Source: Desulfuromonas sp. (GTDB lineage: Bacteria; Desulfobacterota; Desulfuromonadia; Desulfuromonadales; BM501). From it: a stretch of 64,000 bases of DNA. A program made the position numbers and the translations under genes. This document shows, piece by piece, positions 1 through 64,000 of the stretch (position 1 is its first letter; the number at the start of each line of letters is the position of its first letter). The stretch covers positions 102,710 through 166,709 of the forward strand of contig NZ_PKUB01000041.1 in assembly GCF_002868845.1 (NCBI RefSeq), written 5' to 3'. Below the pieces are notes generated by a model. It saw only the letters and a list, made by a program, of their open reading frames with translations. It was not told the DNA's origin and did no database searches.

Positions 1-285
1 GTCTCCGAACCCCACATCACCGTGTCCGGCGTCGGCCAGGTCGAGCAGACCACCTTCAACATCCAAGTGGTGGACGACTCCGGCGCCCCCATCAACGAGG
101 AGGCCTACGACGATCCGACCCTCAACAACCTGCGGGTAAGCTTCGTGACCCGGCCTTACGGCGGGGAATACCTCGCCGGCGAGGGGGTCGACGCGGAGGG
201 CGAGCGGGTAGTGGTCGACACCCGCGGCGCCGGCTCCATCGAGCTGCGCACCGTGGACGGGATGATCCCCGTCAACCTCAAGTAG
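1..285 (+). CDS. 5-prime-partial ORF: part of a beta-rich (Ig-like repeat?) surface or secreted protein, ending at TAG 283-285
   Basis: Frame 1 is open from base 1. The track ORF 22..285 is G/V/D/T-rich and looks beta-strand-like. It is in the same frame as 304..1527. Confidence 0.4.
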   Translation, partial: VSEPHITVSGVGQVEQTTFNIQVVDDSGAPINEEAYDDPTLNNLRVSFVTRPYGGEYLAGEGVDAEGERVVVDTRGAGSIELRTVDGMIPVNLK

Positions 286-303
286 GGGACCCTCCCCGGC
301 ACC

Positions 304-1527
304 GTGGAGGTCCGGGTGGAGGTCCTGGTGGACGCCGACGGCAACGCCTTGACCGACCCGGTAATTGCGAGCCTGCCCCAGGTCTCCATCTCCTCCGGCC
401 CCCCCCACACCATCGTCCTGACCAGCGCCATCACCGCATCGGTGGTCAACGAACTGGGCTGGGGCTTCTACCGGCGCCAGGGCACGGCGATGGTCACCGA
501 CCGCTACGGCAACAGCGTTCCCGACGGCACCGCCATCAACCTCGGGCTGATCGACTCGGTCATCGCCGAGGGGACCGCCTCTTCCGTTTCGGGCAGCACA
601 ATGACAGCCGGCGCCGCAACCATCGGCGCGACCATCACCCGCAACGAGACGAGCCGGGGCATCCAGGGGGGCGACCGGGTCATCCTGCGGGGAGTCCCCG
701 CCCAGGACAAGAGCCGCCACGCCGCCTCGGCCAGCGGCACCACCCTCACCGTCCAGAACGACTACTCGGGGCCCTACACCAACAAGGAATTCCTCGTCGG
801 CTCGTCCCTGCTCGGCGGCTACATCTCCGGCACGATCGAGAGGGGCAATGCGGAAACGATGACCACCGGGATCACCCTGACCCGGGACGGAGTGGCCGAC
901 ATCTTCGTCACCTACCCGGCCAACATCAACACCATCAACGTCGGCGGCGGCAACGTCCCGAACATCGACGAGCGCCACCTCCCGATAGGGTCGGCCAAGG
1001 TCTTCACCGTCGCCGCCAGCAGCGACGACAGCGCCATCACCGTCGACGAAGGGCGCTTCTGCTTCTCGCCCATCGCCGGTTTCAGCGTCGAGGCGGTCCC
1101 CGCCAAGCTGACGGATAGCGGCCAAGTCACCATGCTGGTGCGGGACGGGGGCGACACGATCCCGGTACCCTACGAGCCGGTCTCCGCCTTCGTGACCATT
1201 GACAGCCTGGGAACCTATGGTGTCTGCTCCGATTCCGCCTTTCTCGAGCAAGAGTCTTGCGAGGCGGCAGGCACCTGCAGCGACCCGACCTATGGCAACC
1301 AGACGTCCTGCGAAGAGAACGGGGGCGGGTGGACTTTGAACAATACCTGGCAGGAATTTCCCAGTCAGTTCAATGTCTCCGCCACCGGCGGCATCACCGA
1401 CGTCAACGGCTTTTTCGTTTCGACCGTGACCATTTTCGGCCGTCCCAATGTCGCCTCCGGCGACACCGCCACCGTCACCTTCGTCTCGGGGGACGGCGAG
1501 ACCACCGTCAACGTAAGAATTCCCTGA
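304..1527 (+). CDS. Beta-rich secreted/surface protein with a Cys-rich C-terminal segment; possibly a continuation of the upstream ORF
   Basis: 407-aa ORF with a GTG start and no obvious SD. T/S/G/V-rich repeats such as GTLPGTVEVRVEV resemble Ig-like adhesin folds. The C-terminal stretch CSDSAFLEQESCEAAGTCSDPTYGNQTSCEENGGGW is Cys-rich. No family was recognised. Confidence 0.5.
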   Translation: MEVRVEVLVDADGNALTDPVIASLPQVSISSGPPHTIVLTSAITASVVNELGWGFYRRQGTAMVTDRYGNSVPDGTAINLGLIDSVIAEGTASSVSGSTMTAGAATIGATITRNETSRGIQGGDRVILRGVPAQDKSRHAASASGTTLTVQNDYSGPYTNKEFLVGSSLLGGYISGTIERGNAETMTTGITLTRDGVADIFVTYPANINTINVGGGNVPNIDERHLPIGSAKVFTVAASSDDSAITVDEGRFCFSPIAGFSVEAVPAKLTDSGQVTMLVRDGGDTIPVPYEPVSAFVTIDSLGTYGVCSDSAFLEQESCEAAGTCSDPTYGNQTSCEENGGGWTLNNTWQEFPSQFNVSATGGITDVNGFFVSTVTIFGRPNVASGDTATVTFVSGDGETTVNVRIP

Positions 1528-1548
1528 TCCTTCCCCCACCAGACATGC

Positions 1549-1591
1549 AAAAAGCCCCCGCTGCGTATGTGCAGCGGGGGCTTCATTTTTT
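1549..1591. terminator. Bidirectional rho-independent terminator between convergent genes
   Basis: AAAAA + stem GCCCCCGCTGC (1554-1564) / GCAGCGGGGGC (1571-1581), 6-nt loop, then TTCATTTTTT. An A-tract on the left and a T-tract on the right flank the stem. Confidence 0.6.
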
Positions 1592-1610
1592 AAGAGCAGA
1601 CAACCCTTCC

Positions 1611-3605
1611 CTAGCGCATCGCCAGTTCCCGCCTCTCCAGCCCCAGCAACTTGTCGCGCAGCTCGGCCGCCTTCTCGAACTCCAGCTCTGCCGCGGCCTT
1701 CAGCATCTCCTTCTTGGTCCGGACGATCTCCTTTTTCAGCTGGTCCGGGGTGCGGTATTCTTCCTCGCCCTCGGCCACCAGGGGCAGCTCCACGTAATCC
1801 TTCTCGGCGATGTCCTCGAGAATGGATCGCAAGCTCTTCTTCACCGTTTCGGGGGTGATGCCGTGCTCCGCGTTGTAGGCGAACTGGACTTTCCGGCGCC
1901 GCTCGGTCTCGTCGAGGCACTTCTGCATGGAACGCGTGACCTTGTCGGCGTACATGATCACCCGGCCGTCGACGTTGCGGGCGGCGCGCCCGCAGGTCTG
2001 GATGAGTGAGCGCTCCGAGCGCAGGAACCCTTCCTTGTCGGCGTCGAGGATCGCCACCAGGGAGACCTCGGGAAGGTCGAGGCCCTCGCGCAGCAGGTTG
2101 ATCCCGACGAGAACGTCGAAGACCCCCTTGCGCAGGTCGCGCAGGATCTCCATGCGCTCCACGGTCTTGATGTCCGAGTGGAGATAGCGGACCCGGATGC
2201 CGAGTTCCTCCAGGTAACCCGTGAGGTCCTCGGCCATGCGCTTGGTCAGGGTGGTGACGAGCACCCGGTCCCCCTTCTCCACGGTGGCTCGGAGTTCGTG
2301 AATCAGGTCATCGACCTGCTCGGAGGCCGGCCTCACCTAGATCGGGGGGTCGACCAGCCCGGTCGGGCGGACGATCTGCTCGACGATGACCCCTCCTGCC
2401 TTCTCCAGTTCGTAGTCGGCCGGGGTGGCGGAGACGTAGAGGGTCTGCAGTCCCTTGCCCTCGAACTCGCCGAAAGTCATGGGGCGGTTGTCAAGAGCCG
2501 AGGGAAGACGGAAGCCGTACTCGACGAGGGTCGATTTTCGCGACCGGTCGCCCCGATACATGGCCCCGACCTGGCTGACGGAGACGTGACTCTCGTCGAT
2601 AAAGAGCAGGGCGTCCTCGGGGAAGTAGTCGAAGAGGGTCGCCGGGGCCTCGCCGGGTTTTCTCCCGTCGAGGAACCGGGAGTAGTTCTCGATGCCCTGG
2701 CAGTAGCCCATCTCCTCCATCATCTCGATGTCGAAGAGGGTGCGCTGCTCGATGCGCTGGGCCTCGAGGAGTTTGTTCTGGGCGCGGAAGTGCTGAATCC
2801 GCTCCCGCAGCTCCTCCTGGATCTCGCCGATGGCCCGGTCGAGGGTGGGACGGGTCGCCACGTAGTGGCTGGCGGGGAAGATCGCGGTTCGGGGGATGCG
2901 GTCGAGGACGGCACCGCGCAGGGGGTCGATCTCTGAGAGGGCCTCGACCTCGTCGCCGAAAAACTCGACCCGGATCGCCCGCTTCTCTTCGTAGGCGGGA
3001 AAGATCTCCACGGTGTCGCCCCGCACCCGGAAGGAGCCGCGGTGAAAGTCGACGTCGTTGCGCTCGTACTGGATTTCCACCAGGCGCTTCAGCAGCTTGT
3101 CCCGTTCCAGCTCCATCCCCTCCTCGAGCTGCACCAGCATGCCGTAGTAGGCCTCCGGCGAGCCGAGGCCGTAGATGCAGGAGACCGAAGCGACGATGAT
3201 CACGTCATGCCGGGAGAGGAGGGATCGGGTGGCGCTGTGGCGCAGCTTGTCGATCTCCTCGTTGATGGAGGAGTCCTTTTCGATAAAGGTGTCGGTGACA
3301 GCGACGTAGGCCTCGGGCTGATAATAGTCGTAGTAGGAGACGAAGTACTCCACCGCGTTGTCGGGAAAGAGTTCCTTGAACTCCCCGTAGAGCTGGGCGG
3401 CGAGGGTCTTGTTGTGGGCCAGAACGAGGGTCGGCCGCTGCACCCCCTCGATGACGTTGGCCATGGTGAAGGTCTTGCCGCTGCCGGTGACCCCGAGCAG
3501 CACCTGGTGCTTGTCGCCCCGTTCGATGCCGGCGGCGATCTCCTCGATGGCCCGGGGCTGGTCCCCGCGGGGCTGGTAGTCGGATTTCAGGACGAATTTG
3601 GCCAT
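1611..3605 (-). pseudogene. uvrB: Excinuclease ABC subunit B (UvrB) interrupted by one in-frame TAG at 2337-2339
   Basis: N-terminal ORF 2337..3605 ([10 protein letters not shown] Walker A) and C-terminal ORF 1611..2336 (helicase C domain, UVR motif [14 protein letters not shown]) are contiguous and in frame. The junction reads [20 protein letters not shown], where UvrB orthologs have Glu. The total of about 664 codons is a normal UvrB length. Confidence 0.9.
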
Positions 3606-3765
3606 ACAAGTACCCGTTGAAGCGCCGCGTCACGGAAAAGGCGGGGGAAAATCAAACCTATTGTAACCCGATAAAAAAGGAGCGCGGAATATTTCTTCCA
3701 CGCCCCTTCTTGTCATTGCAGGCCAGCCCTGTTTTTGCCTCTCTCGGTGTCTCGGAGGCAAATAT

Positions 3766-5211
3766 TTATTTCACCTTCCAGTCGGTCCCCCCGGGGCTGT
3801 CGAGGAGTTCGATCCCCCTGGCCGCCAGTCCGTCGCGAATTTCGTCGGAGCGGGCAAAATCCTTCTCCCCGCGGGCCTGCAGGCGCTCGGCGATGAGGGC
3901 GTCGATCTCCTCCGCGGTGACGTCGAGGGACTCCAGAGCGGCGAACTTCTGCTTCTGAAGCCACCCGGCGGGGTCGGAAAGGAATATGCCGAGGACGGCG
4001 CCGAGGCGCAGCAGGGCGTCGTGCAGGTCGCGCACAGCGGAGACAAGGTCCGGTTTTTTGCGGAACTTCTTGGTGGCGGCGATGCGGTTCATGGCGCGCA
4101 CCCCCTCGAAGAGGTGACCAATGGCCAGAGCGGTGTTGAAGTCGTCGTCCATCGCCTCGCGGAACTTCGCCTCGAGCCGGGCCCCCTCGTCCGAGGTCGC
4201 CTCCCCCTCCGGGCAGCCGTCAACGGCCGCGGCGGCGGTCTGCAGCCCCTCGTAGAAGCGGCTCAGTCCCTGCCGGGCTTCCTTGAGATTCTGGTCGGAG
4301 AAGTCGATGGGGGAGCGGTAGTGGGCCGAGAGGATGAAGAAACGCACGATCTCGGGGTCGAATTTCTGGAGGATGTCTCGGATGGTGAAGAAGTTGCCCA
4401 AAGACTTGCTCATCTTCTCCTGGTTGACGTTGACGAAGCCGTTGTGCATCCAGTACTTGACGAAGGGTTTGTCGTTGGCCCCCTCGCTCTGGGCGATCTC
4501 GTTCTCGTGGTGAGGAAAGACGAGGTCCTTGCCGCCGCCGTGGATATCGAAGGATGCGCCGAGGTACTTCATGCTCATGGCCGAGCACTCGATGTGCCAC
4601 CCGGGGCGCCCCGACCCCCAGGGGGACTCCCAGGCTGGCTCGCCGGGCTTGGCCCCCTTCCAGAGGGCGAAGTCCATGGGGTTGCGCTTCTGCTCCCCGG
4701 GGGCGATGCGGGCTCCGGCCTGCATCTCCTCCATGTTGCGCCCGCTGAGCTTCAGGTAGCCGGGGAAGCTGTCCACTGCGTAGTAGACGTCTCCCCCAGA
4801 GGCGTAGGCCAGCCCCTTGTCGATGAGCTTTTCGATGATGGCGAGGATCTCCGGGATGTGCTCAGTCGCCTTCGGCTGGTGGGTCGGCAGGTCGAGGCCG
4901 AGGGCCGCCATGTCCTTGTCGAAGGCCCGGATGAACTCTTCGGCGAGTTCTCGGCTGTCGATGCCACGCTCGTTGGCCCGGTTGATAATCTTGTCGTCCA
5001 CGTCCGTGTAGTTGCGCACGTAGTTGACCTCGTAACCGGCATACCGAAGGTAGCGGTAGATGATGTCAAAGACGATGTTGGCCCGGGCATGGCCGATGTG
5101 ACAGTAATCGTAGACGGTCACGCCGCACACGTACATGCCCACCTTGCCGGGCTGCAGGGGGCGGAACTCTTCCTTCTGGCGGGTCAGGGTATTGAAAAGG
5201 CGCAGGCTCAT
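3766..5211 (-). CDS. cysS: Cysteinyl-tRNA synthetase
   Basis: 481 aa. HIGH motif (CHIGHARA), KMSKS motif (KMSKSLGNF), and a typical CysRS N-terminus [16 protein letters not shown]. Confidence 0.95.
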
Positions 5212-5300
5212 GGCTCTAAACGTTCTCCTCGGGGTGCGGTTTCGGGAGGTGGCCGGTTACGGCCTTTTTAATAACACAGTTGGCGGGGCATGAAAAGACT

Positions 5301-6341
5301 TCAGGCGGAGGGCCCGGCCCCCAGCCGCGCGGCGATCGCTGCGGGAATTTCGCCCAAGGGCAGGACCTGGTGGGCAGCCCCCAGGTCGATGGCGGCCTTG
5401 GGCATGCCGAAGACGGTGCTCGTGGCCTCATCCTGGACGATATTGTATCCGCCCCCCCGCTGCAGAGAGGCCATTCCCTCTCCGCCGTCGCGGCCCATCC
5501 CGGAGAGGAGAACCGCCACGGTCCGCGGGGCCAGTTGCTCCCGGGCCAGGGAGGAAAAAAGCGTGTCCACCGAGGGGCGGCAGCTGTGGACCGGGGGGCC
5601 GTCCGAGAGGGCAATGCGCTCGCTGCGCACCTCCATGTGCAGGTGGTTGGGAGCCACCAGGACGGCCCCCTCCTCCAGAACATCCCCCTCGCGGGCCAGG
5701 CGCACGGAAAAGGGACTCTCCCGGTCGAGCCACTCGGCAAAGCCGGCGGCAAAACCCCGTGCGATGTGTTGAACGATAAGGATCCGGACCCCGGTCCGGC
5801 GGGGCAGTTCTTGCAGCAGGTGCATGACCCCTCTCGGCCCGCCGGTGGAGGCGCCGATGGCGAGGATGTCCCTCGGCCCGCCGGGAGGGGGTGGCAGGGG
5901 AGCAGCCTTCATGCCGGGCCGTTTGCGGAAATGGTGCATGACCCGGATTCGGGCCAGGATTTTGACCTTTTCGACGAGGCGGGCGGCAATCTCCTCGAAG
6001 GCCTCGGTCACCACCCCCCGGGGCTTTTCCATGACATCCAGGGCCCCGTGCTGGATGGCGCTGAAGGCACTGCGGCTGTCGTTGGGGTCGACGTTGGAAG
6101 AGAGGACGAGGATAGGGATGGGACAGCGGGCCATGATCTCCACCACCGCATCGATCCCGTCCATGACCGGCATCATGATATCCATAATGACCAGGTCCGG
6201 GCGCAGCCGGCAGGCCTCATCCACAGCCTGGCGGCCGTCGCGCGCCTCTCCGATCACCCGGATGCCGGGGTCACGGCCGAGCAGGTCCTTGAGAACCAGG
6301 CGGACCAGCATGGAGTCGTCTGCGATGAGGACCTTGACCAT
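5301..6341 (-). CDS. cheB: Chemotaxis response regulator protein-glutamate methylesterase CheB
   Basis: REC domain (MVKVLIADDS..DLVIMDIMMPVMDG) followed by a methylesterase domain (IGASTGGP, GMGRDG). The ATG at 6341 is preceded by AGGAAAA. The longer track ORF to 6476 is probably an upstream extension. Confidence 0.9.
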   Translation of the reverse strand: MVKVLIADDSMLVRLVLKDLLGRDPGIRVIGEARDGRQAVDEACRLRPDLVIMDIMMPVMDGIDAVVEIMARCPIPILVLSSNVDPNDSRSAFSAIQHGALDVMEKPRGVVTEAFEEIAARLVEKVKILARIRVMHHFRKRPGMKAAPLPPPPGGPRDILAIGASTGGPRGVMHLLQELPRRTGVRILIVQHIARGFAAGFAEWLDRESPFSVRLAREGDVLEEGAVLVAPNHLHMEVRSERIALSDGPPVHSCRPSVDTLFSSLAREQLAPRTVAVLLSGMGRDGGEGMASLQRGGGYNIVQDEATSTVFGMPKAAIDLGAAHQVLPLGEIPAAIAARLGAGPSA

Positions 6342-6372
6342 TTTTCCTACCCTCTTCAAGAGAGTTACGCCC

Positions 6373-8478
6373 TCACCCGATGAGGGTCTCAACCGTCTGC
6401 AGCAGGGTGCCCTGATCGAAGCTTCCCTTGACGATGTACGCCTGAGCGCCGACCTCGATCCCCATGCGGCGGTCATCGTCGGAAGCCCGCGAAGTGACTA
6501 TGATCACCGGCACCTCGGCGTAATTCTGGAGCTCCCGCAACCTGCGGGTCAGCTCGAAACCGTCGATGCCGGGCATCTCGACATCGGTCACCACGAGGTC
6601 GAATTCGGCTCCGGCGACCTTGGCCAGGGCCTCCTCGCCCGAGATGGCCACGGTCACGTCGTAGCCCTGGGTCTGCAGAATGTTCTTCTCCATGGTCCGG
6701 GTGGTGATGGAATCGTCCACCACCAGAACCCGTCCCCGAAGGGCCTCCTCCCGGGTGGCGGCGAATTCCTGGCGCAGCCGCGTCCCCTTGCCGGCCAGAC
6801 CGACCCCGAACAGGTCGGGAATGGAGAGGATCAGGGCCGGGGAGCCGTCCCCCAGGATGGTCGCCCCGGAGAAGAACTCGACGCTTTTGAGCTGCTGACC
6901 CATCCCCTTGACCACGAGGTCCTGGACACCGCCGGAGCGGGAGATCAGGCACGCCAGCTGCTGCTCGCGAAAGCTCAGGACGAGAACCGTCACGGTCCCT
7001 CCCAGGCCGCCCCCCTGGCGCCGGGGCAGGCCGAGAATGTCCCCCAGCGAAAGAAGGGGCAGGGTCGCCCCCCGCACCCGGACCACCTCCCGCCCTCCCT
7101 CGGTGAGGATGTCCCCCTCGGACAGGCGCAGAATCTCCGAAATGTAGTGCAGGGGAATTGCGAATGTCTCTCCCTCGCACTCCACCACGAGCCCGGCGAT
7201 CACCGCCAGGGTGAGAGGCACCTGCAGAAACATCTCGGTCCCCTCGCCGGGCGCGGAATGAATCACCAGGTTCCCCTTCACCCGGTCGATATTGGTCTTG
7301 ACCACATCCATGCCGACGCCGCGGCCGGACACGTCCGTGATGATGGTCCGGGTGGTGAACCCGGGACGCAGGATCAGGTAGACCGCCTCTTCGTCGGAAA
7401 GGCCGCGGGCCTCTTCCGCGGTGATCAGGCGGCGCTCCACCGCCACCTCGCGGATCCGCTCCGGATCGATCCCCTGCCCGTCGTCCTTGAGAGTCAGATG
7501 CACGAAGCCCCCCTCGTAACGGGCGGCCAGCTCCACCCGGCCCCGCTCAGGCTTCCCGGCCAGGACGCGATCCTCGGGGACTTCGATGCCGTGGTCCACG
7601 GCATTGCGCAACATGTGAAGGAACATGGGCTTGGCCGCCTCGAGGATGGTCCGGTCGAGCTCCACCTGCTCCCCCCGAACCAGCAGCTCCACCTCTTTGC
7701 CCTGGTCCCTGGCCAGGTCCCGAACCGCCCGCTGCATCTCGTCGGTGATACTCTCCAGGGGGACCATGCGCAGCTGCATGGCTCCGCCGTGCAGCTCCTC
7801 GGCGAGATAGCCCAGGTCGAGGGTATCCCCCTCCAGGTCGAGGGACAGGCGCTGAAAGTCGTCGAGGATGCCCTTCAGCTGACGGTATTTTTCGGCCTTG
7901 CGAAGCCCTCCGAGAAACCCGTCCAGCCGTCCGAGCAGCTGCCCCAGCTGCCGACCCCGCTCACCGAAGGAGCGGCGGACGATGAGGGTCTCCCCGAGCA
8001 GGTTGAACATCCGGTCGAGCTGGGCCACGCTGGTGCGCACGCTCTCCCCCGTCGTCCGCGCCTCCGGTTCGGTGGCGGCCGGGGCCGGCGGCGCAACCTT
8101 CTGCATCACGCCCGTCTCCAGCCCCTCCAGGACCGCGTCGACGTTGACCGCCACCTCCCCGCCCGAATGGGCCTGGGCGACGAGGGCCTCCAGGGCGTCG
8201 GTGGAGACGAGGAGCAGGTCGGCCAGCTCCGGAGAAACTGGACGGCGGCCCTCCTCGAGGTCCTTCAGCAGGCTCTCCATCTGATGGGCGACCCGGGCAA
8301 GGTCCCCCAGGTCGAGCATTCGCGCCGACCCCTTCAGGGTATGGGCGCTGCGCAGCAGCTCGTGTACCTGTTCCCGGGAGAACTCCTCCTGTTCCAGAAC
8401 GAGAACCCCCCGGCGCAGCACCTGGAGGTGCTCCTCCGCCTCCCGGGCGAAGATCTCCATGAACTTCTTGGTCTTCAC
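6373..8478 (-). CDS. cheA: Chemotaxis histidine kinase CheA with a C-terminal receiver domain
   Basis: Hpt motif (AHTLKGSARML), HATPase region (GRGVGMDVV), a CheW-like domain, and a C-terminal REC (RVLVVDDSITTR..DLVVTDVEMPGIDG). GTG start at 8478; alternative ATG at 8460. Confidence 0.9.
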   Translation of the reverse strand: MKTKKFMEIFAREAEEHLQVLRRGVLVLEQEEFSREQVHELLRSAHTLKGSARMLDLGDLARVAHQMESLLKDLEEGRRPVSPELADLLLVSTDALEALVAQAHSGGEVAVNVDAVLEGLETGVMQKVAPPAPAATEPEARTTGESVRTSVAQLDRMFNLLGETLIVRRSFGERGRQLGQLLGRLDGFLGGLRKAEKYRQLKGILDDFQRLSLDLEGDTLDLGYLAEELHGGAMQLRMVPLESITDEMQRAVRDLARDQGKEVELLVRGEQVELDRTILEAAKPMFLHMLRNAVDHGIEVPEDRVLAGKPERGRVELAARYEGGFVHLTLKDDGQGIDPERIREVAVERRLITAEEARGLSDEEAVYLILRPGFTTRTIITDVSGRGVGMDVVKTNIDRVKGNLVIHSAPGEGTEMFLQVPLTLAVIAGLVVECEGETFAIPLHYISEILRLSEGDILTEGGREVVRVRGATLPLLSLGDILGLPRRQGGGLGGTVTVLVLSFREQQLACLISRSGGVQDLVVKGMGQQLKSVEFFSGATILGDGSPALILSIPDLFGVGLAGKGTRLRQEFAATREEALRGRVLVVDDSITTRTMEKNILQTQGYDVTVAISGEEALAKVAGAEFDLVVTDVEMPGIDGFELTRRLRELQNYAEVPVIIVTSRASDDDRRMGIEVGAQAYIVKGSFDQGTLLQTVETLIG

Positions 8479-8479
8479 C

Positions 8480-10258
8480 CTAGTCCTCTTCCTCTACCAA
8501 CTCCTTGAGGCGCTCGGCCAGGCTGGTCAGCTCGGTAATGGCCTGAGTCGTCTCCTGGGCGCTGGCCGCGACCTGGGTGGCCACGTCGCGCACCTCGGCG
8601 ACGGTCTCGGCCATCTGCTCGCTGGCGGTGGTCTGCTGCTGGGTGGAGAGCTTGATCTCCCGGGCGGCGTTTGTGGTCTCCTCGACCATCTGGGTGATAT
8701 TGGAGAGCTCCTCGGAAATGCGCGCCACCAGGGTGCTGGCGGCATCGGCCCCCTTGGTCCCCTCCTCGGTCAGCATGATGGTGGAGTTGGTGGCCTTCTG
8801 GATCTGATCGATGAGCCCCTTGATCTGACCGGTGGCATCGACGGTCCTCTCGGCGAGGCGCTTGACCTCGTTGGCGACGATGGAGAAGCGCTTGCCGGCC
8901 TCCCCCGCCCCGGCCGCCTCGATAGCGGCATTGAGGGCGAGCAGGTTGGTCTGGTCGGAGATCTCGTCGATGATGTCGACGATCCCTCCGATCTTCTGGG
9001 AGTTCTCCCCGAGTTCGAGCATCGACTCGGCGATGGACTGGACCTTGGTCTTCATCTGGCCCATCCCGTCGATGGCGTTGTCCACGGCCTGCATGCCGTT
9101 GCTGCCGGCCGAGCTGGCCATCTCGGCCTGGGCCTCGACCCGGCGGGCGTTCTCCGCCACCTGCTTTGCGGTGACCGCGATCTCTTCTGACGTGGTGGTG
9201 GCCTCCTGGACGGCGGAGGCCTGCTGGGTCGCCCCGGAGGCCTGCTGAGCGGAGATGGCCATGATCTCGTTGGCGCTGGAGGAAAGCTGCTGGATGGCCT
9301 CCTTGACGCTTTGAACGAGGCGATTGCTCTTCTCGATCTCGCTCTTCAGGTTCTTGACGATGACCTGGGTCATCTTGTTGAAGGCGCTGGCCAGCTTGCC
9401 GATCTCGTCGTTGGACTCGATGGCGATGGTCTCGTCCAGATTGCCCTCGGCGATGGTCTCGGCGACCGCCGTCACCCTCTTCAGGGGCAGGGTGATGCGC
9501 AAAACCACCAGGTAGATGGTCAGCGAGGCGACCACCAGAAGAAGAAGCATGGACAGCCCGACGGTGTTGCGCAGCTCGGCGATGGTCTCCTCGGTCTCCT
9601 GGATGGAGAAGCCGATCCGGAAACCGCCCCAGTGCTCGCCCTTGACTAAGACCGGCGCGGTGATGTCCCACATGGTCTCCCCGGTGTCGCGCGTGTAAAC
9701 CTGGCGCAGGATCTTGTTGCCGTCGCCACCGTCGTAGCGGGCGGCGGCCAGGCCGGTCTGGTCGTTGAAGATGCGCTTGGTCCGGTTCCAGTCCCGGTCC
9801 TGGTCGGGGTTGCCGGTCAGGGCCCGGGAATAGCGGGAGTTGTGGGTGGGCAGGTAGCCGTTGCGGTCCACCAGGACTGCAAAGGAGACCATGCTGTCCT
9901 CCTCGAGCAAGGTGTCCTGGATGGAAAGGATCTTTTCGTCCAGAAATCGGTCGTAGGCGGTGTGGTATTTGGGGATGTCGGAGCCGGCCAGCGCCCCCTC
10001 GGTGATCTTCCGGTAGTCGGCATCGAAGATCTGCTCCCGGGTGAATCGCCCGCTGTCGATGGCGTCCACCAGGAGGGTCTCCATGCTCTCGGCACCGACC
10101 AGCGCGATGGTCCGGGCCTTGGTCAGCATCAGCTCCTTGAGGGCTTCGGCGCGCCGTTCTGTGAAGAAGTAGGTGAACAGGCCCATGAGCAGCGCCAGAA
10201 CGACAATGAGTGAGACGCTGATCTTTACCGAAATGCGGTCCGTGATCCAACTGAACAT
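8480..10258 (-). CDS. Methyl-accepting chemotaxis protein (two TM segments, periplasmic sensor, HAMP, signalling domain)
   Basis: Conserved MCP hairpin tip [32 protein letters not shown], a HAMP segment ([24 protein letters not shown]), and two hydrophobic TM segments. The ATG at 10258 follows a GGGGG SD. Confidence 0.9.
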
Positions 10259-10341
10259 GCCAACCCCCTTTGAATGTATATGGTCACTATCCATGCCCCC
10301 CTGCCCGGGCCTGCCGCGCGCGAGGGGAAAATATATCCCCG

Positions 10342-10890
10342 CTACTCCCCCTTCTGATCGACCACGAACTCGGGCCGGGCGAGAATATGCTCCATGTTCA
10401 GGAGGATCAGAAGACCGTCTTCGCCGCCCACCTGCCCCTCCACGGCCTCGCGGGGAAAGCCCGCAAGCCCCTCGGTGGGGGGCTCGACGGCCTCGACCTC
10501 GATTCCTCGAATCCCCTCCACCATCTCCACCAGCAGTGCGGTGGTCAACCCTGCAGCCTCCACCACGACCAGGCGCCCCCCGGCGGGAAGCTCCCGCCCT
10601 TTCAGGCCGAACAGCGGCCGCAGGTCGGTGACCGCCACGATCTGCCCGCGCAGGTTGACGACCCCCCGGATGTACTCGCCGACCCGCGGCACCGGAACAA
10701 GGCGCGGCATCCGCACCACTTCCCGGGCCACCGCCGAGGGCAGGCCGTAGCGTTCGCCGCCCAGGCGGAAGACGACATAGTCCCGGGTCTCGGCGACCCT
10801 GCTCTCAGAGGCCTCTTCGATGCCGCGCCAATACTCCTGGCGCATCTCGCGGAGCACATGCCCGATTTCGTAGCCTTTTCGCTCATCCAT
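10342..10890 (-). CDS. cheW: Chemotaxis coupling protein CheW
   Basis: 182 aa. CheW-like core [40 protein letters not shown]. Confidence 0.9.
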
Positions 10891-10911
10891 GAGATTCCCC
10901 TTCTCCGTCCG

Positions 10912-12795
10912 CTACCGGGCCGAACCCGCCTCGCCGAGGCGGGCGACATCCTCCCGGCACACCTCCAAAAAGACCGCCCGCGAAAGTCCCCCCGAATGGG
11001 GGATGAAGGCCTCCTCGGGGATCTTTTCCAGAAGACGGACCGTGTTGTTCAACTCGCGCCGGGCGTCGCCTTGCCGCCCCATGCGCAGGTAGAGCTTGCT
11101 GAGATTGTAGTGGGGCATGACCATGTCCATGTCGAGCAGAAGGGCCTTGCGGTACTCGGCCACCGCCGTCTCCAGGTATTCCTGAAACTCCAGAATGAGC
11201 CCGCGCAGAAAGTAGGCGTCCGGGCACAGGTCATCCGCCTCCAGGGCCAGCCGGCAGTACTCCAGGGCCTCCTCGAAGCGACCCCGGTTGGCGCAGAGGA
11301 ACCCCTTGCCGATCAAGGCTCCCCGATGGGCCGGCCGGCAGCGGAGGATTATATCATATTCCTTAGAAGCCGTTTTTAATTCTTCCCGGTCGAAGGCCTC
11401 CTCGGCGCGACGAAAGACCTCGTCCAGGTCGGGCTTGGGCGAAGGAGAGGCAGGCGGCGGCGAAGGCGGCTTTGCGACGGGACGGGGCGGTCGCGGTTTC
11501 GGGGGCGCCACCGGAACGGGAGGCTTCGGCCTTCGGGAGGGACTCTTCGCCGCCCGGGCTCCCTCCAACGGAAGGCGGTAGTAAAACCCCCCCGCCTCCT
11601 GGACCCGGTCGAAGTCCTCGGAGATGTTGATCAGGGTTTCGGCGTGACCCAGAAAAAGATAGCCCCCCGGCCGCAGACAGCGGGAGAACTTCTCCACGAT
11701 GTGCCGGGTCGTGGCCAGGCGAAAGTAGATCATCACGTTGCGACAGAAGATAATATCGATGTCGGACGTGCCGTTTTCAGGCGAGGGGAAATCCCCCGTC
11801 TGCAGGTTGAAATAGCCGAAGTCGACCATATCCCTAACCCGGGGGTCGAGAACATAGGAGCTGCCATGCCTCTGGAAGTAGCGGTCCCGGAACAGGGGCT
11901 CGGTCACCCGCAGGGAGCGTTCGCCGTACACCCCGTCACGGGCGCAGCGCATGGAGCGTTGGTTGATGTCCGTGGCGAGGATGCTCACCTGCCAGTCGGC
12001 CAACAGGGGGAACATCTCCAGCAGGAGCATGGCGATGGAATAGGGTTCCTCGCCGGTAGAGCAGCCCGCCGTCCAGATGCGCAGGGTCCGCTCGGAGCGT
12101 TTGCGCTGGATGATTTCCGGCAGGATCCTTCCGGCCAGGGCCTTGAAGTGCGCCAGATAACGGAAAAAGTAGGTTTCGCCGATGGTCAGCAGGCCGAGGA
12201 GCTTCTTCAGCTCCTGGCGGCTCTCGGCATAGGTCTCCAGGTAGGCGAAATAGTCCCGGTAGTCCCTGGCGCCGACCGCGCGCATGCGGCGCATCAACCC
12301 CCGCTCCAGAATCTTGCTGTTGCGCCGGTCGAAGTGCAGACCGCTGTGCAGGATGAGGTAGTCTTGGAACCGTCCAAACTCCCCGTCTCCCAGGGGGGGA
12401 TAGGGAGCCTGGGGATCCCTGCCCTGCGGGCTTTTGGCCAGCCGCCCCAGATCCTCGAGAAGCCGCCGCTCGTCCAGAGGCTTGGGGAGAAAGTCGTAGA
12501 CGTCCAGCAGTTCGTATTCGAGTTCCGCCTGGGGAGAGGTAACGATGACCGGGATTTTTCGGGTCGCCCTATGGGCCTGGAGTCGGCGCAGCGTCTCCAG
12601 GCCGCGGACCTCCGGCATGGCCACATCGAAAATGAGCAGATCGGGGTCGATCTTGCGGATGGCGGAAAAGGGATTGGAACTGGCGGAGAGACACTCCACC
12701 CCGTAGCCGGCCGTTACCAGGACCTGGGAGAGGGCCCGGCACAGCTCGTGGTCCTCGTCGACGATGAGCACCTCGAAGGTGTCTTTGATCCCCAT
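10912..12795 (-). CDS. cheR: Receiver-CheR methyltransferase-TPR fusion protein
   Basis: N-terminal REC (VLIVDEDHE..DLLIFDVAMPEVRG), a CheR SAM-binding motif (LRIWTAGCSTGEEPYSIAMLL), a Pro-rich linker, and C-terminal TPR-like repeats. Confidence 0.85.
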   Translation of the reverse strand: MGIKDTFEVLIVDEDHELCRALSQVLVTAGYGVECLSASSNPFSAIRKIDPDLLIFDVAMPEVRGLETLRRLQAHRATRKIPVIVTSPQAELEYELLDVYDFLPKPLDERRLLEDLGRLAKSPQGRDPQAPYPPLGDGEFGRFQDYLILHSGLHFDRRNSKILERGLMRRMRAVGARDYRDYFAYLETYAESRQELKKLLGLLTIGETYFFRYLAHFKALAGRILPEIIQRKRSERTLRIWTAGCSTGEEPYSIAMLLLEMFPLLADWQVSILATDINQRSMRCARDGVYGERSLRVTEPLFRDRYFQRHGSSYVLDPRVRDMVDFGYFNLQTGDFPSPENGTSDIDIIFCRNVMIYFRLATTRHIVEKFSRCLRPGGYLFLGHAETLINISEDFDRVQEAGGFYYRLPLEGARAAKSPSRRPKPPVPVAPPKPRPPRPVAKPPSPPPASPSPKPDLDEVFRRAEEAFDREELKTASKEYDIILRCRPAHRGALIGKGFLCANRGRFEEALEYCRLALEADDLCPDAYFLRGLILEFQEYLETAVAEYRKALLLDMDMVMPHYNLSKLYLRMGRQGDARRELNNTVRLLEKIPEEAFIPHSGGLSRAVFLEVCREDVARLGEAGSAR

Positions 12796-12861
12796 CGGGC
12801 GTCTCCGCCGGGGGTCCGCACCGCCCCGGGCAACCCCGGGGAGGCCGACCCGTTCCGGCTG

Positions 12862-14547
12862 CTACTTGGCGATTTTGGCCCAGGTGTCGCGCAGGGTGAC
12901 GGTGCGGTTGAAGACCGGGGTCGCCGAAGTCGATTCGCGGTCGGCACAGAAATAGCCGAGTCTTTCGAACTGGTACCGGTCTCCCGGAGCGGCTTTCGCC
13001 AGGCTCGGCTCGAAGTGGCAGGAATCGAGAATCTGCAGGGAGTCGGGGTTCAGGTCCTCCCGATAGTCACCCCCCTGGCGGCCTGCGCCGGGGTTCGTTC
13101 CCAGAAAGAGCCGGTCGTAGAGGCGCACCTGGGCGTTGAGGGCGTGCCGGGCCGAAACCCAGTGGATGGTCCCCTTGACCTTGCGCCCGTCCGGGGCGTT
13201 GCCCCCGCGGGTGGCGGGGTCGTAGGTGCAGCGCAGTTCCACGACGTTGCCCACCTCGTCCTTGACCACCTCCTCGCAGCGGACGAAGTAAGCGAAGCGC
13301 AGGCGCACCTCGCGCCCGGGGGCGAGACGGAAGAACTTTTTCGGGGGATCCTCCAGAAAATCGTCCCGCTCAATATAGATGGTCCTGGAGAAGGGAACGG
13401 TGCGGGTTCCCATCTCCGGCTTCTGGGGATGGTTGGGAGCCTCGAACTCCTCGACCTGGTCCTCGGGATAGTTCTCGATGACCACCTTGAGGGGGTTCAG
13501 CACCGCCATGGCCCGGGGGGCATGCTCGTTGAGGTCCTCGCGGACGCAGTCCTCCAGGGTTCCGACGTCGATCCAGCTGTCGCTCTTGCCGACCCCGATG
13601 CGCTCGCAGAAGTTGCGGATGGCCGCCGGGGGGAAGCCGCGCCTGCGCATCCCCACCAGGGTCGGCATGCGCGGATCGTCCCAGCCGCCGACCCGCCCCT
13701 CGCTGACCAGCTCGAGCAGCTTGCGCTTGCTCATGACGGTGTAGGAGAGATTGAGGCGGGCGAACTCGATCTGCTGGGGGCGGTGAACCCCGAGCTGCTC
13801 CAGGAACCAGTCGTAGAGGGGCCGGTGGTCTTCGAACTCCAGGGTGCAGACGGAGTGGGTGATCCCCTCGATGGAGTCGGACTGACCGTGGGCGAAATCG
13901 TACATGGGATAGATGCACCACCTGTCCCCGGTGCGGTGGTGGGAGGCGTGCAGGATGCGGTACATGACCGGGTCGCGCAGGTTGAAGTTGGGCGAGGCCA
14001 TGTCGATTTTGGCCCGCAGCACATGGGCGCCGTCGGGGAAATCCCCGGTCCGCATGCGCTCCAGGAGGTCGAGATTCTCCTCCACCGTCCTCTCCCGGTA
14101 GGGGCTGTTGCGGCCCGGCTCGGTCAGGGTCCCGCGGTACTCGCGAATCTGCTCGGCGGAAAGGCTGTCGACGTACGCCTTGCCCTTGCGAACGAGTTCG
14201 ACCGCCCATTCGTAGAGCTGCTCGAAATAATCCGAGGCGTAGTAGAGGTGCTCCCCCCAGTCGAAGCCGAGCCAGCGCAGGTCCTCCTTGATCGCCCGGA
14301 CGTACTCGTCCTCCTCCTTGACCGGATTGGTATCGTCGAAGCGCAGGTGGCAGCGGCCGCCGAAAGCGGCGGCCAGGCCGAAATTCAGACAGATCGACTT
14401 GGCATGGCCGATATGCAGGTAGCCGTTCGGCTCCGGGGGAAAGCGGGTAACCACCTCCTGGCGCTTGCCGCTCTTCAAGTCGTCTTCGATGATGTTGCGG
14501 ATAAAGTTGGTGGCCGACGATGTGTCGTTGGTGCTCATATGGCGCAT
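12862..14547 (-). CDS. glnS: Glutaminyl-tRNA synthetase
   Basis: 561 aa. [17 protein letters not shown] (HIGH) and VMSKRKL (KMSKS-like). Overall GlnRS-like sequence. Confidence 0.95.
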
Positions 14548-14601
14548 ACCTCTTTTGGTCGGTTCACGGCTGGAGCGGGACCGGCCCCTGCGGGGCGGGC
14601 C

Positions 14602-15102
14602 TCAGACCTCCAGTTCCTCCTCGATGTCAATTGTCCTCAGCAGAATAACGGCATGGGCCGAAATCCCCTCGCCCCGCCCTTCGAAGCCCAGCTCCTCGGT
14701 GGTGGTGGCCTTGATGTTGACCCGGGCGGGATCGGCGCCCCACACCTCCGCCACCTTCTCGACCATGGCCCGGACATGGGGGGCCAGCTTGGGCCGCTGG
14801 GCAATGACCGTCACGTCCAGGTTGCTCAGAGTGTACCCCCTCGCCCTGGCCAGGGCCACAACTTCCTTGAGCAGCTTGAGGCTGGAGATGCCCCGGTAGG
14901 CCGGATCGGTGTCCGGAAAGTGCTTGCCGATATACCCTTCCCCGAGGGCCCCCAGCCCGGCATCGCAGACGGCGTGAAGCAGCACGTCCGCGTCCGAGTG
15001 CCCCAGCAGGCCAAGCCCGTAAGGGATATCCACCCCGCCAAGGATCAGTTTGCGTTCCGGAGACAGACGATGTACGTCATAGCCGTGACCGATGCGGATC
15101 AT
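14602..15102 (-). CDS. ispF: 2-C-methyl-D-erythritol 2,4-cyclodiphosphate synthase
   Basis: 166 aa. IGHGYDVHRL..GHSDADVLLHAVCDA signature. The start overlaps the ispD stop (ATGA). Confidence 0.95.
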   Translation of the reverse strand: MIRIGHGYDVHRLSPERKLILGGVDIPYGLGLLGHSDADVLLHAVCDAGLGALGEGYIGKHFPDTDPAYRGISSLKLLKEVVALARARGYTLSNLDVTVIAQRPKLAPHVRAMVEKVAEVWGADPARVNIKATTTEELGFEGRGEGISAHAVILLRTIDIEEELEV

Positions 15103-15800
15103 GGTTCTTCCCCTTTCGAAAAAGCACGCAGGGCCCGGACCAAGGCCAGGTCCTCCGGGGTGGTGATCTTGATGTTGCGATAACTGCCTTCGACCATCAC
15201 CACCGGGTGACCGAGGCGCTCCACCAGAGCGGCGTCGTCGGTCACCCGAAAACCCGCCTCCAGAGCCTTGCGGTGAGCCTTGAGAATCAGGTCAAAACGA
15301 AAGGCCTGGGGCGTCTGAGCCTGCCAGAGCCGCTCCCGGTCGGGAGTGCCCCGCACCCTTCCCTCCACGACCTCCTTGATGGTGTCCTTTACCGGAACCC
15401 CCACTACGCAGGCCCCGCAGCGCCGGGCGGCCTCCACCACGACGGGGATGAGTTCCGGCGGGAAAAGGGGGCGCACCCCGTCGTGTACGAGAACCGTGTC
15501 CTGGGGGCCGGCCCCGCAGGCGAGCAAGCCGTTGCGAACCGAATCCTGGCGCTCGCCCCCCCCCGGGACCACCGCGCGCACCTTGCCAAAGCGATAGCGC
15601 TCCACCACCTCGGCGCGGCAGTAATCGATCTCTGCGGGGGGGGATATCACAAAAAGATGGTCAACCTGGGGGTGACTGTCGAACAAAGCCAGGGTATGGG
15701 CCAGAATGGGGCGGCCATCAAGAGCCAGGTACTGCTTGTTGACGGTGGCGCCCATGCGGCGTCCCATACCAGCTGCGGGAACCAGGACGGTAACGCTCAT
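15099..15800 (-). CDS. ispD: 2-C-methyl-D-erythritol 4-phosphate cytidylyltransferase
   Basis: VLVPAAGMGRRMG motif. The ATG at 15800 follows GGAGG. The track ORF continues to 15938 but that part overlaps the carD-like gene and looks non-coding. Confidence 0.9.
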   Translation of the reverse strand: MSVTVLVPAAGMGRRMGATVNKQYLALDGRPILAHTLALFDSHPQVDHLFVISPPAEIDYCRAEVVERYRFGKVRAVVPGGGERQDSVRNGLLACGAGPQDTVLVHDGVRPLFPPELIPVVVEAARRCGACVVGVPVKDTIKEVVEGRVRGTPDRERLWQAQTPQAFRFDLILKAHRKALEAGFRVTDDAALVERLGHPVVMVEGSYRNIKITTPEDLALVRALRAFSKGEEP

Positions 15801-15876
15801 GGGCCTCCGGAGGGGGATGGCAAAAGAAAAGACCAGGCGCCGCCGCGCCCGGCCCGGAAAAGAAAGGTAAGCGGGA

Positions 15877-16362
15877 TCAGTTGATGAGAATGTCTTCGAC
15901 GCGCTGAATGACCGCCTCTTCTTCTGCGCCCTCGGCAAAAGCGATCTCCTTGACCAGGAGCTTGCGAGCCAGCTCCAGCACCTTCTTCTCGCCGTAGGAG
16001 AGTTCCTTATCCTCTTTGATGTGGTACAATTCGCGGAGAACCTGGGCCACCTCCATCAGGTCGCCCGACTTGATCTTATCGTTGTACTCCCGCTGGCGGC
16101 GGCTCCAAGAGGCGACCTTGCGACCGTTTTCCTGCTCCTCCTCAAGAACGTCGTACACCAAAGCGACCCCGTCTTTGTCGATAAGAGTGCGCATTCCCAC
16201 CTGTCTGGCGTTACCCACCGGAACCATGATCGTCATGTCGCCATCGACGATGCGCAAGACATAGAAGTCGTGCTTTTCGCCGGCGAACTCCTTCGATTCG
16301 ATCGCCTCGATCACCCCGACCCCTTGGGTTGGATAAACCGCCATGTCACCAATCTTATACAT
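15877..16362 (-). CDS. carD: CarD/CdnL-family RNA-polymerase-binding transcription regulator
   Basis: 161 aa. N-terminus MYKIGDMAVYPTQGVGVIEAIE..YVLRI is typical of the CarD_TRCF domain. Confidence 0.85.
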   Translation of the reverse strand: MYKIGDMAVYPTQGVGVIEAIESKEFAGEKHDFYVLRIVDGDMTIMVPVGNARQVGMRTLIDKDGVALVYDVLEEEQENGRKVASWSRRQREYNDKIKSGDLMEVAQVLRELYHIKEDKELSYGEKKVLELARKLLVKEIAFAEGAEEEAVIQRVEDILIN

Positions 16363-16547
16363 GGATTTCTCCTCCCTTTCGCATCCTTAAAATTTAACAC
16401 AAAAATCCATGCCCGTCAATGCTCAACGTCCGGCGAAACAAGGACTTAGAGAGCCCGGCCCTTTTTCGCCTGGCCGCGGCGACCCCCCTGTGCTACGATT
16501 TTCTTCCCTGGCCGCCGCACCTGCTCTCACGCGAGGAAGACAAAACC

Positions 16548-17456
16548 ATGCGAATAGCCATCATCGGCGCCGGAGCCCTCGGACTCTACTACGGAGCCAT
16601 GCTCCAACGCGCCGGAAACGAAGTCCAATTCCTGCTGCGGCGGGACTTCGAGGCCGTCTGCTCCCGAGGCCTGACCGTGACCTCCCCGAAGGGCGACTTC
16701 CACCTGGCCCGGGTCCTCGGTTTTCGGAACCCCGACGAGATGGGTCCGGCGGACCTGGTCCTGGTGGGGCTCAAAACCATCGACAACGAGCGCCTTGCAG
16801 AACTGGTCCGGCCCCTGATGCAGAAAAATACGGCTGTGCTCACCCTGCAGAACGGTCTCGGCAACGAGGAACTGCTGGCCGAAGCCTTCGGCCCCGAGAG
16901 GGTCCTCGGCGGAGTGGCCTTTCTCTGCTCCAACCGCGGCGCTCCGGGGACGGTCCATCACCTGGGCGAGGGAGCCGTCCGCCTCGGCGAGTTCTCCGGA
17001 AAGTTCAGCGCCAGGGCCGAGGGCCTTGCGGCGACATTCAGCGCCGCAGGGATTCCCTGCCAGTCGGTGCCGGACCTGGTCAAAGCCCGATGGGAAAAAC
17101 TGGTGTGGAACATCCCCTTCAACGGCCTCTGCGCCCTGACCGGAAAGACGACCAGTGACCTGCTGGCCAGCCCGGCGGTTCGCGAACAGGCCCTCGCCCT
17201 GATGGGGGAGGTGGTGGAGGCCGCCAATGCCCAGGGGCTCAGCAATCCGATCGACGGGAACGCCTTCTGCGCCCGCATGATGGGGTTGACCGAGGGGATG
17301 GACCGCTATCGGCCGAGCATGATGATCGACCGCCAGGAGGGGCGCCCCCTGGAACTGGAGGCCATCTTCGGCACGCCCCTGCGACGGGCAGCGGAAAAGG
17401 GCGTAGAGATGACCCGGGTGCGGTTGCTGGAAGCCCTTTTGAAACTAGGGGAATAG
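16548..17456 (+). CDS. panE: 2-dehydropantoate 2-reductase (ApbA/PanE family)
   Basis: MRIAIIGAGALGLYYG Rossmann motif at the ATG at 16548, with an ApbA-like C-terminal half. The upstream part of track ORF 16419.. is probably not translated. Confidence 0.8.
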   Translation: MRIAIIGAGALGLYYGAMLQRAGNEVQFLLRRDFEAVCSRGLTVTSPKGDFHLARVLGFRNPDEMGPADLVLVGLKTIDNERLAELVRPLMQKNTAVLTLQNGLGNEELLAEAFGPERVLGGVAFLCSNRGAPGTVHHLGEGAVRLGEFSGKFSARAEGLAATFSAAGIPCQSVPDLVKARWEKLVWNIPFNGLCALTGKTTSDLLASPAVREQALALMGEVVEAANAQGLSNPIDGNAFCARMMGLTEGMDRYRPSMMIDRQEGRPLELEAIFGTPLRRAAEKGVEMTRVRLLEALLKLGE

Positions 17457-17480
17457 CCCCCAAACCTCCGGGGACCAACC

Positions 17481-17518
17481 AAAAAGCCCTGCCGGCAAAG
17501 AGCGGCAGGGCTTTTTGG
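17481..17518. terminator. Bidirectional rho-independent terminator
   Basis: AAAAAGCCCTGCCG (17481-17494) / CGGCAGGGCTTTTT (17503-17516) with an 8-nt loop. It lies between convergent panE and the TPR/PBP1 gene. Confidence 0.65.
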
Positions 17519-17560
17519 TTTAATCTTCGGCCGACCGCCGCAAAGCCGCCGCGCCCCCCT

Positions 17561-19477
17561 CTAATTAATCTGAACGATGTTGCCGTTTTGCACCTGGAGC
17601 AGGAACAGGACCTTGTCCGCATCCCCGCTCGGCCCGAAGCTGGTCGCCCCGGTCACGCCGGGGTAGTTGCGCAGGGCGGAGAGTGCGGCCCGCACGTCCT
17701 CACGGGAGATGACCTCAGGACGGTCGAGAAGGGAGAGTAGGATTCCCGCCGCATCGAACCCCTGGGCCTCGAGAATGGAAGGCTCCTCGCCGTATTTTTG
17801 GAAATAAAGATCCACAAACTCCCGGACGAATGGATAAGGACTAAAGCGGAAAAAGCCGTCGACAAAGATGGATCCCTCGACGTAGGATCCGGCGATGCGG
17901 GTCAGTTCGGGGGAATTCCAGCCGTTGATCCCCAGCAGAAGCAGATCCTCGATGCCGTAGAACGCCAACTGAGGAGCGATAAGGCCAACCCGGTCGGCGT
18001 AGTCCGGAATGAAGAGGGCCTCAAAAGGGGCCGAAGGGGTGTCAGGCAGGAAGAGCCCCTCCAGCATCTCCGCCTCGCTGGCTGGCTCTGCCTCCTCGTC
18101 GGGGGCATCAGGATCGAGCCCCATGAGGAGCTTGATCTGGCGGCGAAAATCGGTAGCCTGCGCCGGATAGCCCTCCAGGGCAACCACCTGCCCCCCCCGC
18201 TCCAGAACCGCCTCGGTGAAGAGGTCGGTAATCTCCAACCCCAGCTTGTTTTCCGGATACAGAATGCCGAAGGTGGTCGTCCCGCCCTCATCCATGGCAT
18301 GGCGCACCAGGGTCTGGACCTGAAGGCGGCTGGTAAGGGAGTTGCGGAAAACCACATCACCCGCCTCGGCCAGCCCTTCCCTCTGGGAGAGGGCGAGCAG
18401 GGGAAGGTCCTCGAGTTGGGCGCGGACGGCGGCCTCCGCAGCAGCGCCCCCGGTGAGGGGGCCGATGGCGGCCATGACCCGCTCGCCGTTGGCCAGTTCG
18501 TCCAGGGCCTCGACGCCGCGCAGGGCATCGCCGCCGGTGTCGCGGAAAATGAAGCGCGGCGGAGGCTGATCCCCATGATGGGTCTCCAGAGCCAGGTCCA
18601 TGCCGCGCCGCACCAGCTCCCCAAAGGCCCGGTAACGCCCCGACAGGGGCAGCAGCACGCCGACCGCGCGCTGCAGAAAGGCCTCCCCGGTAAGCTCTTC
18701 CCAGAGCTGGACCGCTTCGGAGCGGTACGGGAAAGGAACCCCTTGCAGGAGAGGGCGCACCAGCTCCCGGGCCCGCACTGCATCCCCACGAAGCGCCGCC
18801 AGCCTCGCGAGCTGCAAATTGGCATCCGCACCAAGGGCCGTCCCCTGGAACATGAAGGCCGCCTCGGCGACCTCTCCGGCCCCGGCACGATCCTGGAGCA
18901 GGAGGTGAGCCTGTTCCAGAAGCTTTGACTGCTGCCCGGGATCGGCCCCGGAGAGCTTCTGGTGGATGAAAAGAAGGGCCCGCAGCGGCTCGCCCAGAAG
19001 GGCTCTTCCTTCGGTCAGGGCGGAAAGGCGCCGGGCTTCGTCCTCTCCCGTGAACTCCGCCCCGGCGAGGCCCTCGAGAATGGCGACCCCGGCCTCGGCC
19101 TTGCCGGTGACGACAAGGGCCGCTCCTTCCAGCAACCGGACCTCGGGGACCATCCCCTCGGGGGGAATCCGTCCCAGATAAAGGAGAGCCTCGTCGGGCT
19201 GGCCCCCGTCGAGGAAGATGCGGGAGATGAGCAGATAAGCGGGAGGCAGGAGGGGGGAGTCAAAATAGCGCACCACGAAGCCGCGCAGCTGGGAGAGGGC
19301 CTCTTCGGCCCTGCCGGCCCGGTAGAGTTCCTCGGCCTGGCGCAGCTCGGCCTTCTGGAGCACCAGCGCCTGCTGCTCGGTGAAAGTGAGCTGGATGGCA
19401 CTTGCCGGCGGCACCAGGCATAGCCCTGCGCTCACCAGCAGACATGCGCCGATGATCGTGCCGATCGCCTTCATCAT
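17561..19477 (-). CDS. Exported TPR + type-1 periplasmic-binding-fold protein (LpoA-like / Leu-Ile-Val-binding family)
   Basis: Signal peptide MMKAIGTIIGACLLVSAGLCLVPPASA at ATG 19477. The N-terminal half is TPR-like helical repeats. The C-terminal half resembles branched-chain amino-acid-binding / LpoA C-domains (AIGPLTGGAA..GATSFGPSGDADK). Confidence 0.6.
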   Translation of the reverse strand: MMKAIGTIIGACLLVSAGLCLVPPASAIQLTFTEQQALVLQKAELRQAEELYRAGRAEEALSQLRGFVVRYFDSPLLPPAYLLISRIFLDGGQPDEALLYLGRIPPEGMVPEVRLLEGAALVVTGKAEAGVAILEGLAGAEFTGEDEARRLSALTEGRALLGEPLRALLFIHQKLSGADPGQQSKLLEQAHLLLQDRAGAGEVAEAAFMFQGTALGADANLQLARLAALRGDAVRARELVRPLLQGVPFPYRSEAVQLWEELTGEAFLQRAVGVLLPLSGRYRAFGELVRRGMDLALETHHGDQPPPRFIFRDTGGDALRGVEALDELANGERVMAAIGPLTGGAAAEAAVRAQLEDLPLLALSQREGLAEAGDVVFRNSLTSRLQVQTLVRHAMDEGGTTTFGILYPENKLGLEITDLFTEAVLERGGQVVALEGYPAQATDFRRQIKLLMGLDPDAPDEEAEPASEAEMLEGLFLPDTPSAPFEALFIPDYADRVGLIAPQLAFYGIEDLLLLGINGWNSPELTRIAGSYVEGSIFVDGFFRFSPYPFVREFVDLYFQKYGEEPSILEAQGFDAAGILLSLLDRPEVISREDVRAALSALRNYPGVTGATSFGPSGDADKVLFLLQVQNGNIVQIN

Positions 19478-19517
19478 AACCGCACCGCTCCCCCGGGGCA
19501 CCCGGCCCCGTTCCGGA

Positions 19518-20639
19518 TTAACCGAAAAGTTCCTTGACCTTGTCGAAAAAACTTTTTCCCATGGGGTGAACATCCTCCCCGCTCTCCCGGGCGAACTCCT
19601 CCAGCAGGTCCTTCTGCCGAGAGGTCAGATGGGTGGGAGTCTCCACCCGGATGACCACCAGCTGGTCGCCCCGTCCGTAACCCTGCAAAACCGGTATCCC
19701 CTTGCCGGAGAGATTCAGCACCTTGCCGGACTGGGTCCCGGCGGGCACCTTGATCTTCACTTTGCCGTCGAGAGTGGGGACCTCCAGGTCGGCTCCGAGG
19801 GCCGCCTGGGAGAAGGAGACGGGAATCTCGCAGATCACGTCCTGCCCCTCGCGCTGAAAGATGGGATGCTCCTTCACAGTGATCACCACGTAGAGGTCTC
19901 CCGGAGGCCCCCCCTGGGCGCCGACCTCCCCCTCGCCGCTGAGCTTGAGTCTGCTGCCGGTCTCCACCCCGGCGGGGATCTTGAGAGACATGGACCGCTT
20001 GCCCCGGACCCGGCCGGCCCCCCGGCATTCGGGACAGGGGTTGTCGATGATCTTCCCCTCCCCCGAGCATTCCGGACAGGGCCGGGTCAGGGAGAAGAAA
20101 CCCTGCTGATAGCGGACCTGCCAGGCCCCCTGGCAGGTGGGACAGGTCTTGGGGCTGGTCCCCTCTTTCGCCCCTGAGCCCCCGCACGGCTCGCAGGCGT
20201 GGTGGCGGGGGATCTGGATCTTGGTCTCCAGGCCGAAAGCGGCCTCCTCGAAGGAGATGCTGAGGTTGTAGCGCAGGTCGTCCCCGCGCCGCCCCCGCCC
20301 GCGCCGGCCGCCCCCGCCCCCTCCTCCGAAGATATCCCCGAAGATGTCGCCGAAGATGTCCTCGAAGGGGCTGCCGCCGAAGCCGAAACCCTCGGAGCTG
20401 AAACCGCCCTGACCGCCCAGGCCGGCATGGCCGAACTTATCGAAGGTGGCCCGCTTCTGGCCGTCGGAAAGGACGGCGTAGGCCTCCGAAAGCTCCTTGA
20501 AGCGTTCTTCGGCCTCCTTGTCCCCCGGATTCTTGTCGGGGTGGCACTTCAGGGCCAGGCGCCGGTAGGCCTTCTTGATTTCAGTCTCGCTGGCGTTCCG
20601 GTTGACGCCGAGCACCTCGTAATAATCGCGTTTGGACAA
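19518..20639 (-). CDS. dnaJ: Chaperone DnaJ
   Basis: J domain ([16 protein letters not shown]), G/F region, and four CxxCxGxG repeats. Confidence 0.96.
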
Positions 20640-20812
20640 CGTGGTCTTTCCTTATCGGGGAAACAGCAATTCTAAGCCGAAATGGCACTCAGGGGCCCAT
20701 CCGCCATCGGTTCTGCGCGCGGGCTTCCGGGACCCCTTCGAATCGAACAGCGACAGGAGCCGGGGATACCCCGGCTCCTGCTGTCAATGATGAGGATTGG
20801 AAAAGGGGGATA

Positions 20813-22729
20813 TTAATACTTCTTGCTTTCGTCCACCTCTTCGAACTCGGCCTCCACGACGTCTTCCTCGGCCGGGGCGGCCTCGCCTTCGGCAGCCTCG
20901 CCCTCCCCTGCGGCGCCGGCCGCCTGGGCCTGGGCGTACATGGCCTCGGCCAGTTTGTGGGAGGCCTGGGCCAGCTCCTCGGTCTTCTTCTTGATCTCCT
21001 CGGCGTCGTCCCCCTCCATGGCCTTCTTCAGCTCGGCGAGGGCCGCCTCGATCTTCTCCTTGGTCTCGGCGTCGATCTTGTCGGCATGCTCGGAAACGGA
21101 CTTCTCGGTGGTGTAGACGAGGCCGTCGGCCTGGTTGCGAGCCTCGATCAGTTCCCGCTTCTGCTGATCCTCGGAGGCGTGGGACTCGGCGTCCTTCACC
21201 ATCTTTTCGATCTCCTCGTCGGAGAGACCGCTGGAGGCGGTGATGCGGATCGACTGCTCCTTGCCGGTGCCGAGATCTTTGGCGGCGACATGGAGGATGC
21301 CGTTGGCGTCGATGTCGAAGGTCACCTCGACCTGAGGCACGCCGCGGGGCGCCGGGGGTATCCCCACCAGCTCGAAGCGGCCGATGGTCTTATTGTCGCC
21401 GGCCATCTCCCGCTCCCCCTGCAGCACGTGGACCGAAACGGCGGGCTGGTTGTCTGCGGCGGTGGAGAATGTCTGGCTCTTTTTGGCCGGGATGGTCGTG
21501 TTCTTGTCGATCAGCTTGGTCATCACCCCGCCGAGGGTCTCGATGCCCAAGGAGAGGGGGGTGACGTCGAGAAGCAGGACGTCCTTGACTTCGCCCTTGA
21601 GGACGCCGCCCTGGATGGCGGCGCCGATGGCAACCACCTCGTCGGGGTTGACCCCCTTGCTGGGGGCCTTGCCGAAGATCTCCTGGACCTTGGCCTGCAC
21701 CGCAGGCATGCGGGTCATGCCGCCGACCAGGATCACCTCGTCGATCTCCGAAGCCGACAGGCCGGCGTCCTTGAGGGCGGTCCTGCACGGACCGGCAAGC
21801 TTGCCCAGGAGTTCGCCGCAGATGCTCTCGAGCTTGGCACTGCTGAGCTTGATGTTCATGTGCTTGGGGCCGCTCTGGTCGGCGGTGATGAAGGGCAGGT
21901 TGATGTCCGTCTCCATGCTCGAGGAGAGTTCGCACTTGGCCTTCTCGGACGCCTCCTTGAGGCGCTGCAGGGCCATCTTGTCGCCCCGCAGATCGATCCC
22001 CTGCTCCTTCTTGAACTCGTCGGCCACGTAGTCGATGATGCGCTGGTCGAAATCCTCGCCGCCGAGAAAGGTGTCGCCGTTGGTCGACTTGACTTCGAAC
22101 ACCCCGTCGCCGAGTTCCAGGACGGAGACGTCGAAGGTGCCTCCGCCGAGGTCGAATACGGCGATCTTCTCCTCCTCTTTCTTCTCCAGGCCGTAAGCGA
22201 GGGAAGCGGCGGTCGGCTCGTTGATGATCCGCAGCACGTTGAGGCCGGAGATCTTCCCGGCGTCCTTCGTGGCCTGGCGCTGGGAGTCGTTGAAGTAGGC
22301 CGGGACCGTGACGACGGCGTCGGTGACCTCCTCGCCCAGGTAGTCCTCTGCGGTCTGCTTCATCTTCTGCAGGACCATGGCGGAGATCTCCGGCGGGCTG
22401 TAGCCCTTGCCGCGGGCCTCGACCCATGCATCGCCGTTATCGGCCTTGATGATTTTGAAGGGGCTGATCTTGATATCCTTCCGGACCGCCTCGGAATCGT
22501 ACTTGCGGCCGATAAGGCGCTTGATGGCGAACAGGGTGTTCTCCGGGTTGGTGACGGCTTGACGCTTGGCGTGCTGGCCGGTCAGGCGCTCGCCGCTCTC
22601 GGTGAAGGCCACCATGGACGGGGTAGTGCGCGATCCTTCGGCATTGGCGATGACGACGGGCTCGCCCCCCTCCATGACCGCCACGCACGAGTTGGTGGTG
22701 CCGAGATCGATACCGATGACTTTACCCAT
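20813..22729 (-). CDS. dnaK: Chaperone DnaK (Hsp70)
   Basis: 638 aa. [23 protein letters not shown] and [11 protein letters not shown] signatures. Confidence 0.98.
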
Positions 22730-22789
22730 GATTTATATCCTCCTTTGTTCTCTTGGTTGTAAAAATTGTGACTGCCGGCCCACGTCTTT

Positions 22790-23392
22790 TCATTCGGCGT
22801 CGGGGCCCTTTTCCGGTGCGGGCGCCTTGGCCACCATGACCAGGGCCGGCCGCAGCAGCCGGTCGTTCAACATGCATCCCTTTTGCAGTTCCTGTACAAC
22901 GGTATTGGGGGGATGCTCACTGCTCTCGAGCTGGCCCATGGCCTCATGACGCGAAGGGTCGAAGGCCTCCCCCACGGCGCTGAAGGGGGTCACGCCGAAC
23001 TTCTCCAGGGCCTTTTGGAACTGGCTGAGAGTCATCTCCACCCCCTCCAGGAGCCCCTCGCCGCCCCCCTCGCTCTGGCGGGCGTGGTCCACGGCCCGCT
23101 CCAGGTTGTCGAGCACCGGCAGGACCTCCCGGAGCATGTTCTCATTGGCGAAACGAACCAGTTCCTCCTTGTCCCGCTGGGTCCGCTTGCGGTAATTCTC
23201 GAGGTCGGCCCGGGCCCGCAGGTAGAGGTCCTTGTTCTTCTCGGCCTCCTCCCGGCTGGCGGCGAGCTCCTCTTCCAAGCCCGGCTCGCCCGCAGCGTCC
23301 TGTTCCTCGGACTCAGCGGCCTCCCGGGCCGCCGTCTGCTCTTCGACCGTAACCGGCTTTTCTTCCTCTTGCTGTTTCTTCTTCTTGGCCAA
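22790..23392 (-). CDS. grpE: Nucleotide exchange factor GrpE
   Basis: 200 aa. Acidic N-terminus, then YLRARADLENYRKR and a GrpE C-terminal domain. Confidence 0.95.
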   Translation of the reverse strand: MAKKKKQQEEEKPVTVEEQTAAREAAESEEQDAAGEPGLEEELAASREEAEKNKDLYLRARADLENYRKRTQRDKEELVRFANENMLREVLPVLDNLERAVDHARQSEGGGEGLLEGVEMTLSQFQKALEKFGVTPFSAVGEAFDPSRHEAMGQLESSEHPPNTVVQELQKGCMLNDRLLRPALVMVAKAPAPEKGPDAE

Positions 23393-23409
23393 CGTCTTTT
23401 TTCTCCCGT

Positions 23410-24456
23410 TTATGTGTCCAGTTCCAGAACCTGGCTAACCAGCCTGGCGGTATAGTCGACAATAGGAATAACCAGCGAGTAGGACATGCGGCTCGGCCCG
23501 ATGACCCCAAGGGTGCCGATCGCCCCCCCGCAGTTGGAATAGGTCGAGGTGATGAGGCTGAAACCCTCCAGTTCGCTGTATTCGGACTGGCTTCCGATAA
23601 AGATCTGCACACCCTGGGCCCGCTGGCTTTTGTCGAGCAGTTCCACCAGCTGGCTCTTCTGCTCGAAGGCCCGAAACAAGCGCTTCATCCGCCCCATGTC
23701 GGCGATTTCGGGCTGCTCCAGGATATTGGAGGCGCCCTCGATGAAGACCTGGCCGCCCATCTCGTCGCTCAGGGCCTCCTGGGAGAGCTTCAGGGCGCGC
23801 TGCAGAAGCTTGTCGTAGAGGGCCTTCTCCTTGGCCATCTCGGCGATCAGGCGCAGCTTCGCGTCCTGGATGGTCAACCCCGAAAGGGTGCGGTTCAAAT
23901 AGTTTGTGATCTGCTCGAGTTCGCGGGGGGTGACCTCCTCCTCGACCTCGATGATTTTGTTCTGCACCAGCCCCGACTGGGTGACAAAGACGACCAGGAC
24001 CTTGCCCCTGGAGAGGCTGATGAACTCAATATGGCGAAAGACCGTGGTGTTGAGCCGGGGGGCCATGACGATCCCCGCGTAGTGAGAGATTTGGGAGAGA
24101 ACCTTGCCGGCCCCGCGCAGCCGCTCCTCCATGCGGAGCCCGTCGAGACGGTACTTCCTCTCGATGCGCAAACGCTCCTGCTCGCTCAACTCCCGCACCT
24201 GAAGCAGGGTATCCACGTAGAAGCGGTAGCCCTTTTCCGTGGGAATCCGGCCCGCAGAGGTGTGGGGGGAGACGATGTAGCCCATCTCCTCCAGGTCGGC
24301 CATGACGTTGCGGACGGTGGCCGGGGAGAGCCCGATGCGGTGGCGCCGACTGACCGTGCGGGAACCGATCGGCTCCGCCGAGTCGATATAATCCTCTATG
24401 ATCGCCTCGAGGATCTTGCGACTGCGATCGTTGAGCTTTTCGCTCATCTGCGTCAC
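23410..24456 (-). CDS. hrcA: Heat-inducible transcription repressor HrcA
   Basis: LNDRSRKILEAIIEDYIDSAEPIGSRTVS..SPATVRNVMADLEEMGYI is typical of HrcA. GTG start at 24456 or ATG at 24447. Confidence 0.93.
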   Translation of the reverse strand: MTQMSEKLNDRSRKILEAIIEDYIDSAEPIGSRTVSRRHRIGLSPATVRNVMADLEEMGYIVSPHTSAGRIPTEKGYRFYVDTLLQVRELSEQERLRIERKYRLDGLRMEERLRGAGKVLSQISHYAGIVMAPRLNTTVFRHIEFISLSRGKVLVVFVTQSGLVQNKIIEVEEEVTPRELEQITNYLNRTLSGLTIQDAKLRLIAEMAKEKALYDKLLQRALKLSQEALSDEMGGQVFIEGASNILEQPEIADMGRMKRLFRAFEQKSQLVELLDKSQRAQGVQIFIGSQSEYSELEGFSLITSTYSNCGGAIGTLGVIGPSRMSYSLVIPIVDYTARLVSQVLELDT

Positions 24457-24507
24457 CGCCCCCCCAGAAAAAACTCAAGCCGGAAAAACCCGGCCCTTCA
24501 ATTTCGT

Positions 24508-24534
24508 TTAGCACTCCAGGGGTTAGAGTGCCAG
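24508..24534. promoter_or_regulatory. CIRCE operator (HrcA binding site) upstream of hrcA
   Basis: TTAGCACTC-CAGGGGTTA-GAGTGCCAG compared with the consensus TTAGCACTC-N9-GAGTGCTAA. One arm is perfect and the other matches 6 of 9. It lies 52-87 bp upstream of the hrcA start. Confidence 0.8.
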
Positions 24535-24603
24535 CCGAAGACAAAATAACAACGCCCTACCCCTTTGTCAAGGCTTAGGGGGCGGGAAAAATCACCGCCG
24601 TCC

Positions 24604-25725
24604 CTAGAGAAAAGCGCTTATCAGGTGGTCGTAGAGAAGCCACCCCTGAAGGTCCATCCGCCAGTGCCCCCCCTCCAGCCGCAGCCGCCCCCCGAGATGC
24701 TCGGCCGCCGCCGGGAAGGCCTCGGCCACCCCGAGTCCGAAACGGGCCCGGAAGGAGGCCTCCGCGACCCCCGACGCGGTGCGCAGACCCAGGTAGAGGG
24801 TCTCGGCCATCGCCCCCCGGCGGTCGAAGCGCTCCAGGGTTTGAGCCGGGTCCTCGCCCCGCTTTAGGGCCGCGGCATACGCGCCAAGATCAGGAGGAAC
24901 GGCCCGGCGCTCGCCCCATCCCCGCCCCGCAAAGGAATGGGCCCCGGCTCCCAGGCCGAAGTAGGGCAGCCGCTGCCAGTAGCGAAGGTTGTGGCGGCAC
25001 TCCCGGCCCGGCAGGGCATAGTTGGAGATTTCGTAGTGCCCGTACCCGGACCCGGCGAGCCGTTCGTGCAAAGCGCAGAAAAGCTCGGCGTAACGCTCCT
25101 CGTCGGGCAGGTCCAACCCTCCGGCACGGTGCTGATGGTGAAAGGGGGTCCCTTCCTCCATAGACAGGCCGTAGCAGGAGAGGTGCTCCGGCGCCCAGGC
25201 CAGTACCTCCTCCAGGTCCCGAAGCAGATCTGCGGCGCTCTGGCCGGGCAGGGCGAACATCAGATCGCAGGAGAGGTTGTCGAATCCGGCGGAGCGGGCC
25301 AAGGAGACGGCCCGGCGGGCCTCCCCCGGGCTGTGGATGCGTCCGAGCCGCTGCAGGTGCCTTCCGGAGAGGGACTGAACCCCCAGGGAGAGGCGGTTCA
25401 CCCCCGCGGCCCGGTAGCCCGCCAGCGACTGCAAGGAGAGGGTTCCGGGGTTGGCCTCCAGGGAGACCTCCGCCCCGGCCTCCAGGCCGAAGCGCCTGTC
25501 GGCGGCCGCCAGGATCCGGCCGACATCCGCCGGGGCCAACAGGGACGGCGTGCCGCCGCCGAAAAAGACGCTGTCGAAGGGACCCCAGCCCTCCTCGTAC
25601 TGAAGTTGCCCGATCAGCAGGTCGGGATAGCCGGCGAGGGCCTCGTCGCTCTCCTGGACCGAGTAAAAGTCGCAGTAGGGGCACTTGCGCCGGCAGAAGG
25701 GGATGTGAAGGTAGAGTCCGGACAT
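24604..25725 (-). CDS. hemW: Radical-SAM heme chaperone HemW / oxygen-independent coproporphyrinogen oxidase-like protein
   Basis: The ATG at 25725 gives MSGLYLHIPFCRRKCPYCDFYS (CxxxCxxC radical-SAM motif). About 373 aa, typical HemW length. The track ORF to 26445 is a spurious extension into the nhaD antisense strand. Confidence 0.85.
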   Translation of the reverse strand: MSGLYLHIPFCRRKCPYCDFYSVQESDEALAGYPDLLIGQLQYEEGWGPFDSVFFGGGTPSLLAPADVGRILAAADRRFGLEAGAEVSLEANPGTLSLQSLAGYRAAGVNRLSLGVQSLSGRHLQRLGRIHSPGEARRAVSLARSAGFDNLSCDLMFALPGQSAADLLRDLEEVLAWAPEHLSCYGLSMEEGTPFHHQHRAGGLDLPDEERYAELFCALHERLAGSGYGHYEISNYALPGRECRHNLRYWQRLPYFGLGAGAHSFAGRGWGERRAVPPDLGAYAAALKRGEDPAQTLERFDRRGAMAETLYLGLRTASGVAEASFRARFGLGVAEAFPAAAEHLGGRLRLEGGHWRMDLQGWLLYDHLISAFL

Positions 25726-25784
25726 GAAAAAAGCGGGGGGATGACTCCCCCCGCCTCCTCTTTTGATCGAGCCGGGCCGGCCGA

Positions 25785-27284
25785 CTAGTGAAAGTACTTG
25801 GCGTTGAGGAACAGGTGCACCGCGATGCTCGCCGCATAGCCGAGGGCGATAGCCCAGGTCCACTTGAGGTGGTTTCCGAAGGTGTAGATGCCCCGGGCGG
25901 TCCCCATCAGGGCCACGCCGGCGGCCGAACCGACCGACAGCATGGAGCCGCCGCACCCGGCGGTCAGGGTCACCAGCAACCACTGGCCGTGGCTCATGTG
26001 GGGGTCCATGGTCAGCACCGCGAACATCACCGGGATGTTGTCGACGATCGCCGAGAGGATCCCGACCAGGACGTTGGCGGTCGTCGGGCCGAGATCGAGG
26101 TACATGAAGTTGGACGCCATCGCTAGGTAGCCGAACTGGCCGAGGCCGCCGACGCAGAGGATGACCCCGTAGAAGAAGAGGAGGGTGTCCCACTCGGCGC
26201 GGGCGATCTTGCGGAAGAGGTCGAAGCCGGAGGCCTGCCCATGGCCGCCGTGAGGAGCAGGGTCGCAATGCTCGTCGGGGTTGTGACCGGTCACGTCGAG
26301 GGGCTGGTCGCCGCTCAGGAGCCGGTTTTCCCGTTTTTTCAGGAAATAGGAGAAGAAGCCGAGGTAGCCGAGGCCAAGCATCATGCCGGTCGCCGGAGGC
26401 AGGTGGAGGAAGTTGTGGAAAGAGACGGCGGTGACGATGGTGCACAGGAAGAGGCCGATGATCCGCTTGGCGCCGAGCTTCATCTGGATCGCCTCGGCCA
26501 GGGCCGCGGGGCGCTCCTTGGCCACCGCGAAGCTCATGATCACCGCGGGCACCAGCCAGTTGACGAGGGAGGGGAGGAAGATGGCGAAGAACTCGACGAA
26601 CTCCACCTTCCCCTTCTGCCAGACCATCAGGGTGGTGATGTCGCCGAAGGGGGAGAAGGCGCCCCCGGCGTTGGCCGCGACGACCACGTTGATGCAGGCG
26701 ACGATCACGAAGCGCCTGTTGCTGCCCCCGACGGCCATCACCACGGCGCCCATGAGCAGGGCGGTGGTCAGGTTGTCAGCCAGGGGGGAGATGAGGAAGG
26801 AGAGCACGCCGGTGATCCAGAAGACGACCCGCAGGGTGAATCCCCTGGAGACGAGCCAGGAGCGCAGGGCCTGAAAGACGTTGCGTTCTTCCATGGCATT
26901 GATGTAGGTCATCGCCGCCAGCAGGAAGAGGAAGAGCTCGGCGTACTCGATGAGGTTGTGCTTGATCGCGTCGTGGGGAGTGTGGGTGTCTCCAATGGCC
27001 GCGTAGGCGAGGGCCACAAGGACCCAGATGATCCCGGCGGCGAGGATCACCGGCTTGCTTTTGCGCAAGTGAAGCTGCTCTTCGAAAATGACCAGAGAGT
27101 AGGCGGCGACAAAGAGGACCAGCCCGAGATAGCCATAGGCCGAAGAGGCGAGACTCATGTTGATTTCCGCCCCGCCGCTGGCCGCCGCCGGCACAGCCGT
27201 TACCAACAGGCCAAAGAGACCCAATATACATCTTTTCACAAATCCGCCCTTTCCCGGTGCCCGGCGAAAAAATCGCCGGAACAA
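25785..27284 (-). CDS. nhaD: NhaD-type Na+/H+ antiporter
   Basis: Polytopic membrane protein. LAAMTYINAMEERNVFQALRSWLV..PLADNLTTALLMGAV resembles the NhaD family as I recall it. The start is uncertain because a signal-like N-terminus is present. Confidence 0.8.
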   Translation of the reverse strand: MFRRFFRRAPGKGGFVKRCILGLFGLLVTAVPAAASGGAEINMSLASSAYGYLGLVLFVAAYSLVIFEEQLHLRKSKPVILAAGIIWVLVALAYAAIGDTHTPHDAIKHNLIEYAELFLFLLAAMTYINAMEERNVFQALRSWLVSRGFTLRVVFWITGVLSFLISPLADNLTTALLMGAVVMAVGGSNRRFVIVACINVVVAANAGGAFSPFGDITTLMVWQKGKVEFVEFFAIFLPSLVNWLVPAVIMSFAVAKERPAALAEAIQMKLGAKRIIGLFLCTIVTAVSFHNFLHLPPATGMMLGLGYLGFFSYFLKKRENRLLSGDQPLDVTGHNPDEHCDPAPHGGHGQASGFDLFRKIARAEWDTLLFFYGVILCVGGLGQFGYLAMASNFMYLDLGPTTANVLVGILSAIVDNIPVMFAVLTMDPHMSHGQWLLVTLTAGCGGSMLSVGSAAGVALMGTARGIYTFGNHLKWTWAIALGYAASIAVHLFLNAKYFH

Positions 27285-27526
27285 AATAGTAATGAGGGCC
27301 CGACGCCCCTCTGCCCCTCGGACATCAGGCCCCGTACCCCAGACGTGTTCCGTTCGAATAAAACAGTTTATTTACTAGCACTCTGCCCCGGCGGTGTCAA
27401 GGGAAAGCGCCGGTTGCAAGGGGCTTGCCCCGGAGAGCGGGCTAATCTATAATGCCCCCTTGATCAGGGGCCGAACAATCCTCTCTATTTTTTATAACAC
27501 TATTTTATTATACTTGGGAGACAGGA

Positions 27527-28318
27527 ATGAACCGGAAGCTTTGCGCCTCGGCCGTGCAGTTCAACATCACCCTCGGCGACGTAGACGCCAACCTCGCAAA
27601 GGCCCTGTCCAGAATCCGCAGGGTCCATGGGGAGGGCGCCCTTCTTGCCGTGCTGCCGGAGATGTGGAGCTGCGGCTACGCCTACAAACACCTTTCGACT
27701 TTGGCCGAACAAACCCCGCGAGTGATCGCCGCACTGCAGGAGATTACCGCCGAACTCGGAATGGTCATCGTCGGCAGCCTTCCCGAAAAGGCAGGGGACA
27801 CGCTCCACAACACCGCCTATGTCATCGACCAGGGGACGGTGGCCGGAAGCTACCGCAAACTCCACCTCTTCTCGACCATGGGAGAGGATCGTTTTCTCAC
27901 CGGTGGCGACCGGACTCTGGTCGTGCCGACCTCCGTCGGCCGCCTCGGGGTCGCTATCTGCTACGACCTGCGCTTTCCCGAACTCTTCCGCAAAATGGCT
28001 CTCGAGGGTGCAGAAATCCTCTGCCTCCCCGCCGAGTGGCCCAAGCCCCGCCAGGAGCACTGGCGTACCCTGCTTCGCGCCCGAGCCATCGAAAACCAGG
28101 TCTTCGTCGCCGCGGCCAACTGCTGCGGCGTCCAGGGCAAGCTTGACTTCTTCGGCATGAGCCTTCTCATCTCGCCCCGGGGGGAGGTGCTCGCCGAGGC
28201 CGGGGAGACCGACGCCGAACTGAGCGCCCAGTTCGATTTCGAGGAGATGGCCAACTACCGCTTTCAGATACCCTGCTTTAAAGACCGCCGTCCCGAGATC
28301 TACGGTTCCCTGCCCTGA
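27527..28318 (+). CDS. Carbon-nitrogen hydrolase family protein (nitrilase/amidase superfamily)
   Basis: 263 aa. Glu-Lys-Cys triad context: LPEMW, YRKLHLF, GVAICYDLRFPE. Confidence 0.85.
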   Translation: MNRKLCASAVQFNITLGDVDANLAKALSRIRRVHGEGALLAVLPEMWSCGYAYKHLSTLAEQTPRVIAALQEITAELGMVIVGSLPEKAGDTLHNTAYVIDQGTVAGSYRKLHLFSTMGEDRFLTGGDRTLVVPTSVGRLGVAICYDLRFPELFRKMALEGAEILCLPAEWPKPRQEHWRTLLRARAIENQVFVAAANCCGVQGKLDFFGMSLLISPRGEVLAEAGETDAELSAQFDFEEMANYRFQIPCFKDRRPEIYGSLP

Positions 28319-28455
28319 GACACCGGAGGCCGTCCCTCCCTTTTTCAGACAACCGACAGAGATCTTCCGGACCGGTTTTTCTTAGGCTTCCTCGAGAAAA
28401 GCCGAAAAGGGTTTTCCTGCGAAGCTCGGAGAAGGCCCCGGAAAGCTTTCGACTC

Positions 28456-28809
28456 TCAGCGGACCAGCACCTGCGCCTCACCGCGATATTCGGGAGGAAC
28501 GTCCTTCAGGTCGTCGACAAACCGCAGAGCCCCTTCCCGATCCAGGTAGAAATAGCGGGGCGTTCCCTCTCCCGAGGTTGCCGCGGGGGAGTCGCCGACC
28601 TGCCCCGCGTTCCCCTCGATGACCCCCTCCACAGTCTCTCCACCGCGGCAACCCAGGCCGATCAGGCGGATGCGAAAATCCCGATAAAACCTCTGCGCCT
28701 CATTGAGAACGGGCGGACTCAGGGGAACCCGGGTCAAAAGCTGATCCGCCCCCAGCAACAGGGCGAAGAACAGCACCGTCCAAAGAACAAACCGGAGCAG
28801 GCTTTTCAT
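28456..28809 (-). CDS. Small exported protein of unknown function
   Basis: 117 aa with an N-terminal hydrophobic signal/anchor MKSLLRFVLWTVLFFALLLGA. No confident family was recognised. Confidence 0.45.
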   Translation of the reverse strand: MKSLLRFVLWTVLFFALLLGADQLLTRVPLSPPVLNEAQRFYRDFRIRLIGLGCRGGETVEGVIEGNAGQVGDSPAATSGEGTPRYFYLDREGALRFVDDLKDVPPEYRGEAQVLVR

Positions 28810-28859
28810 GGTCTATCTTCTTTCCCGAAGCCGGCCCCCCCAAAGAAGGAGGAGGCTGC

Positions 28860-29819
28860 TCAATGATGGTGGTCATGCCCGCGGTGACCGTGGGAACAAA
28901 GGCTCGAACGCCGGGGGCGGTGCTCGAGCTGCTGGATCAGCGGCTCGGTCATGCAGCGGGAACACTCGGCCTGCAGGGTGGTGTGGGTGATGTGGTAATC
29001 ATGCTCCAGCATCTCCTCGATCACGCCGGTGACCTCCCCCTGCCGCAACCGGTAACCGGGCTCAAGATCGATATGCGCCGAAAGAGCTGAAATGTGGGAG
29101 CAAATCGACCAGACGTGCAGATGGTGAACGTCGCTGACCCCCTCGACCGCGCGCATCCTCTCCACCACCTCGGAGACCTCCACCCCGGGCGGCACTCCCT
29201 CAAGCAGAATGTGGGCGGCCTCCCGGACAACCCGGACCCCTCCCCACACGATGATCAGGGCGATGCCTGCTGAAATCAGGGCATCGATCACGAACCAGCC
29301 GGTGAAAAGCATGATCAGGCCGCCGATGATGACCCCCACCGAGGCGATGGCATCCCCCAAGACATGGAGAAAGGCACTTCGCACGTTGAGGTCGTCGTGG
29401 GCATGGCCGTGAAGCCGGCCGGCGGCCACCAGGTTCATCACCAGGCCGATCGTGGCGATGACGAACATTTCCTTGCTCTTGACCGCCTCCGGGCTCTGGA
29501 ATCGACCCCAGGCCTCGTGAAGGATGCCGAAAGCGATGAGTATCAGGGTGCCGCCGTTGATCAGGGAAGCAAAGATCTCGGCCCGGTGCCAGCCGTAGGT
29601 GCGGCGGTCTGTGGCGGGCAGGGTGGCCAGACGGATCGCCACGAGAGAGAGGACCAGCGCGAACAGGTCCATGAAGACGTGAGCGGCGTCGGAGAGCAGA
29701 GCCAGGGAATTGGTCCAGAATCCGCCAACCAGTTCGGTCACGAGGGTGACCGCGGTCAGGACGATGGCGAAGGCGAAACCACGGCTGATACTGCTGTCCA
29801 GATGTCGCGCCTCACCCAT
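28860..29819 (-). CDS. Cation diffusion facilitator (CDF) family divalent-metal efflux transporter
   Basis: LLSDAAHVFMDLFAL and HVLGDAIASVGVI (TM2/TM5 metal sites). His-rich C-terminus HGHRGHDHHH. Confidence 0.9.
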   Translation of the reverse strand: MGEARHLDSSISRGFAFAIVLTAVTLVTELVGGFWTNSLALLSDAAHVFMDLFALVLSLVAIRLATLPATDRRTYGWHRAEIFASLINGGTLILIAFGILHEAWGRFQSPEAVKSKEMFVIATIGLVMNLVAAGRLHGHAHDDLNVRSAFLHVLGDAIASVGVIIGGLIMLFTGWFVIDALISAGIALIIVWGGVRVVREAAHILLEGVPPGVEVSEVVERMRAVEGVSDVHHLHVWSICSHISALSAHIDLEPGYRLRQGEVTGVIEEMLEHDYHITHTTLQAECSRCMTEPLIQQLEHRPRRSSLCSHGHRGHDHHH

Positions 29820-30079
29820 CTTCCACGCTCCTTCCCGGCCCTCCGCTGTCGCATTTTAGTCCCAGGAGTGACCGAAAGCAAGGGCCTTGTCCGGTGCGTG
29901 TCCCCTCGACTGCCCGGTTCACTTTTTGCGGACCCTGTGGTATGGTTCTGCGAAATATAATTCCCACTTAATGTTACCCGATAAAAGGGGGGGCGGGGGC
30001 AGACCCCACCCACCTGCCCGCAGCGGGAAGCGCGCAGTCGCTGATAGGACTGTAGGAAAATTCCACTCTGGAGATGTGC

Positions 30080-31006
30080 ATGAACCAGGAAGTCTACGAC
30101 GTTGTCATCATCGGAGGGGGCCCCGCGGGGCTCACCGCCGGCCTTTATACCTCGCGCGCCAAGCTCAGGTCCCTGCTCGTAGAGCGGATGATCATGGGTG
30201 GGCAAGTCATGACGACCACCAAGGTGGAGAACTATCCGGGCTTTCCGGGAGGGATCGACGGACCCGACCTGATGACCCGCTTTCAGGAACACTGCCAGGA
30301 ATTCGGCCTAGAAGTTGAAACGGGCGAGGTGCAGAACCTCCTGGAGCGGGGCAAGGAAAAGATCGTGGTGATCGACGGCCGCGAGGTGCGGACCCGGGCC
30401 GTCATCATCACCACCGGAGCCGAACCGCGCAAGCTCGGGGTTCCCGGCGAAGAGAAATTCACCGGGCGAGGGGTCTCCTACTGCGCCACCTGCGACGGCG
30501 CCTTTTTCCGCGAGGTGCCTGTGGCTATCGTCGGGGGGGGGGATACGGCGGTCGAGGAGGCCCTTTTCCTGACCCGCTTCGCGAGCAAGGTCTACCTGAT
30601 CCACCGACGGGGCGAACTGCGCGCCACCAAGATCCTCCAGGATCGGCTCTTTGCCAACGAAAAGATCGAAGTGCTCTGGAATTCGTCCGTCGAACGGGTC
30701 GAGGGCGACACCTCCGGCATGACGGCGGCGGTAGTGCGGGACACGGTCAGCGAAGAGAGGCGCTCCCTGGAACTGCACGGTCTGTTCGTCGCCATCGGCG
30801 TCACCCCCAAGGCCCAGTTCCTCGCCGACATCCTTCAGCTCGACCCGGACGGCCACATCCTCACCGACGCCGAGTGCCGCACCTCCATGCCGGGAGTCTT
30901 CGCCGCCGGGGACGTCCGCAAGAAGATCCTCAAGCAGATCGCCACGGCGGTTGGCGATGGCGCCGTCGCCGCCATCATGGCCGAAAAATACCTCATGGAG
31001 GAGTAG
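30080..31006 (+). CDS. trxB: Thioredoxin-disulfide reductase
   Basis: VVIIGGGPAGL FAD motif and the CATCDG redox-active site. The ATG at 30080 lies 7 nt after GGAG (alternative ATG at 30074). Confidence 0.93.
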   Translation: MNQEVYDVVIIGGGPAGLTAGLYTSRAKLRSLLVERMIMGGQVMTTTKVENYPGFPGGIDGPDLMTRFQEHCQEFGLEVETGEVQNLLERGKEKIVVIDGREVRTRAVIITTGAEPRKLGVPGEEKFTGRGVSYCATCDGAFFREVPVAIVGGGDTAVEEALFLTRFASKVYLIHRRGELRATKILQDRLFANEKIEVLWNSSVERVEGDTSGMTAAVVRDTVSEERRSLELHGLFVAIGVTPKAQFLADILQLDPDGHILTDAECRTSMPGVFAAGDVRKKILKQIATAVGDGAVAAIMAEKYLMEE

Positions 31007-31829
31007 GCCGCCCCCGCTCCTCCCCTTCCTTCCCCACCAGGTCCCAGACCGCCTCCACCGGCCTTCTGCCCGGACCGTTCAGGGTCAGGACCTGCTCCTG
31101 CTGTTCCTCGAGCAGGTCCCCCGCCAGCAGTTCCAGGATGCAGGCCCGGAGGGCCGCCTCCTGGTTCGGTTCAAGCGCCTGGAATTCCACCGCCATGCCG
31201 GGGTCGACGCGACAGATGTCGCTGAAGATGCCCACATGGTAGAGGACCCTCCCCTTCACGGAAAGCCTCTGGCCTTTTTTCAGGGACAGGGTCAGGTCCA
31301 CCTCGGTGCCGACCGGCAGGGGATTCATGGTGCGCAGATAGACGCCTCCCTCGGAAAGGGTCAGTGCGAAATAGTCCCTGGTTTGCTCGCCATGGCGCAG
31401 TTCGACCTTTTTCTGGAAGGAGCAGCGCAGATTCCTTCTGACCTTGGTCCGTTCGTGGTCGAGACAGCGCTGTACGACCCGGTTGAGATCGAGAAGACTG
31501 AGGGGCTTGGTCATGAAATCGAAGCCGCCCCGCTTGCGGCACTCCTCGAAGGTCAACTGCTTCGAATAGGCGGTGATAATGACCACCGGCAAATCGGCGA
31601 AGCGCTCCTGGCAGCGGATCGCATCGAGGGTCTCCAGGCCGCCCATGACCGGCATGTTGATGTCGAGCAGCACCAGGTCGGGGACCACCATGTCGAGAAA
31701 CTCGAGAGCGGCCTTGCCGTTCTCGGCGGGAATCACCGTGAACCCCATGCGACGCAGCAGAATCGATATATACATTACAAAAGTCTCATGATCGTCAGCA
31801 ACGAGGACAATCCTGTTGTCATCTTTCAT
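30993..31829 (-). CDS. Response regulator with a C-terminal PilZ-like domain
   Basis: REC (IVLVADDHE..DLVLLDINMPVMGG..VVIITAY). The C-terminal RRNLRCSFQKKV..LSEGGVYLRT matches the PilZ RxxxR / D-x-S-x-x-G pattern. Confidence 0.8.
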   Translation of the reverse strand: MKDDNRIVLVADDHETFVMYISILLRRMGFTVIPAENGKAALEFLDMVVPDLVLLDINMPVMGGLETLDAIRCQERFADLPVVIITAYSKQLTFEECRKRGGFDFMTKPLSLLDLNRVVQRCLDHERTKVRRNLRCSFQKKVELRHGEQTRDYFALTLSEGGVYLRTMNPLPVGTEVDLTLSLKKGQRLSVKGRVLYHVGIFSDICRVDPGMAVEFQALEPNQEAALRACILELLAGDLLEEQQEQVLTLNGPGRRPVEAVWDLVGKEGEERGRPTPP

Positions 31830-32024
31830 TGCAACTCTCCTGGGAAAAAGGTGGTTAAAAACATGTAACTTTTGCAGTATAACAGTCCTTGAATATTTTT
31901 CCTGGGCGTGCCGGAAAAAATAGTCCTCTGGAAGATCGCCTCTTTCTAAATCACCGGTATTATTGTTTCTTTTTTGTGATAAACTGCGAAATTATTTACT
32001 GCCACAACGCGGGGGACACGGCTC

Positions 32025-35000
32025 ATGGAGGGAGCGGACAAACCGGAAGCGGTCATCGGACTCGATGCAGGATCGACGGGGGTGAAGGTCGCCGTGATCG
32101 ATGCCGTTACCCGGGAGCGGCTCGAGGTCCTTCCCTACCGGCGCCACCATAACCGCTACGCCGAGGTGGCCCGGGAGCTGCTGCGCTACCTGCTGGAGCG
32201 ATACCGGGTCCGGACCGTAGCGGTGACCGGGAGCACCGGCCAAGCCCTGCACCGCGCGTGGCACTCCACGGTCCGGGTCCCGGAGGTCGAGGCCCACGCC
32301 GCCGGCGCCCGGGCGTTGAACCCGGAGGTCGGCGCGGTGCTCGACGGCGGCGGCGCTGAAATCAAGTTTTTCAGGATCGACGCCGAGAGACGCACGACCG
32401 ACTTCGCCATGAACCCCGAGTGCGCCGCCGGGGCCGGCAGCTTCCTCGACGTGCAGGCCAAGCGCCTGCTGCTGGAGACCGACGACCCCTCGGACCCGTC
32501 CCGGCACTTCCCGACCCTCGGCCTGGAGGCCATCCGCTCCGGCCGCACCGTCCCCATCTCCGGGCGCTGCTCGGTGTTAGCCAAGTCGGACATGATCCAC
32601 CAGCAGCAAAAGGCGGTGCCGATGGAAGCCATCGTCGGCGGCCTCCACGAAGCGATGGCGGGCAACATCCAGGCGACGGTCATCCAGAGCCGCCTGAAGG
32701 ATTTCACAGGAACCCTCTCCTTCCAGGGAGGCCTGGCCCTCAACCCCACCATGCGCCAGAGCCTGGCCAGCCAGCTGGACCTCCCCGCCGAGCGTATTTT
32801 CTGCCACGACCTCGCCTACGCCGCCGGGGCCATCGGCGCGGCCCTGCTCGCCGAGGCGGACCCCTTCGACCCCGCCGACCTCGATCACCGTCCCGGGGGA
32901 GAGAGCAGGCCCCCGGTCTGGCCCCGGCTGGCCGACGACTACGCGGCGACCGAAGGACCGGGCACCCCACGACTCGCTCCCCTCCCCCCCGACGGCCCCC
33001 GGGTGCGGGCCTACCTGTGCATCGACATCGGCTCGGTGAGCACCAAGGTGGCGCTGATCGCCGAAGAGAGCGAAGAGGTGCTCGCCAAGGACTACGGCCC
33101 CACCGCGGGCAGGCCTATCGAGGCCCTGAAAAGGTGCCTGGGGGCGCTGACCGAGGCGCTGGCCGCTCGGCTCGGAGCCTCGGGGAGCCTCGCCGAGCGG
33201 GCCGCTGCCGTCGAGGAGCGGGTCGAGATCGTCGGCGTCGGCTCCACCGGATCGGGCCGCTTCGTCGCCGGCCACTTCCTGCAGGCCGACAGCGTCCGCA
33301 ACGAGATCACCGCCCAGGCCGTCGGCGCGGTACGCCTCTTTCGGGGAACCGGGGAATCGGTGGGAACCATCTTCGAGATCGGCGGCCAGGACTCAAAGTA
33401 CATCCGCCTCGACTCCCGGGGGGGGGTGCGCGACTACGTCATGAACAAGGTCTGCGCCGCCGGCTGCGGCTCCTTCCTCGAGGAGCAGTGCGAAAAGCTC
33501 GCCATCGACCTGCAGGGGGAATTCGCCGCCCAGGCCCTCGCGGCCCCCCACCCCGCCGACCTGGGCGACCGCTGCACGGTCTTCATCGACTCGGTGATGG
33601 ACAACCTGGGAGGCGCCGGCGAACGCCGGGAGAACCTGGTGGCGGGACTCGCCTACTCGGTGGCCAACAACTACCTCAACCGGGTCGTCGAGGGACGTCC
33701 CCTGGAGGGGAACATCTTCTTCCAGGGGGGGACCGCATTCAACCGGGCGGTGGTTCTCGCCTTCCAGAAGATCCTCGGCCGGCCGGTGCGGGTGACCCCC
33801 CACCACGAGGTCACCGGGGCGGTGGGCGCCGCCTGCCTGGCCAAGGACGAGCTGACCCGTCTGCGAACTGCCGACCCGGCCTGCCGGACCCCCTTCGGCG
33901 GGCTGCTCGACGCCGTCGCCAAACCCTACCGCTTCGCCGAGCGCACCTGCACCGCCTGCCCCAACAGCTGCGAGCTTCAGGTGGTGGAGGTCACCGAGAG
34001 CGTTCCCGGGACCGGCGGCGAACCGGTGCAGAGGCTCCGCCAGATCTTTTACGGGGACCGCTGCGACGAGCTGAATCTCGGCCGCGACCGGGCCCCCAAG
34101 GGCGACACCCTCCTCGAACTCCGCAACCGCCTCCTCTTCGACCGCCCTCTCGCCCCCCGAAAGCCCAACGGTCTCCGGGTCGGAATCCCCCGGGCCATGT
34201 CGAGCTGGGGCGAGTACTTCCCCCTCTGGGCCACCCTCTTCACCGAACTCGGCTTCGAGGTCGTCCTCTCCGGCCCGACCACCAAGGCGACCGTCGGCCG
34301 GGGCGCCGCGACCGCCCTTTCCGACTACTGCTCGCCGGTCCGCGCCGCCCACGGAGCGGTGCACGAACTCCTTGAATCCGGCACCCGCCCCGATATCCTC
34401 TTCATCCCCCACCTCGTCTCCTACCCCCGGCGCAACCCCGAGGCCATTCCCTACGCCTGCCTCTGGACCCAGAGCCTGCCGATCGCCGCCGGCCAGGCCT
34501 TCGACCTGGAGTCCCTCGGGGTCAGACTCCTCGCCCCGGTGTGCGACTTCCGCCGCCCTGACGGCGGCCTCGAAGCCCTCGCCGGAGAGCTCACCGCAAG
34601 CCTCGGCCTGCCCCGCTCCCGGGTGCTCAAGGCCCTGAAAAATGGCCTCGAAGAAGTGACCATGAACCGGGTCCGGAGCGTGGAACTGGGCCGGAAGGCC
34701 CTCGCCGAAGCCAGCCCGGAGCGCCCCGCCTTCCTCGTCATCGGCCGCCCCTACAACAGCTGCGATCCCGGCCTCTGCCTCGACCTCTTCGCCAAGCTCG
34801 AGCGCCTCGGCCCGCGGGCGGTACCGATGGACCTGCTCCCCCTCGAAGAGCTGCCCCTCGCTCCGGGGACGGCCGACATGTACTGGAAGAACGGCGAGCG
34901 GATCCTCTCGGCCTTTCGCTACGCCGCCGAGCACCCGGGGCTGATCCCGGTCTGGATCACCAACTTCGGCTGCGGCCCCGACTCCTTCATCCGCAAGGAA

Positions 35001-36500
35001 GTCCGATATCTCATGGGGGAACGCCCCTACCTGGAACTGGAACTCGACGAGCACAGCGCCGACGCCGGCCTCGTCACGCGCATCGAGGCCTTCTTCGACG
35101 CCTGGCGCAATCACCGGCAGACGATCCCCTCCCCGCGGGCCTGCCCGCCACCGGCCGCTCCGAGGGTCGAGGTCTCGGGCCGCCAACTGCGCCGGGGCAA
35201 GGTGCTCGCCTTCTGCCACATGGGCGACACGGTTTTCGCCCTGGCGGCGATCTTCCGCGCCCGGGGCCTGGATGCGGTCGTCCTGCCGCGCACCACCGCC
35301 CGGAGCCTGGCCCTCGGCAAGCGCCACAGCTCGGGGCAGGAGTGCGTCCCCTACCAGGCCACCCTCGGCGACAAGCTCCTGTTCCTGACCGAGCAGCAGA
35401 AGCGCTGCCAGCTCCGGCCCGGCGAAGAGTTCGTCCTGGAGGGCGAGAGGCGGCCGGAGGACGTCGTCTTCTTCGACCCCTTCGCAACCGGGCCCTGCCG
35501 CTTCGGGCAGTACAACGCCGGATACCGGAAGGTCTTCGCCGAGCTCGGCCTGCCCGCCGGCATGCTCTGCTCGGGGGTGAAAAACCACTACGCCGACATC
35601 TTCCGCGACCGCCGGGACGCGGTCCTCGGCATCCTTCTCGCATACGAGGGGATCTGCGCCATCGACACCCTGCAGAAAGCCCTGCGCACGGTGCGCCCCC
35701 TGGCCCGGGAGCCGGAGACGGCCAACGCTCTCTACCGCGAGGCCATGGACGAGCTCCTCTCCCTGCTGGAGCGCCCCGGGGGCGGCTGGGGCTTCCTGCG
35801 CGCCCAGCAGAAGGCGGTAGAGACGCTCATGGACCGGTGCGCCCGGCGTTTCGCGGCCCTGGAACGGGACCCGGTCCGAGAGAGGGAGATCGCCAACGTC
35901 GGCATGTTCGGGGAGATCTACGTGCGCAGCGAGCCCTTCATCAACGAGTTCCTGATCGAACGCCTGGAGGAGCACGGCATCCGCACCTACCTGGCGCCGA
36001 TCAACGAGTGGCTGCGCTACCTCAACCACGACGCCCTCTGGAGGTGGCGGACCGGGGGAGGCCAGCAGCGCGGGCTCGGCCGCCTTCTCGACCCCCGCCA
36101 CCTCGCCGACCGGGTCCGCCACCGCTGGCTGCCCCGGCGCCTGGCCAGGCTGGAGTCCCCCTTCCAAGCCCTCCCCGGCTGGCTGCCCGACCCGCCGGTT
36201 TCTGCGACGGTCGAGGCCGCCCGCCCCAAAGTGACCGAGCACATCAAGGGGGAACTCATCCTCTCCTGGGGCCTGGCCCGGGAGGTCCAGCACAGCCCCG
36301 CCCTGCACGGCATGGTCCACATCGGGCCCTTCGGCTGCATGCCGGGCAAGGTCGCCTCCACCCTGCTGCACGACCCCGAAATTACCAAGCCGGTCCTCGA
36401 CGCCAACTTCGACGGCTCATTCACCGCTTCCCGCTCGCTGCGCATCGAGACCTTCGCCAGCCAGGTGAAGGCCTACGCCCGCCGCACCCGGACCCCCTGA
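32025..36500 (+). CDS. Large CoA-substrate-specific enzyme activase-type fusion (two BcrAD/BadFG-type ATPase modules plus C-terminal domains of unknown function)
   Basis: 1491 aa with two ASKHA-type phosphate-1 motifs (VIGLDAGSTGVKVAVI and YLCIDIGSVSTKVALI). The layout resembles the long 'CoA activase' proteins of anaerobes. Confidence 0.8.
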   Translation: MEGADKPEAVIGLDAGSTGVKVAVIDAVTRERLEVLPYRRHHNRYAEVARELLRYLLERYRVRTVAVTGSTGQALHRAWHSTVRVPEVEAHAAGARALNPEVGAVLDGGGAEIKFFRIDAERRTTDFAMNPECAAGAGSFLDVQAKRLLLETDDPSDPSRHFPTLGLEAIRSGRTVPISGRCSVLAKSDMIHQQQKAVPMEAIVGGLHEAMAGNIQATVIQSRLKDFTGTLSFQGGLALNPTMRQSLASQLDLPAERIFCHDLAYAAGAIGAALLAEADPFDPADLDHRPGGESRPPVWPRLADDYAATEGPGTPRLAPLPPDGPRVRAYLCIDIGSVSTKVALIAEESEEVLAKDYGPTAGRPIEALKRCLGALTEALAARLGASGSLAERAAAVEERVEIVGVGSTGSGRFVAGHFLQADSVRNEITAQAVGAVRLFRGTGESVGTIFEIGGQDSKYIRLDSRGGVRDYVMNKVCAAGCGSFLEEQCEKLAIDLQGEFAAQALAAPHPADLGDRCTVFIDSVMDNLGGAGERRENLVAGLAYSVANNYLNRVVEGRPLEGNIFFQGGTAFNRAVVLAFQKILGRPVRVTPHHEVTGAVGAACLAKDELTRLRTADPACRTPFGGLLDAVAKPYRFAERTCTACPNSCELQVVEVTESVPGTGGEPVQRLRQIFYGDRCDELNLGRDRAPKGDTLLELRNRLLFDRPLAPRKPNGLRVGIPRAMSSWGEYFPLWATLFTELGFEVVLSGPTTKATVGRGAATALSDYCSPVRAAHGAVHELLESGTRPDILFIPHLVSYPRRNPEAIPYACLWTQSLPIAAGQAFDLESLGVRLLAPVCDFRRPDGGLEALAGELTASLGLPRSRVLKALKNGLEEVTMNRVRSVELGRKALAEASPERPAFLVIGRPYNSCDPGLCLDLFAKLERLGPRAVPMDLLPLEELPLAPGTADMYWKNGERILSAFRYAAEHPGLIPVWITNFGCGPDSFIRKEVRYLMGERPYLELELDEHSADAGLVTRIEAFFDAWRNHRQTIPSPRACPPPAAPRVEVSGRQLRRGKVLAFCHMGDTVFALAAIFRARGLDAVVLPRTTARSLALGKRHSSGQECVPYQATLGDKLLFLTEQQKRCQLRPGEEFVLEGERRPEDVVFFDPFATGPCRFGQYNAGYRKVFAELGLPAGMLCSGVKNHYADIFRDRRDAVLGILLAYEGICAIDTLQKALRTVRPLAREPETANALYREAMDELLSLLERPGGGWGFLRAQQKAVETLMDRCARRFAALERDPVREREIANVGMFGEIYVRSEPFINEFLIERLEEHGIRTYLAPINEWLRYLNHDALWRWRTGGGQQRGLGRLLDPRHLADRVRHRWLPRRLARLESPFQALPGWLPDPPVSATVEAARPKVTEHIKGELILSWGLAREVQHSPALHGMVHIGPFGCMPGKVASTLLHDPEITKPVLDANFDGSFTASRSLRIETFASQVKAYARRTRTP

Positions 36501-36649
36501 ACGCCCCGCCGGATCAAATTTTTTCGACATTCCCGATTCTTTCAAGGCACACCGACGCATGGGCCCGGTGCCCCGAAACCGATGGGGCTTGCCTTCGGGG
36601 GTGAAAGTCTGGTAAAGATTGGGCTGGTTTAATTTTATCAGGAGGGACC

Positions 36650-37379
36650 ATGCTGGCCAAGGTACTATCCGGGGCCCTGATCGGGATCGACGCCTACCCC
36701 GTCGAGGTGGAGGTGGACATCGCCATGGGCCTGCCCCAGTTCGCCACCGTCGGCCTGCCCGAGGGGGCGGTCAAGGAGAGCAAGGACCGGGTCAAGTCTG
36801 CGATCAAGAACTCGGGCTACGAGTTCCCGTCGCGGCGCATCACCATCAACCTCGCCCCGGCCGACGTGCGCAAGGACGGGGCCGCCTTCGACCTGCCGAT
36901 GGCGATCGGCCTGCTTCGAGCGACGGGGGTCGTCAAGGGGCAGTCCGAGCGCCCCTACCTCTTCATGGGAGAGCTCTCCCTCGACGGGCGGGTCAAGCCG
37001 GTGCGCGGCGCCCTGCCGGTGGCGGTGGCGGCGCGGGGGTGGAACCTCGCCGGCCTCGTCCTCCCCGAAGAAAACGCCCGGGAAGGGGGCATCGTCGAGG
37101 GGCTCCCCGTCTACGGGGTGCGTGACCTGGGGGAGGTCGTCGACTTCCTCAACGGCGAGCGGGAACTCGCCCCCTGCCGGGTCGACAGCGGCGAGATCTT
37201 CGCCCGGGCCGCCGCCGCGCCCGAGGACTTCGCCGAGGTCCGGGGCCAGGAGCACGTCAAGCGGGCCCTCGAGGTCGCCGCGGCCGGCGGCCACAACGTG
37301 ATGATGGTCGGCCCGCCGGGCAGCGGCAAGACAATGCTGTCGCGGCCCACAACGGGGTCCTCTTTCTCGACGAGTTGCC
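36650..37379 (+). pseudogene. comM: comM/yifB (Mg-chelatase-like AAA+ competence protein), 5-prime fragment with an internal deletion, truncated by island insertion
   Basis: The N-terminus [38 protein letters not shown] is typical of ComM/YifB. Walker [11 protein letters not shown] ends near 37340 and directly abuts [13 protein letters not shown] (Walker B, 37342-37379), which is in a different frame. Homology ends at about 37379 and the rest of the gene (about 200 codons) is absent. Confidence 0.85.
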
Positions 37380-37491
37380 AGCTGTTTTTTAATCCCCCAA
37401 AACTTCCTAATAATACCCCCAGAAGGCCCCAGAGGGCGTAACCGACTGTTTTCGCAGGCGTATCGGCGTAAAACCGCCTTGCGTCAGGGGC

Positions 37492-37687
37492 GTTAAATGC
37501 GGGAAAGGGGCATTAAATGTCAAAAGTGACAGCAGATTTTGCGTACCTAGAGCACCAAAAAACACAGTCATTTCAGCCGATTGAACCACCCTAAAAACAA
37601 GAAATGCATTTAACGGTTGACACCAGCGCGAAGTGTCATATAATTCCGGCCACATTCATTAAATGCACTTCTGTCCCACTAAATGCG
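37492..37687. repeat. Cluster of TTAAATGC-type short repeats (candidate integrase/Xis arm sites or int operator)
   Basis: TTAAATGC at 37493, TTAAATGT at 37513, palindrome AAATGCATTT at 37602-37611, TTAAATGC at 37659, CTAAATGC at 37679. Two direct pairs are each spaced exactly 20 bp. Confidence 0.5.
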
Positions 37688-37759
37688 TTTTTGATTCACT
37701 TAGAGTTGCCGATTACTCGACTTTCCAGATCGGCGGCCCTCGACCGGAAAGGAGACCCC

Positions 37760-38869
37760 ATGACCCATCCCCACCACCTGAAACTGGCTCCCCACACCGA
37801 AGGCAACTTCACACTGCCCGCCGAAGATACGGCGCTGCTAAATGAGATCATTGAAGGCTATAAAGCCCGGCGGATCGGTGCCCGGCGATACAATAAGAAG
37901 AGTGTCGAAGGAGAGTTGGCGGTGGTCCGGGACTTCATCAACCACTCACAGATGTCGCCGTGGCACTGGGGTGATTCGGATTTCGAGGCCTGGTGCAATG
38001 AGATCGGGGTGAACCGCAAACTGGCCGTCTCCACCCAGCGCAAATACCAGAGCGCGGTGAAGATCTTTCTCGACTACCTTGTCAACAACCAGGGTCTGCG
38101 CAACAAAGTCAAGGAACTGTGTGGCGTGGCTCCGCGCCAGATCTGCCATAGGGACAACATGATCCAGCACAAGCTCGACCGCGAGCTGGCCCGCAAAAAA
38201 CCGGCCCTCACCGAAGAGCAAGTCAAACATCTCCTCGACGGTATCGCTGAAGGTATCGACCTGGCCTGGCGGTTCACCAGCAAAGCTCTCATTCCGCTTC
38301 AGCGCGACAAAGCGCTGTTCAGCTTGGTCTACGGGCTGGGCTTGCGAGCGTCGGAAGCCTGCAACCTCGACCTTGAGGATTTCTATCCCAATTCCGACCT
38401 GCCGCAACTTGGCCGGTTCGGATTCACCCGGGTCACCGGTAAGGGAAGCCGTGGAACCGGACCCAAGTTCCGCACCGTCCAGATCATGTACGAATGGGTG
38501 GCGGAAACTCTGTGCTGGTATATAGAAGAAATCCGTCCCCGACTGCTCAAGCACGCCGCCCCCAACGAAAAGGCGCTGTTCCTCAGCGAACGGGGTACGC
38601 GTCTGACCCGTTCCAGCCTGGACAACCGTTTTCAGGAGGCCGTGACGCTCTCGGGGCTGGATGGCCTCGGCTTCACCCCGCACTGCCTGCGCCACTCACA
38701 GATCAGCCATGCTCAAGATACGGGACTAAGCCTAGAAGCGACCCGGCGGATGGCTGGGCACGCATTTGCCAGCACAACCCAAGGCTACACCCACGTCGGT
38801 GACCGTGCGGTCCAAAACGAGATCGCCCATCGTGTCAACAACCCCCAGCGACAGCAGCATCACTACTAG
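37760..38869 (+). CDS. Tyrosine site-specific recombinase (island integrase)
   Basis: The ATG at 37760 follows GGAAAGGAGA. Catalytic set is visible: GLRASE (Arg), GKGSR (Lys), HCLRHS (His-x-x-Arg), AGHAF (His), QGYTHV (Tyr). Confidence 0.9.
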   Translation: MTHPHHLKLAPHTEGNFTLPAEDTALLNEIIEGYKARRIGARRYNKKSVEGELAVVRDFINHSQMSPWHWGDSDFEAWCNEIGVNRKLAVSTQRKYQSAVKIFLDYLVNNQGLRNKVKELCGVAPRQICHRDNMIQHKLDRELARKKPALTEEQVKHLLDGIAEGIDLAWRFTSKALIPLQRDKALFSLVYGLGLRASEACNLDLEDFYPNSDLPQLGRFGFTRVTGKGSRGTGPKFRTVQIMYEWVAETLCWYIEEIRPRLLKHAAPNEKALFLSERGTRLTRSSLDNRFQEAVTLSGLDGLGFTPHCLRHSQISHAQDTGLSLEATRRMAGHAFASTTQGYTHVGDRAVQNEIAHRVNNPQRQQHHY

Positions 38870-38878
38870 GAGGACCTA

Positions 38879-39223
38879 ATGGCAGAAACCGCTCCACGCA
38901 AATACCTCGACTGGCGACTGCACATCCTGATGGCGGAACGCCGGATCAAACGGATCACCGACCTGCACCGAATGCTGCAGGAGGTCGGCGTCGAAATCTC
39001 GACCACCCAGCTCTCGCGGATCGTCAGCCAGCGGCCGAAGAGGATCAACACCGAGGTGCTGGACGGGCTGGTCACGGTTCTGAACTGCAACATTGAGGAC
39101 CTGCTAGTGGCCGGCGACCCCGAAGAGGAAAGCGAAAAACCGGCACCGAAAAAGACGCCTCGCAAGGGCGCCACCTCGCGGGTGACCGGCCCCGCGCCCT
39201 TTTCCGGCCCCGAAAACCGTTAG
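38879..39223 (+). CDS. XRE/Cro-type helix-turn-helix protein with a basic Pro-rich tail
   Basis: 114 aa. LHILMAERRIKRITDLHRMLQEVGVEISTTQLSRIVSQRP..VLDGLVTVLNCNIEDLL resembles HTH_XRE. GGAGG lies 6 nt upstream of the ATG, which is 9 bp after the int stop. Confidence 0.7.
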   Translation: MAETAPRKYLDWRLHILMAERRIKRITDLHRMLQEVGVEISTTQLSRIVSQRPKRINTEVLDGLVTVLNCNIEDLLVAGDPEEESEKPAPKKTPRKGATSRVTGPAPFSGPENR

Positions 39224-39280
39224 GGCCAAAGGGTGGCTGAATAAAAACGTCACAGCCGCTGCGACGCGTGTGGCCGCGAC

Positions 39281-41068
39281 ATGGCCAAGGCACACGCCGT
39301 TTTCGAGGGAAAGGCTTATTGCGGAACCTGCTACAAGCGGGAATTCAAGCCGGTTCCCTGCGCCGAGTGCGGTCGCACCGTGCGCACGCTTCAGGGGCGC
39401 GGTCCAGCCACCTGCAAGTGCTGTCGCAGCAAGAACCGCTCATGCCTGCGCTGTGGCAAGCCGGTGCCGCGAGCGGCGCTGACCCTAGATAACGGGGTCG
39501 CCTGCCCTTCATGTGCCCGCTATTACAAACCGGCGAAAGCGTGCGCCAACTGTGGACAGCGAAGTCAGCATCTGGCCAGAGACTTCAAGCTGGGGTTTGA
39601 GGAACCGGTCTGCCCAAAATGCCGTCGCAAAGGGCACGCCACCTGCGCCTGTTGCGGCAAGCACCGTGCTCCGGCCGGCAAAGACGATGAAGGGCGGCCC
39701 CTCTGCCAGGGCTGCCTGAAGAGGAAAGAGCCTTTCACCTGCCCGCGCTGCGGCCGGCAAGGGCGCTACCACAGCCAGGAACGCTGCAGCGACTGCTACT
39801 GGGGAGACCGCCTCGGCAAAAAGATCTCCGATAATCTGTGGATCATGAACCAGAGGTGGCTGCGCGACGCGTTCCAGGAGTTCGGCAGACGGATGCGGAT
39901 TGACGGCAAGGCGCAAAAGATCGCGGTGGACCTGGACCGGCATGTGAAATTCTTCCACCTGCTGGACCAAAACTTTTCCTGTCCGGAGGAGGTCAGGCCC
40001 AGGGAACTGATCCGCGTCTTCGGCCTCGACGGGCTACGCCGCGCCAGCCTGCCCTTCGGCTTTCTGGTCAGCGAAAATTATCTTCCGGAGATGCTGGTCG
40101 AGGAGTTGCGGCGCGAAGCGGAGTTCCAACGCCAGGAGTCGATACTGGAGGACGCCGAAGACGCGTGGTTCCATCCGGTGCTGAAGCGCTTCCATCTCTC
40201 CCAAAGCAACCGGCGCAAGCGATTCGAGTCGCGAGGCTGGGAAAAAGAGTTCCAGCGCTACGCGCCGCGTTCGGTCACCCAGGATCTGAAGGCCGCGGTC
40301 AAGTTCCTCAAGTTCTTGCCGCCTGAAATCGGGTCGATCCAGGAGATCTCCGAAAAGCACTTGGACGCGTTTCTGCTCAACCACCCCGGCTACCGAAACG
40401 GGCTGAGGAATTTTATCTGGCACCTCAACCAGCACGAAAAAACGTTCGTACGTTTCAAAATCCCGACTACAAAACAGGGTAGGAAAATCGCCCTGGTCCT
40501 GGGTCAGGACAAATTCCACGACCTGCTGGAATCCTGGTCGCACGCTCCGGACCGGGAGGTGAACACCGCGCTGATCGCCCTTTTCATGATGCTCTACGCG
40601 CAGAAGGCCCGCCGCGTCCTGCGGATGCGGTTGTCAGACTTGCACCATAACCCCGACGGGAGCTTTTCCACGACCTTCGGTGACGTCGAGATCCCCTTGA
40701 GCGAGATCCTGACCCCTCTGATCGAACGCCACCTGGAACAACGGGAAAAGCAACGGGCACGCGAAGGCCACGACCTCGAACCCTACCTGTTCCCAGGCCG
40801 GCGTGTCGGAAGCCACCTGAGCGAATCGAGCGTCACACAGTATCTGCACCGCTACCAGGTCAGCGCCGCGATGTTGTTCGCCACATGGATGTTCAACGCC
40901 CTCTCCAACGGCTTGCGACAAGCCAAAACCCTGAAGCGGGCATTCGGCGTAAGCGACATGACCGCTGCGGGATATTACGAGGTTTTCGGGGCTCGGCTGT
41001 TCGACGAGGTGTCGGGGAAAATGCGCGGCAATGACGGCCCACTGTTTTTTCTTGAGGTGGGGAGCTAG
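39281..41068 (+). CDS. Multi-zinc-ribbon protein with a C-terminal degenerate tyrosine-recombinase-like domain
   Basis: 595 aa with eleven CxxC pairs in the first ~165 aa. The C-terminal ~200 aa aligns by eye to an integrase catalytic fold, but HxxR reads AAML, the LGH His reads FGV and the beta-hairpin Lys is absent. The terminal YY is retained. Confidence 0.6.
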   Translation: MAKAHAVFEGKAYCGTCYKREFKPVPCAECGRTVRTLQGRGPATCKCCRSKNRSCLRCGKPVPRAALTLDNGVACPSCARYYKPAKACANCGQRSQHLARDFKLGFEEPVCPKCRRKGHATCACCGKHRAPAGKDDEGRPLCQGCLKRKEPFTCPRCGRQGRYHSQERCSDCYWGDRLGKKISDNLWIMNQRWLRDAFQEFGRRMRIDGKAQKIAVDLDRHVKFFHLLDQNFSCPEEVRPRELIRVFGLDGLRRASLPFGFLVSENYLPEMLVEELRREAEFQRQESILEDAEDAWFHPVLKRFHLSQSNRRKRFESRGWEKEFQRYAPRSVTQDLKAAVKFLKFLPPEIGSIQEISEKHLDAFLLNHPGYRNGLRNFIWHLNQHEKTFVRFKIPTTKQGRKIALVLGQDKFHDLLESWSHAPDREVNTALIALFMMLYAQKARRVLRMRLSDLHHNPDGSFSTTFGDVEIPLSEILTPLIERHLEQREKQRAREGHDLEPYLFPGRRVGSHLSESSVTQYLHRYQVSAAMLFATWMFNALSNGLRQAKTLKRAFGVSDMTAAGYYEVFGARLFDEVSGKMRGNDGPLFFLEVGS

Positions 41069-41886
41069 AGGGGTTTCAGGATCTGGCGAAGTGTCCGCGC
41101 CGCCTCGGGGGAAGTGACATTTACCACGTGAGCAACTTCCCGCAAGCGGCCAAGATAGTGGCCCTTCCCCGGCGGGGGCGCCTCGGTCAGAACGACGCAG
41201 CGTTCTTTTTCGGCGAACCCGTTATCGGCGGTCAGGCGGAAGGTATAGAGAGCGTCGTTGACCTGGCGCAGCAGCGACTGACGGCTGGTGCGTAGGCGCA
41301 CAACCTTAAAGAGCGTGCGGGGGCTGCCGTCCACCAAAAAGGAAAGGCGCACTGTTTCTTCGGGACGGCCTCTTATGGCCGAAAACTCGACCTCCACGTT
41401 CTCCTCGAACTTTTCGAGATCTCGCAAGCCAACCTCATCGACCAGGCGCTCCAGGCGTTTTTGAAAGGGATTTTTTGGCTTAACGCGCGGCGGGTCGACC
41501 ATCGCCTCGAACAGATCCTGTATCAACGCATCCGAGCTTTCACCCTTGATCGGTGCCACCGGTCCCACATAGCGGGCGACAAACGGCGCGTTGGTCTCCT
41601 CCAGATGCCTACGCCGGTCGTTGAAATAGTCGCCGTCGCTCTCGACGACGCGGCCGTACGCGCGACACAATTCGTCAAACCAAGCGACCCACTCACGGTA
41701 GGCCCATGCATCCTCGCCGGCATCCCGAGCTAACTTTCGAAACGGTTCCAGGTCGATCCGCACCGGGTCTTCTGCCCCCAGCATTCTGCAATCCGCCCCT
41801 GCGGGCTTGCGCACCAGAACGCCGACGTTTTTCGTCTCGTAGCGGATCGGGTCCGCGATGTATTGCACGGTCCAGAGTTCAATCAT
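41065..41886 (-). CDS. DUF3037-like protein (function unknown)
   Basis: 273 aa. The N-terminus WTVQYIADPIRYETKNVGVLV matches my recollection of the DUF3037 signature (Y..v.Y.Pd..rgE..NvGv). The start overlaps the upstream kinase stop by 4 bp. Confidence 0.6.
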   Translation of the reverse strand: MIELWTVQYIADPIRYETKNVGVLVRKPAGADCRMLGAEDPVRIDLEPFRKLARDAGEDAWAYREWVAWFDELCRAYGRVVESDGDYFNDRRRHLEETNAPFVARYVGPVAPIKGESSDALIQDLFEAMVDPPRVKPKNPFQKRLERLVDEVGLRDLEKFEENVEVEFSAIRGRPEETVRLSFLVDGSPRTLFKVVRLRTSRQSLLRQVNDALYTFRLTADNGFAEKERCVVLTEAPPPGKGHYLGRLREVAHVVNVTSPEAARTLRQILKPL

Positions 41887-42608
41887 AGCTGCGGATCAAT
41901 CTGGTCCGTATGACTGGAGACGATGTCGGCAAGGGTGTTCTTGCGCCACACCAACGCGTCCGCCAGGGCCTCTTGGGTGGTCGAGGAGACGTTCTGGAAT
42001 TTCCGGCCGAAGACGCAGCATTCACGAATCAGCCGGTCATCGACCGCCGAGATCCGCTCCACCCAGAGATCGAGAAACACCCGCATTACCAATCCGAAGA
42101 ACGGATGGAAGAGAACGATGAGCTGGCGAGCTTTGAGGGCAGCGATACTTTTTTCTGGAGTGTCCTCGATGTTAAGCAGGACGTGAGAATGGTCGAACCC
42201 CCGAAAGAGGCTGGTCCCGGGAGTGTTCAGGGCGGCCTTGAGGTTGCTGGCACGATCTCGGTTCCCGATCAGAAGATCGAAAACGAGGAGCGCGGCGACC
42301 TGATCGGGATACTTCTCGGCGGTTTTCTTGAACTGGCTTTTGAGCAGATCGGGAAGAGGTATACGCGGAGCCGCGACTTCCAGACTGGCGAACGCCAGCT
42401 CCCATTCGGCCTCAGTGAGGACGCCGTCGGCGACCGGCACGTGAAAAGTCTGGGCGAGGCGCACCGCGACCTTTTCAATATACACGCAGTCAGGGGATTC
42501 GAGACCATCCCGCTTGAGAATGGCATTAAGCCGACAATTTGCAGGCGCCGTAATCCCTTGGCGGCGAGTTTTTAGAATCCGGTTCAAAACATAGGTTGGT
42601 TCTTTCAT
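41883..42608 (-). CDS. HipA-C-terminal-lobe-like small Ser/Thr kinase
   Basis: 241 aa. Catalytic-loop-like FDLLIGNRDRASNL and metal-binding-like RGFDHSHVL. Much shorter than canonical HipA. Confidence 0.65.
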   Translation of the reverse strand: MKEPTYVLNRILKTRRQGITAPANCRLNAILKRDGLESPDCVYIEKVAVRLAQTFHVPVADGVLTEAEWELAFASLEVAAPRIPLPDLLKSQFKKTAEKYPDQVAALLVFDLLIGNRDRASNLKAALNTPGTSLFRGFDHSHVLLNIEDTPEKSIAALKARQLIVLFHPFFGLVMRVFLDLWVERISAVDDRLIRECCVFGRKFQNVSSTTQEALADALVWRKNTLADIVSSHTDQIDPQL

Positions 42609-42704
42609 AACACTTCACCGCATGGCAATATGTGGCAACAAACATATGAGGCGCCCAAAATAGAAGGCAATTGGCAGCTTGTCAACTTTTCCGGGAGTAA
42701 CGCG

Positions 42705-43217
42705 ATGCGACTCTTCTCACTTAAGCAACTTCAGAAAACCTTCCTTGCCGCAGCCTTGTTGCTGTTTCTGGCCCTACCTTGTATTGGAGAGACCTTTACC
42801 GGAAAAGTTGTGAAGGTCACTGATGGTGACACGATCTCTGTCTTGCATCAGGGCCGGCCCGAGAAAGTCAGACTGGCGGAGATCGACTGCCCGGAACGCG
42901 GGCAAGCTTTTGGGAAAAAGTCCAAGGAGTTCGCGTCTTCGATTACAGCAGGGAAAATCGTCCGAGTCGAGGTGCGGACGGTATACCGATACGGGAGAAC
43001 CGTTGGGGAGGTCTTCTTGGCAAACGGGGAATCCCTTAACCGCTTGCTGGTAAAAGAAGGGTATGCCTGGTGGTACCGTAAATATTCAAGCGATATTTCA
43101 ATCGGAGAGCTGGAAGCGGAGGCTCGGGAAGGTAAACGAGGCTTATGGTTTGGAGAAAATCCAATGCCTCCTTGGGAGTGGCGCAGCCTTAAAAGACAGA
43201 GAAAAAAGTATCAGTAG
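42705..43217 (+). CDS. Secreted thermonuclease (SNase / micrococcal nuclease family)
   Basis: Signal peptide MRLFSLKQLQKTFLAAALLLFLALPCIG. SNase core VTDGDTISV..KVRLAEIDCPERGQAFG..YRYGRTVGEVF..LVKEGYAWWY. Confidence 0.85.
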   Translation: MRLFSLKQLQKTFLAAALLLFLALPCIGETFTGKVVKVTDGDTISVLHQGRPEKVRLAEIDCPERGQAFGKKSKEFASSITAGKIVRVEVRTVYRYGRTVGEVFLANGESLNRLLVKEGYAWWYRKYSSDISIGELEAEAREGKRGLWFGENPMPPWEWRSLKRQRKKYQ

Positions 43218-43219
43218 GT

Positions 43220-43263
43220 GGCGGGAGTAGATGGGATACTAACTACTTCCGCCTTTGATTTCT
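43220..43263 (+). terminator. Rho-independent terminator after the nuclease gene
   Basis: 11-bp stem GGCGGGAGTAG / CTACTTCCGCC (one G-U pair), 12-nt loop, then TTTGATTTCT. Confidence 0.6.
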
Positions 43264-43578
43264 AAGTAGTTGAAAAGAGAGATTGCGCCTTCGTCGCGAA
43301 GGGCAAGGGTTCCCCAATTCCGTAGCAAAAACTGTAGCAGCTTTTGTGATATTCGTCCATACGATTACTCGTAGGGAAGATGCTGAGTAAGCAGGGAAGA
43401 TTTTGGCCTCTATGCGTCTATCGTCTACAGCGGCCAAGATCTTGATAGTTTTGCGCTCGTTGACGAGTGGCCTATCGTATTACAGGTCAGCGGAGACACA
43501 GCAGAAGAGACACTATCAAATTGGCAAATCTGTGCTGAGGCATTGATACAAGCACCGACCTCGACCATTACGTCAGCC

Positions 43579-43941
43579 TCAGGTGTTGACGTCGATTAGC
43601 TCTTGGGCCTGAGAAATTATCCATTGCAGCGTCTCTTCATCATTCTGTTCGGAAAGTGATTCGATCCATTCAGAAAAAAGATCAGCGGGGTCCGGAGGGA
43701 CAGGTAATGACAACCAACGCTGCTGACTCCAGTTGTAATATACAGAACCCGGGAAGAAGCGGTATGGTTTTGCTAGCCCTTTCAACAGATGTTTCAATAA
43801 ATCATCGTCAACACCTGCATTAATAAGAGGGCCAAGAAAATCTAGTTCTGCGCACTCCCATTCCTCCAGGGATTCTTTTTTATCGGGGTTGAAACTGAGA
43901 AAGCCTTCTTTGTATAGCTGTTCAACCGTCCAGAGCGACAA
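43579..43941 (-). CDS. Acidic hypothetical protein (TTG start; possibly the 3-prime part of a longer interrupted ORF)
   Basis: 120-aa ORF with no ATG and no clear SD. It is in frame with a 31-codon ORF (44043..43951) across a single TAA. Confidence 0.35.
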   Translation of the reverse strand: MSLWTVEQLYKEGFLSFNPDKKESLEEWECAELDFLGPLINAGVDDDLLKHLLKGLAKPYRFFPGSVYYNWSQQRWLSLPVPPDPADLFSEWIESLSEQNDEETLQWIISQAQELIDVNT

Positions 43942-44048
43942 GTCTACTTACTGACACTTCGTGTGCAGGCTGATGGGGAACAATGTAATCTGTTCAGCCA
44001 TCCTCGCATCGATAATGTCATAGGACGCGTCAGTGCAATCCATCTCTT

Positions 44049-44234
44049 TCATTTCTTTGTGCCAGGGTTGAATAATGGACGTATTTTTTTGGAAGGAAGA
44101 TCATAGACATCAGATCCACAGCTATGTGGCTCAAAGACGTCAATTTCATAGGGTTTCCAGCCATATCTGGTCTTAACAAGTCTTATATCAAGTCCGCAGT
44201 TACGACATTCCTGCTCCGGCCAATTACCACCCAT
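44049..44234 (-). CDS. Small Cys/His protein (putative zinc ribbon), downstream of brxL
   Basis: 61 aa. CRNC...HSC. GGGAGGGG SD lies 3 nt upstream of the ATG. Same strand as BREX, 64 bp after the brxL stop. Confidence 0.5.
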   Translation of the reverse strand: MGGNWPEQECRNCGLDIRLVKTRYGWKPYEIDVFEPHSCGSDVYDLPSKKIRPLFNPGTKK

Positions 44235-44298
44235 AATCCCCTCCCGTTAATAGGCCCTCTACAGATCAAACTGAGGGCGCCGCTATGACATCAACATA

Positions 44299-46350
44299 TT
44301 ATGGCCTCAAATAGGTCACCTCAAACGCCTTGCAAGTCCGGAATTCCTGCATCCTGTTACCAAAAGAAAACGTGTCATTCATCTGATACTGTTGGAAAAT
44401 ATCCAGCCCACGGTCTAGAGATATTTTCCATCCGTTGTCAGTCACAATGTGACGCGCGTGGATACTGTTGCTGAGGTCGTACTCCCAAGTGAATTGTATT
44501 CCGATCGCTGCGCACGAATTCTGGATCTGAGTCAGCATTTCGTGCTGCTGCTCTGCTTTAAATTCATCCGAGATCGTCACAAGGTGGACACTAGGCTCCG
44601 CGTCTTCGGCTTTACAGCGAGCAACCGTCTCCATTAACTCCATAAGGTTTCTGACCTGATAGAAGAGACGAATATAGGCATCCGTGATTTCTATCCGGGT
44701 TGCACCCCTCAGATAAGGAGTAAAAAGCATGTCATAGGAGACCCCACGTTGATTTTCCTTAAACTGTAGATGCTGAGCTTTCGGTTCATCAGTTTCTGAT
44801 TTTTGATCCGTCGCATGCTCCGTTGCTGATTCGGAGCCAGCATCGGCTTCAGTTTGTTTTTCTTCATCAGTCCCGTAATGTCTAGGGTACTCTTCTTCTT
44901 CCAGGGTCTTCACAAATATCGTGTCCCCCCCGGCGCGTTCGTAGCCGAAGCGAACCTTTGTATAGGTTTTATCAATCCGTAAAAGCTGATCCTTGACCCT
45001 CTTACGGCCCTCAATCGCAAAGGTCAGAATCTCCTCTATTTCTTCAGGGCTTGCTTCGCCACTCGGGAAAAGAACCTTCATCAGCCCCGAAAAGGTTTTA
45101 TGTACTCCATCCCTGTCACGTGTGGAGATATCGCTCAGCAGATCAAATTTACCTTTATACTGCTGTGAATAGTCGTGGTTACGGAGTGATCGTAAAATTT
45201 CTGCAAGATAGTCGACCACGAATCCATAGCCGTCCGAGAACATCTCTCCACGGATAATGTCAACTTCCCAGCCAGGAATGTAGAAATGCAGACGGTCCAA
45301 AAATGCAGAGTCGTGGTATTTGTCGGGGAGATCACAGAACAGATCTGAGTGTTTAAGCATATACGGAACAGTGTGGGAGGTATTGCCGACAAAGACCATT
45401 GAGGCTTCGGCTCCCAAGGTTTCAACTCCGCGCGAGAATGTCTTGTTGGCCATGTAATTTTTCATGATATCGACCAACGCCATGTCTACCCGCTTCTGCT
45501 TACCGGCAAACTCATCAAACGCAACGGTATCCCAATAACCAACCAAACCAATTTTACCGTTGGAGTTATTGACAAACAGTTTGGGTACTGTGACTTCACC
45601 GCCGGAGATAAGGATTCCGTGTGGAGAAAATTCTGAAAAAATATGGGACTTTCCAGTCCCCTTTGGCCCAAGCTCTATCAGGTTAAAATTTCGCTCGCAG
45701 AAAGGAATCAGACGGACAAGTTGCAACATTTTGCTGCGGCGCCCCATCAAATCAGGATTGAAACCAATACTCTGTATCAGTAGATCAATCCACTCGTCAG
45801 TTGAAAATTTCTGTCGAGCTTCCAAGTAGCTGTCGAAATCGAAATGCGAAAGCTTAATCGGTTTGATCGACGCCATGATCCACGGGCAGGCATCCTTCTC
45901 TTCCACCAGATCGTATTCGAGATCGCAAATACACCAGACACCTCCGACAAGTAATTTCGGATGTTTCTTGATGGTGTCGGTCGTAACCAGGACCTTTTTA
46001 ATTCCGAGATTCGAGAAGGTTGCCTCATAAACCCCTTTTGAATCGTTGAGATCGACGGTCACCTTATCGATGACCTTGTGACGCCCCTTCTCCTTAATCG
46101 TAGAACGAACTAACCCTGCTTCATTACGATGGACGTAATGCTTGCGCAGGATCTCCCGAACGGTTTGAATCCCGGTCTGAATACTCGCTTCGTCGCTAGT
46201 GGCGCAATACTGGCCTAGAAGGTATTCGAGGACATAGGATGGGACAATGGCATTCCCCTTGACAGTCTTGACCAGATCCTTACGGACCACCAAACCGGGG
46301 AAATGTTCATTTATTTTTTTGTCGAGTTCAGACAATGTTTCCTCCCTCAT
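44299..46350 (-). CDS. brxL: BREX Lon-like protease BrxL
   Basis: 683 aa. The N-terminus LDKKINEHFPGLVVRKDLVKTVKGNAIVPSYVLEYLLGQYC and the AAA motif GPKGTGKSH are typical of BrxL. Terminal gene of the BREX operon. Confidence 0.9.
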   Translation of the reverse strand: MREETLSELDKKINEHFPGLVVRKDLVKTVKGNAIVPSYVLEYLLGQYCATSDEASIQTGIQTVREILRKHYVHRNEAGLVRSTIKEKGRHKVIDKVTVDLNDSKGVYEATFSNLGIKKVLVTTDTIKKHPKLLVGGVWCICDLEYDLVEEKDACPWIMASIKPIKLSHFDFDSYLEARQKFSTDEWIDLLIQSIGFNPDLMGRRSKMLQLVRLIPFCERNFNLIELGPKGTGKSHIFSEFSPHGILISGGEVTVPKLFVNNSNGKIGLVGYWDTVAFDEFAGKQKRVDMALVDIMKNYMANKTFSRGVETLGAEASMVFVGNTSHTVPYMLKHSDLFCDLPDKYHDSAFLDRLHFYIPGWEVDIIRGEMFSDGYGFVVDYLAEILRSLRNHDYSQQYKGKFDLLSDISTRDRDGVHKTFSGLMKVLFPSGEASPEEIEEILTFAIEGRKRVKDQLLRIDKTYTKVRFGYERAGGDTIFVKTLEEEEYPRHYGTDEEKQTEADAGSESATEHATDQKSETDEPKAQHLQFKENQRGVSYDMLFTPYLRGATRIEITDAYIRLFYQVRNLMELMETVARCKAEDAEPSVHLVTISDEFKAEQQHEMLTQIQNSCAAIGIQFTWEYDLSNSIHARHIVTDNGWKISLDRGLDIFQQYQMNDTFSFGNRMQEFRTCKAFEVTYLRP

Positions 46351-46365
46351 GCAACACCTACGACA

Positions 46366-46668
46366 TTATTTAACCGGTGCAAAAGCGACGTAACCGCCGA
46401 AGAAGCTAGGAGCAGGCTGGTAGATAGCAAACTTGACAGAATCGGGAAACTCAATTGCATCGGTAAACTCATCCATGGTTTGCTCGTCCAGATCAACGTC
46501 AGCATCAAAATCAAGCCTGGGGCTGACATAAACAAACCCGCCCTCATCTGCGGCCAAAAACAACGTATGCTCACATGCCTCTGTTCCGTCTGGCTTTAGT
46601 GCAACCTTACCGCAAAAAGGGCAGTGAACCTTAAGCTCGGCGGTGTCTGTAATCTCAACTTTTTGCAT
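46366..46668 (-). CDS. Small highly acidic CxxC protein inserted between pglZ and brxL (unknown function)
   Basis: 100 aa. HCPFCGK...CEH. About 19 Asp/Glu against 7 Lys/Arg. 21 bp after the pglZ stop and 15 bp before the brxL start, on the same strand. Confidence 0.55.
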   Translation of the reverse strand: MQKVEITDTAELKVHCPFCGKVALKPDGTEACEHTLFLAADEGGFVYVSPRLDFDADVDLDEQTMDEFTDAIEFPDSVKFAIYQPAPSFFGGYVAFAPVK

Positions 46669-46689
46669 GACTTCTATTCCTTGAGATGG

Positions 46690-49188
46690 TTAAAAATCGA
46701 AGTCGCCAGCAAACGATCTTCTCATCAAATATTTGCTCGATTTGTACTCACTGAAATGTGAGGTTCCGGAAACGGATTCTTCCAGCCGCAGATAGACTTC
46801 CTGGCCATTCAGGTCATCAGCGCTGCGAGACAGCACAAATCTAACCCTCAGCTCCCGCTCGCGTGGATTGTCAGATACCAGGTCAAAGGTCAACTCATGC
46901 TGATCTGATATAAGTTCGCCTGCCTTTGAATAAATTCCGGCCCGAAGCAATCGGGCCTGCACCTTGTAACCGACCGCCTGGTCCTGATAGAAGGCTACGG
47001 ACAGTTGCCCGGTAGTAATCACTTCCGAAGATCCACGCAAAATATCGACCCCGACCAAGCTGATATCGCTGGTGCGTTTTTTATTGATCTGCACCACAGG
47101 AATCACCACCTCCTGCAATGAGGCCCCTCCGTGAACAAAGCGACTACCTGAGCCCTTGAGCCGCAGGCGGTTGATTGACTTGGGAATCTGAATTTCGATC
47201 TTCCCTTTGATCTGCAGGGTTTCAGATTTAAAAGTGGTCAATCCGGGCTGGTCCTGAAGTCCCTGCCCCAACACGAAGCGGCGGTCCCGGTAAAGAACTT
47301 TTTGCCCCTGAGCAGCTACGGTGGAAAAATCACTCTCATCAATCTCACGGTTCTGGTAGATGAAGCCATGATCGGCCGTCACCAAGAGGTTGCTGGCATT
47401 GGCCGCCGTTAGCTTCTTGATGATACGCATCAGCTCCTGCAAAGCCTCTTGGGCTGCTTCGAAAGTCCTCTCTTCGGATTCACGCGTATGCCCGGTCCCG
47501 TCGATAAGGTCATGATAGATATAGACGATATTCGTCGAGCGCAGAATGTCGCGGAACTCATCCCGCTGCATTTTCAGAAATTCATCCGCTTTCAATGCCC
47601 TGGCACCATCGGGATTGTTCTGCTGAAGAATCTTGTTTCGATTCACCAGACCCTGGGTGCTCATGCCATCAGCAAAAACCGTCCCACTTTCATCCTCTGC
47701 AACGGATAATTCCTTATGCGGCAGCAGCGCGGCCATTCCCAGTTGGGTGTAACTTGGCAGCATCGACAGTGCTGGCTCGATATTGGCTTCATAGCGATCT
47801 TCCTGCCGCACCAGCCCCAGTAGTTCCTCCCCTATTTCATAACGCATAGCGTCAGAAATAATAACGCAGACCTTACGATCCTTTTTCAGAAACGGGTCAA
47901 CCCATTTGCTGTAGAAGCTGTTTTGCAAGGGAATCGGCGAGGCATCACAGACCTTCAGATTATCGATACACTCCTGCCAAGCGTTGTTCAACTTGAGCAG
48001 ATAGGAATTTGAATAATGGTTTTCAATCAGGTCCACCAACGGACCGAGCAGGGTCGACTGACCAGACCTGCGCACGTGAAAAGTAAATTTACGGTAGAGC
48101 TGATCAATCCGATACCAGGTCCTGGCATAGCGCTGCACCCCTTCAGCCGGGGAATTAATCGTCAGGTCCATCTCGTTCAGTGAATTCAGAAACTGAGCGC
48201 CGGTCTCAAGAGCACCATAGATGTCCTGAAAACCGGTATACCAGTGACTCTGTCTCCTTTGACGTACGACCAGAGCACAGTCTCCAGCAGAAATAGCTTG
48301 TGCCGAAACTTCCTTGACCAGGTCACTGAGGATTTTCTTGTCAATCAGTTCGAAATAATCGAGTTCAACCAGTCGCTTGTAGTCCCGCTTTTGCAGATCC
48401 TTTTCAATATTCAGAATCCCGGCACAATCTGCAGATAGTGTCTCGAAATTCCCCTGGTGGCGGACATTGTCTTTCCAGCGCCTCAGGAAAACCAGTGCCT
48501 CGGTAGACAGCCGGGCCTCGCCGTCGGTCTGCATGGCGTAGCACGATTTGAACAGCTCAATGACAAAATCTCGGACGGTGGCCTTTTCAGGGGAATAACC
48601 ATAAAAGCGCTTGAGCTTCTCCCACAAAAACGGGCCCAGACCGCAGCGCTCAATCAGACGAATCTTTTCCTCTTTGCAGTCAGCCAACTCGGCCAAAAGG
48701 GTTTCGAGGATTTCATCCACGCGCGGCTCGGCAGCGGCACAAACTGCAAGCATCTTCAGGCGAAGCAAACCGGCGGTATCATCCTTTTTAAGCTTCTTGC
48801 CGAGGGATTCGCGACGCTTGGCCGCTTGAAAAAATTCGGCATGCTCCTGAGCCAACCCGCTGAACTCAGGGCCAAGCTCAAGCTCAGAGAGCCAGAGTCC
48901 GATTTGATCAGTACGAAATTCGCCATGAGCCAACTGCACATCCAACAGCCAGTTATGCAGATCCTCAGGTTGTGGCCCTTCCTTGTAGATGAGGAACTTC
49001 TGCTCCGGCTGCTCGCGAAGAATGCGGTATTTGACTGCGAACTCGTTATTGTAGAGAAAGACTTTTTCAATCCCCGGCAGTTCCAGTGCATCGAAGTCGG
49101 CACGCAGTTCCTTCTTTGTGTCGTACCAGAAGATGATACGATGACGATCAAAGTGCCGTTTCAATGCCGGAAGTATCTGTTCACTCAT
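46690..49188 (-). CDS. pglZ: BREX alkaline-phosphatase-superfamily protein PglZ
   Basis: 832 aa. The N-terminus RIIFWYD..ELRADFDAL and the PglZ core VCVIISDAMRYE..TADHGF are typical of type I BREX PglZ. Confidence 0.92.
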   Translation of the reverse strand: MSEQILPALKRHFDRHRIIFWYDTKKELRADFDALELPGIEKVFLYNNEFAVKYRILREQPEQKFLIYKEGPQPEDLHNWLLDVQLAHGEFRTDQIGLWLSELELGPEFSGLAQEHAEFFQAAKRRESLGKKLKKDDTAGLLRLKMLAVCAAAEPRVDEILETLLAELADCKEEKIRLIERCGLGPFLWEKLKRFYGYSPEKATVRDFVIELFKSCYAMQTDGEARLSTEALVFLRRWKDNVRHQGNFETLSADCAGILNIEKDLQKRDYKRLVELDYFELIDKKILSDLVKEVSAQAISAGDCALVVRQRRQSHWYTGFQDIYGALETGAQFLNSLNEMDLTINSPAEGVQRYARTWYRIDQLYRKFTFHVRRSGQSTLLGPLVDLIENHYSNSYLLKLNNAWQECIDNLKVCDASPIPLQNSFYSKWVDPFLKKDRKVCVIISDAMRYEIGEELLGLVRQEDRYEANIEPALSMLPSYTQLGMAALLPHKELSVAEDESGTVFADGMSTQGLVNRNKILQQNNPDGARALKADEFLKMQRDEFRDILRSTNIVYIYHDLIDGTGHTRESEERTFEAAQEALQELMRIIKKLTAANASNLLVTADHGFIYQNREIDESDFSTVAAQGQKVLYRDRRFVLGQGLQDQPGLTTFKSETLQIKGKIEIQIPKSINRLRLKGSGSRFVHGGASLQEVVIPVVQINKKRTSDISLVGVDILRGSSEVITTGQLSVAFYQDQAVGYKVQARLLRAGIYSKAGELISDQHELTFDLVSDNPRERELRVRFVLSRSADDLNGQEVYLRLEESVSGTSHFSEYKSSKYLMRRSFAGDFDF

Positions 49189-49214
49189 ATATCATCCCAG
49201 TTCGGTATCAATCA

Positions 49215-49799
49215 CTATGCAGTCAATCTCTCGATCAATCGGTAGACGGTCGTTCCGGAGTCGCGCGGCCAGTCCTGACAAGGAGGGGTGTCACGGCGAC
49301 GGGCGCGATCCACGGCATTGGCAATGCCGGAAGCAAATTGTTTTGCATCAAAAGCCCCCTTCTGATAACCGGGGATTTGTCTCAGGAGGCGTTCCACACA
49401 TTCCCGTGATGTTCGGACACCATTACCATCTTCAAAATGGAGCAGAAGCCAGAATTCAAACTGAGGGTTGCTTACGGCAAGCCCATAGTTTTCCTTCGTC
49501 TGTCCCCACTGATACAACTGCTGAAGCTGTAATTCAGTCCATTGGTCCGTATCGACCACCAGCCAAGCCTCATCTTCAGGGCGCAGCCCTTCTTTCCTGA
49601 GGTAAGCATCCATGCGTTTCAAGACCTGAGGCGGAGAGCTTTTATGTCCACCTTTCAGCAACTGTACATGGATTACCTTGTCACCATCTTCAAAGATTTT
49701 GAAATAGCGGGGCTCTGTCTCCGCCCCCTCGGTCGCCAGAACAAACATCCTCTTATAACGCCGCTCACCTAAAGGGCGCGAGAATCTACGCCTCGCCAA
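49215..49799 (-). CDS. RloB-like (Toprim-related) protein, partner of the upstream ATPase
   Basis: [21 protein letters not shown] and [15 protein letters not shown] match RloB-family motifs. A TTG at 49799 lies 7 nt after AAGGAGG and overlaps the ATPase stop. Alternative starts are 49847 and 49748. Confidence 0.8.
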
Positions 49800-51141
49800 C
49801 AGCCGCCTCCTTTTCAGGTAAGTCCAAGTCTCCGTTGGCCAGCGCACCAGAGATCAAAAGACGTGGAACACCGCCAAGCCTTCCCTGCAGATAACTCTTG
49901 CGAATGTCCTTGTCGCTACGCACATCTTTATATTCACTGAAGGAAAGGAGTGATGAGCCGCCATCTGCATCGCGTTCAGCAATCCACATTTCATCTCTGC
50001 GGAGAATATCCTGATCCATTAATAGTACGTCGTGGGTGGTCAGCAGAAGTTGTGAACGGCTATCGGCGGAGCAGGCAGACAGATAGCCCTGAAGCAATTG
50101 CCGGGTCAAAAGAGTATGAAGGCTGCGATCGACCTCATCAATGACATAAACCTGTGTTGACTTTCGAGAAGACATCTCAAGAAAGGCCGGCAGTAAATCA
50201 ATAACCCGCTTGGAACCATCAGACTCTTGTCCCATTTCAAATTTGACCAGTTCTCCACCACGGTTTTCGTGATAGGTCACCAACTTCCGGGCGACGATTT
50301 CGCCTTTCTTGCGAGTAAAAACATACCGCTCATGAAAAGGCGACATCACCCGTAATGTCATCCCATCTTTCAGTGAAGCTTGTAACTTGGTGCGAATTTC
50401 TTCGGGCAATGCGAGGTTGTCAAAGCTGACGTCTTCGCCACCCAACTGAGCGATGCCAGTGTCTAGCAAACCAAGACACTTGTTCATCGTTTCATACAGC
50501 GGACTGTCTTCCTGGAGAAACTGTTCAAAGGGTTCGAATCGCGTATCCGGCGCAATCAGCACAAGATCGTTCTTGAACCAGTCATAAACCGGCTTGAAAT
50601 TCTCAACCTTCTGCTGAACGGCATTGGTCAGAAAGAGTTGGTTCTCACGCGTTCCTTTGAAGGCAAAATGGAGGAATTGATCTTCATTCAGCGTAGGGTT
50701 AAATCTGATTTCATCCAACTCGCGAACAAACAGTTCTTTTTCTGTTGTGGGTCGCACCTCGACCAAGCGTTCTTCAAACACTCGTTCCTGGCTAACCGCA
50801 AACCCGTACTCATAAATGGTTTCGTCAACCAGCAGTTCAAATTTAAAATAGGTTGCTTTCTTTGCATCGCCGGCATCAAGTCGAAAAGACTCCACCGGAA
50901 TCAGTTCGTCTGGTCGCGTACCATCAACTATTAGGTTTTTTGCGAAATTGAGTGCGGCAAAAAAGTTGGTTTTTCCCGAGGCGTTACCACCGTAGATAGC
51001 GGCGACAGGTAACAGCCGCAGTTTGTAGCGTTCGATTCGCGCAAGTCGGTCACCATGCTGCTTTTCGCGGCTGGCCACCATGCTGAACTCAGCCTGTTGA
51101 CGGAACGAACGCCAATTATTTAAAGTGAAATTGATGAGCAT
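49786..51141 (-). CDS. AAA/ABC-type ATPase (AAA_21/RloA/AbiLi-like)
   Basis: 451 aa. [14 protein letters not shown]..., Walker [10 protein letters not shown], Walker [13 protein letters not shown], and LLLTTHD. Confidence 0.85.
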
Positions 51142-51213
51142 GCCTTGTCTCCTTGAGAGAAATTTTCCCCTAATGGAGATAGAGTAGCATATTTGTAGAT
51201 TTTATTACATTTT

Positions 51214-54200
51214 TTAAGTGATTTTATCTCTCAAGTATCGGCTCAGCCCAGTCACCTTCTTCAGCGCGTCATCGAATTTCGGGTAATTCACTTTAACGCC
51301 GTCATCGAGGTCAATTTCGATTTGTCTGGTTGCCAGGGGATAAAGAACTTCCCGCTCGTAGTCTTCGAGTTCGTCGATGATCTTTTTGAGTTTTTCGATA
51401 TCTTTGAGAGCCAGGGTTTTTTCACCCTGAGTGGCGGAGACGCTGATGCTGACCCCCTGAAGGTGCTCAAGTCGCGATTCAAGCTTGGTGCGGAACTCGC
51501 GCAGGTAGTCGTTAAGCACAACGCTGACCGTATCCGGGCGGTAGCGGTGCATGTAGATCAGCGCATTGAAGCTCCCCTTGGTGCTACTGAACAGCCAATA
51601 GATGGGACGCTTCTTGTAGCGCTTAATGTGATCATTGTAGAAATCCTTGAGAAAATACTTGCGGACATCTTTGCCCAGCGCTTTTTCAACAAACTTGAGG
51701 TTGTCTTCATAATGCTCCACGCCAAAGGTGATACGCAGGAACGTGCGAAAACGGTCAGAGATGTCGTCAGTAAACCAGTCGCCATCAAGCATGGGGATGA
51801 CGTTGTCGTCATCCGCCGGGAAGCTCGCTTCGGGTACCCGCTTCAGATAGTCCTCGATGGTCTCGCCCTGGTTGGCCAAGATCAGACCCGGCTTTTCCAG
51901 TGTGTATCGGCCGAACATGCAGCCCACGGCGTAGGAGATCAGCTCGCGCATGGTGTCGGCCAGCAACAGCGCCTCCAGCTCTTTTTCATTTTTGCCGTTG
52001 CCATAACGGTAGTGCGGGTTGCAGGTCAGGGTGATTTCGTTGAGTGGTACCTCGGGCGTCAACTCAGCCTGCAGGCCGTAGGCTTCGATGAAGATGCGGT
52101 TATTATCTTCCTCCAGTCGCTCCATTTCCAGCGTCATCTCCTTCCATTGGGCTCGGAGCTTCAGGTAAGTGGCCTTCAGGGTAGTTTGCCGATAGTCGCA
52201 CTGCAATAGCGGTAGGCTCGTGAAGTCACATGAGTTTTCGTATGCATTCCAATCAATTTGATGAACCTTAATGGCTTCACCACTTGCATGCTTCGTCGCT
52301 TTGCTATCAGGCTGCAAAATCGGCATCTTCGCCATAACACCAACTTCGAAATTCAGTGTCGGCGACAAAAACTGAAGAAAAGAAAGCGCAACCTTTGAAT
52401 TTGAAAAACATAAAACCGTATCCTGTAGCCCTGACTCGTCATAAAAGCACGGCCCGGCATCCCCTGGAATGATTCCATCGGGAAACCATCTAAAACTGCA
52501 TCTGCCGCTACTGACTTTGGGCCAAGTAACAGCTTCTTTGAAATATAGATGTTCACTAGGGATGATTGCTTTTCCTGTTGCTTTTATCTCGTCACCATCA
52601 TTTCCCCAATTTACAACATCTCCAATGTTTCCATACCACTTCCGAAATGTACCGCCTGAGTTAAAGAAGAACCATTTAAAACCACTGCTGCCCGCCTCTA
52701 TTTTTTCAAGGTTTCGACCAATACGCTCCAATGAAACTTCATGCCAGCAGCGAATGAATCTCCCAGCATCTCCGGTTTGAAGTCCACGTCTCGTCTTTCC
52801 AATTCCATCAAAAGACTGAGCAGAGGAAAAAATGGAGGCAATTTTCTTGCTAACCCAATATGCTATCGGGCTCCCAGGAATTTTCTTGAAATCAGCGGCA
52901 GAGGCGAGGTAGAGCAGCCCACAATCCGGATTTTTGATAGCGTTTCGAATAGATTCTTCTTTTTCTGCTTCGGAGTCACCATCAACCAGCCTTAAATAAC
53001 GTCCCTTGTATTCAAGCCTGTTCGCATTTTCCAGAACAAAAGCGGTAGTCGATACCACCTCACCACCGATGCTATCAAACGCTCTTGCCCCTAGGTGTGC
53101 CATTGACAACAGTGTGTCCTGACTAAGAAGTCGTGCTCTAAGGCCCTCGAAGGACGACAAGAACATCCAACTTTGCATCGTAATCATAGCAACAGAACCT
53201 TGTTTTTTAGCTAGGTCGAGATTGCGCTCAATGAACATAGCAAACAGGTCTGATTTACTGTTCGGATAGTTATTCTTGGCCCAGGCACTTAAACGGCCAT
53301 TCATCCCTTTACCACCCATATACGGCGGGTTGGCAACCACCACATGATATTGGGGGCAGAGGTATTCGGTCTGCCGCAGAGCTTGCAGCATCTTCTGGTG
53401 TGTCATGCTTATAAACAGATGCCCGGAGACGTCCTTCGACTCCAGAATCTTCAGCATCCCCTCCACGGCAGTGATATCCGGACGGATCAAAGATCCGAAG
53501 TTATCGGCTTCTTCAAACTGTCGTAAAGTGGTCTGCAGTGGCGATGTGAACAGGTCGCGCCCGATGAAATCCATGTACTCCTTGAGTTCACCTTCGGCAA
53601 ACTCGATCTTCCGTAACACACAGATATTGGGCTGCACAGGCTTGCGAAAAAAGCGCCGCTGCTTTGCGCGGGCCTTCATGGTCAAAGCAAAGGCGGCCAG
53701 TTCTCCGGCGCGTTCGTCAATTTCGATGCCATAGAGGTTGTGTGTCAGAATCTTTGTCGGGATCTCGGCGGACTCATAGCCCTCCTCCTCGTAGATGGCA
53801 TACAGCAGGTCAAAGGCATAGGTGAGCATGTGTCCCGAACCGCATGCCGGGTCGCAGACTTTGATCTCTTCCGGCTTACCGATGCGCAGGAAATCGGCCT
53901 CGGCCTGCTCAGGTTTGATGTAGTAATCCATCCGCTCAATCAGCTTTGAACTTGGGCGATTGAGCAGCCACAGGCGGCCGAGGGAGTTTTCCACTAGATA
54001 GCGCACGATCCAGTGCGGCGTGAAGAGCTGGGTGGCGGCCGGAATATTCTCGGGTGTGATCTTCTTGTTTTTATTCAGCCCATCGAACACCTCGTCCTTC
54101 TTCTCAGAGATGTAGAACTGGTAGAGCCAGCCGATGACCTCGACATCCTGGCAGGCGTCGATGGTTAGGGTTTCACGCACAGAGGTGAGAATCGACGCTT

Positions 54201-54723
54201 CGGAAAGAAGGTCATCCGGCATCAATAGCTCGGTGAAGTGAGCGATCCGTTCAAACAGAAATGGCATGCTGCCATGGTAGCTGTTGCAGACCGCGACCAG
54301 CAGCAACAGATAGGCCTCCTGCTGCGGGTCTGAGGAGGGCAATTTTCCGCTCAACAGATCGAAGACCTTCTGTCGGTCAAGGTTGGCTTCCAAGCTCTCT
54401 TCAATAACCCCCTGCTTGGCTTCCAACAAAATCTCGGGCTGGGTATTCCCCACCGCAGGTGAGACGGCACCGATGCGGGTATAGCCGTTGGCATCCATGA
54501 AGCGCAACGCACAGAAACGGTTGAACCAGATATAAGCAACCTGATCAATGACCGCGCTCTTCGAGGTGTCGGCGATAAGCTTTTTCAGATCCTCCAGCGC
54601 CTTGCCCTTTTCGCGTAACTCGGCCGAGTCGGTGGAGATAACCTTTTCGAGCTTGGTGGCAACCTGCTCGCGCAACTGGCGACGAGCGGCCTGGGCGAAT
54701 CTTTTCAATGCTCCTGTATTCAT
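51214..54723 (-). CDS. pglX: BREX N6-adenine DNA methyltransferase PglX
   Basis: 1169 aa. SAM motif VCDPACGSGHML and catalytic VVANPPYMGGKG. The size and position after brxC are typical of type I BREX. Confidence 0.93.
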   Translation of the reverse strand: MNTGALKRFAQAARRQLREQVATKLEKVISTDSAELREKGKALEDLKKLIADTSKSAVIDQVAYIWFNRFCALRFMDANGYTRIGAVSPAVGNTQPEILLEAKQGVIEESLEANLDRQKVFDLLSGKLPSSDPQQEAYLLLLVAVCNSYHGSMPFLFERIAHFTELLMPDDLLSEASILTSVRETLTIDACQDVEVIGWLYQFYISEKKDEVFDGLNKNKKITPENIPAATQLFTPHWIVRYLVENSLGRLWLLNRPSSKLIERMDYYIKPEQAEADFLRIGKPEEIKVCDPACGSGHMLTYAFDLLYAIYEEEGYESAEIPTKILTHNLYGIEIDERAGELAAFALTMKARAKQRRFFRKPVQPNICVLRKIEFAEGELKEYMDFIGRDLFTSPLQTTLRQFEEADNFGSLIRPDITAVEGMLKILESKDVSGHLFISMTHQKMLQALRQTEYLCPQYHVVVANPPYMGGKGMNGRLSAWAKNNYPNSKSDLFAMFIERNLDLAKKQGSVAMITMQSWMFLSSFEGLRARLLSQDTLLSMAHLGARAFDSIGGEVVSTTAFVLENANRLEYKGRYLRLVDGDSEAEKEESIRNAIKNPDCGLLYLASAADFKKIPGSPIAYWVSKKIASIFSSAQSFDGIGKTRRGLQTGDAGRFIRCWHEVSLERIGRNLEKIEAGSSGFKWFFFNSGGTFRKWYGNIGDVVNWGNDGDEIKATGKAIIPSEHLYFKEAVTWPKVSSGRCSFRWFPDGIIPGDAGPCFYDESGLQDTVLCFSNSKVALSFLQFLSPTLNFEVGVMAKMPILQPDSKATKHASGEAIKVHQIDWNAYENSCDFTSLPLLQCDYRQTTLKATYLKLRAQWKEMTLEMERLEEDNNRIFIEAYGLQAELTPEVPLNEITLTCNPHYRYGNGKNEKELEALLLADTMRELISYAVGCMFGRYTLEKPGLILANQGETIEDYLKRVPEASFPADDDNVIPMLDGDWFTDDISDRFRTFLRITFGVEHYEDNLKFVEKALGKDVRKYFLKDFYNDHIKRYKKRPIYWLFSSTKGSFNALIYMHRYRPDTVSVVLNDYLREFRTKLESRLEHLQGVSISVSATQGEKTLALKDIEKLKKIIDELEDYEREVLYPLATRQIEIDLDDGVKVNYPKFDDALKKVTGLSRYLRDKIT

Positions 54724-54765
54724 AGCAATTCAATACTCCGTAGAACAAACTGGCTCGGATGCCAA

Positions 54766-57700
54766 TTAAATGGTGACACGCTTACCAGCCTCTATTTCCT
54801 GCAGCAGAACTTTGCGGAATGCATCAAGATATTCTTCGACATCTTGAGAATCGCTCAGACAGCTTTTAGCGAAACAGATCGGCAGGGTGCTGCTGGACAC
54901 AAACTGCACCGGTGGCGGCTCCTTAACACCCGGTTGTTCGTCGTCGTGTTCGCCGGTCTCCTCGTACTCGCCCGCTGGCTGGGGAGGTTCAAGGAAGGTT
55001 GTCATCCGGTTGAGTAGTTGAGGATAGGTAACGGTTTTGAAGCGGCTTGCGCTTTCACGCAGAACGGCGATCAGCGGCTGACCTTCGCTATCGCGGAGAA
55101 AGGTCTCGAACGGCTGGCCCAGTTGCTGCTGCTGATCTTCGCTCAACTGCCGGTACTCGGACATGGCCTCAAGCTGATCACGCAGACCCTGAACCGTTTC
55201 CATCGCCCTGTTACGCTCTTCCTGAACCTGGGCGAAGATTTCCTGCCCAAGGGACTCAACCTGCGTTTTGACCTGCTGGATGGTATTCCCCTTGTAACAG
55301 TCAGAGCTTTCCAGCAGCTCGCGAATTTTCTGCCCCTTGTCACCACCGACGTAGGCGAAATTAGCTTCTTGAGCCTGCAGAAACTGCCGAGCCTGGTTGT
55401 ACAGTTCCTTTTTAGAACCACTCATGAACTGGCGGATCGGATCGAGCACCTGCTCCTTCAGGTCGAGAAGGGAGTCCTCGACTTTGCCGAGATCGGCCAG
55501 ATAGAAGGTATAGGGTTTGCCGGCAATCTCCTGAATGCGTTCACGGGGTTCACCAAGCGCGGCCAGGAAGGGATACTCCTTAATATGGCTTGCGAGCTGA
55601 GCAAGCTCCGTCTGCAGTTTCTGAAAAGCTTCGCCGGTCTCCTTGGCTAGAGCCTTGGCCTCGCCGCTCGTTGCAGGGGAATCGAAGAAATCGGAGAAGA
55701 AATCCTTGAGTAGGCGCACCTGACCGGCACTGAATGCGAGCTGTGGTGTGATCAATACCTGAGGATATCCGTGACTGTTTTTCAGCGCCCGCTCCAGGGT
55801 GGCATCTTCAAGAACGTCGCTGTCATTTCTTACTTCGATCTTGCCACGGGCGGAAAGCTTGGCGGTAATGCAGAGAATAGAAGCCTGGTACCAGCCGTAA
55901 GGTTTTTTCTCGAAACGTTCGATCAAAGACTTGAGGCTGGTACGAACACCACCCTGGTTGTTGGTCTGAATGAAAGCAAGGATCTCCTGCTCGGCCTCAC
56001 TAACCGTCGCTTTGTCATCGGCGAACAGACCGGCTTCCCCCTGCTGTAGAAAACCGTTGATATCACTTTCAGAATAAGTCACACCACGCAGCATGCGCAG
56101 GTTGGGATAAACCGCCTGGATCAGGCGGTAGAATCCTTTGGTGATACGCCCGATCGGTTCTTCGCCCCCCTGTTCGATCTCTTCTCCGTTCACAAAAAGG
56201 CGTGCTTTTCCAAGCTGGGTTTTAACGCGCTGCTGCAGATCGCGATAGCGCTCCTGGTTCTGGAATGACTTCTCGGTCAGAATCTTCTTGATGGCGTCCT
56301 GCTGGGTGACCGAGACATTCTGGCGCACGTACTTTTCGGTGCGCTTGTACATCATCAGGTCGCGGATCAGACGTTCGTCCGGATTCATGACAACCAGAAG
56401 TTCATCTCGTCCCATGGACTGCATGCGCACGATCTCTTCTTTGCCTGCATGGTCATGGAAAGGGCTGATGACATGGATTCCTAGCTCCGACTCGCGGCCG
56501 TGGAGCTGGTCATCCAGTTTGCGAGAGAACGCATAGTCCTGACCATTGTCGTCATACCGAATCTTTTTACTTCTGAGAACCTGGTCGAAGACAACCTTGG
56601 CGAGTTCACCGGCAATATCCGCTGGCTCAACTGCGGTGTTCTTGATCTCCTGCTCGACATCCTTTTCATCATCAGTCAGGAATTCGTACTCTTCACCGTT
56701 GCGTTGAATATAGGTCTGTTGCTCAAGAAGATTTAAGGCCCCTTCGACCTCTTTGCGCAGGTCGGACAGGTCGCGGTCGAAGCTGTCGAGCATCAGAACA
56801 CAAAGGTTGCGGATGGTGGCCTTGTAATCCTTGACGTATTTGACCAGAAAGAGTGCTTTGAGCAACTTGATCGCGAACTGATTGTCGAGGTTTTTCTCGG
56901 CGATAATGACCGCCTGCTGGATCTGCGATTTGATCGATGAGCGCAGGCCCTCGAACATGAGATCGAAAGTGGCCAGATCGCCGACGCCGCAGTAGGATAT
57001 ATGTACGGCCACCTGCTGAAAGACCCCCAGCATCGACCGTTCGCCGACCGAGCTGTGCTTGCCTTCAAAGGCACTGTGATTTGACAAGCTCTGGATAGCG
57101 ACCTGAAAAAGGGTGAACTGGTAGGGAATAAAAGGATAGCAACGAATGAAATGCTCACGATCCTTGAAATTCTTATAGTGCTTGGCCCCATCGGCAAAGT
57201 CGAACAGGGTCTTGAGATTGTTTTCCTGCTGATGATAAAGGTCTGAGAGCAAGCCAACGCCCGCCTCGTTTTTCAGCAGCAGCCGCTTCTGAATCACTTC
57301 ATCGACATTGGCACTGGTCAGACTCATCTTGGTAGCGAAACGCGCCATGATCTTGGAAAAATCGTTCCCCTGCTGCTGGCCCATTTCACCGACCACCGCA
57401 TCCATATCCTGCTGTGCGGTGACGATGATCCAGGCACGGCCACGGCTCTTGGTCGCCAGACTTTCGGCAATGGTCTGAAGGTTGGTCATCAGCTTGGTGT
57501 TTTCGGCGATATACTGCCCGACTTCGTCGACGAAGAAATTGAGCCGAAAATCCTTCCCTTGCCGATTGACGTAATCGTTGACCTGTTCGGCGAAATCCTC
57601 AATGGATACCTTGTAGTCAGCCTTGTACTTGGACAGGACACCAATAGTGTTCTGGCCTGTAGCTTTGCCGTAGGCCTGATCCGTCGCCTCGGAAAAGCGC

Positions 57701-58293
57701 TGCAGACGCTGACGACCAAACTCCCAGTCTTTGCCGCTGGCGGATTGAAACTCACCTTTGAAATCGTCCAGCTTTCCGGCTTCATCCAGTTCCCGTTCGA
57801 GCTGGGCGACATAACCTTGCTTGCCATAGTAGCCGCAGGCCTCGTCAAAGACCTTGACGAACACCGAAAGCAGTGCATCGATCTCGGTTTTGCTGATAAC
57901 ATCGGCCTTCTGGTCGATATTGAAGAGAATGCTGCGGGAAGGGATAGTTACCGCGCGTTCCAGGTCTTTCTTCAGGATTTCTTCGTCCTGTATCTCCTTT
58001 CTGGACAGGAAAAGATCCAGAACCGAAGAGCCTTCAACCGTACGATTTTCGAGCAGCAGGGCGAGCATCTTTAACAGGTGCGATTTACCGGAACCGAAGA
58101 AGCCGGAAAGCCAGACGCCGTTAGCGCCCGTATAGTTCAGATAGGCATCAAGAAATCGATCCAGACGCTTGATTATCTGATTCGTAAGAACATATTCATC
58201 AATTTCAACCTTCAGGCTCTCTTCGTCATCCGCCTTGATGACACCTTCGATATGACGATCGACCTTTTTCTCGAAAATAGTCTGTAACTTCAT
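54766..58293 (-). CDS. brxC: BREX P-loop ATPase BrxC
   Basis: About 1175 aa. Walker A GFFGSGKSHLLKM. The ATG at 58293 follows GGAGG. The longer track ORF to 58359 overlaps brxB. Confidence 0.92.
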   Translation of the reverse strand: MKLQTIFEKKVDRHIEGVIKADDEESLKVEIDEYVLTNQIIKRLDRFLDAYLNYTGANGVWLSGFFGSGKSHLLKMLALLLENRTVEGSSVLDLFLSRKEIQDEEILKKDLERAVTIPSRSILFNIDQKADVISKTEIDALLSVFVKVFDEACGYYGKQGYVAQLERELDEAGKLDDFKGEFQSASGKDWEFGRQRLQRFSEATDQAYGKATGQNTIGVLSKYKADYKVSIEDFAEQVNDYVNRQGKDFRLNFFVDEVGQYIAENTKLMTNLQTIAESLATKSRGRAWIIVTAQQDMDAVVGEMGQQQGNDFSKIMARFATKMSLTSANVDEVIQKRLLLKNEAGVGLLSDLYHQQENNLKTLFDFADGAKHYKNFKDREHFIRCYPFIPYQFTLFQVAIQSLSNHSAFEGKHSSVGERSMLGVFQQVAVHISYCGVGDLATFDLMFEGLRSSIKSQIQQAVIIAEKNLDNQFAIKLLKALFLVKYVKDYKATIRNLCVLMLDSFDRDLSDLRKEVEGALNLLEQQTYIQRNGEEYEFLTDDEKDVEQEIKNTAVEPADIAGELAKVVFDQVLRSKKIRYDDNGQDYAFSRKLDDQLHGRESELGIHVISPFHDHAGKEEIVRMQSMGRDELLVVMNPDERLIRDLMMYKRTEKYVRQNVSVTQQDAIKKILTEKSFQNQERYRDLQQRVKTQLGKARLFVNGEEIEQGGEEPIGRITKGFYRLIQAVYPNLRMLRGVTYSESDINGFLQQGEAGLFADDKATVSEAEQEILAFIQTNNQGGVRTSLKSLIERFEKKPYGWYQASILCITAKLSARGKIEVRNDSDVLEDATLERALKNSHGYPQVLITPQLAFSAGQVRLLKDFFSDFFDSPATSGEAKALAKETGEAFQKLQTELAQLASHIKEYPFLAALGEPRERIQEIAGKPYTFYLADLGKVEDSLLDLKEQVLDPIRQFMSGSKKELYNQARQFLQAQEANFAYVGGDKGQKIRELLESSDCYKGNTIQQVKTQVESLGQEIFAQVQEERNRAMETVQGLRDQLEAMSEYRQLSEDQQQQLGQPFETFLRDSEGQPLIAVLRESASRFKTVTYPQLLNRMTTFLEPPQPAGEYEETGEHDDEQPGVKEPPPVQFVSSSTLPICFAKSCLSDSQDVEEYLDAFRKVLLQEIEAGKRVTI

Positions 58294-58309
58294 TGAACGA
58301 TTCCCTCCG

Positions 58310-58921
58310 TCAAACTTCGCAATGGAAGATATTAAATGCCCGGTAATATTTGTCGTCACGCAGGCGGCCGAACAGGTCGAGCGAGGCCCCTTGTTCTAGG
58401 GAGTGAGTATATTCCCCCGGAAAAAACATGACTGTGGGTTTGTGCTTGGCGGTACTTTGCAGATTGTTCAGCACATTGTGTGACCGGATATAGGGAAAGA
58501 CCTCGCCAACTCCCCCCAGAAACATAACGTCGAAAGTCTCGGCTTGCATTTTACGGGCAATGGCCGGGATCAAAGAATCCCTCGCATCAAGAATCCCCTG
58601 CAGGTCCTCTTTCAGATCCTGCTTGGACATATCCCCTTCATTCTCAAGGTACCAGCCCCAGTCACCATTCTCTTTGAGGATCTCCACCGCCAGATCATAG
58701 AGATTAATGTTGAGCACCTGGATGCCCTGCTGGGACAACTTATTGACGAGCTGGCGCTGTATTCTCTCCATCTCAACCGCGTCACCTGGCTTGAAGGGAC
58801 AGATAAAAAACGGAACTTCATTCCCCAGCCCCTGCATCCTCAGAAAACGCTCGCTGCTGATCAGATCAAACAGGTGCTGGAACTGTTCGCCAAGCGGACG
58901 GAGGTCATAGCCTGTGGTCAT
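58310..58921 (-). CDS. brxB: BREX protein BrxB (DUF1788 family)
   Basis: About 203 aa. The position between brxA and brxC and the size fit BrxB. The ATG at 58921 overlaps the brxA stop (ATGA). Alternative GTG at 58930. Confidence 0.8.
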   Translation of the reverse strand: MTTGYDLRPLGEQFQHLFDLISSERFLRMQGLGNEVPFFICPFKPGDAVEMERIQRQLVNKLSQQGIQVLNINLYDLAVEILKENGDWGWYLENEGDMSKQDLKEDLQGILDARDSLIPAIARKMQAETFDVMFLGGVGEVFPYIRSHNVLNNLQSTAKHKPTVMFFPGEYTHSLEQGASLDLFGRLRDDKYYRAFNIFHCEV

Positions 58922-59523
58922 CGGGTCCACTCCTGAATATCCATATCCGAAATCGGATAAACTGCAAAAAGGGCCGGGTCGTCAGCCTGAATCACCCTGG
59001 CTGTCTCGGCACCAAGAATCGTCGGGACAATCATGTTTCCAGCCGTAAGAATTTCCGCTTCGTGAAGCATGCGGAACAGAACCTGGCGAATCTTCTTCCG
59101 AGTCGATTCGGAAAGGCCATCCAGACCGTCATCCCATTCGGCCTTGGCATTGAAAAAACTGTCAAAATCATCGTAGCTCAGCAAATAGTCGAGTTTTAGA
59201 TACTTTTCACGGACAATTTCTTCGCCGAACTCCCGGATAAATTGATATCTCTTGGCTGCAGCCAGCCAAAGCATTTGCAGTTGTTCTGTGCGGCCACCTT
59301 CGCTCAGAAGCACGAGCTGTTCTTCTGTCAGCTCGCGTAGCCTGTGAGAAATTTCGCGTATATTTCTCGTCTCTGAACTTTTCTTTCTAGACTGGAGGAT
59401 GTTCCGCTCATTCGAGGCAACCTTGGTCTCTTCCCAGGAACCGAGTTCCCGATAAATAGCTAACAGAGCCAGAGACTCCGTGTAGAACAGGCTCCCGTTG
59501 GTAAACGACATCCGATATGCCAT
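58918..59523 (-). CDS. brxA: BREX protein BrxA (DUF1819 family)
   Basis: 201 aa. First gene of the operon. The size and the helical, NusB-like character fit BrxA. The call relies mainly on position. Confidence 0.8.
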   Translation of the reverse strand: MAYRMSFTNGSLFYTESLALLAIYRELGSWEETKVASNERNILQSRKKSSETRNIREISHRLRELTEEQLVLLSEGGRTEQLQMLWLAAAKRYQFIREFGEEIVREKYLKLDYLLSYDDFDSFFNAKAEWDDGLDGLSESTRKKIRQVLFRMLHEAEILTAGNMIVPTILGAETARVIQADDPALFAVYPISDMDIQEWTR

Positions 59524-59868
59524 GAAAAATCACCTATTGATCGTTTATAGATTTCATGCCGTAATGCCAGTGCCCGCACGGCAATAAGCAATTTATGTCT
59601 TCTGGTTTGGAGAAGTCGCTATAAGGACAAATTCTAGCCAGAATCTTGCCGGCTGACCTGTCTTAAAAGCTAAAAAGAATTGTATTTTCTTGGTGTTGCC
59701 CCTCCAAACATGACTCAGGATAATATCACCTCAATCTTTTATTGTCGAAAGATATCTGGACATATGTAGCTCTCCCTTCCGATAGCGAGGGTAGTTTAAG
59801 CCCATCCATTTTTCTTGTGTTCAATAACCGCGCCTTCGGCACAGTTTGTTAGGTGAATTCATGACGAA

Positions 59869-59907
59869 GAAAATGACCGTTTCCGCAATGCTGAGACGGT
59901 CATTTTC
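59869..59907. promoter_or_regulatory. Perfect 12-bp inverted repeat in the BREX upstream region (operator or insulating hairpin)
   Basis: GAAAATGACCGT (59869-59880), 15-nt spacer, ACGGTCATTTTC (59896-59907). Confidence 0.4.
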
Positions 59908-59964
59908 TCTTGGGGAATATGCTTGAAGGCATTACTTAAGTTACTGAAATTACTACGAAAATGC

Positions 59965-59993
59965 TTGACTTTCCGGCTCGGAATTGATAAAAT
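59965..59993 (+). promoter_or_regulatory. Sigma70-type promoter with an extended -10, driving the plus-strand operon divergent from BREX
   Basis: TTGACT (59965-59970), 17-nt spacer ending in TGA, TAAAAT (59988-59993). Confidence 0.5.
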
Positions 59994-60036
59994 GTTAATA
60001 GATTGAATGGCCAGACTTACTATGAAAGGGGCTACG

Positions 60037-60330
60037 ATGCGAAGCGCAATCCTGACCATGTTGTCTCTGTCAATTTTTGCCGGAAAGTTTGACCCGGCAG
60101 CCATAGCAACCGCGGGTGCCAATCTCGTTAAAAGCGTTCTTGAGATCACGGTTGAGACGATGGACCTCCCCTCCAAGATCCCCCGGCAGACATTTACTCA
60201 ATTAAACCAGTCAAAGACCCCGGAGCCTTACGTCAGTTATTGCGAGGCCGCCGAAGACGCGGAGGTTGCTTTCGCGAGCTTCTATCAAGGGGGAGGGTTG
60301 GATCTTAAAGGATTTTACACTGATTTATAA
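60037..60330 (+). CDS. Hypothetical small protein with a hydrophobic N-terminus
   Basis: The ATG at 60037 follows GAAAGGGG. MRSAILTMLSLSIFAG is signal/anchor-like. Earlier in-frame ATGs lie at 60007 and 60022. Confidence 0.4.
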   Translation: MRSAILTMLSLSIFAGKFDPAAIATAGANLVKSVLEITVETMDLPSKIPRQTFTQLNQSKTPEPYVSYCEAAEDAEVAFASFYQGGGLDLKGFYTDL

Positions 60331-60346
60331 AAGTGGAGGAAATTGA

Positions 60347-60739
60347 ATGCTGCTAGAAAAGGCTCCGGCCTATGTGAAATTTATGGCTCGCCGAAAACAT
60401 AACAAGTGCCTGGTTTGCAACCATGGGTTGGGGGATGATGACATGGTGTTTATCGCACAGACTATAGCGGACAGCCGCTGGGTTGCGGCGGGAGCATGTT
60501 GTTTTAAGAAAATCTCTCTAGACACTATTTGTAGGATAAAAGTCAATCTCGGTAAAAACCCCTCGCGTGCAGAAAAGGCGATGGCCAAAGCTCGGATCAG
60601 AACAATGTTCACGTCACATGAAGATCCTCCGTTCGATCTTAGTGACTGTGACAGAACTGATGACCATAATGAGCAAAGCAGTCAGTGCCGGATTCTTACC
60701 TTTCCTTACTCAAATGAAACCATCCAAGAACATGACTAA
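60347..60739 (+). CDS. Hypothetical Cys-containing protein with an acidic C-terminus
   Basis: 130 aa. GGAGGA lies 7 nt upstream of the ATG. CLVC...CC cluster. 16 bp after the preceding ORF. Confidence 0.5.
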   Translation: MLLEKAPAYVKFMARRKHNKCLVCNHGLGDDDMVFIAQTIADSRWVAAGACCFKKISLDTICRIKVNLGKNPSRAEKAMAKARIRTMFTSHEDPPFDLSDCDRTDDHNEQSSQCRILTFPYSNETIQEHD

Positions 60740-61037
60740 ACTGTCTGAATGTACCCTTATTTGAATGACTACTGACTGTCTCTATTTGTTTCTCACCTGC
60801 CACTTTGTTAACAAAGCCTTGTTCCTTGTTATCCGCAACACAATAATCATCCTCTTTTAAGCAGCCGCCGAATTAGTCACTTTCGTTTGACTAAACCTGA
60901 GCCGCCACGCGACGGTATTTGCGACGATAGAAAGAGATGATCGTATTTGTCCTCCATCGAGACTTTTTTGACTAGAAATGTGCACTGAGTTCCCAATTTC
61001 TACTTGTAGACATTTTCTGATTAGTGGAGGCAAGAGA

Positions 61038-61643
61038 ATGAGTCAGCTAGAAACAGATGACGATATGGACTTGGCCGTGGGTTTGAGTCTTAAGGGAATT
61101 GCCGAGCAATACGGACTAACCACCAAAGTTCTTATTCGATTGCAGCGCGACCAGTTGATTGGAAAGCCGATCTGTCGGCGAGATATTCGTTTTTTGGAAG
61201 GTCTCTCGAAAGTTTGGTCCAGACCTTGGTATATACGACAGCAGGTATCGAGATATTCCAAGGCGCAGCGCCAACGGTTGATCCTGGACCGCCCGGAGTT
61301 ATCAGAAAAGTGGCAGCGGTGGGTGTATCGTCAGTATCTGGATTCAGATATTGAACGTGGAACCGGCGGGCGGATGCTGAACCCAGAGCGAATAATTAAA
61401 ATAAGGCTTCTTTGCAATACCCTTGAACAAATGTTCAATCTTAAGCCTACACCGCAGGTCGTCGCGACAATCAAAATCATCAGAAAGAAAGCTTATAGAG
61501 ACAAGGCTAAATTGAAACGACAAGATCAAGGCCTCGATCATAAGCCGCCGAATGTTGAAGAGGGGGGAGGCGTCAGTTCCTCCTTTCTGGACCAGGAGTA
61601 TTTCGATGTTCTTAAGACTCTATATCCGCACGCCGACCTTTGA
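61038..61643 (+). CDS. Hypothetical protein with a possible N-terminal HTH
   Basis: The ATG at 61038 follows GGAGG. LSLKGIAEQYGLTTKVLIRLQRDQLI is HTH-like. The remainder is basic and helical. Confidence 0.45.
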   Translation: MSQLETDDDMDLAVGLSLKGIAEQYGLTTKVLIRLQRDQLIGKPICRRDIRFLEGLSKVWSRPWYIRQQVSRYSKAQRQRLILDRPELSEKWQRWVYRQYLDSDIERGTGGRMLNPERIIKIRLLCNTLEQMFNLKPTPQVVATIKIIRKKAYRDKAKLKRQDQGLDHKPPNVEEGGGVSSSFLDQEYFDVLKTLYPHADL

Positions 61644-61670
61644 TTTTTCCAGATAGGAGTCTGAACTGAT

Positions 61671-62180
61671 ATGGACGATCCAACTATCGAGTATGCCCAT
61701 GAATTTTCTGCTCTTGTTGATGCTGGCAATCTAGTGTTTCAGCCGTTCGAGAATAATGGGGAGATAATAGGGCCGACAGTCCTGAGTTCTGGTGGTGGGC
61801 TTTTCCTTCTTGAATTTCGTGCGGAGAGGGGAATCGTCAAATGTTATGCTGACTGGCCGCGGCGAGTTCTGGCCCTAAGCGGCGGCCCTTTTCCCGGCGG
61901 TGATCCCGTCCACAAAGTTGTCAGGAAGTTTTTTTATCTGCAGGATTTTCTTCGCCAAAACCTCCGCGATGAGGTTCACATCCAGGGTTCTCTTGTCTTT
62001 CCTGATTGTTATGTTGATTTCCATCATAGCAAGAAATTCTCTCCCCTGAATGTGAATGTCATTCGCTTGAAATTCCTGAGTGATTACCTCAAAAGAAAGG
62101 ATCAAACTCGGGATAAGTGGAAGCATCTTTCTGCGGAGAGTTGCGAAGAACTCCGCATCCTCCTTGAATCTCTGCCTTAA
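61671..62180 (+). CDS. Hypothetical protein, weakly NERD-like (nuclease-related domain)
   Basis: 169 aa. GLFLLEFRAERGIV...W...DPVHKVVRKFFYLQDFL...GSLVFPD follows the NERD pattern loosely. The acidic/Lys catalytic positions are not clearly conserved. Confidence 0.35.
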   Translation: MDDPTIEYAHEFSALVDAGNLVFQPFENNGEIIGPTVLSSGGGLFLLEFRAERGIVKCYADWPRRVLALSGGPFPGGDPVHKVVRKFFYLQDFLRQNLRDEVHIQGSLVFPDCYVDFHHSKKFSPLNVNVIRLKFLSDYLKRKDQTRDKWKHLSAESCEELRILLESLP

Positions 62181-62407
62181 AGTTTGACATCTATACTGCG
62201 CAGTCCAAGGCGCAAGCGTCTTCTGCGATTCACGGGACCTCCGGGAATTATTTTTCTCTGCCTTCAAGTGATTGTATTTATTAGATGGATACCACACGTG
62301 GTGTGGAACATATTGAAATCACTAAATAAAACCTTGAATGCAGGTCGGATGAGAATTAAAATGGGTCGTGTTTTAAAGGGCAGTGAGGCGCATGTTTTTC
62401 ATAACAT

Positions 62408-62430
62408 CCGATAACGTTATCCGTTATCGG
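62408..62430. promoter_or_regulatory. Overlapping perfect palindromes upstream of the KfrA-like gene (candidate autoregulatory operator)
   Basis: CCGATAACG-TTATC-CGTTATCGG (9-bp arms), which contains GATAACGTTATC (a 12-bp palindrome). It lies 22 bp upstream of the ATG at 62452. Confidence 0.45.
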
Positions 62431-62451
62431 CAGGCATTGGAAGGGAGCGGG

Positions 62452-63069
62452 ATGGGAAGGAAAAAAATGGAACATAATGCACTGAAGCCTACATTTGAGC
62501 AGGTTCTACTAGCTTGGGAATTGCTGGAAAAGCAGGGTGTTAAGGCGACTGCGCGAAAGATTCTGGAGAGCACCGGCGGCGACATGGGGGTATTGCTAAC
62601 GCATTACCAGAAAATTCAAGAAATCAAGGCGAAGAGCGCCCAGCGAAAAGTGGATTTCCCTGCGTGGTTTCAGGAAGCTACTGAAGCGCTGGTCAATCGC
62701 AATGTCGAGATTGCCGTCAGGGATATAGAAGAGAGTCTTCAGTTTCAGGGCGAAAACTTCACCAATGTACAAAGTGCCCTAGCTGAGGCCCAAGGCGAGG
62801 TAGGTGCCTTGGAGCAAGAGTTGGCGACGGAACGAGAGAAATTCGAGGGCGTCAGGCTCGATCTGGTTCAGCAGCTCGCCGCGACCCAGGAGAGATTGGC
62901 AGCAGCCCAGAAAGCCCTGGAGGGAAAAAGTCGGAAGATTGAAGCCCTTGAGAACGAGGTCCAACTCAGTAGAGATGCTGCGGCTCAAGAAAAAATTGCC
63001 GCCTTGAGCGAGATGGTACAAATGCTACAGAAGCAACCTCATTTGCATCCCCACCCACCCTCCGACTAG
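62452..63069 (+). CDS. KfrA-N-like DNA-binding protein with a long coiled coil
   Basis: PTFEQVLLAWELLEKQGVKATARKILESTGGDMGVLLTHYQK resembles the KfrA N-terminal DNA-binding domain. The rest is heptad-rich (ALAEAQGEVGALEQELATEREKFEG...). Alternative ATG at 62467. Confidence 0.5.
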   Translation: MGRKKMEHNALKPTFEQVLLAWELLEKQGVKATARKILESTGGDMGVLLTHYQKIQEIKAKSAQRKVDFPAWFQEATEALVNRNVEIAVRDIEESLQFQGENFTNVQSALAEAQGEVGALEQELATEREKFEGVRLDLVQQLAATQERLAAAQKALEGKSRKIEALENEVQLSRDAAAQEKIAALSEMVQMLQKQPHLHPHPPSD

Positions 63070-63108
63070 GAGAAGGGCGGGCAGCAGGAAAAGGAGCGCT
63101 TTAGATGC

Positions 63109-63241
63109 GTGCACAAAACCCTACTTTGTGCACTGTGTCTTCGGCGACTCGTCTGATAGTGAAATCAACCGAGAATCGGTGCATAAACTAGTGCTAAAAT
63201 CTAAGAGCATAAAATGCGTATCATTTTGCTTTTGTGCATAA
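63109..63241. promoter_or_regulatory. Repeat-rich region upstream of the serine recombinase (candidate res/crossover site)
   Basis: GTGCACAAA-N7-TTTGTGCAC (63109-63133). GTGCATAA recurs at 63179 and 63234, and AGCATAAA at 63206. CGTCTGATAG (63150) resembles a Tn3/gamma-delta res half-site, recalled from memory. Confidence 0.35.
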
Positions 63242-63261
63242 TTGAAGAAGGAGCTACTTAC

Positions 63262-63831
63262 GTGAGTGAAGGAAAAAAGATCGGCTACGCCAGAATTAGT
63301 ACCCCGACGCAGAATCTCGATTCACAAATGGACGATCTTCACGGTGCCGGTTGTGAAAAGGTTTATTCCGACACGATCAGCGGAACAAAGGAAAGTCGGC
63401 CAGGCTGGGATGACCTCTTGGGTTATGTGCGGGCAGGTGACACTTTGGTCGTTACAGAATTAAGCAGAATGTCGAGAAGCCTTCGCCACCTACTTCAGAT
63501 CGTCGAAGAACTTGAAACTCGGGGTGTGACCATTATCTCGCTGAGAGAAAACATTGATACGAAAACAGCGACGGGTCGTGCGTTCATTTCTATTATGGGG
63601 GCAATCGCGCAGATGGAACGCGAGCTGAAATCTGAACGGGCGGCAGCAGGGCGTGCCGCCGCAAAGGCAAGGGGACGCACTGGTGGTCGTCCGCGCATCT
63701 CTCCTGAGAAGATTAATCAAGCAACCATTATGTACCGGAACTCCAATATGTCTGCAGCAGAAGTCTGCAGTCAAATTGGCATTGCGAAGAGAACCTTATT
63801 CAAATATCTCAGCCAAGATTCTGTCGGATGA
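63262..63831 (+). CDS. Serine recombinase (resolvase/invertase family)
   Basis: The GTG at 63262 follows GAAGGAG. KIGYARISTPTQNLDSQ (catalytic Ser), GDTLVVTELSRMSRS, and a C-terminal HTH AEVCSQIGIAKRTLFKYL. Confidence 0.9.
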   Translation: MSEGKKIGYARISTPTQNLDSQMDDLHGAGCEKVYSDTISGTKESRPGWDDLLGYVRAGDTLVVTELSRMSRSLRHLLQIVEELETRGVTIISLRENIDTKTATGRAFISIMGAIAQMERELKSERAAAGRAAAKARGRTGGRPRISPEKINQATIMYRNSNMSAAEVCSQIGIAKRTLFKYLSQDSVG

Positions 63832-64000
63832 CATCTCCCTCAACATAAATACTTCACCAATTAAATATGCAACCTTAAACAAGACATACCAAGCGAAAAG
63901 TGATTCAACTCAGGTTTTCTGAACGGTTATAGGTAGCCAGCGCTCTCTGCCTCGGCTTTGTAGGCGAGAAGCTGTTCTGGGCTCGGACCGACTGTGCGAG

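Follow-up and report, generated by a model that had tools for sequence, protein, structure and literature searches.

Which system is formed by the two overlapping minus-strand genes that lie beside an integrase module in this Desulfuromonas island, and is it a new one? An earlier note on the window, by which we mean the whole analysed stretch of 64,000 nucleotides (Table 1), had read the genes as a HipA-like mini-kinase and a DUF3037-like protein making up an undescribed toxin-antitoxin or phage-defence module. The two ORFs are arranged as it described, with a 4-bp overlap. The minus-strand junction reads ...CAGCTATGATTGAA..., and its ATGA is common to both genes. Such an overlap fits translational coupling between the two genes, and the same 4-bp overlap recurs in the validated DS-6 pair of E. 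coli (see below), in five of six annotated plasmid pairs, and at most of the related loci. All related loci with sufficient sequence keep the order of kinase and partner, at protein identities of 25-58%, and the kinase gene is located directly 5' of the partner gene in all loci whose upstream sequence could be scored. The two ORFs are genuine genes rather than chance ORFs, as the pair recurs across related loci and the putative catalytic residues vary little or not at all among 15 kinases. The upstream neighbour of the kinase is a divergent SNase gene and the operon itself contains no HTH gene, the closest one being the HTH_26 gene of the integrase block on the opposite strand. The sigma-70-like promoter candidate is only suggestive, as one site was found against 0.5 expected. 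An inverted-repeat or palindromic operator was not found upstream of the kinase (positions 42540-42760), and HipB-like autoregulation is therefore unsupported.

Table 1. Positions in the window of the kinase/partner pair and of the surrounding island features
Feature	Position	Strand	Remark
5' part of comM (Mg-chelatase-like); left island junction	36650-37342	+	Cut just after the Walker A motif; translation turns to unrelated sequence
Integrase-HTH_26-p595 block, element backbone	37604-41068	+	Pfam
Tyrosine integrase	37604-38869	+	Pfam
HTH_26 protein	38879-39223	+	Pfam
p595, 595-aa multi-zinc-ribbon protein	39281-41068	+	Pfam
Putative neutraliser/antitoxin gene, DUF3037-type, 273 aa, two domains	41065-41886	-	ORF
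Partner C-terminal domain, residues 140-273	41068-41469	-	Topology alpha-beta-beta-beta-alpha-beta
Partner N-terminal domain, residues 1-130, DUF3037-like	41497-41886	-	Beta-hairpin sheet and long helix
ATGA stop/start overlap, 4 bp	41883-41886	-	Partner ATG 41886-41884, kinase TGA 41885-41883
Putative kinase-toxin gene, 241 aa	41883-42608	-	ORF; short HipA-family Ser/Thr kinase
Sigma-70-like promoter candidate, TTGACA-17-TATTTT	42657-42685	-	10/12 matches; ~50 bp upstream of the kinase start
Complete type I BREX operon (brxA, brxB, brxC, pglX, pglZ, brxL) with embedded AbiLi/AbiLii	44299-59523		

The kinase contains the two motifs by which it had been recognised, FDLLIGNRDRASNL and RGFDHSHVL. 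Its proposed catalytic set comprises K32, E45, D118 in the catalytic loop LIGNRDRASN, N122, and D139-H140 in FDHSH. None of K32, E45, D118, and D139-H140 varies among 15 kinases, and N122 is kept in at least 90% of them; the predicted active site is intact. With curated models the kinase is hardly placed. It reaches 19.4 bits against Pfam HipA_2 (E 6.7e-4), which is under the cut-off of 27, and of the PADLOC models PDC-M03A (2.4e-5) fits better than PDC-M66A (0.015). Eight of 11 kinase homologues match HipA_2, and seven of 11 match HipA_C weakly. A sequence search of the PDB with the kinase did not retrieve HipA. The five best Foldseek matches of the kinase model in the PDB are all HipA (probability 0.60-0.82, four of them 0.75-0.82), at E-values of 0.13-0.6 that are not significant, and the N-lobe is poorly modelled (pLDDT 66.5). 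The partner starts with WTVQYIADPIRYETKNVGVLV, as had been noted, and does not match any model in Pfam, PADLOC, or NCBIfam; DUF3037 did not appear in the Pfam hmmscan even at E<=10. The earlier note had named a lack of significant profile hits to HipA_C or DUF3037 as a result that would refute its proposal, and judged by Pfam this formally applies.

However, homology became apparent, and did so only in profile-profile comparisons with hhalign. The reference profiles were built from ten annotated pairs of "HipA family kinase" and "DUF3037" protein, including the experimentally validated E. coli DS-6/HipAD. The kinase profile (A6) aligns with the ten DS-6A-type kinases at 97.1% in local mode (E 7.8e-11) and at 97.9% in global mode (E 2.5e-12, 201 columns). 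The partner profile A4 aligns with the ten DS-6B-type DUF3037 proteins at 96.8% (E 3e-10, 217 columns), and this alignment spans both domains (residues 2-239 of the window partner, 5-232 of DS-6B); with the partner profile A3 the value is 85.6% (E 5.5e-6). All controls (cross-family, reversed, and five column-shuffled profiles) stayed at or below 0.7% with E>=0.08. By these comparisons both window proteins are full-length homologues of the two DS-6/HipAD proteins, and the HipA-like and DUF3037-like assignments were right. In these alignments the identity to DS-6 is very low, the kinase reaching about 20-24% and the partner about 10%, and therefore function, target, and trigger could differ. 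DS-6A and DS-6B themselves match PDC-M66A (6e-15) and PDC-M66B (3.8e-16), respectively. The window pair is recognised neither by Pfam PF20613 and PF11236 at gathering score nor by PADLOC PDC-M66A and PDC-M66B. The sub-threshold and absent Pfam matches reflect the limited sensitivity of the models and not missing homology. Because the curated models miss both proteins, the pair is unannotated. A profile search with the partner family found 669 representatives at E<=1e-3, and among the best 149 of these 26 match PDC-M66B and two match DUF3037. This sister family of hundreds of representative clusters, which are largely missed by the current Pfam and PADLOC models, is new.

The kind of pair itself is not new. 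The combination of a kinase and a DUF3037 protein is the PADLOC candidate PDC-M66, which has been validated as DS-6 and renamed HipAD (DefensePredictor, Science 2026, PMC13092281; DS-6A WP_000389051.1, DS-6B WP_000210934.1); the first report is Brenes & Laub 2025, as cited there (ref. 35). The catalytic mutant D139A of DS-6A has lost defence (PMC13092281), and D139 is the residue with which D118 of the window kinase aligns. DUF3037 is strongly associated with HipA-like kinases, and in a HipA-like/DUF3037 pair beside Retron-Sda1 deletion of the kinase abolishes defence and deletion of the DUF3037 protein is toxic (PLoS Biol 2025, PMC12548924). Both pairs protect from phage when cloned on plasmids, outside any island (PMC13092281, PMC12548924). 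The proposal of a kinase-based toxin-antitoxin or phage-defence type module is thus supported by homology to DS-6/HipAD, but the module cannot be called undescribed, and the statement that such pairs lack experimental characterisation does not hold.

DS-6/HipAD resembles the window pair in having the kinase first (249 aa), a two-domain partner of 275 aa with a DUF3037-type N-domain, the stop/start overlap, no HipB, the conserved catalytic Asp, and profile homology in both proteins; the annotated plasmid pairs have the same architecture. It differs in being prophage-borne in E. coli, whereas the window pair has its fixed place next to an integrase block within a Desulfuromonas island inserted in comM. 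The PDC-M66 pair at Retron-Sda1 is of the same two-gene kind; the window pair, however, has no retron nearby, and its partner matches no PADLOC model. Given the profile homology of both proteins, the shared order, sizes, and overlap, and the intact active site, the pair fairly likely belongs, as a divergent member, to the two-gene system of HipA-family kinase and DUF3037 protein (PDC-M66, DS-6/HipAD) and works by the mechanism outlined below.

Two other types of Hip modules were compared and rejected. Classical HipBA shares the kinase superfamily, the catalytic-loop pattern LIG-x-x-D-...-N (aligned by eye with E. coli HipA), and a similar toxin-antitoxin logic. However, HipA has 440 residues including N-terminal subdomains, and its antitoxin is an upstream-encoded HTH protein that represses the operon, so that the gene order is the reverse. 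The window kinase is far shorter with its 241 residues, as had been pointed out before, and there is neither an upstream HipB-type HTH gene nor an operator palindrome. In hhalign the kinase reaches at most 27% with E. coli HipA, in an alignment limited to HipA residues 196-233. HipBST and other Hip kinase operon types also combine truncated Hip kinases with non-HipB protein neutralisers in variable order (PMC8262856). The antitoxin domains in the survey of Gerdes et al. 2021 are HipS, HipS-HIRAN, gamma-delta-resolvase, and Stl-like, and DUF3037 is not among them (PMC8262856). The window operon has two genes and is not a hipB-hipS-hipT operon. In the comparison of the partner, which was made with the E. 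coli HipA sequence, the N-domain has no detectable similarity to the N-terminal, HipS-like region of HipA, and the partner profiles reach at most 0.5%.

The two domains of the partner, which are resolved in an AF2 model with a pLDDT of 85.2, probably have different roles. The polar conservation of the partner is concentrated in the N-domain, in a cluster of D12, R15, E17, N20, G22, R34, and G37, and W66 is conserved in 99%. Within the window's partner family there are partners of 125-134 residues that consist of the N-domain only; Chondrinema has an N-domain-only partner of 127 residues that is a bona fide DUF3037 protein, and in P0143, found on four contigs, the kinase is fused to the partner N-domain. 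Such N-domain-only and kinase-fused variants are new. Because of these variants and of the polar conservation, the N-domain may be the part that binds and neutralises the kinase. The predicted topology of the C-domain fits the restriction-endonuclease-like core fold, and its Foldseek matches, although weak (E 5e-3 to 0.5), are to SduA, Card1, Cas4, EcoO109I, and phage PD-(D/E)xK nucleases. It could be imagined that the partner is an effector with an active PD-(D/E)xK nuclease C-domain and that the kinase is its sensor or regulator, for which the topology and these matches speak. However, a conserved catalytic D...(D/E)xK triad is absent from the C-domain across 149 sequences, in which hydrophobic core positions alone are conserved, and the sole partly conserved acidic column (Asp in 60%) is Asn163 in the window partner. 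The C-domain is missing in the N-domain-only partners and in the fusion, and in the homologous systems it is the loss of the partner that is toxic and the loss of the kinase that abolishes defence. A nuclease effector is therefore highly improbable. The C-domain, which is collinear with the C-terminal half of DS-6B, more plausibly has a non-catalytic restriction-endonuclease-like fold and would be an accessory sensor or DNA-binding module.

By analogy to DS-6/HipAD and the pair beside Retron-Sda1, the kinase would be a growth-arresting toxin. The partner, supplied at a fixed ratio through translational coupling, would keep it inactive, with the conserved DUF3037-like N-domain performing the neutralisation and the nuclease-fold C-domain serving in sensing or DNA binding. 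The kinase would be set free when a phage infects the cell or the partner is disturbed in some other way, and it might then phosphorylate an essential host protein so that the infection is aborted. The targets of classical HipA and HipT are aminoacyl-tRNA synthetases.

The surroundings of the pair agree with what had been described, namely an island with an integrase module and a BREX and AbiL cluster, the end of brxL being 1691 bp away from the kinase start. The island is inserted in comM, and a truncated ChlI/Mg_chelatase gene adjoins the integrase at the loci L002, L003, and L011. The GC content drops from about 0.65 to about 0.50 near 42 kb. The integrase block is convergent with the partner gene, and the stop codons of p595 and the partner overlap in the window (41065-41068). 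Homologues of integrase, HTH_26 protein, and p595 are found in the same arrangement beside the pair in all ten other near-clade loci with enough flank, thus in 11 with the window (the others being L001, L002, L003/4, L006, L009, L011/12, L013, L014 (partial), L016/17, and L018). The linkage persists while partner identity falls from 85% to about 25%, in Desulfuromonas, Geobacter, Mariprofundus, Sulfurirhabdus, and metagenomes, and the cargo on the other side varies. Defence-type neighbours at other loci are type IIG R-M, Dcm/Vsr, a PLD nuclease, a SNF2 helicase, PemK, and HicA. In the near clade the module is thus fixed beside the integrase-HTH-p595 block of comM-inserted islands with variable defence cargo, and this invariant linkage to an integrase-HTH-zinc-ribbon block is new. 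The block is absent at the distant loci L020 and L021, where the pair adjoins type IIG R-M and other toxin-antitoxin genes.

The strict five-gene synteny and the overlapping stop codons could also mean that the kinase regulates recombination as part of a five-gene unit instead of being an autonomous toxin; it might, for instance, control excision or integration through phosphorylation of integrase, HTH protein, or p595. Such a role is very unlikely, because homologous pairs operate as autonomous two-gene systems and because the block is missing from the distant relatives and from all DS-6-type plasmid pairs except that of Photobacterium, which is flanked by tyrosine recombinases. In addition, many loci have a variable GIY-YIG gene between p595 and the partner, and this speaks against tight co-translation or co-regulation.

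That the pair always sits next to the integrase block in the near clade fits element maintenance as well as defence. The pair might mainly be an addiction module that acts by post-segregational killing: once a cell loses or excises the element inserted in comM, the stable kinase would kill it or arrest its growth, and phage defence would be secondary or absent in this clade. Toxin-antitoxin modules are well known to stabilise mobile elements (PMC8262856), and the pair converges on and abuts the block at 11 of 11 near-clade loci with enough flank. However, L020 and L021 carry the pair without the block, and the phage protection by DS-6 and the Retron-Sda1-associated system on plasmids does not depend on an island. 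We therefore consider addiction as the main function unlikely. Maintenance and defence are compatible roles, and the divergent HipAD-type module proposed here probably stabilises the island as well.

Instead of free-standing cargo, the module may even be a fixed backbone part of an undescribed family of comM-targeting integrative elements, coupling the state of the element to growth arrest by the kinase, although this is a speculative reading that we regard as doubtful. The proposed order of such an element is integrase, HTH_26, p595, sometimes GIY-YIG, partner, and kinase. Besides its multiple zinc ribbons, p595 has a C-terminal part that is recombinase-like but degenerate. If the module were such a backbone, the state sensed would be excision, loss, or invasion, and BREX, type IIG R-M, and SNF2 would be swappable cargo. 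The fusion and the N-domain-only partners would then imply that neutralisation happens by conformation and not by degradation of a labile antitoxin.

Above all, this work corrects the earlier reading, in that the combination of kinase and DUF3037 protein is an already known and recently validated anti-phage system of the toxin-antitoxin-like type. Surveys of the distribution of PDC-M66/HipAD undercount the sister family, and the alignments from this work could seed better models. The natural partner variants point to the DUF3037 N-domain as the neutralising element, which is a testable hypothesis. As the pair is strictly linked to an integrase block that targets comM, there may be a family of carriers of defence islands whose conserved backbone serves in maintenance or defence.

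The kinase and partner genes follow each other on the minus strand and overlap by 4 bp at 41883-41886, where the ATG of the partner and the TGA of the kinase have the tetranucleotide ATGA in common (...CAGCTATGATTGAA... on the minus strand). This arrangement, and all sequence motifs quoted in the earlier note, were found in the window as described. In the databases, the nearest proteins carry the name Desulfuromonas sp., and a search upstream of the kinase revealed no operator-like inverted repeat or palindrome. Such pairs can no longer be called undescribed or uncharacterised, and DUF3037 can no longer be regarded as a family without an assigned function, because defence and toxicity roles have been reported and this kind of pair (PDC-M66) has already been tested, as DS-6/HipAD and as a Retron-Sda1-associated pair (PMC12548924, PMC13092281). 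HipA-like kinases are strongly associated with DUF3037 proteins, a pair represented in PADLOC as PDC-M66, and in the Retron-Sda1 operon deletion of the kinase abolishes defence and deletion of the DUF3037 gene is toxic, with the retron parts being dispensable (PMC12548924). DS-6, which consists of a HipA-related kinase (DS-6A) and a DUF3037+DUF1829 protein (DS-6B), has been validated and renamed HipAD (PMC13092281), a system first reported, as cited there, by Brenes & Laub 2025 (ref. 35 of PMC13092281). The catalytic kinase mutant D139A lost defence, and an interaction of the two proteins was predicted by AlphaFold3 (PMC13092281). Its kinase of 249 aa (2415-3164) and partner of 275 aa (1591-2418; PMC13092281 supplement) resemble the window pair in order, sizes, and 4-bp overlap, and match PDC-M66A and PDC-M66B, respectively, at about 1e-15. 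A 2021 survey of Hip kinase operons (PMC8262856) is without a DUF3037 partner.

Assigning the window pair with curated models is difficult. The kinase matches Pfam HipA_2 below threshold (E 6.7e-4, 19.4 bits, cut-off 27) and PADLOC PDC-M03A (2.4e-5) and PDC-M66A (0.015) weakly; a description of PDC-M03 was looked for in the literature and not found. HipA_2 is weakly matched by eight and HipA_C by seven of 11 kinase homologues. The window partner does not match any Pfam, PADLOC, or NCBIfam model, of five close relatives one has a marginal DUF3037 match (E 0.0078), and a Pfam scan of the 149 best partner-family members found DUF3037 at E<=1e-3 in two. PADLOC PDC-M66B is matched by 26 of these 149 (best 1.9e-8), which provided the first link of the partner family to a known system. 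Taken literally, the HipA_C and DUF3037 assignments of the earlier note are thus not reproduced by Pfam, yet homology is seen when profiles are compared with profiles; for the partner, scanning individual sequences with Pfam, NCBIfam, and PADLOC is insufficient to decide membership. Word-indexed searches retrieved 11 kinase and 15 partner sequences, for which no Pfam domain is recorded. When the partner alignment was used as a profile in an exhaustive search, 669 representative clusters were retrieved at E<=1e-3, of which 190 reach E<=1e-10, and lengths of about 260-300 aa predominate among the 150 best matches.

The family profiles scored weakly in hhalign when DS-6A and DS-6B were used as single sequences (E 0.024, 0.0011, and 0.005; probability only 2-20%), and therefore reference profiles were built. 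Among all 174 collected proteins, phmmer with these two sequences matched none. Tblastn of DS-6B against plasmids identified 21 records with a 'DUF3037 domain-containing protein' beside a 'HipA family kinase', and nine diverse loci of these together with DS-6 constitute the ten reference pairs. The layout is that of DS-6 in all six fetched loci with annotated genes, including the 4-bp overlap in five. Against these references the kinase profile aligned with 97.1% probability locally (E 7.8e-11, 114 columns) and 97.9% globally (E 2.5e-12, 201 columns), and the partner profile with 96.8% (E 3e-10) over 217 collinear columns, in which window residues 2-239 correspond to DS-6B 5-232 and both domains are covered. 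All hhalign controls (cross-family, reversed, and five column-shuffled) remained at <=0.7% and E>=0.08. Profile comparison thereby sustains the HipA-like and DUF3037-like assignments although routine HMM scans fail, and the window pair very likely belongs to the HipA-family-kinase/DUF3037 family. Judged from sequence, each protein is shown to be homologous to its counterpart in a validated system with the same architecture, and the pair is a new, divergent member of an already known system. Neither a plasmid search by tblastn with the window partner nor a scan of viral contigs returned anything, and a phage or satellite origin is thus without evidence.

In a global alignment K32, E45, D118, and D139-H140 of the window kinase fall onto K42, E55, D139, and D164-H165 of DS-6A. 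These residues are invariant in 15 kinases, N122 is conserved in at least 90%, and at the residue level the active site is shown to be intact. The kinase family resembles canonical E. coli HipA only marginally (probability <=27%), HipA was not found when PDB sequences were searched with the kinase profiles, and by eye the catalytic loops share a LIG-x-x-D-...-N pattern. For the kinase model, all five top Foldseek matches are to HipA (probability 0.60-0.82, E 0.13-0.6), the model itself being only moderate (pLDDT 66.5) with a poorly defined N-lobe. At E<=1e-3, Foldseek against the PDB yielded nothing for either the kinase or the partner model.

The AF2 model of the partner is confident (pLDDT 85.2) and comprises two domains. 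Its N-domain bears the conserved polar residues of the family, D12, R15, E17, N20, G22, R34, and G37, as well as W66 (99%). The idea that this domain takes the place of the absent N-subdomain of HipA in a HipS-like manner is without sequence support. The C-domain weakly resembles PD-(D/E)xK nucleases in structure (SduA, Card1, Cas4, EcoO109I, and phage endonucleases), conservation is restricted to hydrophobic core positions, and no catalytic triad is conserved; on this pattern an active nuclease was rejected and seems very improbable. In BFVD, two unnamed phage proteins match the full-length partner model (E 2.4e-13 and 1e-6). Partners consisting of the N-domain only (125-134 aa) occur in the family of the window, and Chondrinema has a 127-aa N-domain-only protein within bona fide DUF3037. 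In addition, the 392-aa protein P0143 is a fusion of a kinase (residues 1-238) to a partner N-domain (257-384), found on four contigs from at least two sequencing runs beside the GIY-YIG/p595/HTH/integrase block and with no C-domain gene downstream. These variants point to an N-domain that works with the kinase and an accessory C-domain.

Coordinates and layout of the gene pair, its domains, and neighbouring features in the window and in homologous loci (L numbers)
Feature	Position	Strand	Remarks
comM (Mg-chelatase-like), ORF holding 5' part	36650-37441	plus	normal to Walker A motif (~37342)
Tyrosine integrase	37604-38869	plus
HTH_26 protein	38879-39223	plus
p595	39281-41068	plus	595 aa; converges on partner gene
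Partner ORF	41886..41065	minus	273 aa
Partner N-domain	residues 1-130		beta-hairpin sheet and long helix (AF2 model)
Partner C-domain	residues 140-273		alpha-beta-beta-beta-alpha-beta topology (AF2 model)
Kinase ORF	42608..41883	minus	241 aa
Sigma-70-like promoter candidate	~50 bp upstream of kinase start		TTGACA-17-TATTTT
SNase gene	42630-43217	plus	divergent from kinase; signal-peptide-like N-terminus; likely true start ~42705
Small ORF	43579-43941	minus	120 aa; between SNase gene and brxL; no Pfam match
Small ORF	44049-44234	minus	61 aa; between SNase gene and brxL; CxxC...HSC, zinc-ribbon-like; no Pfam match
Complete type I BREX operon	44299-59523		brxA, brxB, brxC, pglX, pglZ, brxL
AbiLi/AbiLii pair	49215-51141	minus	AAA_21 + RloB; within BREX operon, between pglX and pglZ
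Serine recombinase	63214-63831	plus	resolvase/invertase-like N-terminal motif; near far end of window
P0143 gene	L016 8001-9179; L017 1848-3026
PLDc_2 protein	L002 7413-7943; L003 473-1015; L011 8694-9221		175-180 aa; in SNase position
GIY-YIG gene	L002 9894-10169; L003 3254-3529; L011 10790-11065; L013 9705-9983; L016 9206-9523; L018 7754-8107		91-117 aa

Annotation of the window agrees with the genomic setting proposed before, an integrated island with an integrase module and a BREX/AbiL-like cluster. The comM reading is intact up to the Walker A motif and diverges right after it (junction ~37343), and therefore the island is inserted in comM. It spans at least 26.6 kb, its right end lying beyond the window, and near 42 kb the GC content falls from about 0.65 to about 0.50. 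A truncated ChlI/Mg_chelatase gene also abuts the related islands L002, L003, and L011. BrxL (44299-46350, minus strand) carries an MIT_C/PLD-like domain (Pfam PF16565) C-terminal to its ATPase domain. A small nuclease gene divergent from the kinase is seen in several islands and encodes a staphylococcal-nuclease homologue in the window, a DUF6471 gene usually accompanies the PLDc_2 gene, and a resolvase gene is likewise located at the far end of the Geobacter island L011 (678-1265).

Homologues of p595 are conserved (L001, L002, L003, L006, L009, L011, L013, L016, L018; about 560-640 aa), and their genes are always located between the HTH_26 and partner genes. The first 175 residues of the family contain about eight invariant CxxC pairs (zinc ribbons). 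No Pfam family matches p595 at threshold, the C-terminal region shows faint Phage_int_SAM_4 and Phage_integrase matches (E 0.14-0.17), and by eye an invariant YAQ takes the position of the G-L-R motif of integrase box I. The protein may be a degenerate accessory factor of recombinase-like type. In most related islands the GIY-YIG gene separates the partner gene from the p595 homologue, and it is missing in the window and in L001.

Wherever upstream sequence was present and could be scored, the kinase gene immediately precedes that of the partner. The pair converges on the p595-HTH_26-integrase block at each of the 11 near-clade loci with sufficient flanking sequence (the window, L001, L002, L003/4, L006 from Mariprofundus, L009 from Sulfurirhabdus, L011/12 from the Geobacter anodireducens chromosome, L013, L014, L016/17, and L018), and a truncated comM abuts several of these islands, including that of the window. 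The cargo on the kinase side varies, being BREX and AbiL in the window, and at other loci type IIG R-M, Dcm/Vsr, PLD nuclease, DUF6471, and SNF2 helicases. At the more distant L020/L021 the pair lies beside an MmeI-like enzyme and PemK/HicA genes, and the integrase block is absent. The block being constant in the near clade and absent at L020/L021, we regard the two genes as an autonomous pair that became fixed in the backbone of one comM-targeting island lineage. Such a backbone position makes an additional or alternative role in addiction plausible, although addiction as the primary role of the pair seems rather improbable. One distant member, L013, has an 86-aa HTH_3/HTH_31 gene (7776-8036) co-directional with and 22 bp upstream of the kinase, which in some variants might act as a third, HipB-like component.

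The suggestion of a toxin-antitoxin or defence module is supported by the homology of both proteins to a validated system, and by analogy to that system a toxin/neutraliser mechanism in defence is reasonably likely for the window pair. The kinase would be the toxin and the translationally coupled partner would neutralise it, presumably through its N-domain, while the C-domain may sense a signal or bind DNA. Infection would release the kinase, which would phosphorylate an essential target and thereby cause abortive infection. The modest interest of the finding lies in the unannotated sister family, in the variants at the domain level, and in the linkage to the integrase.
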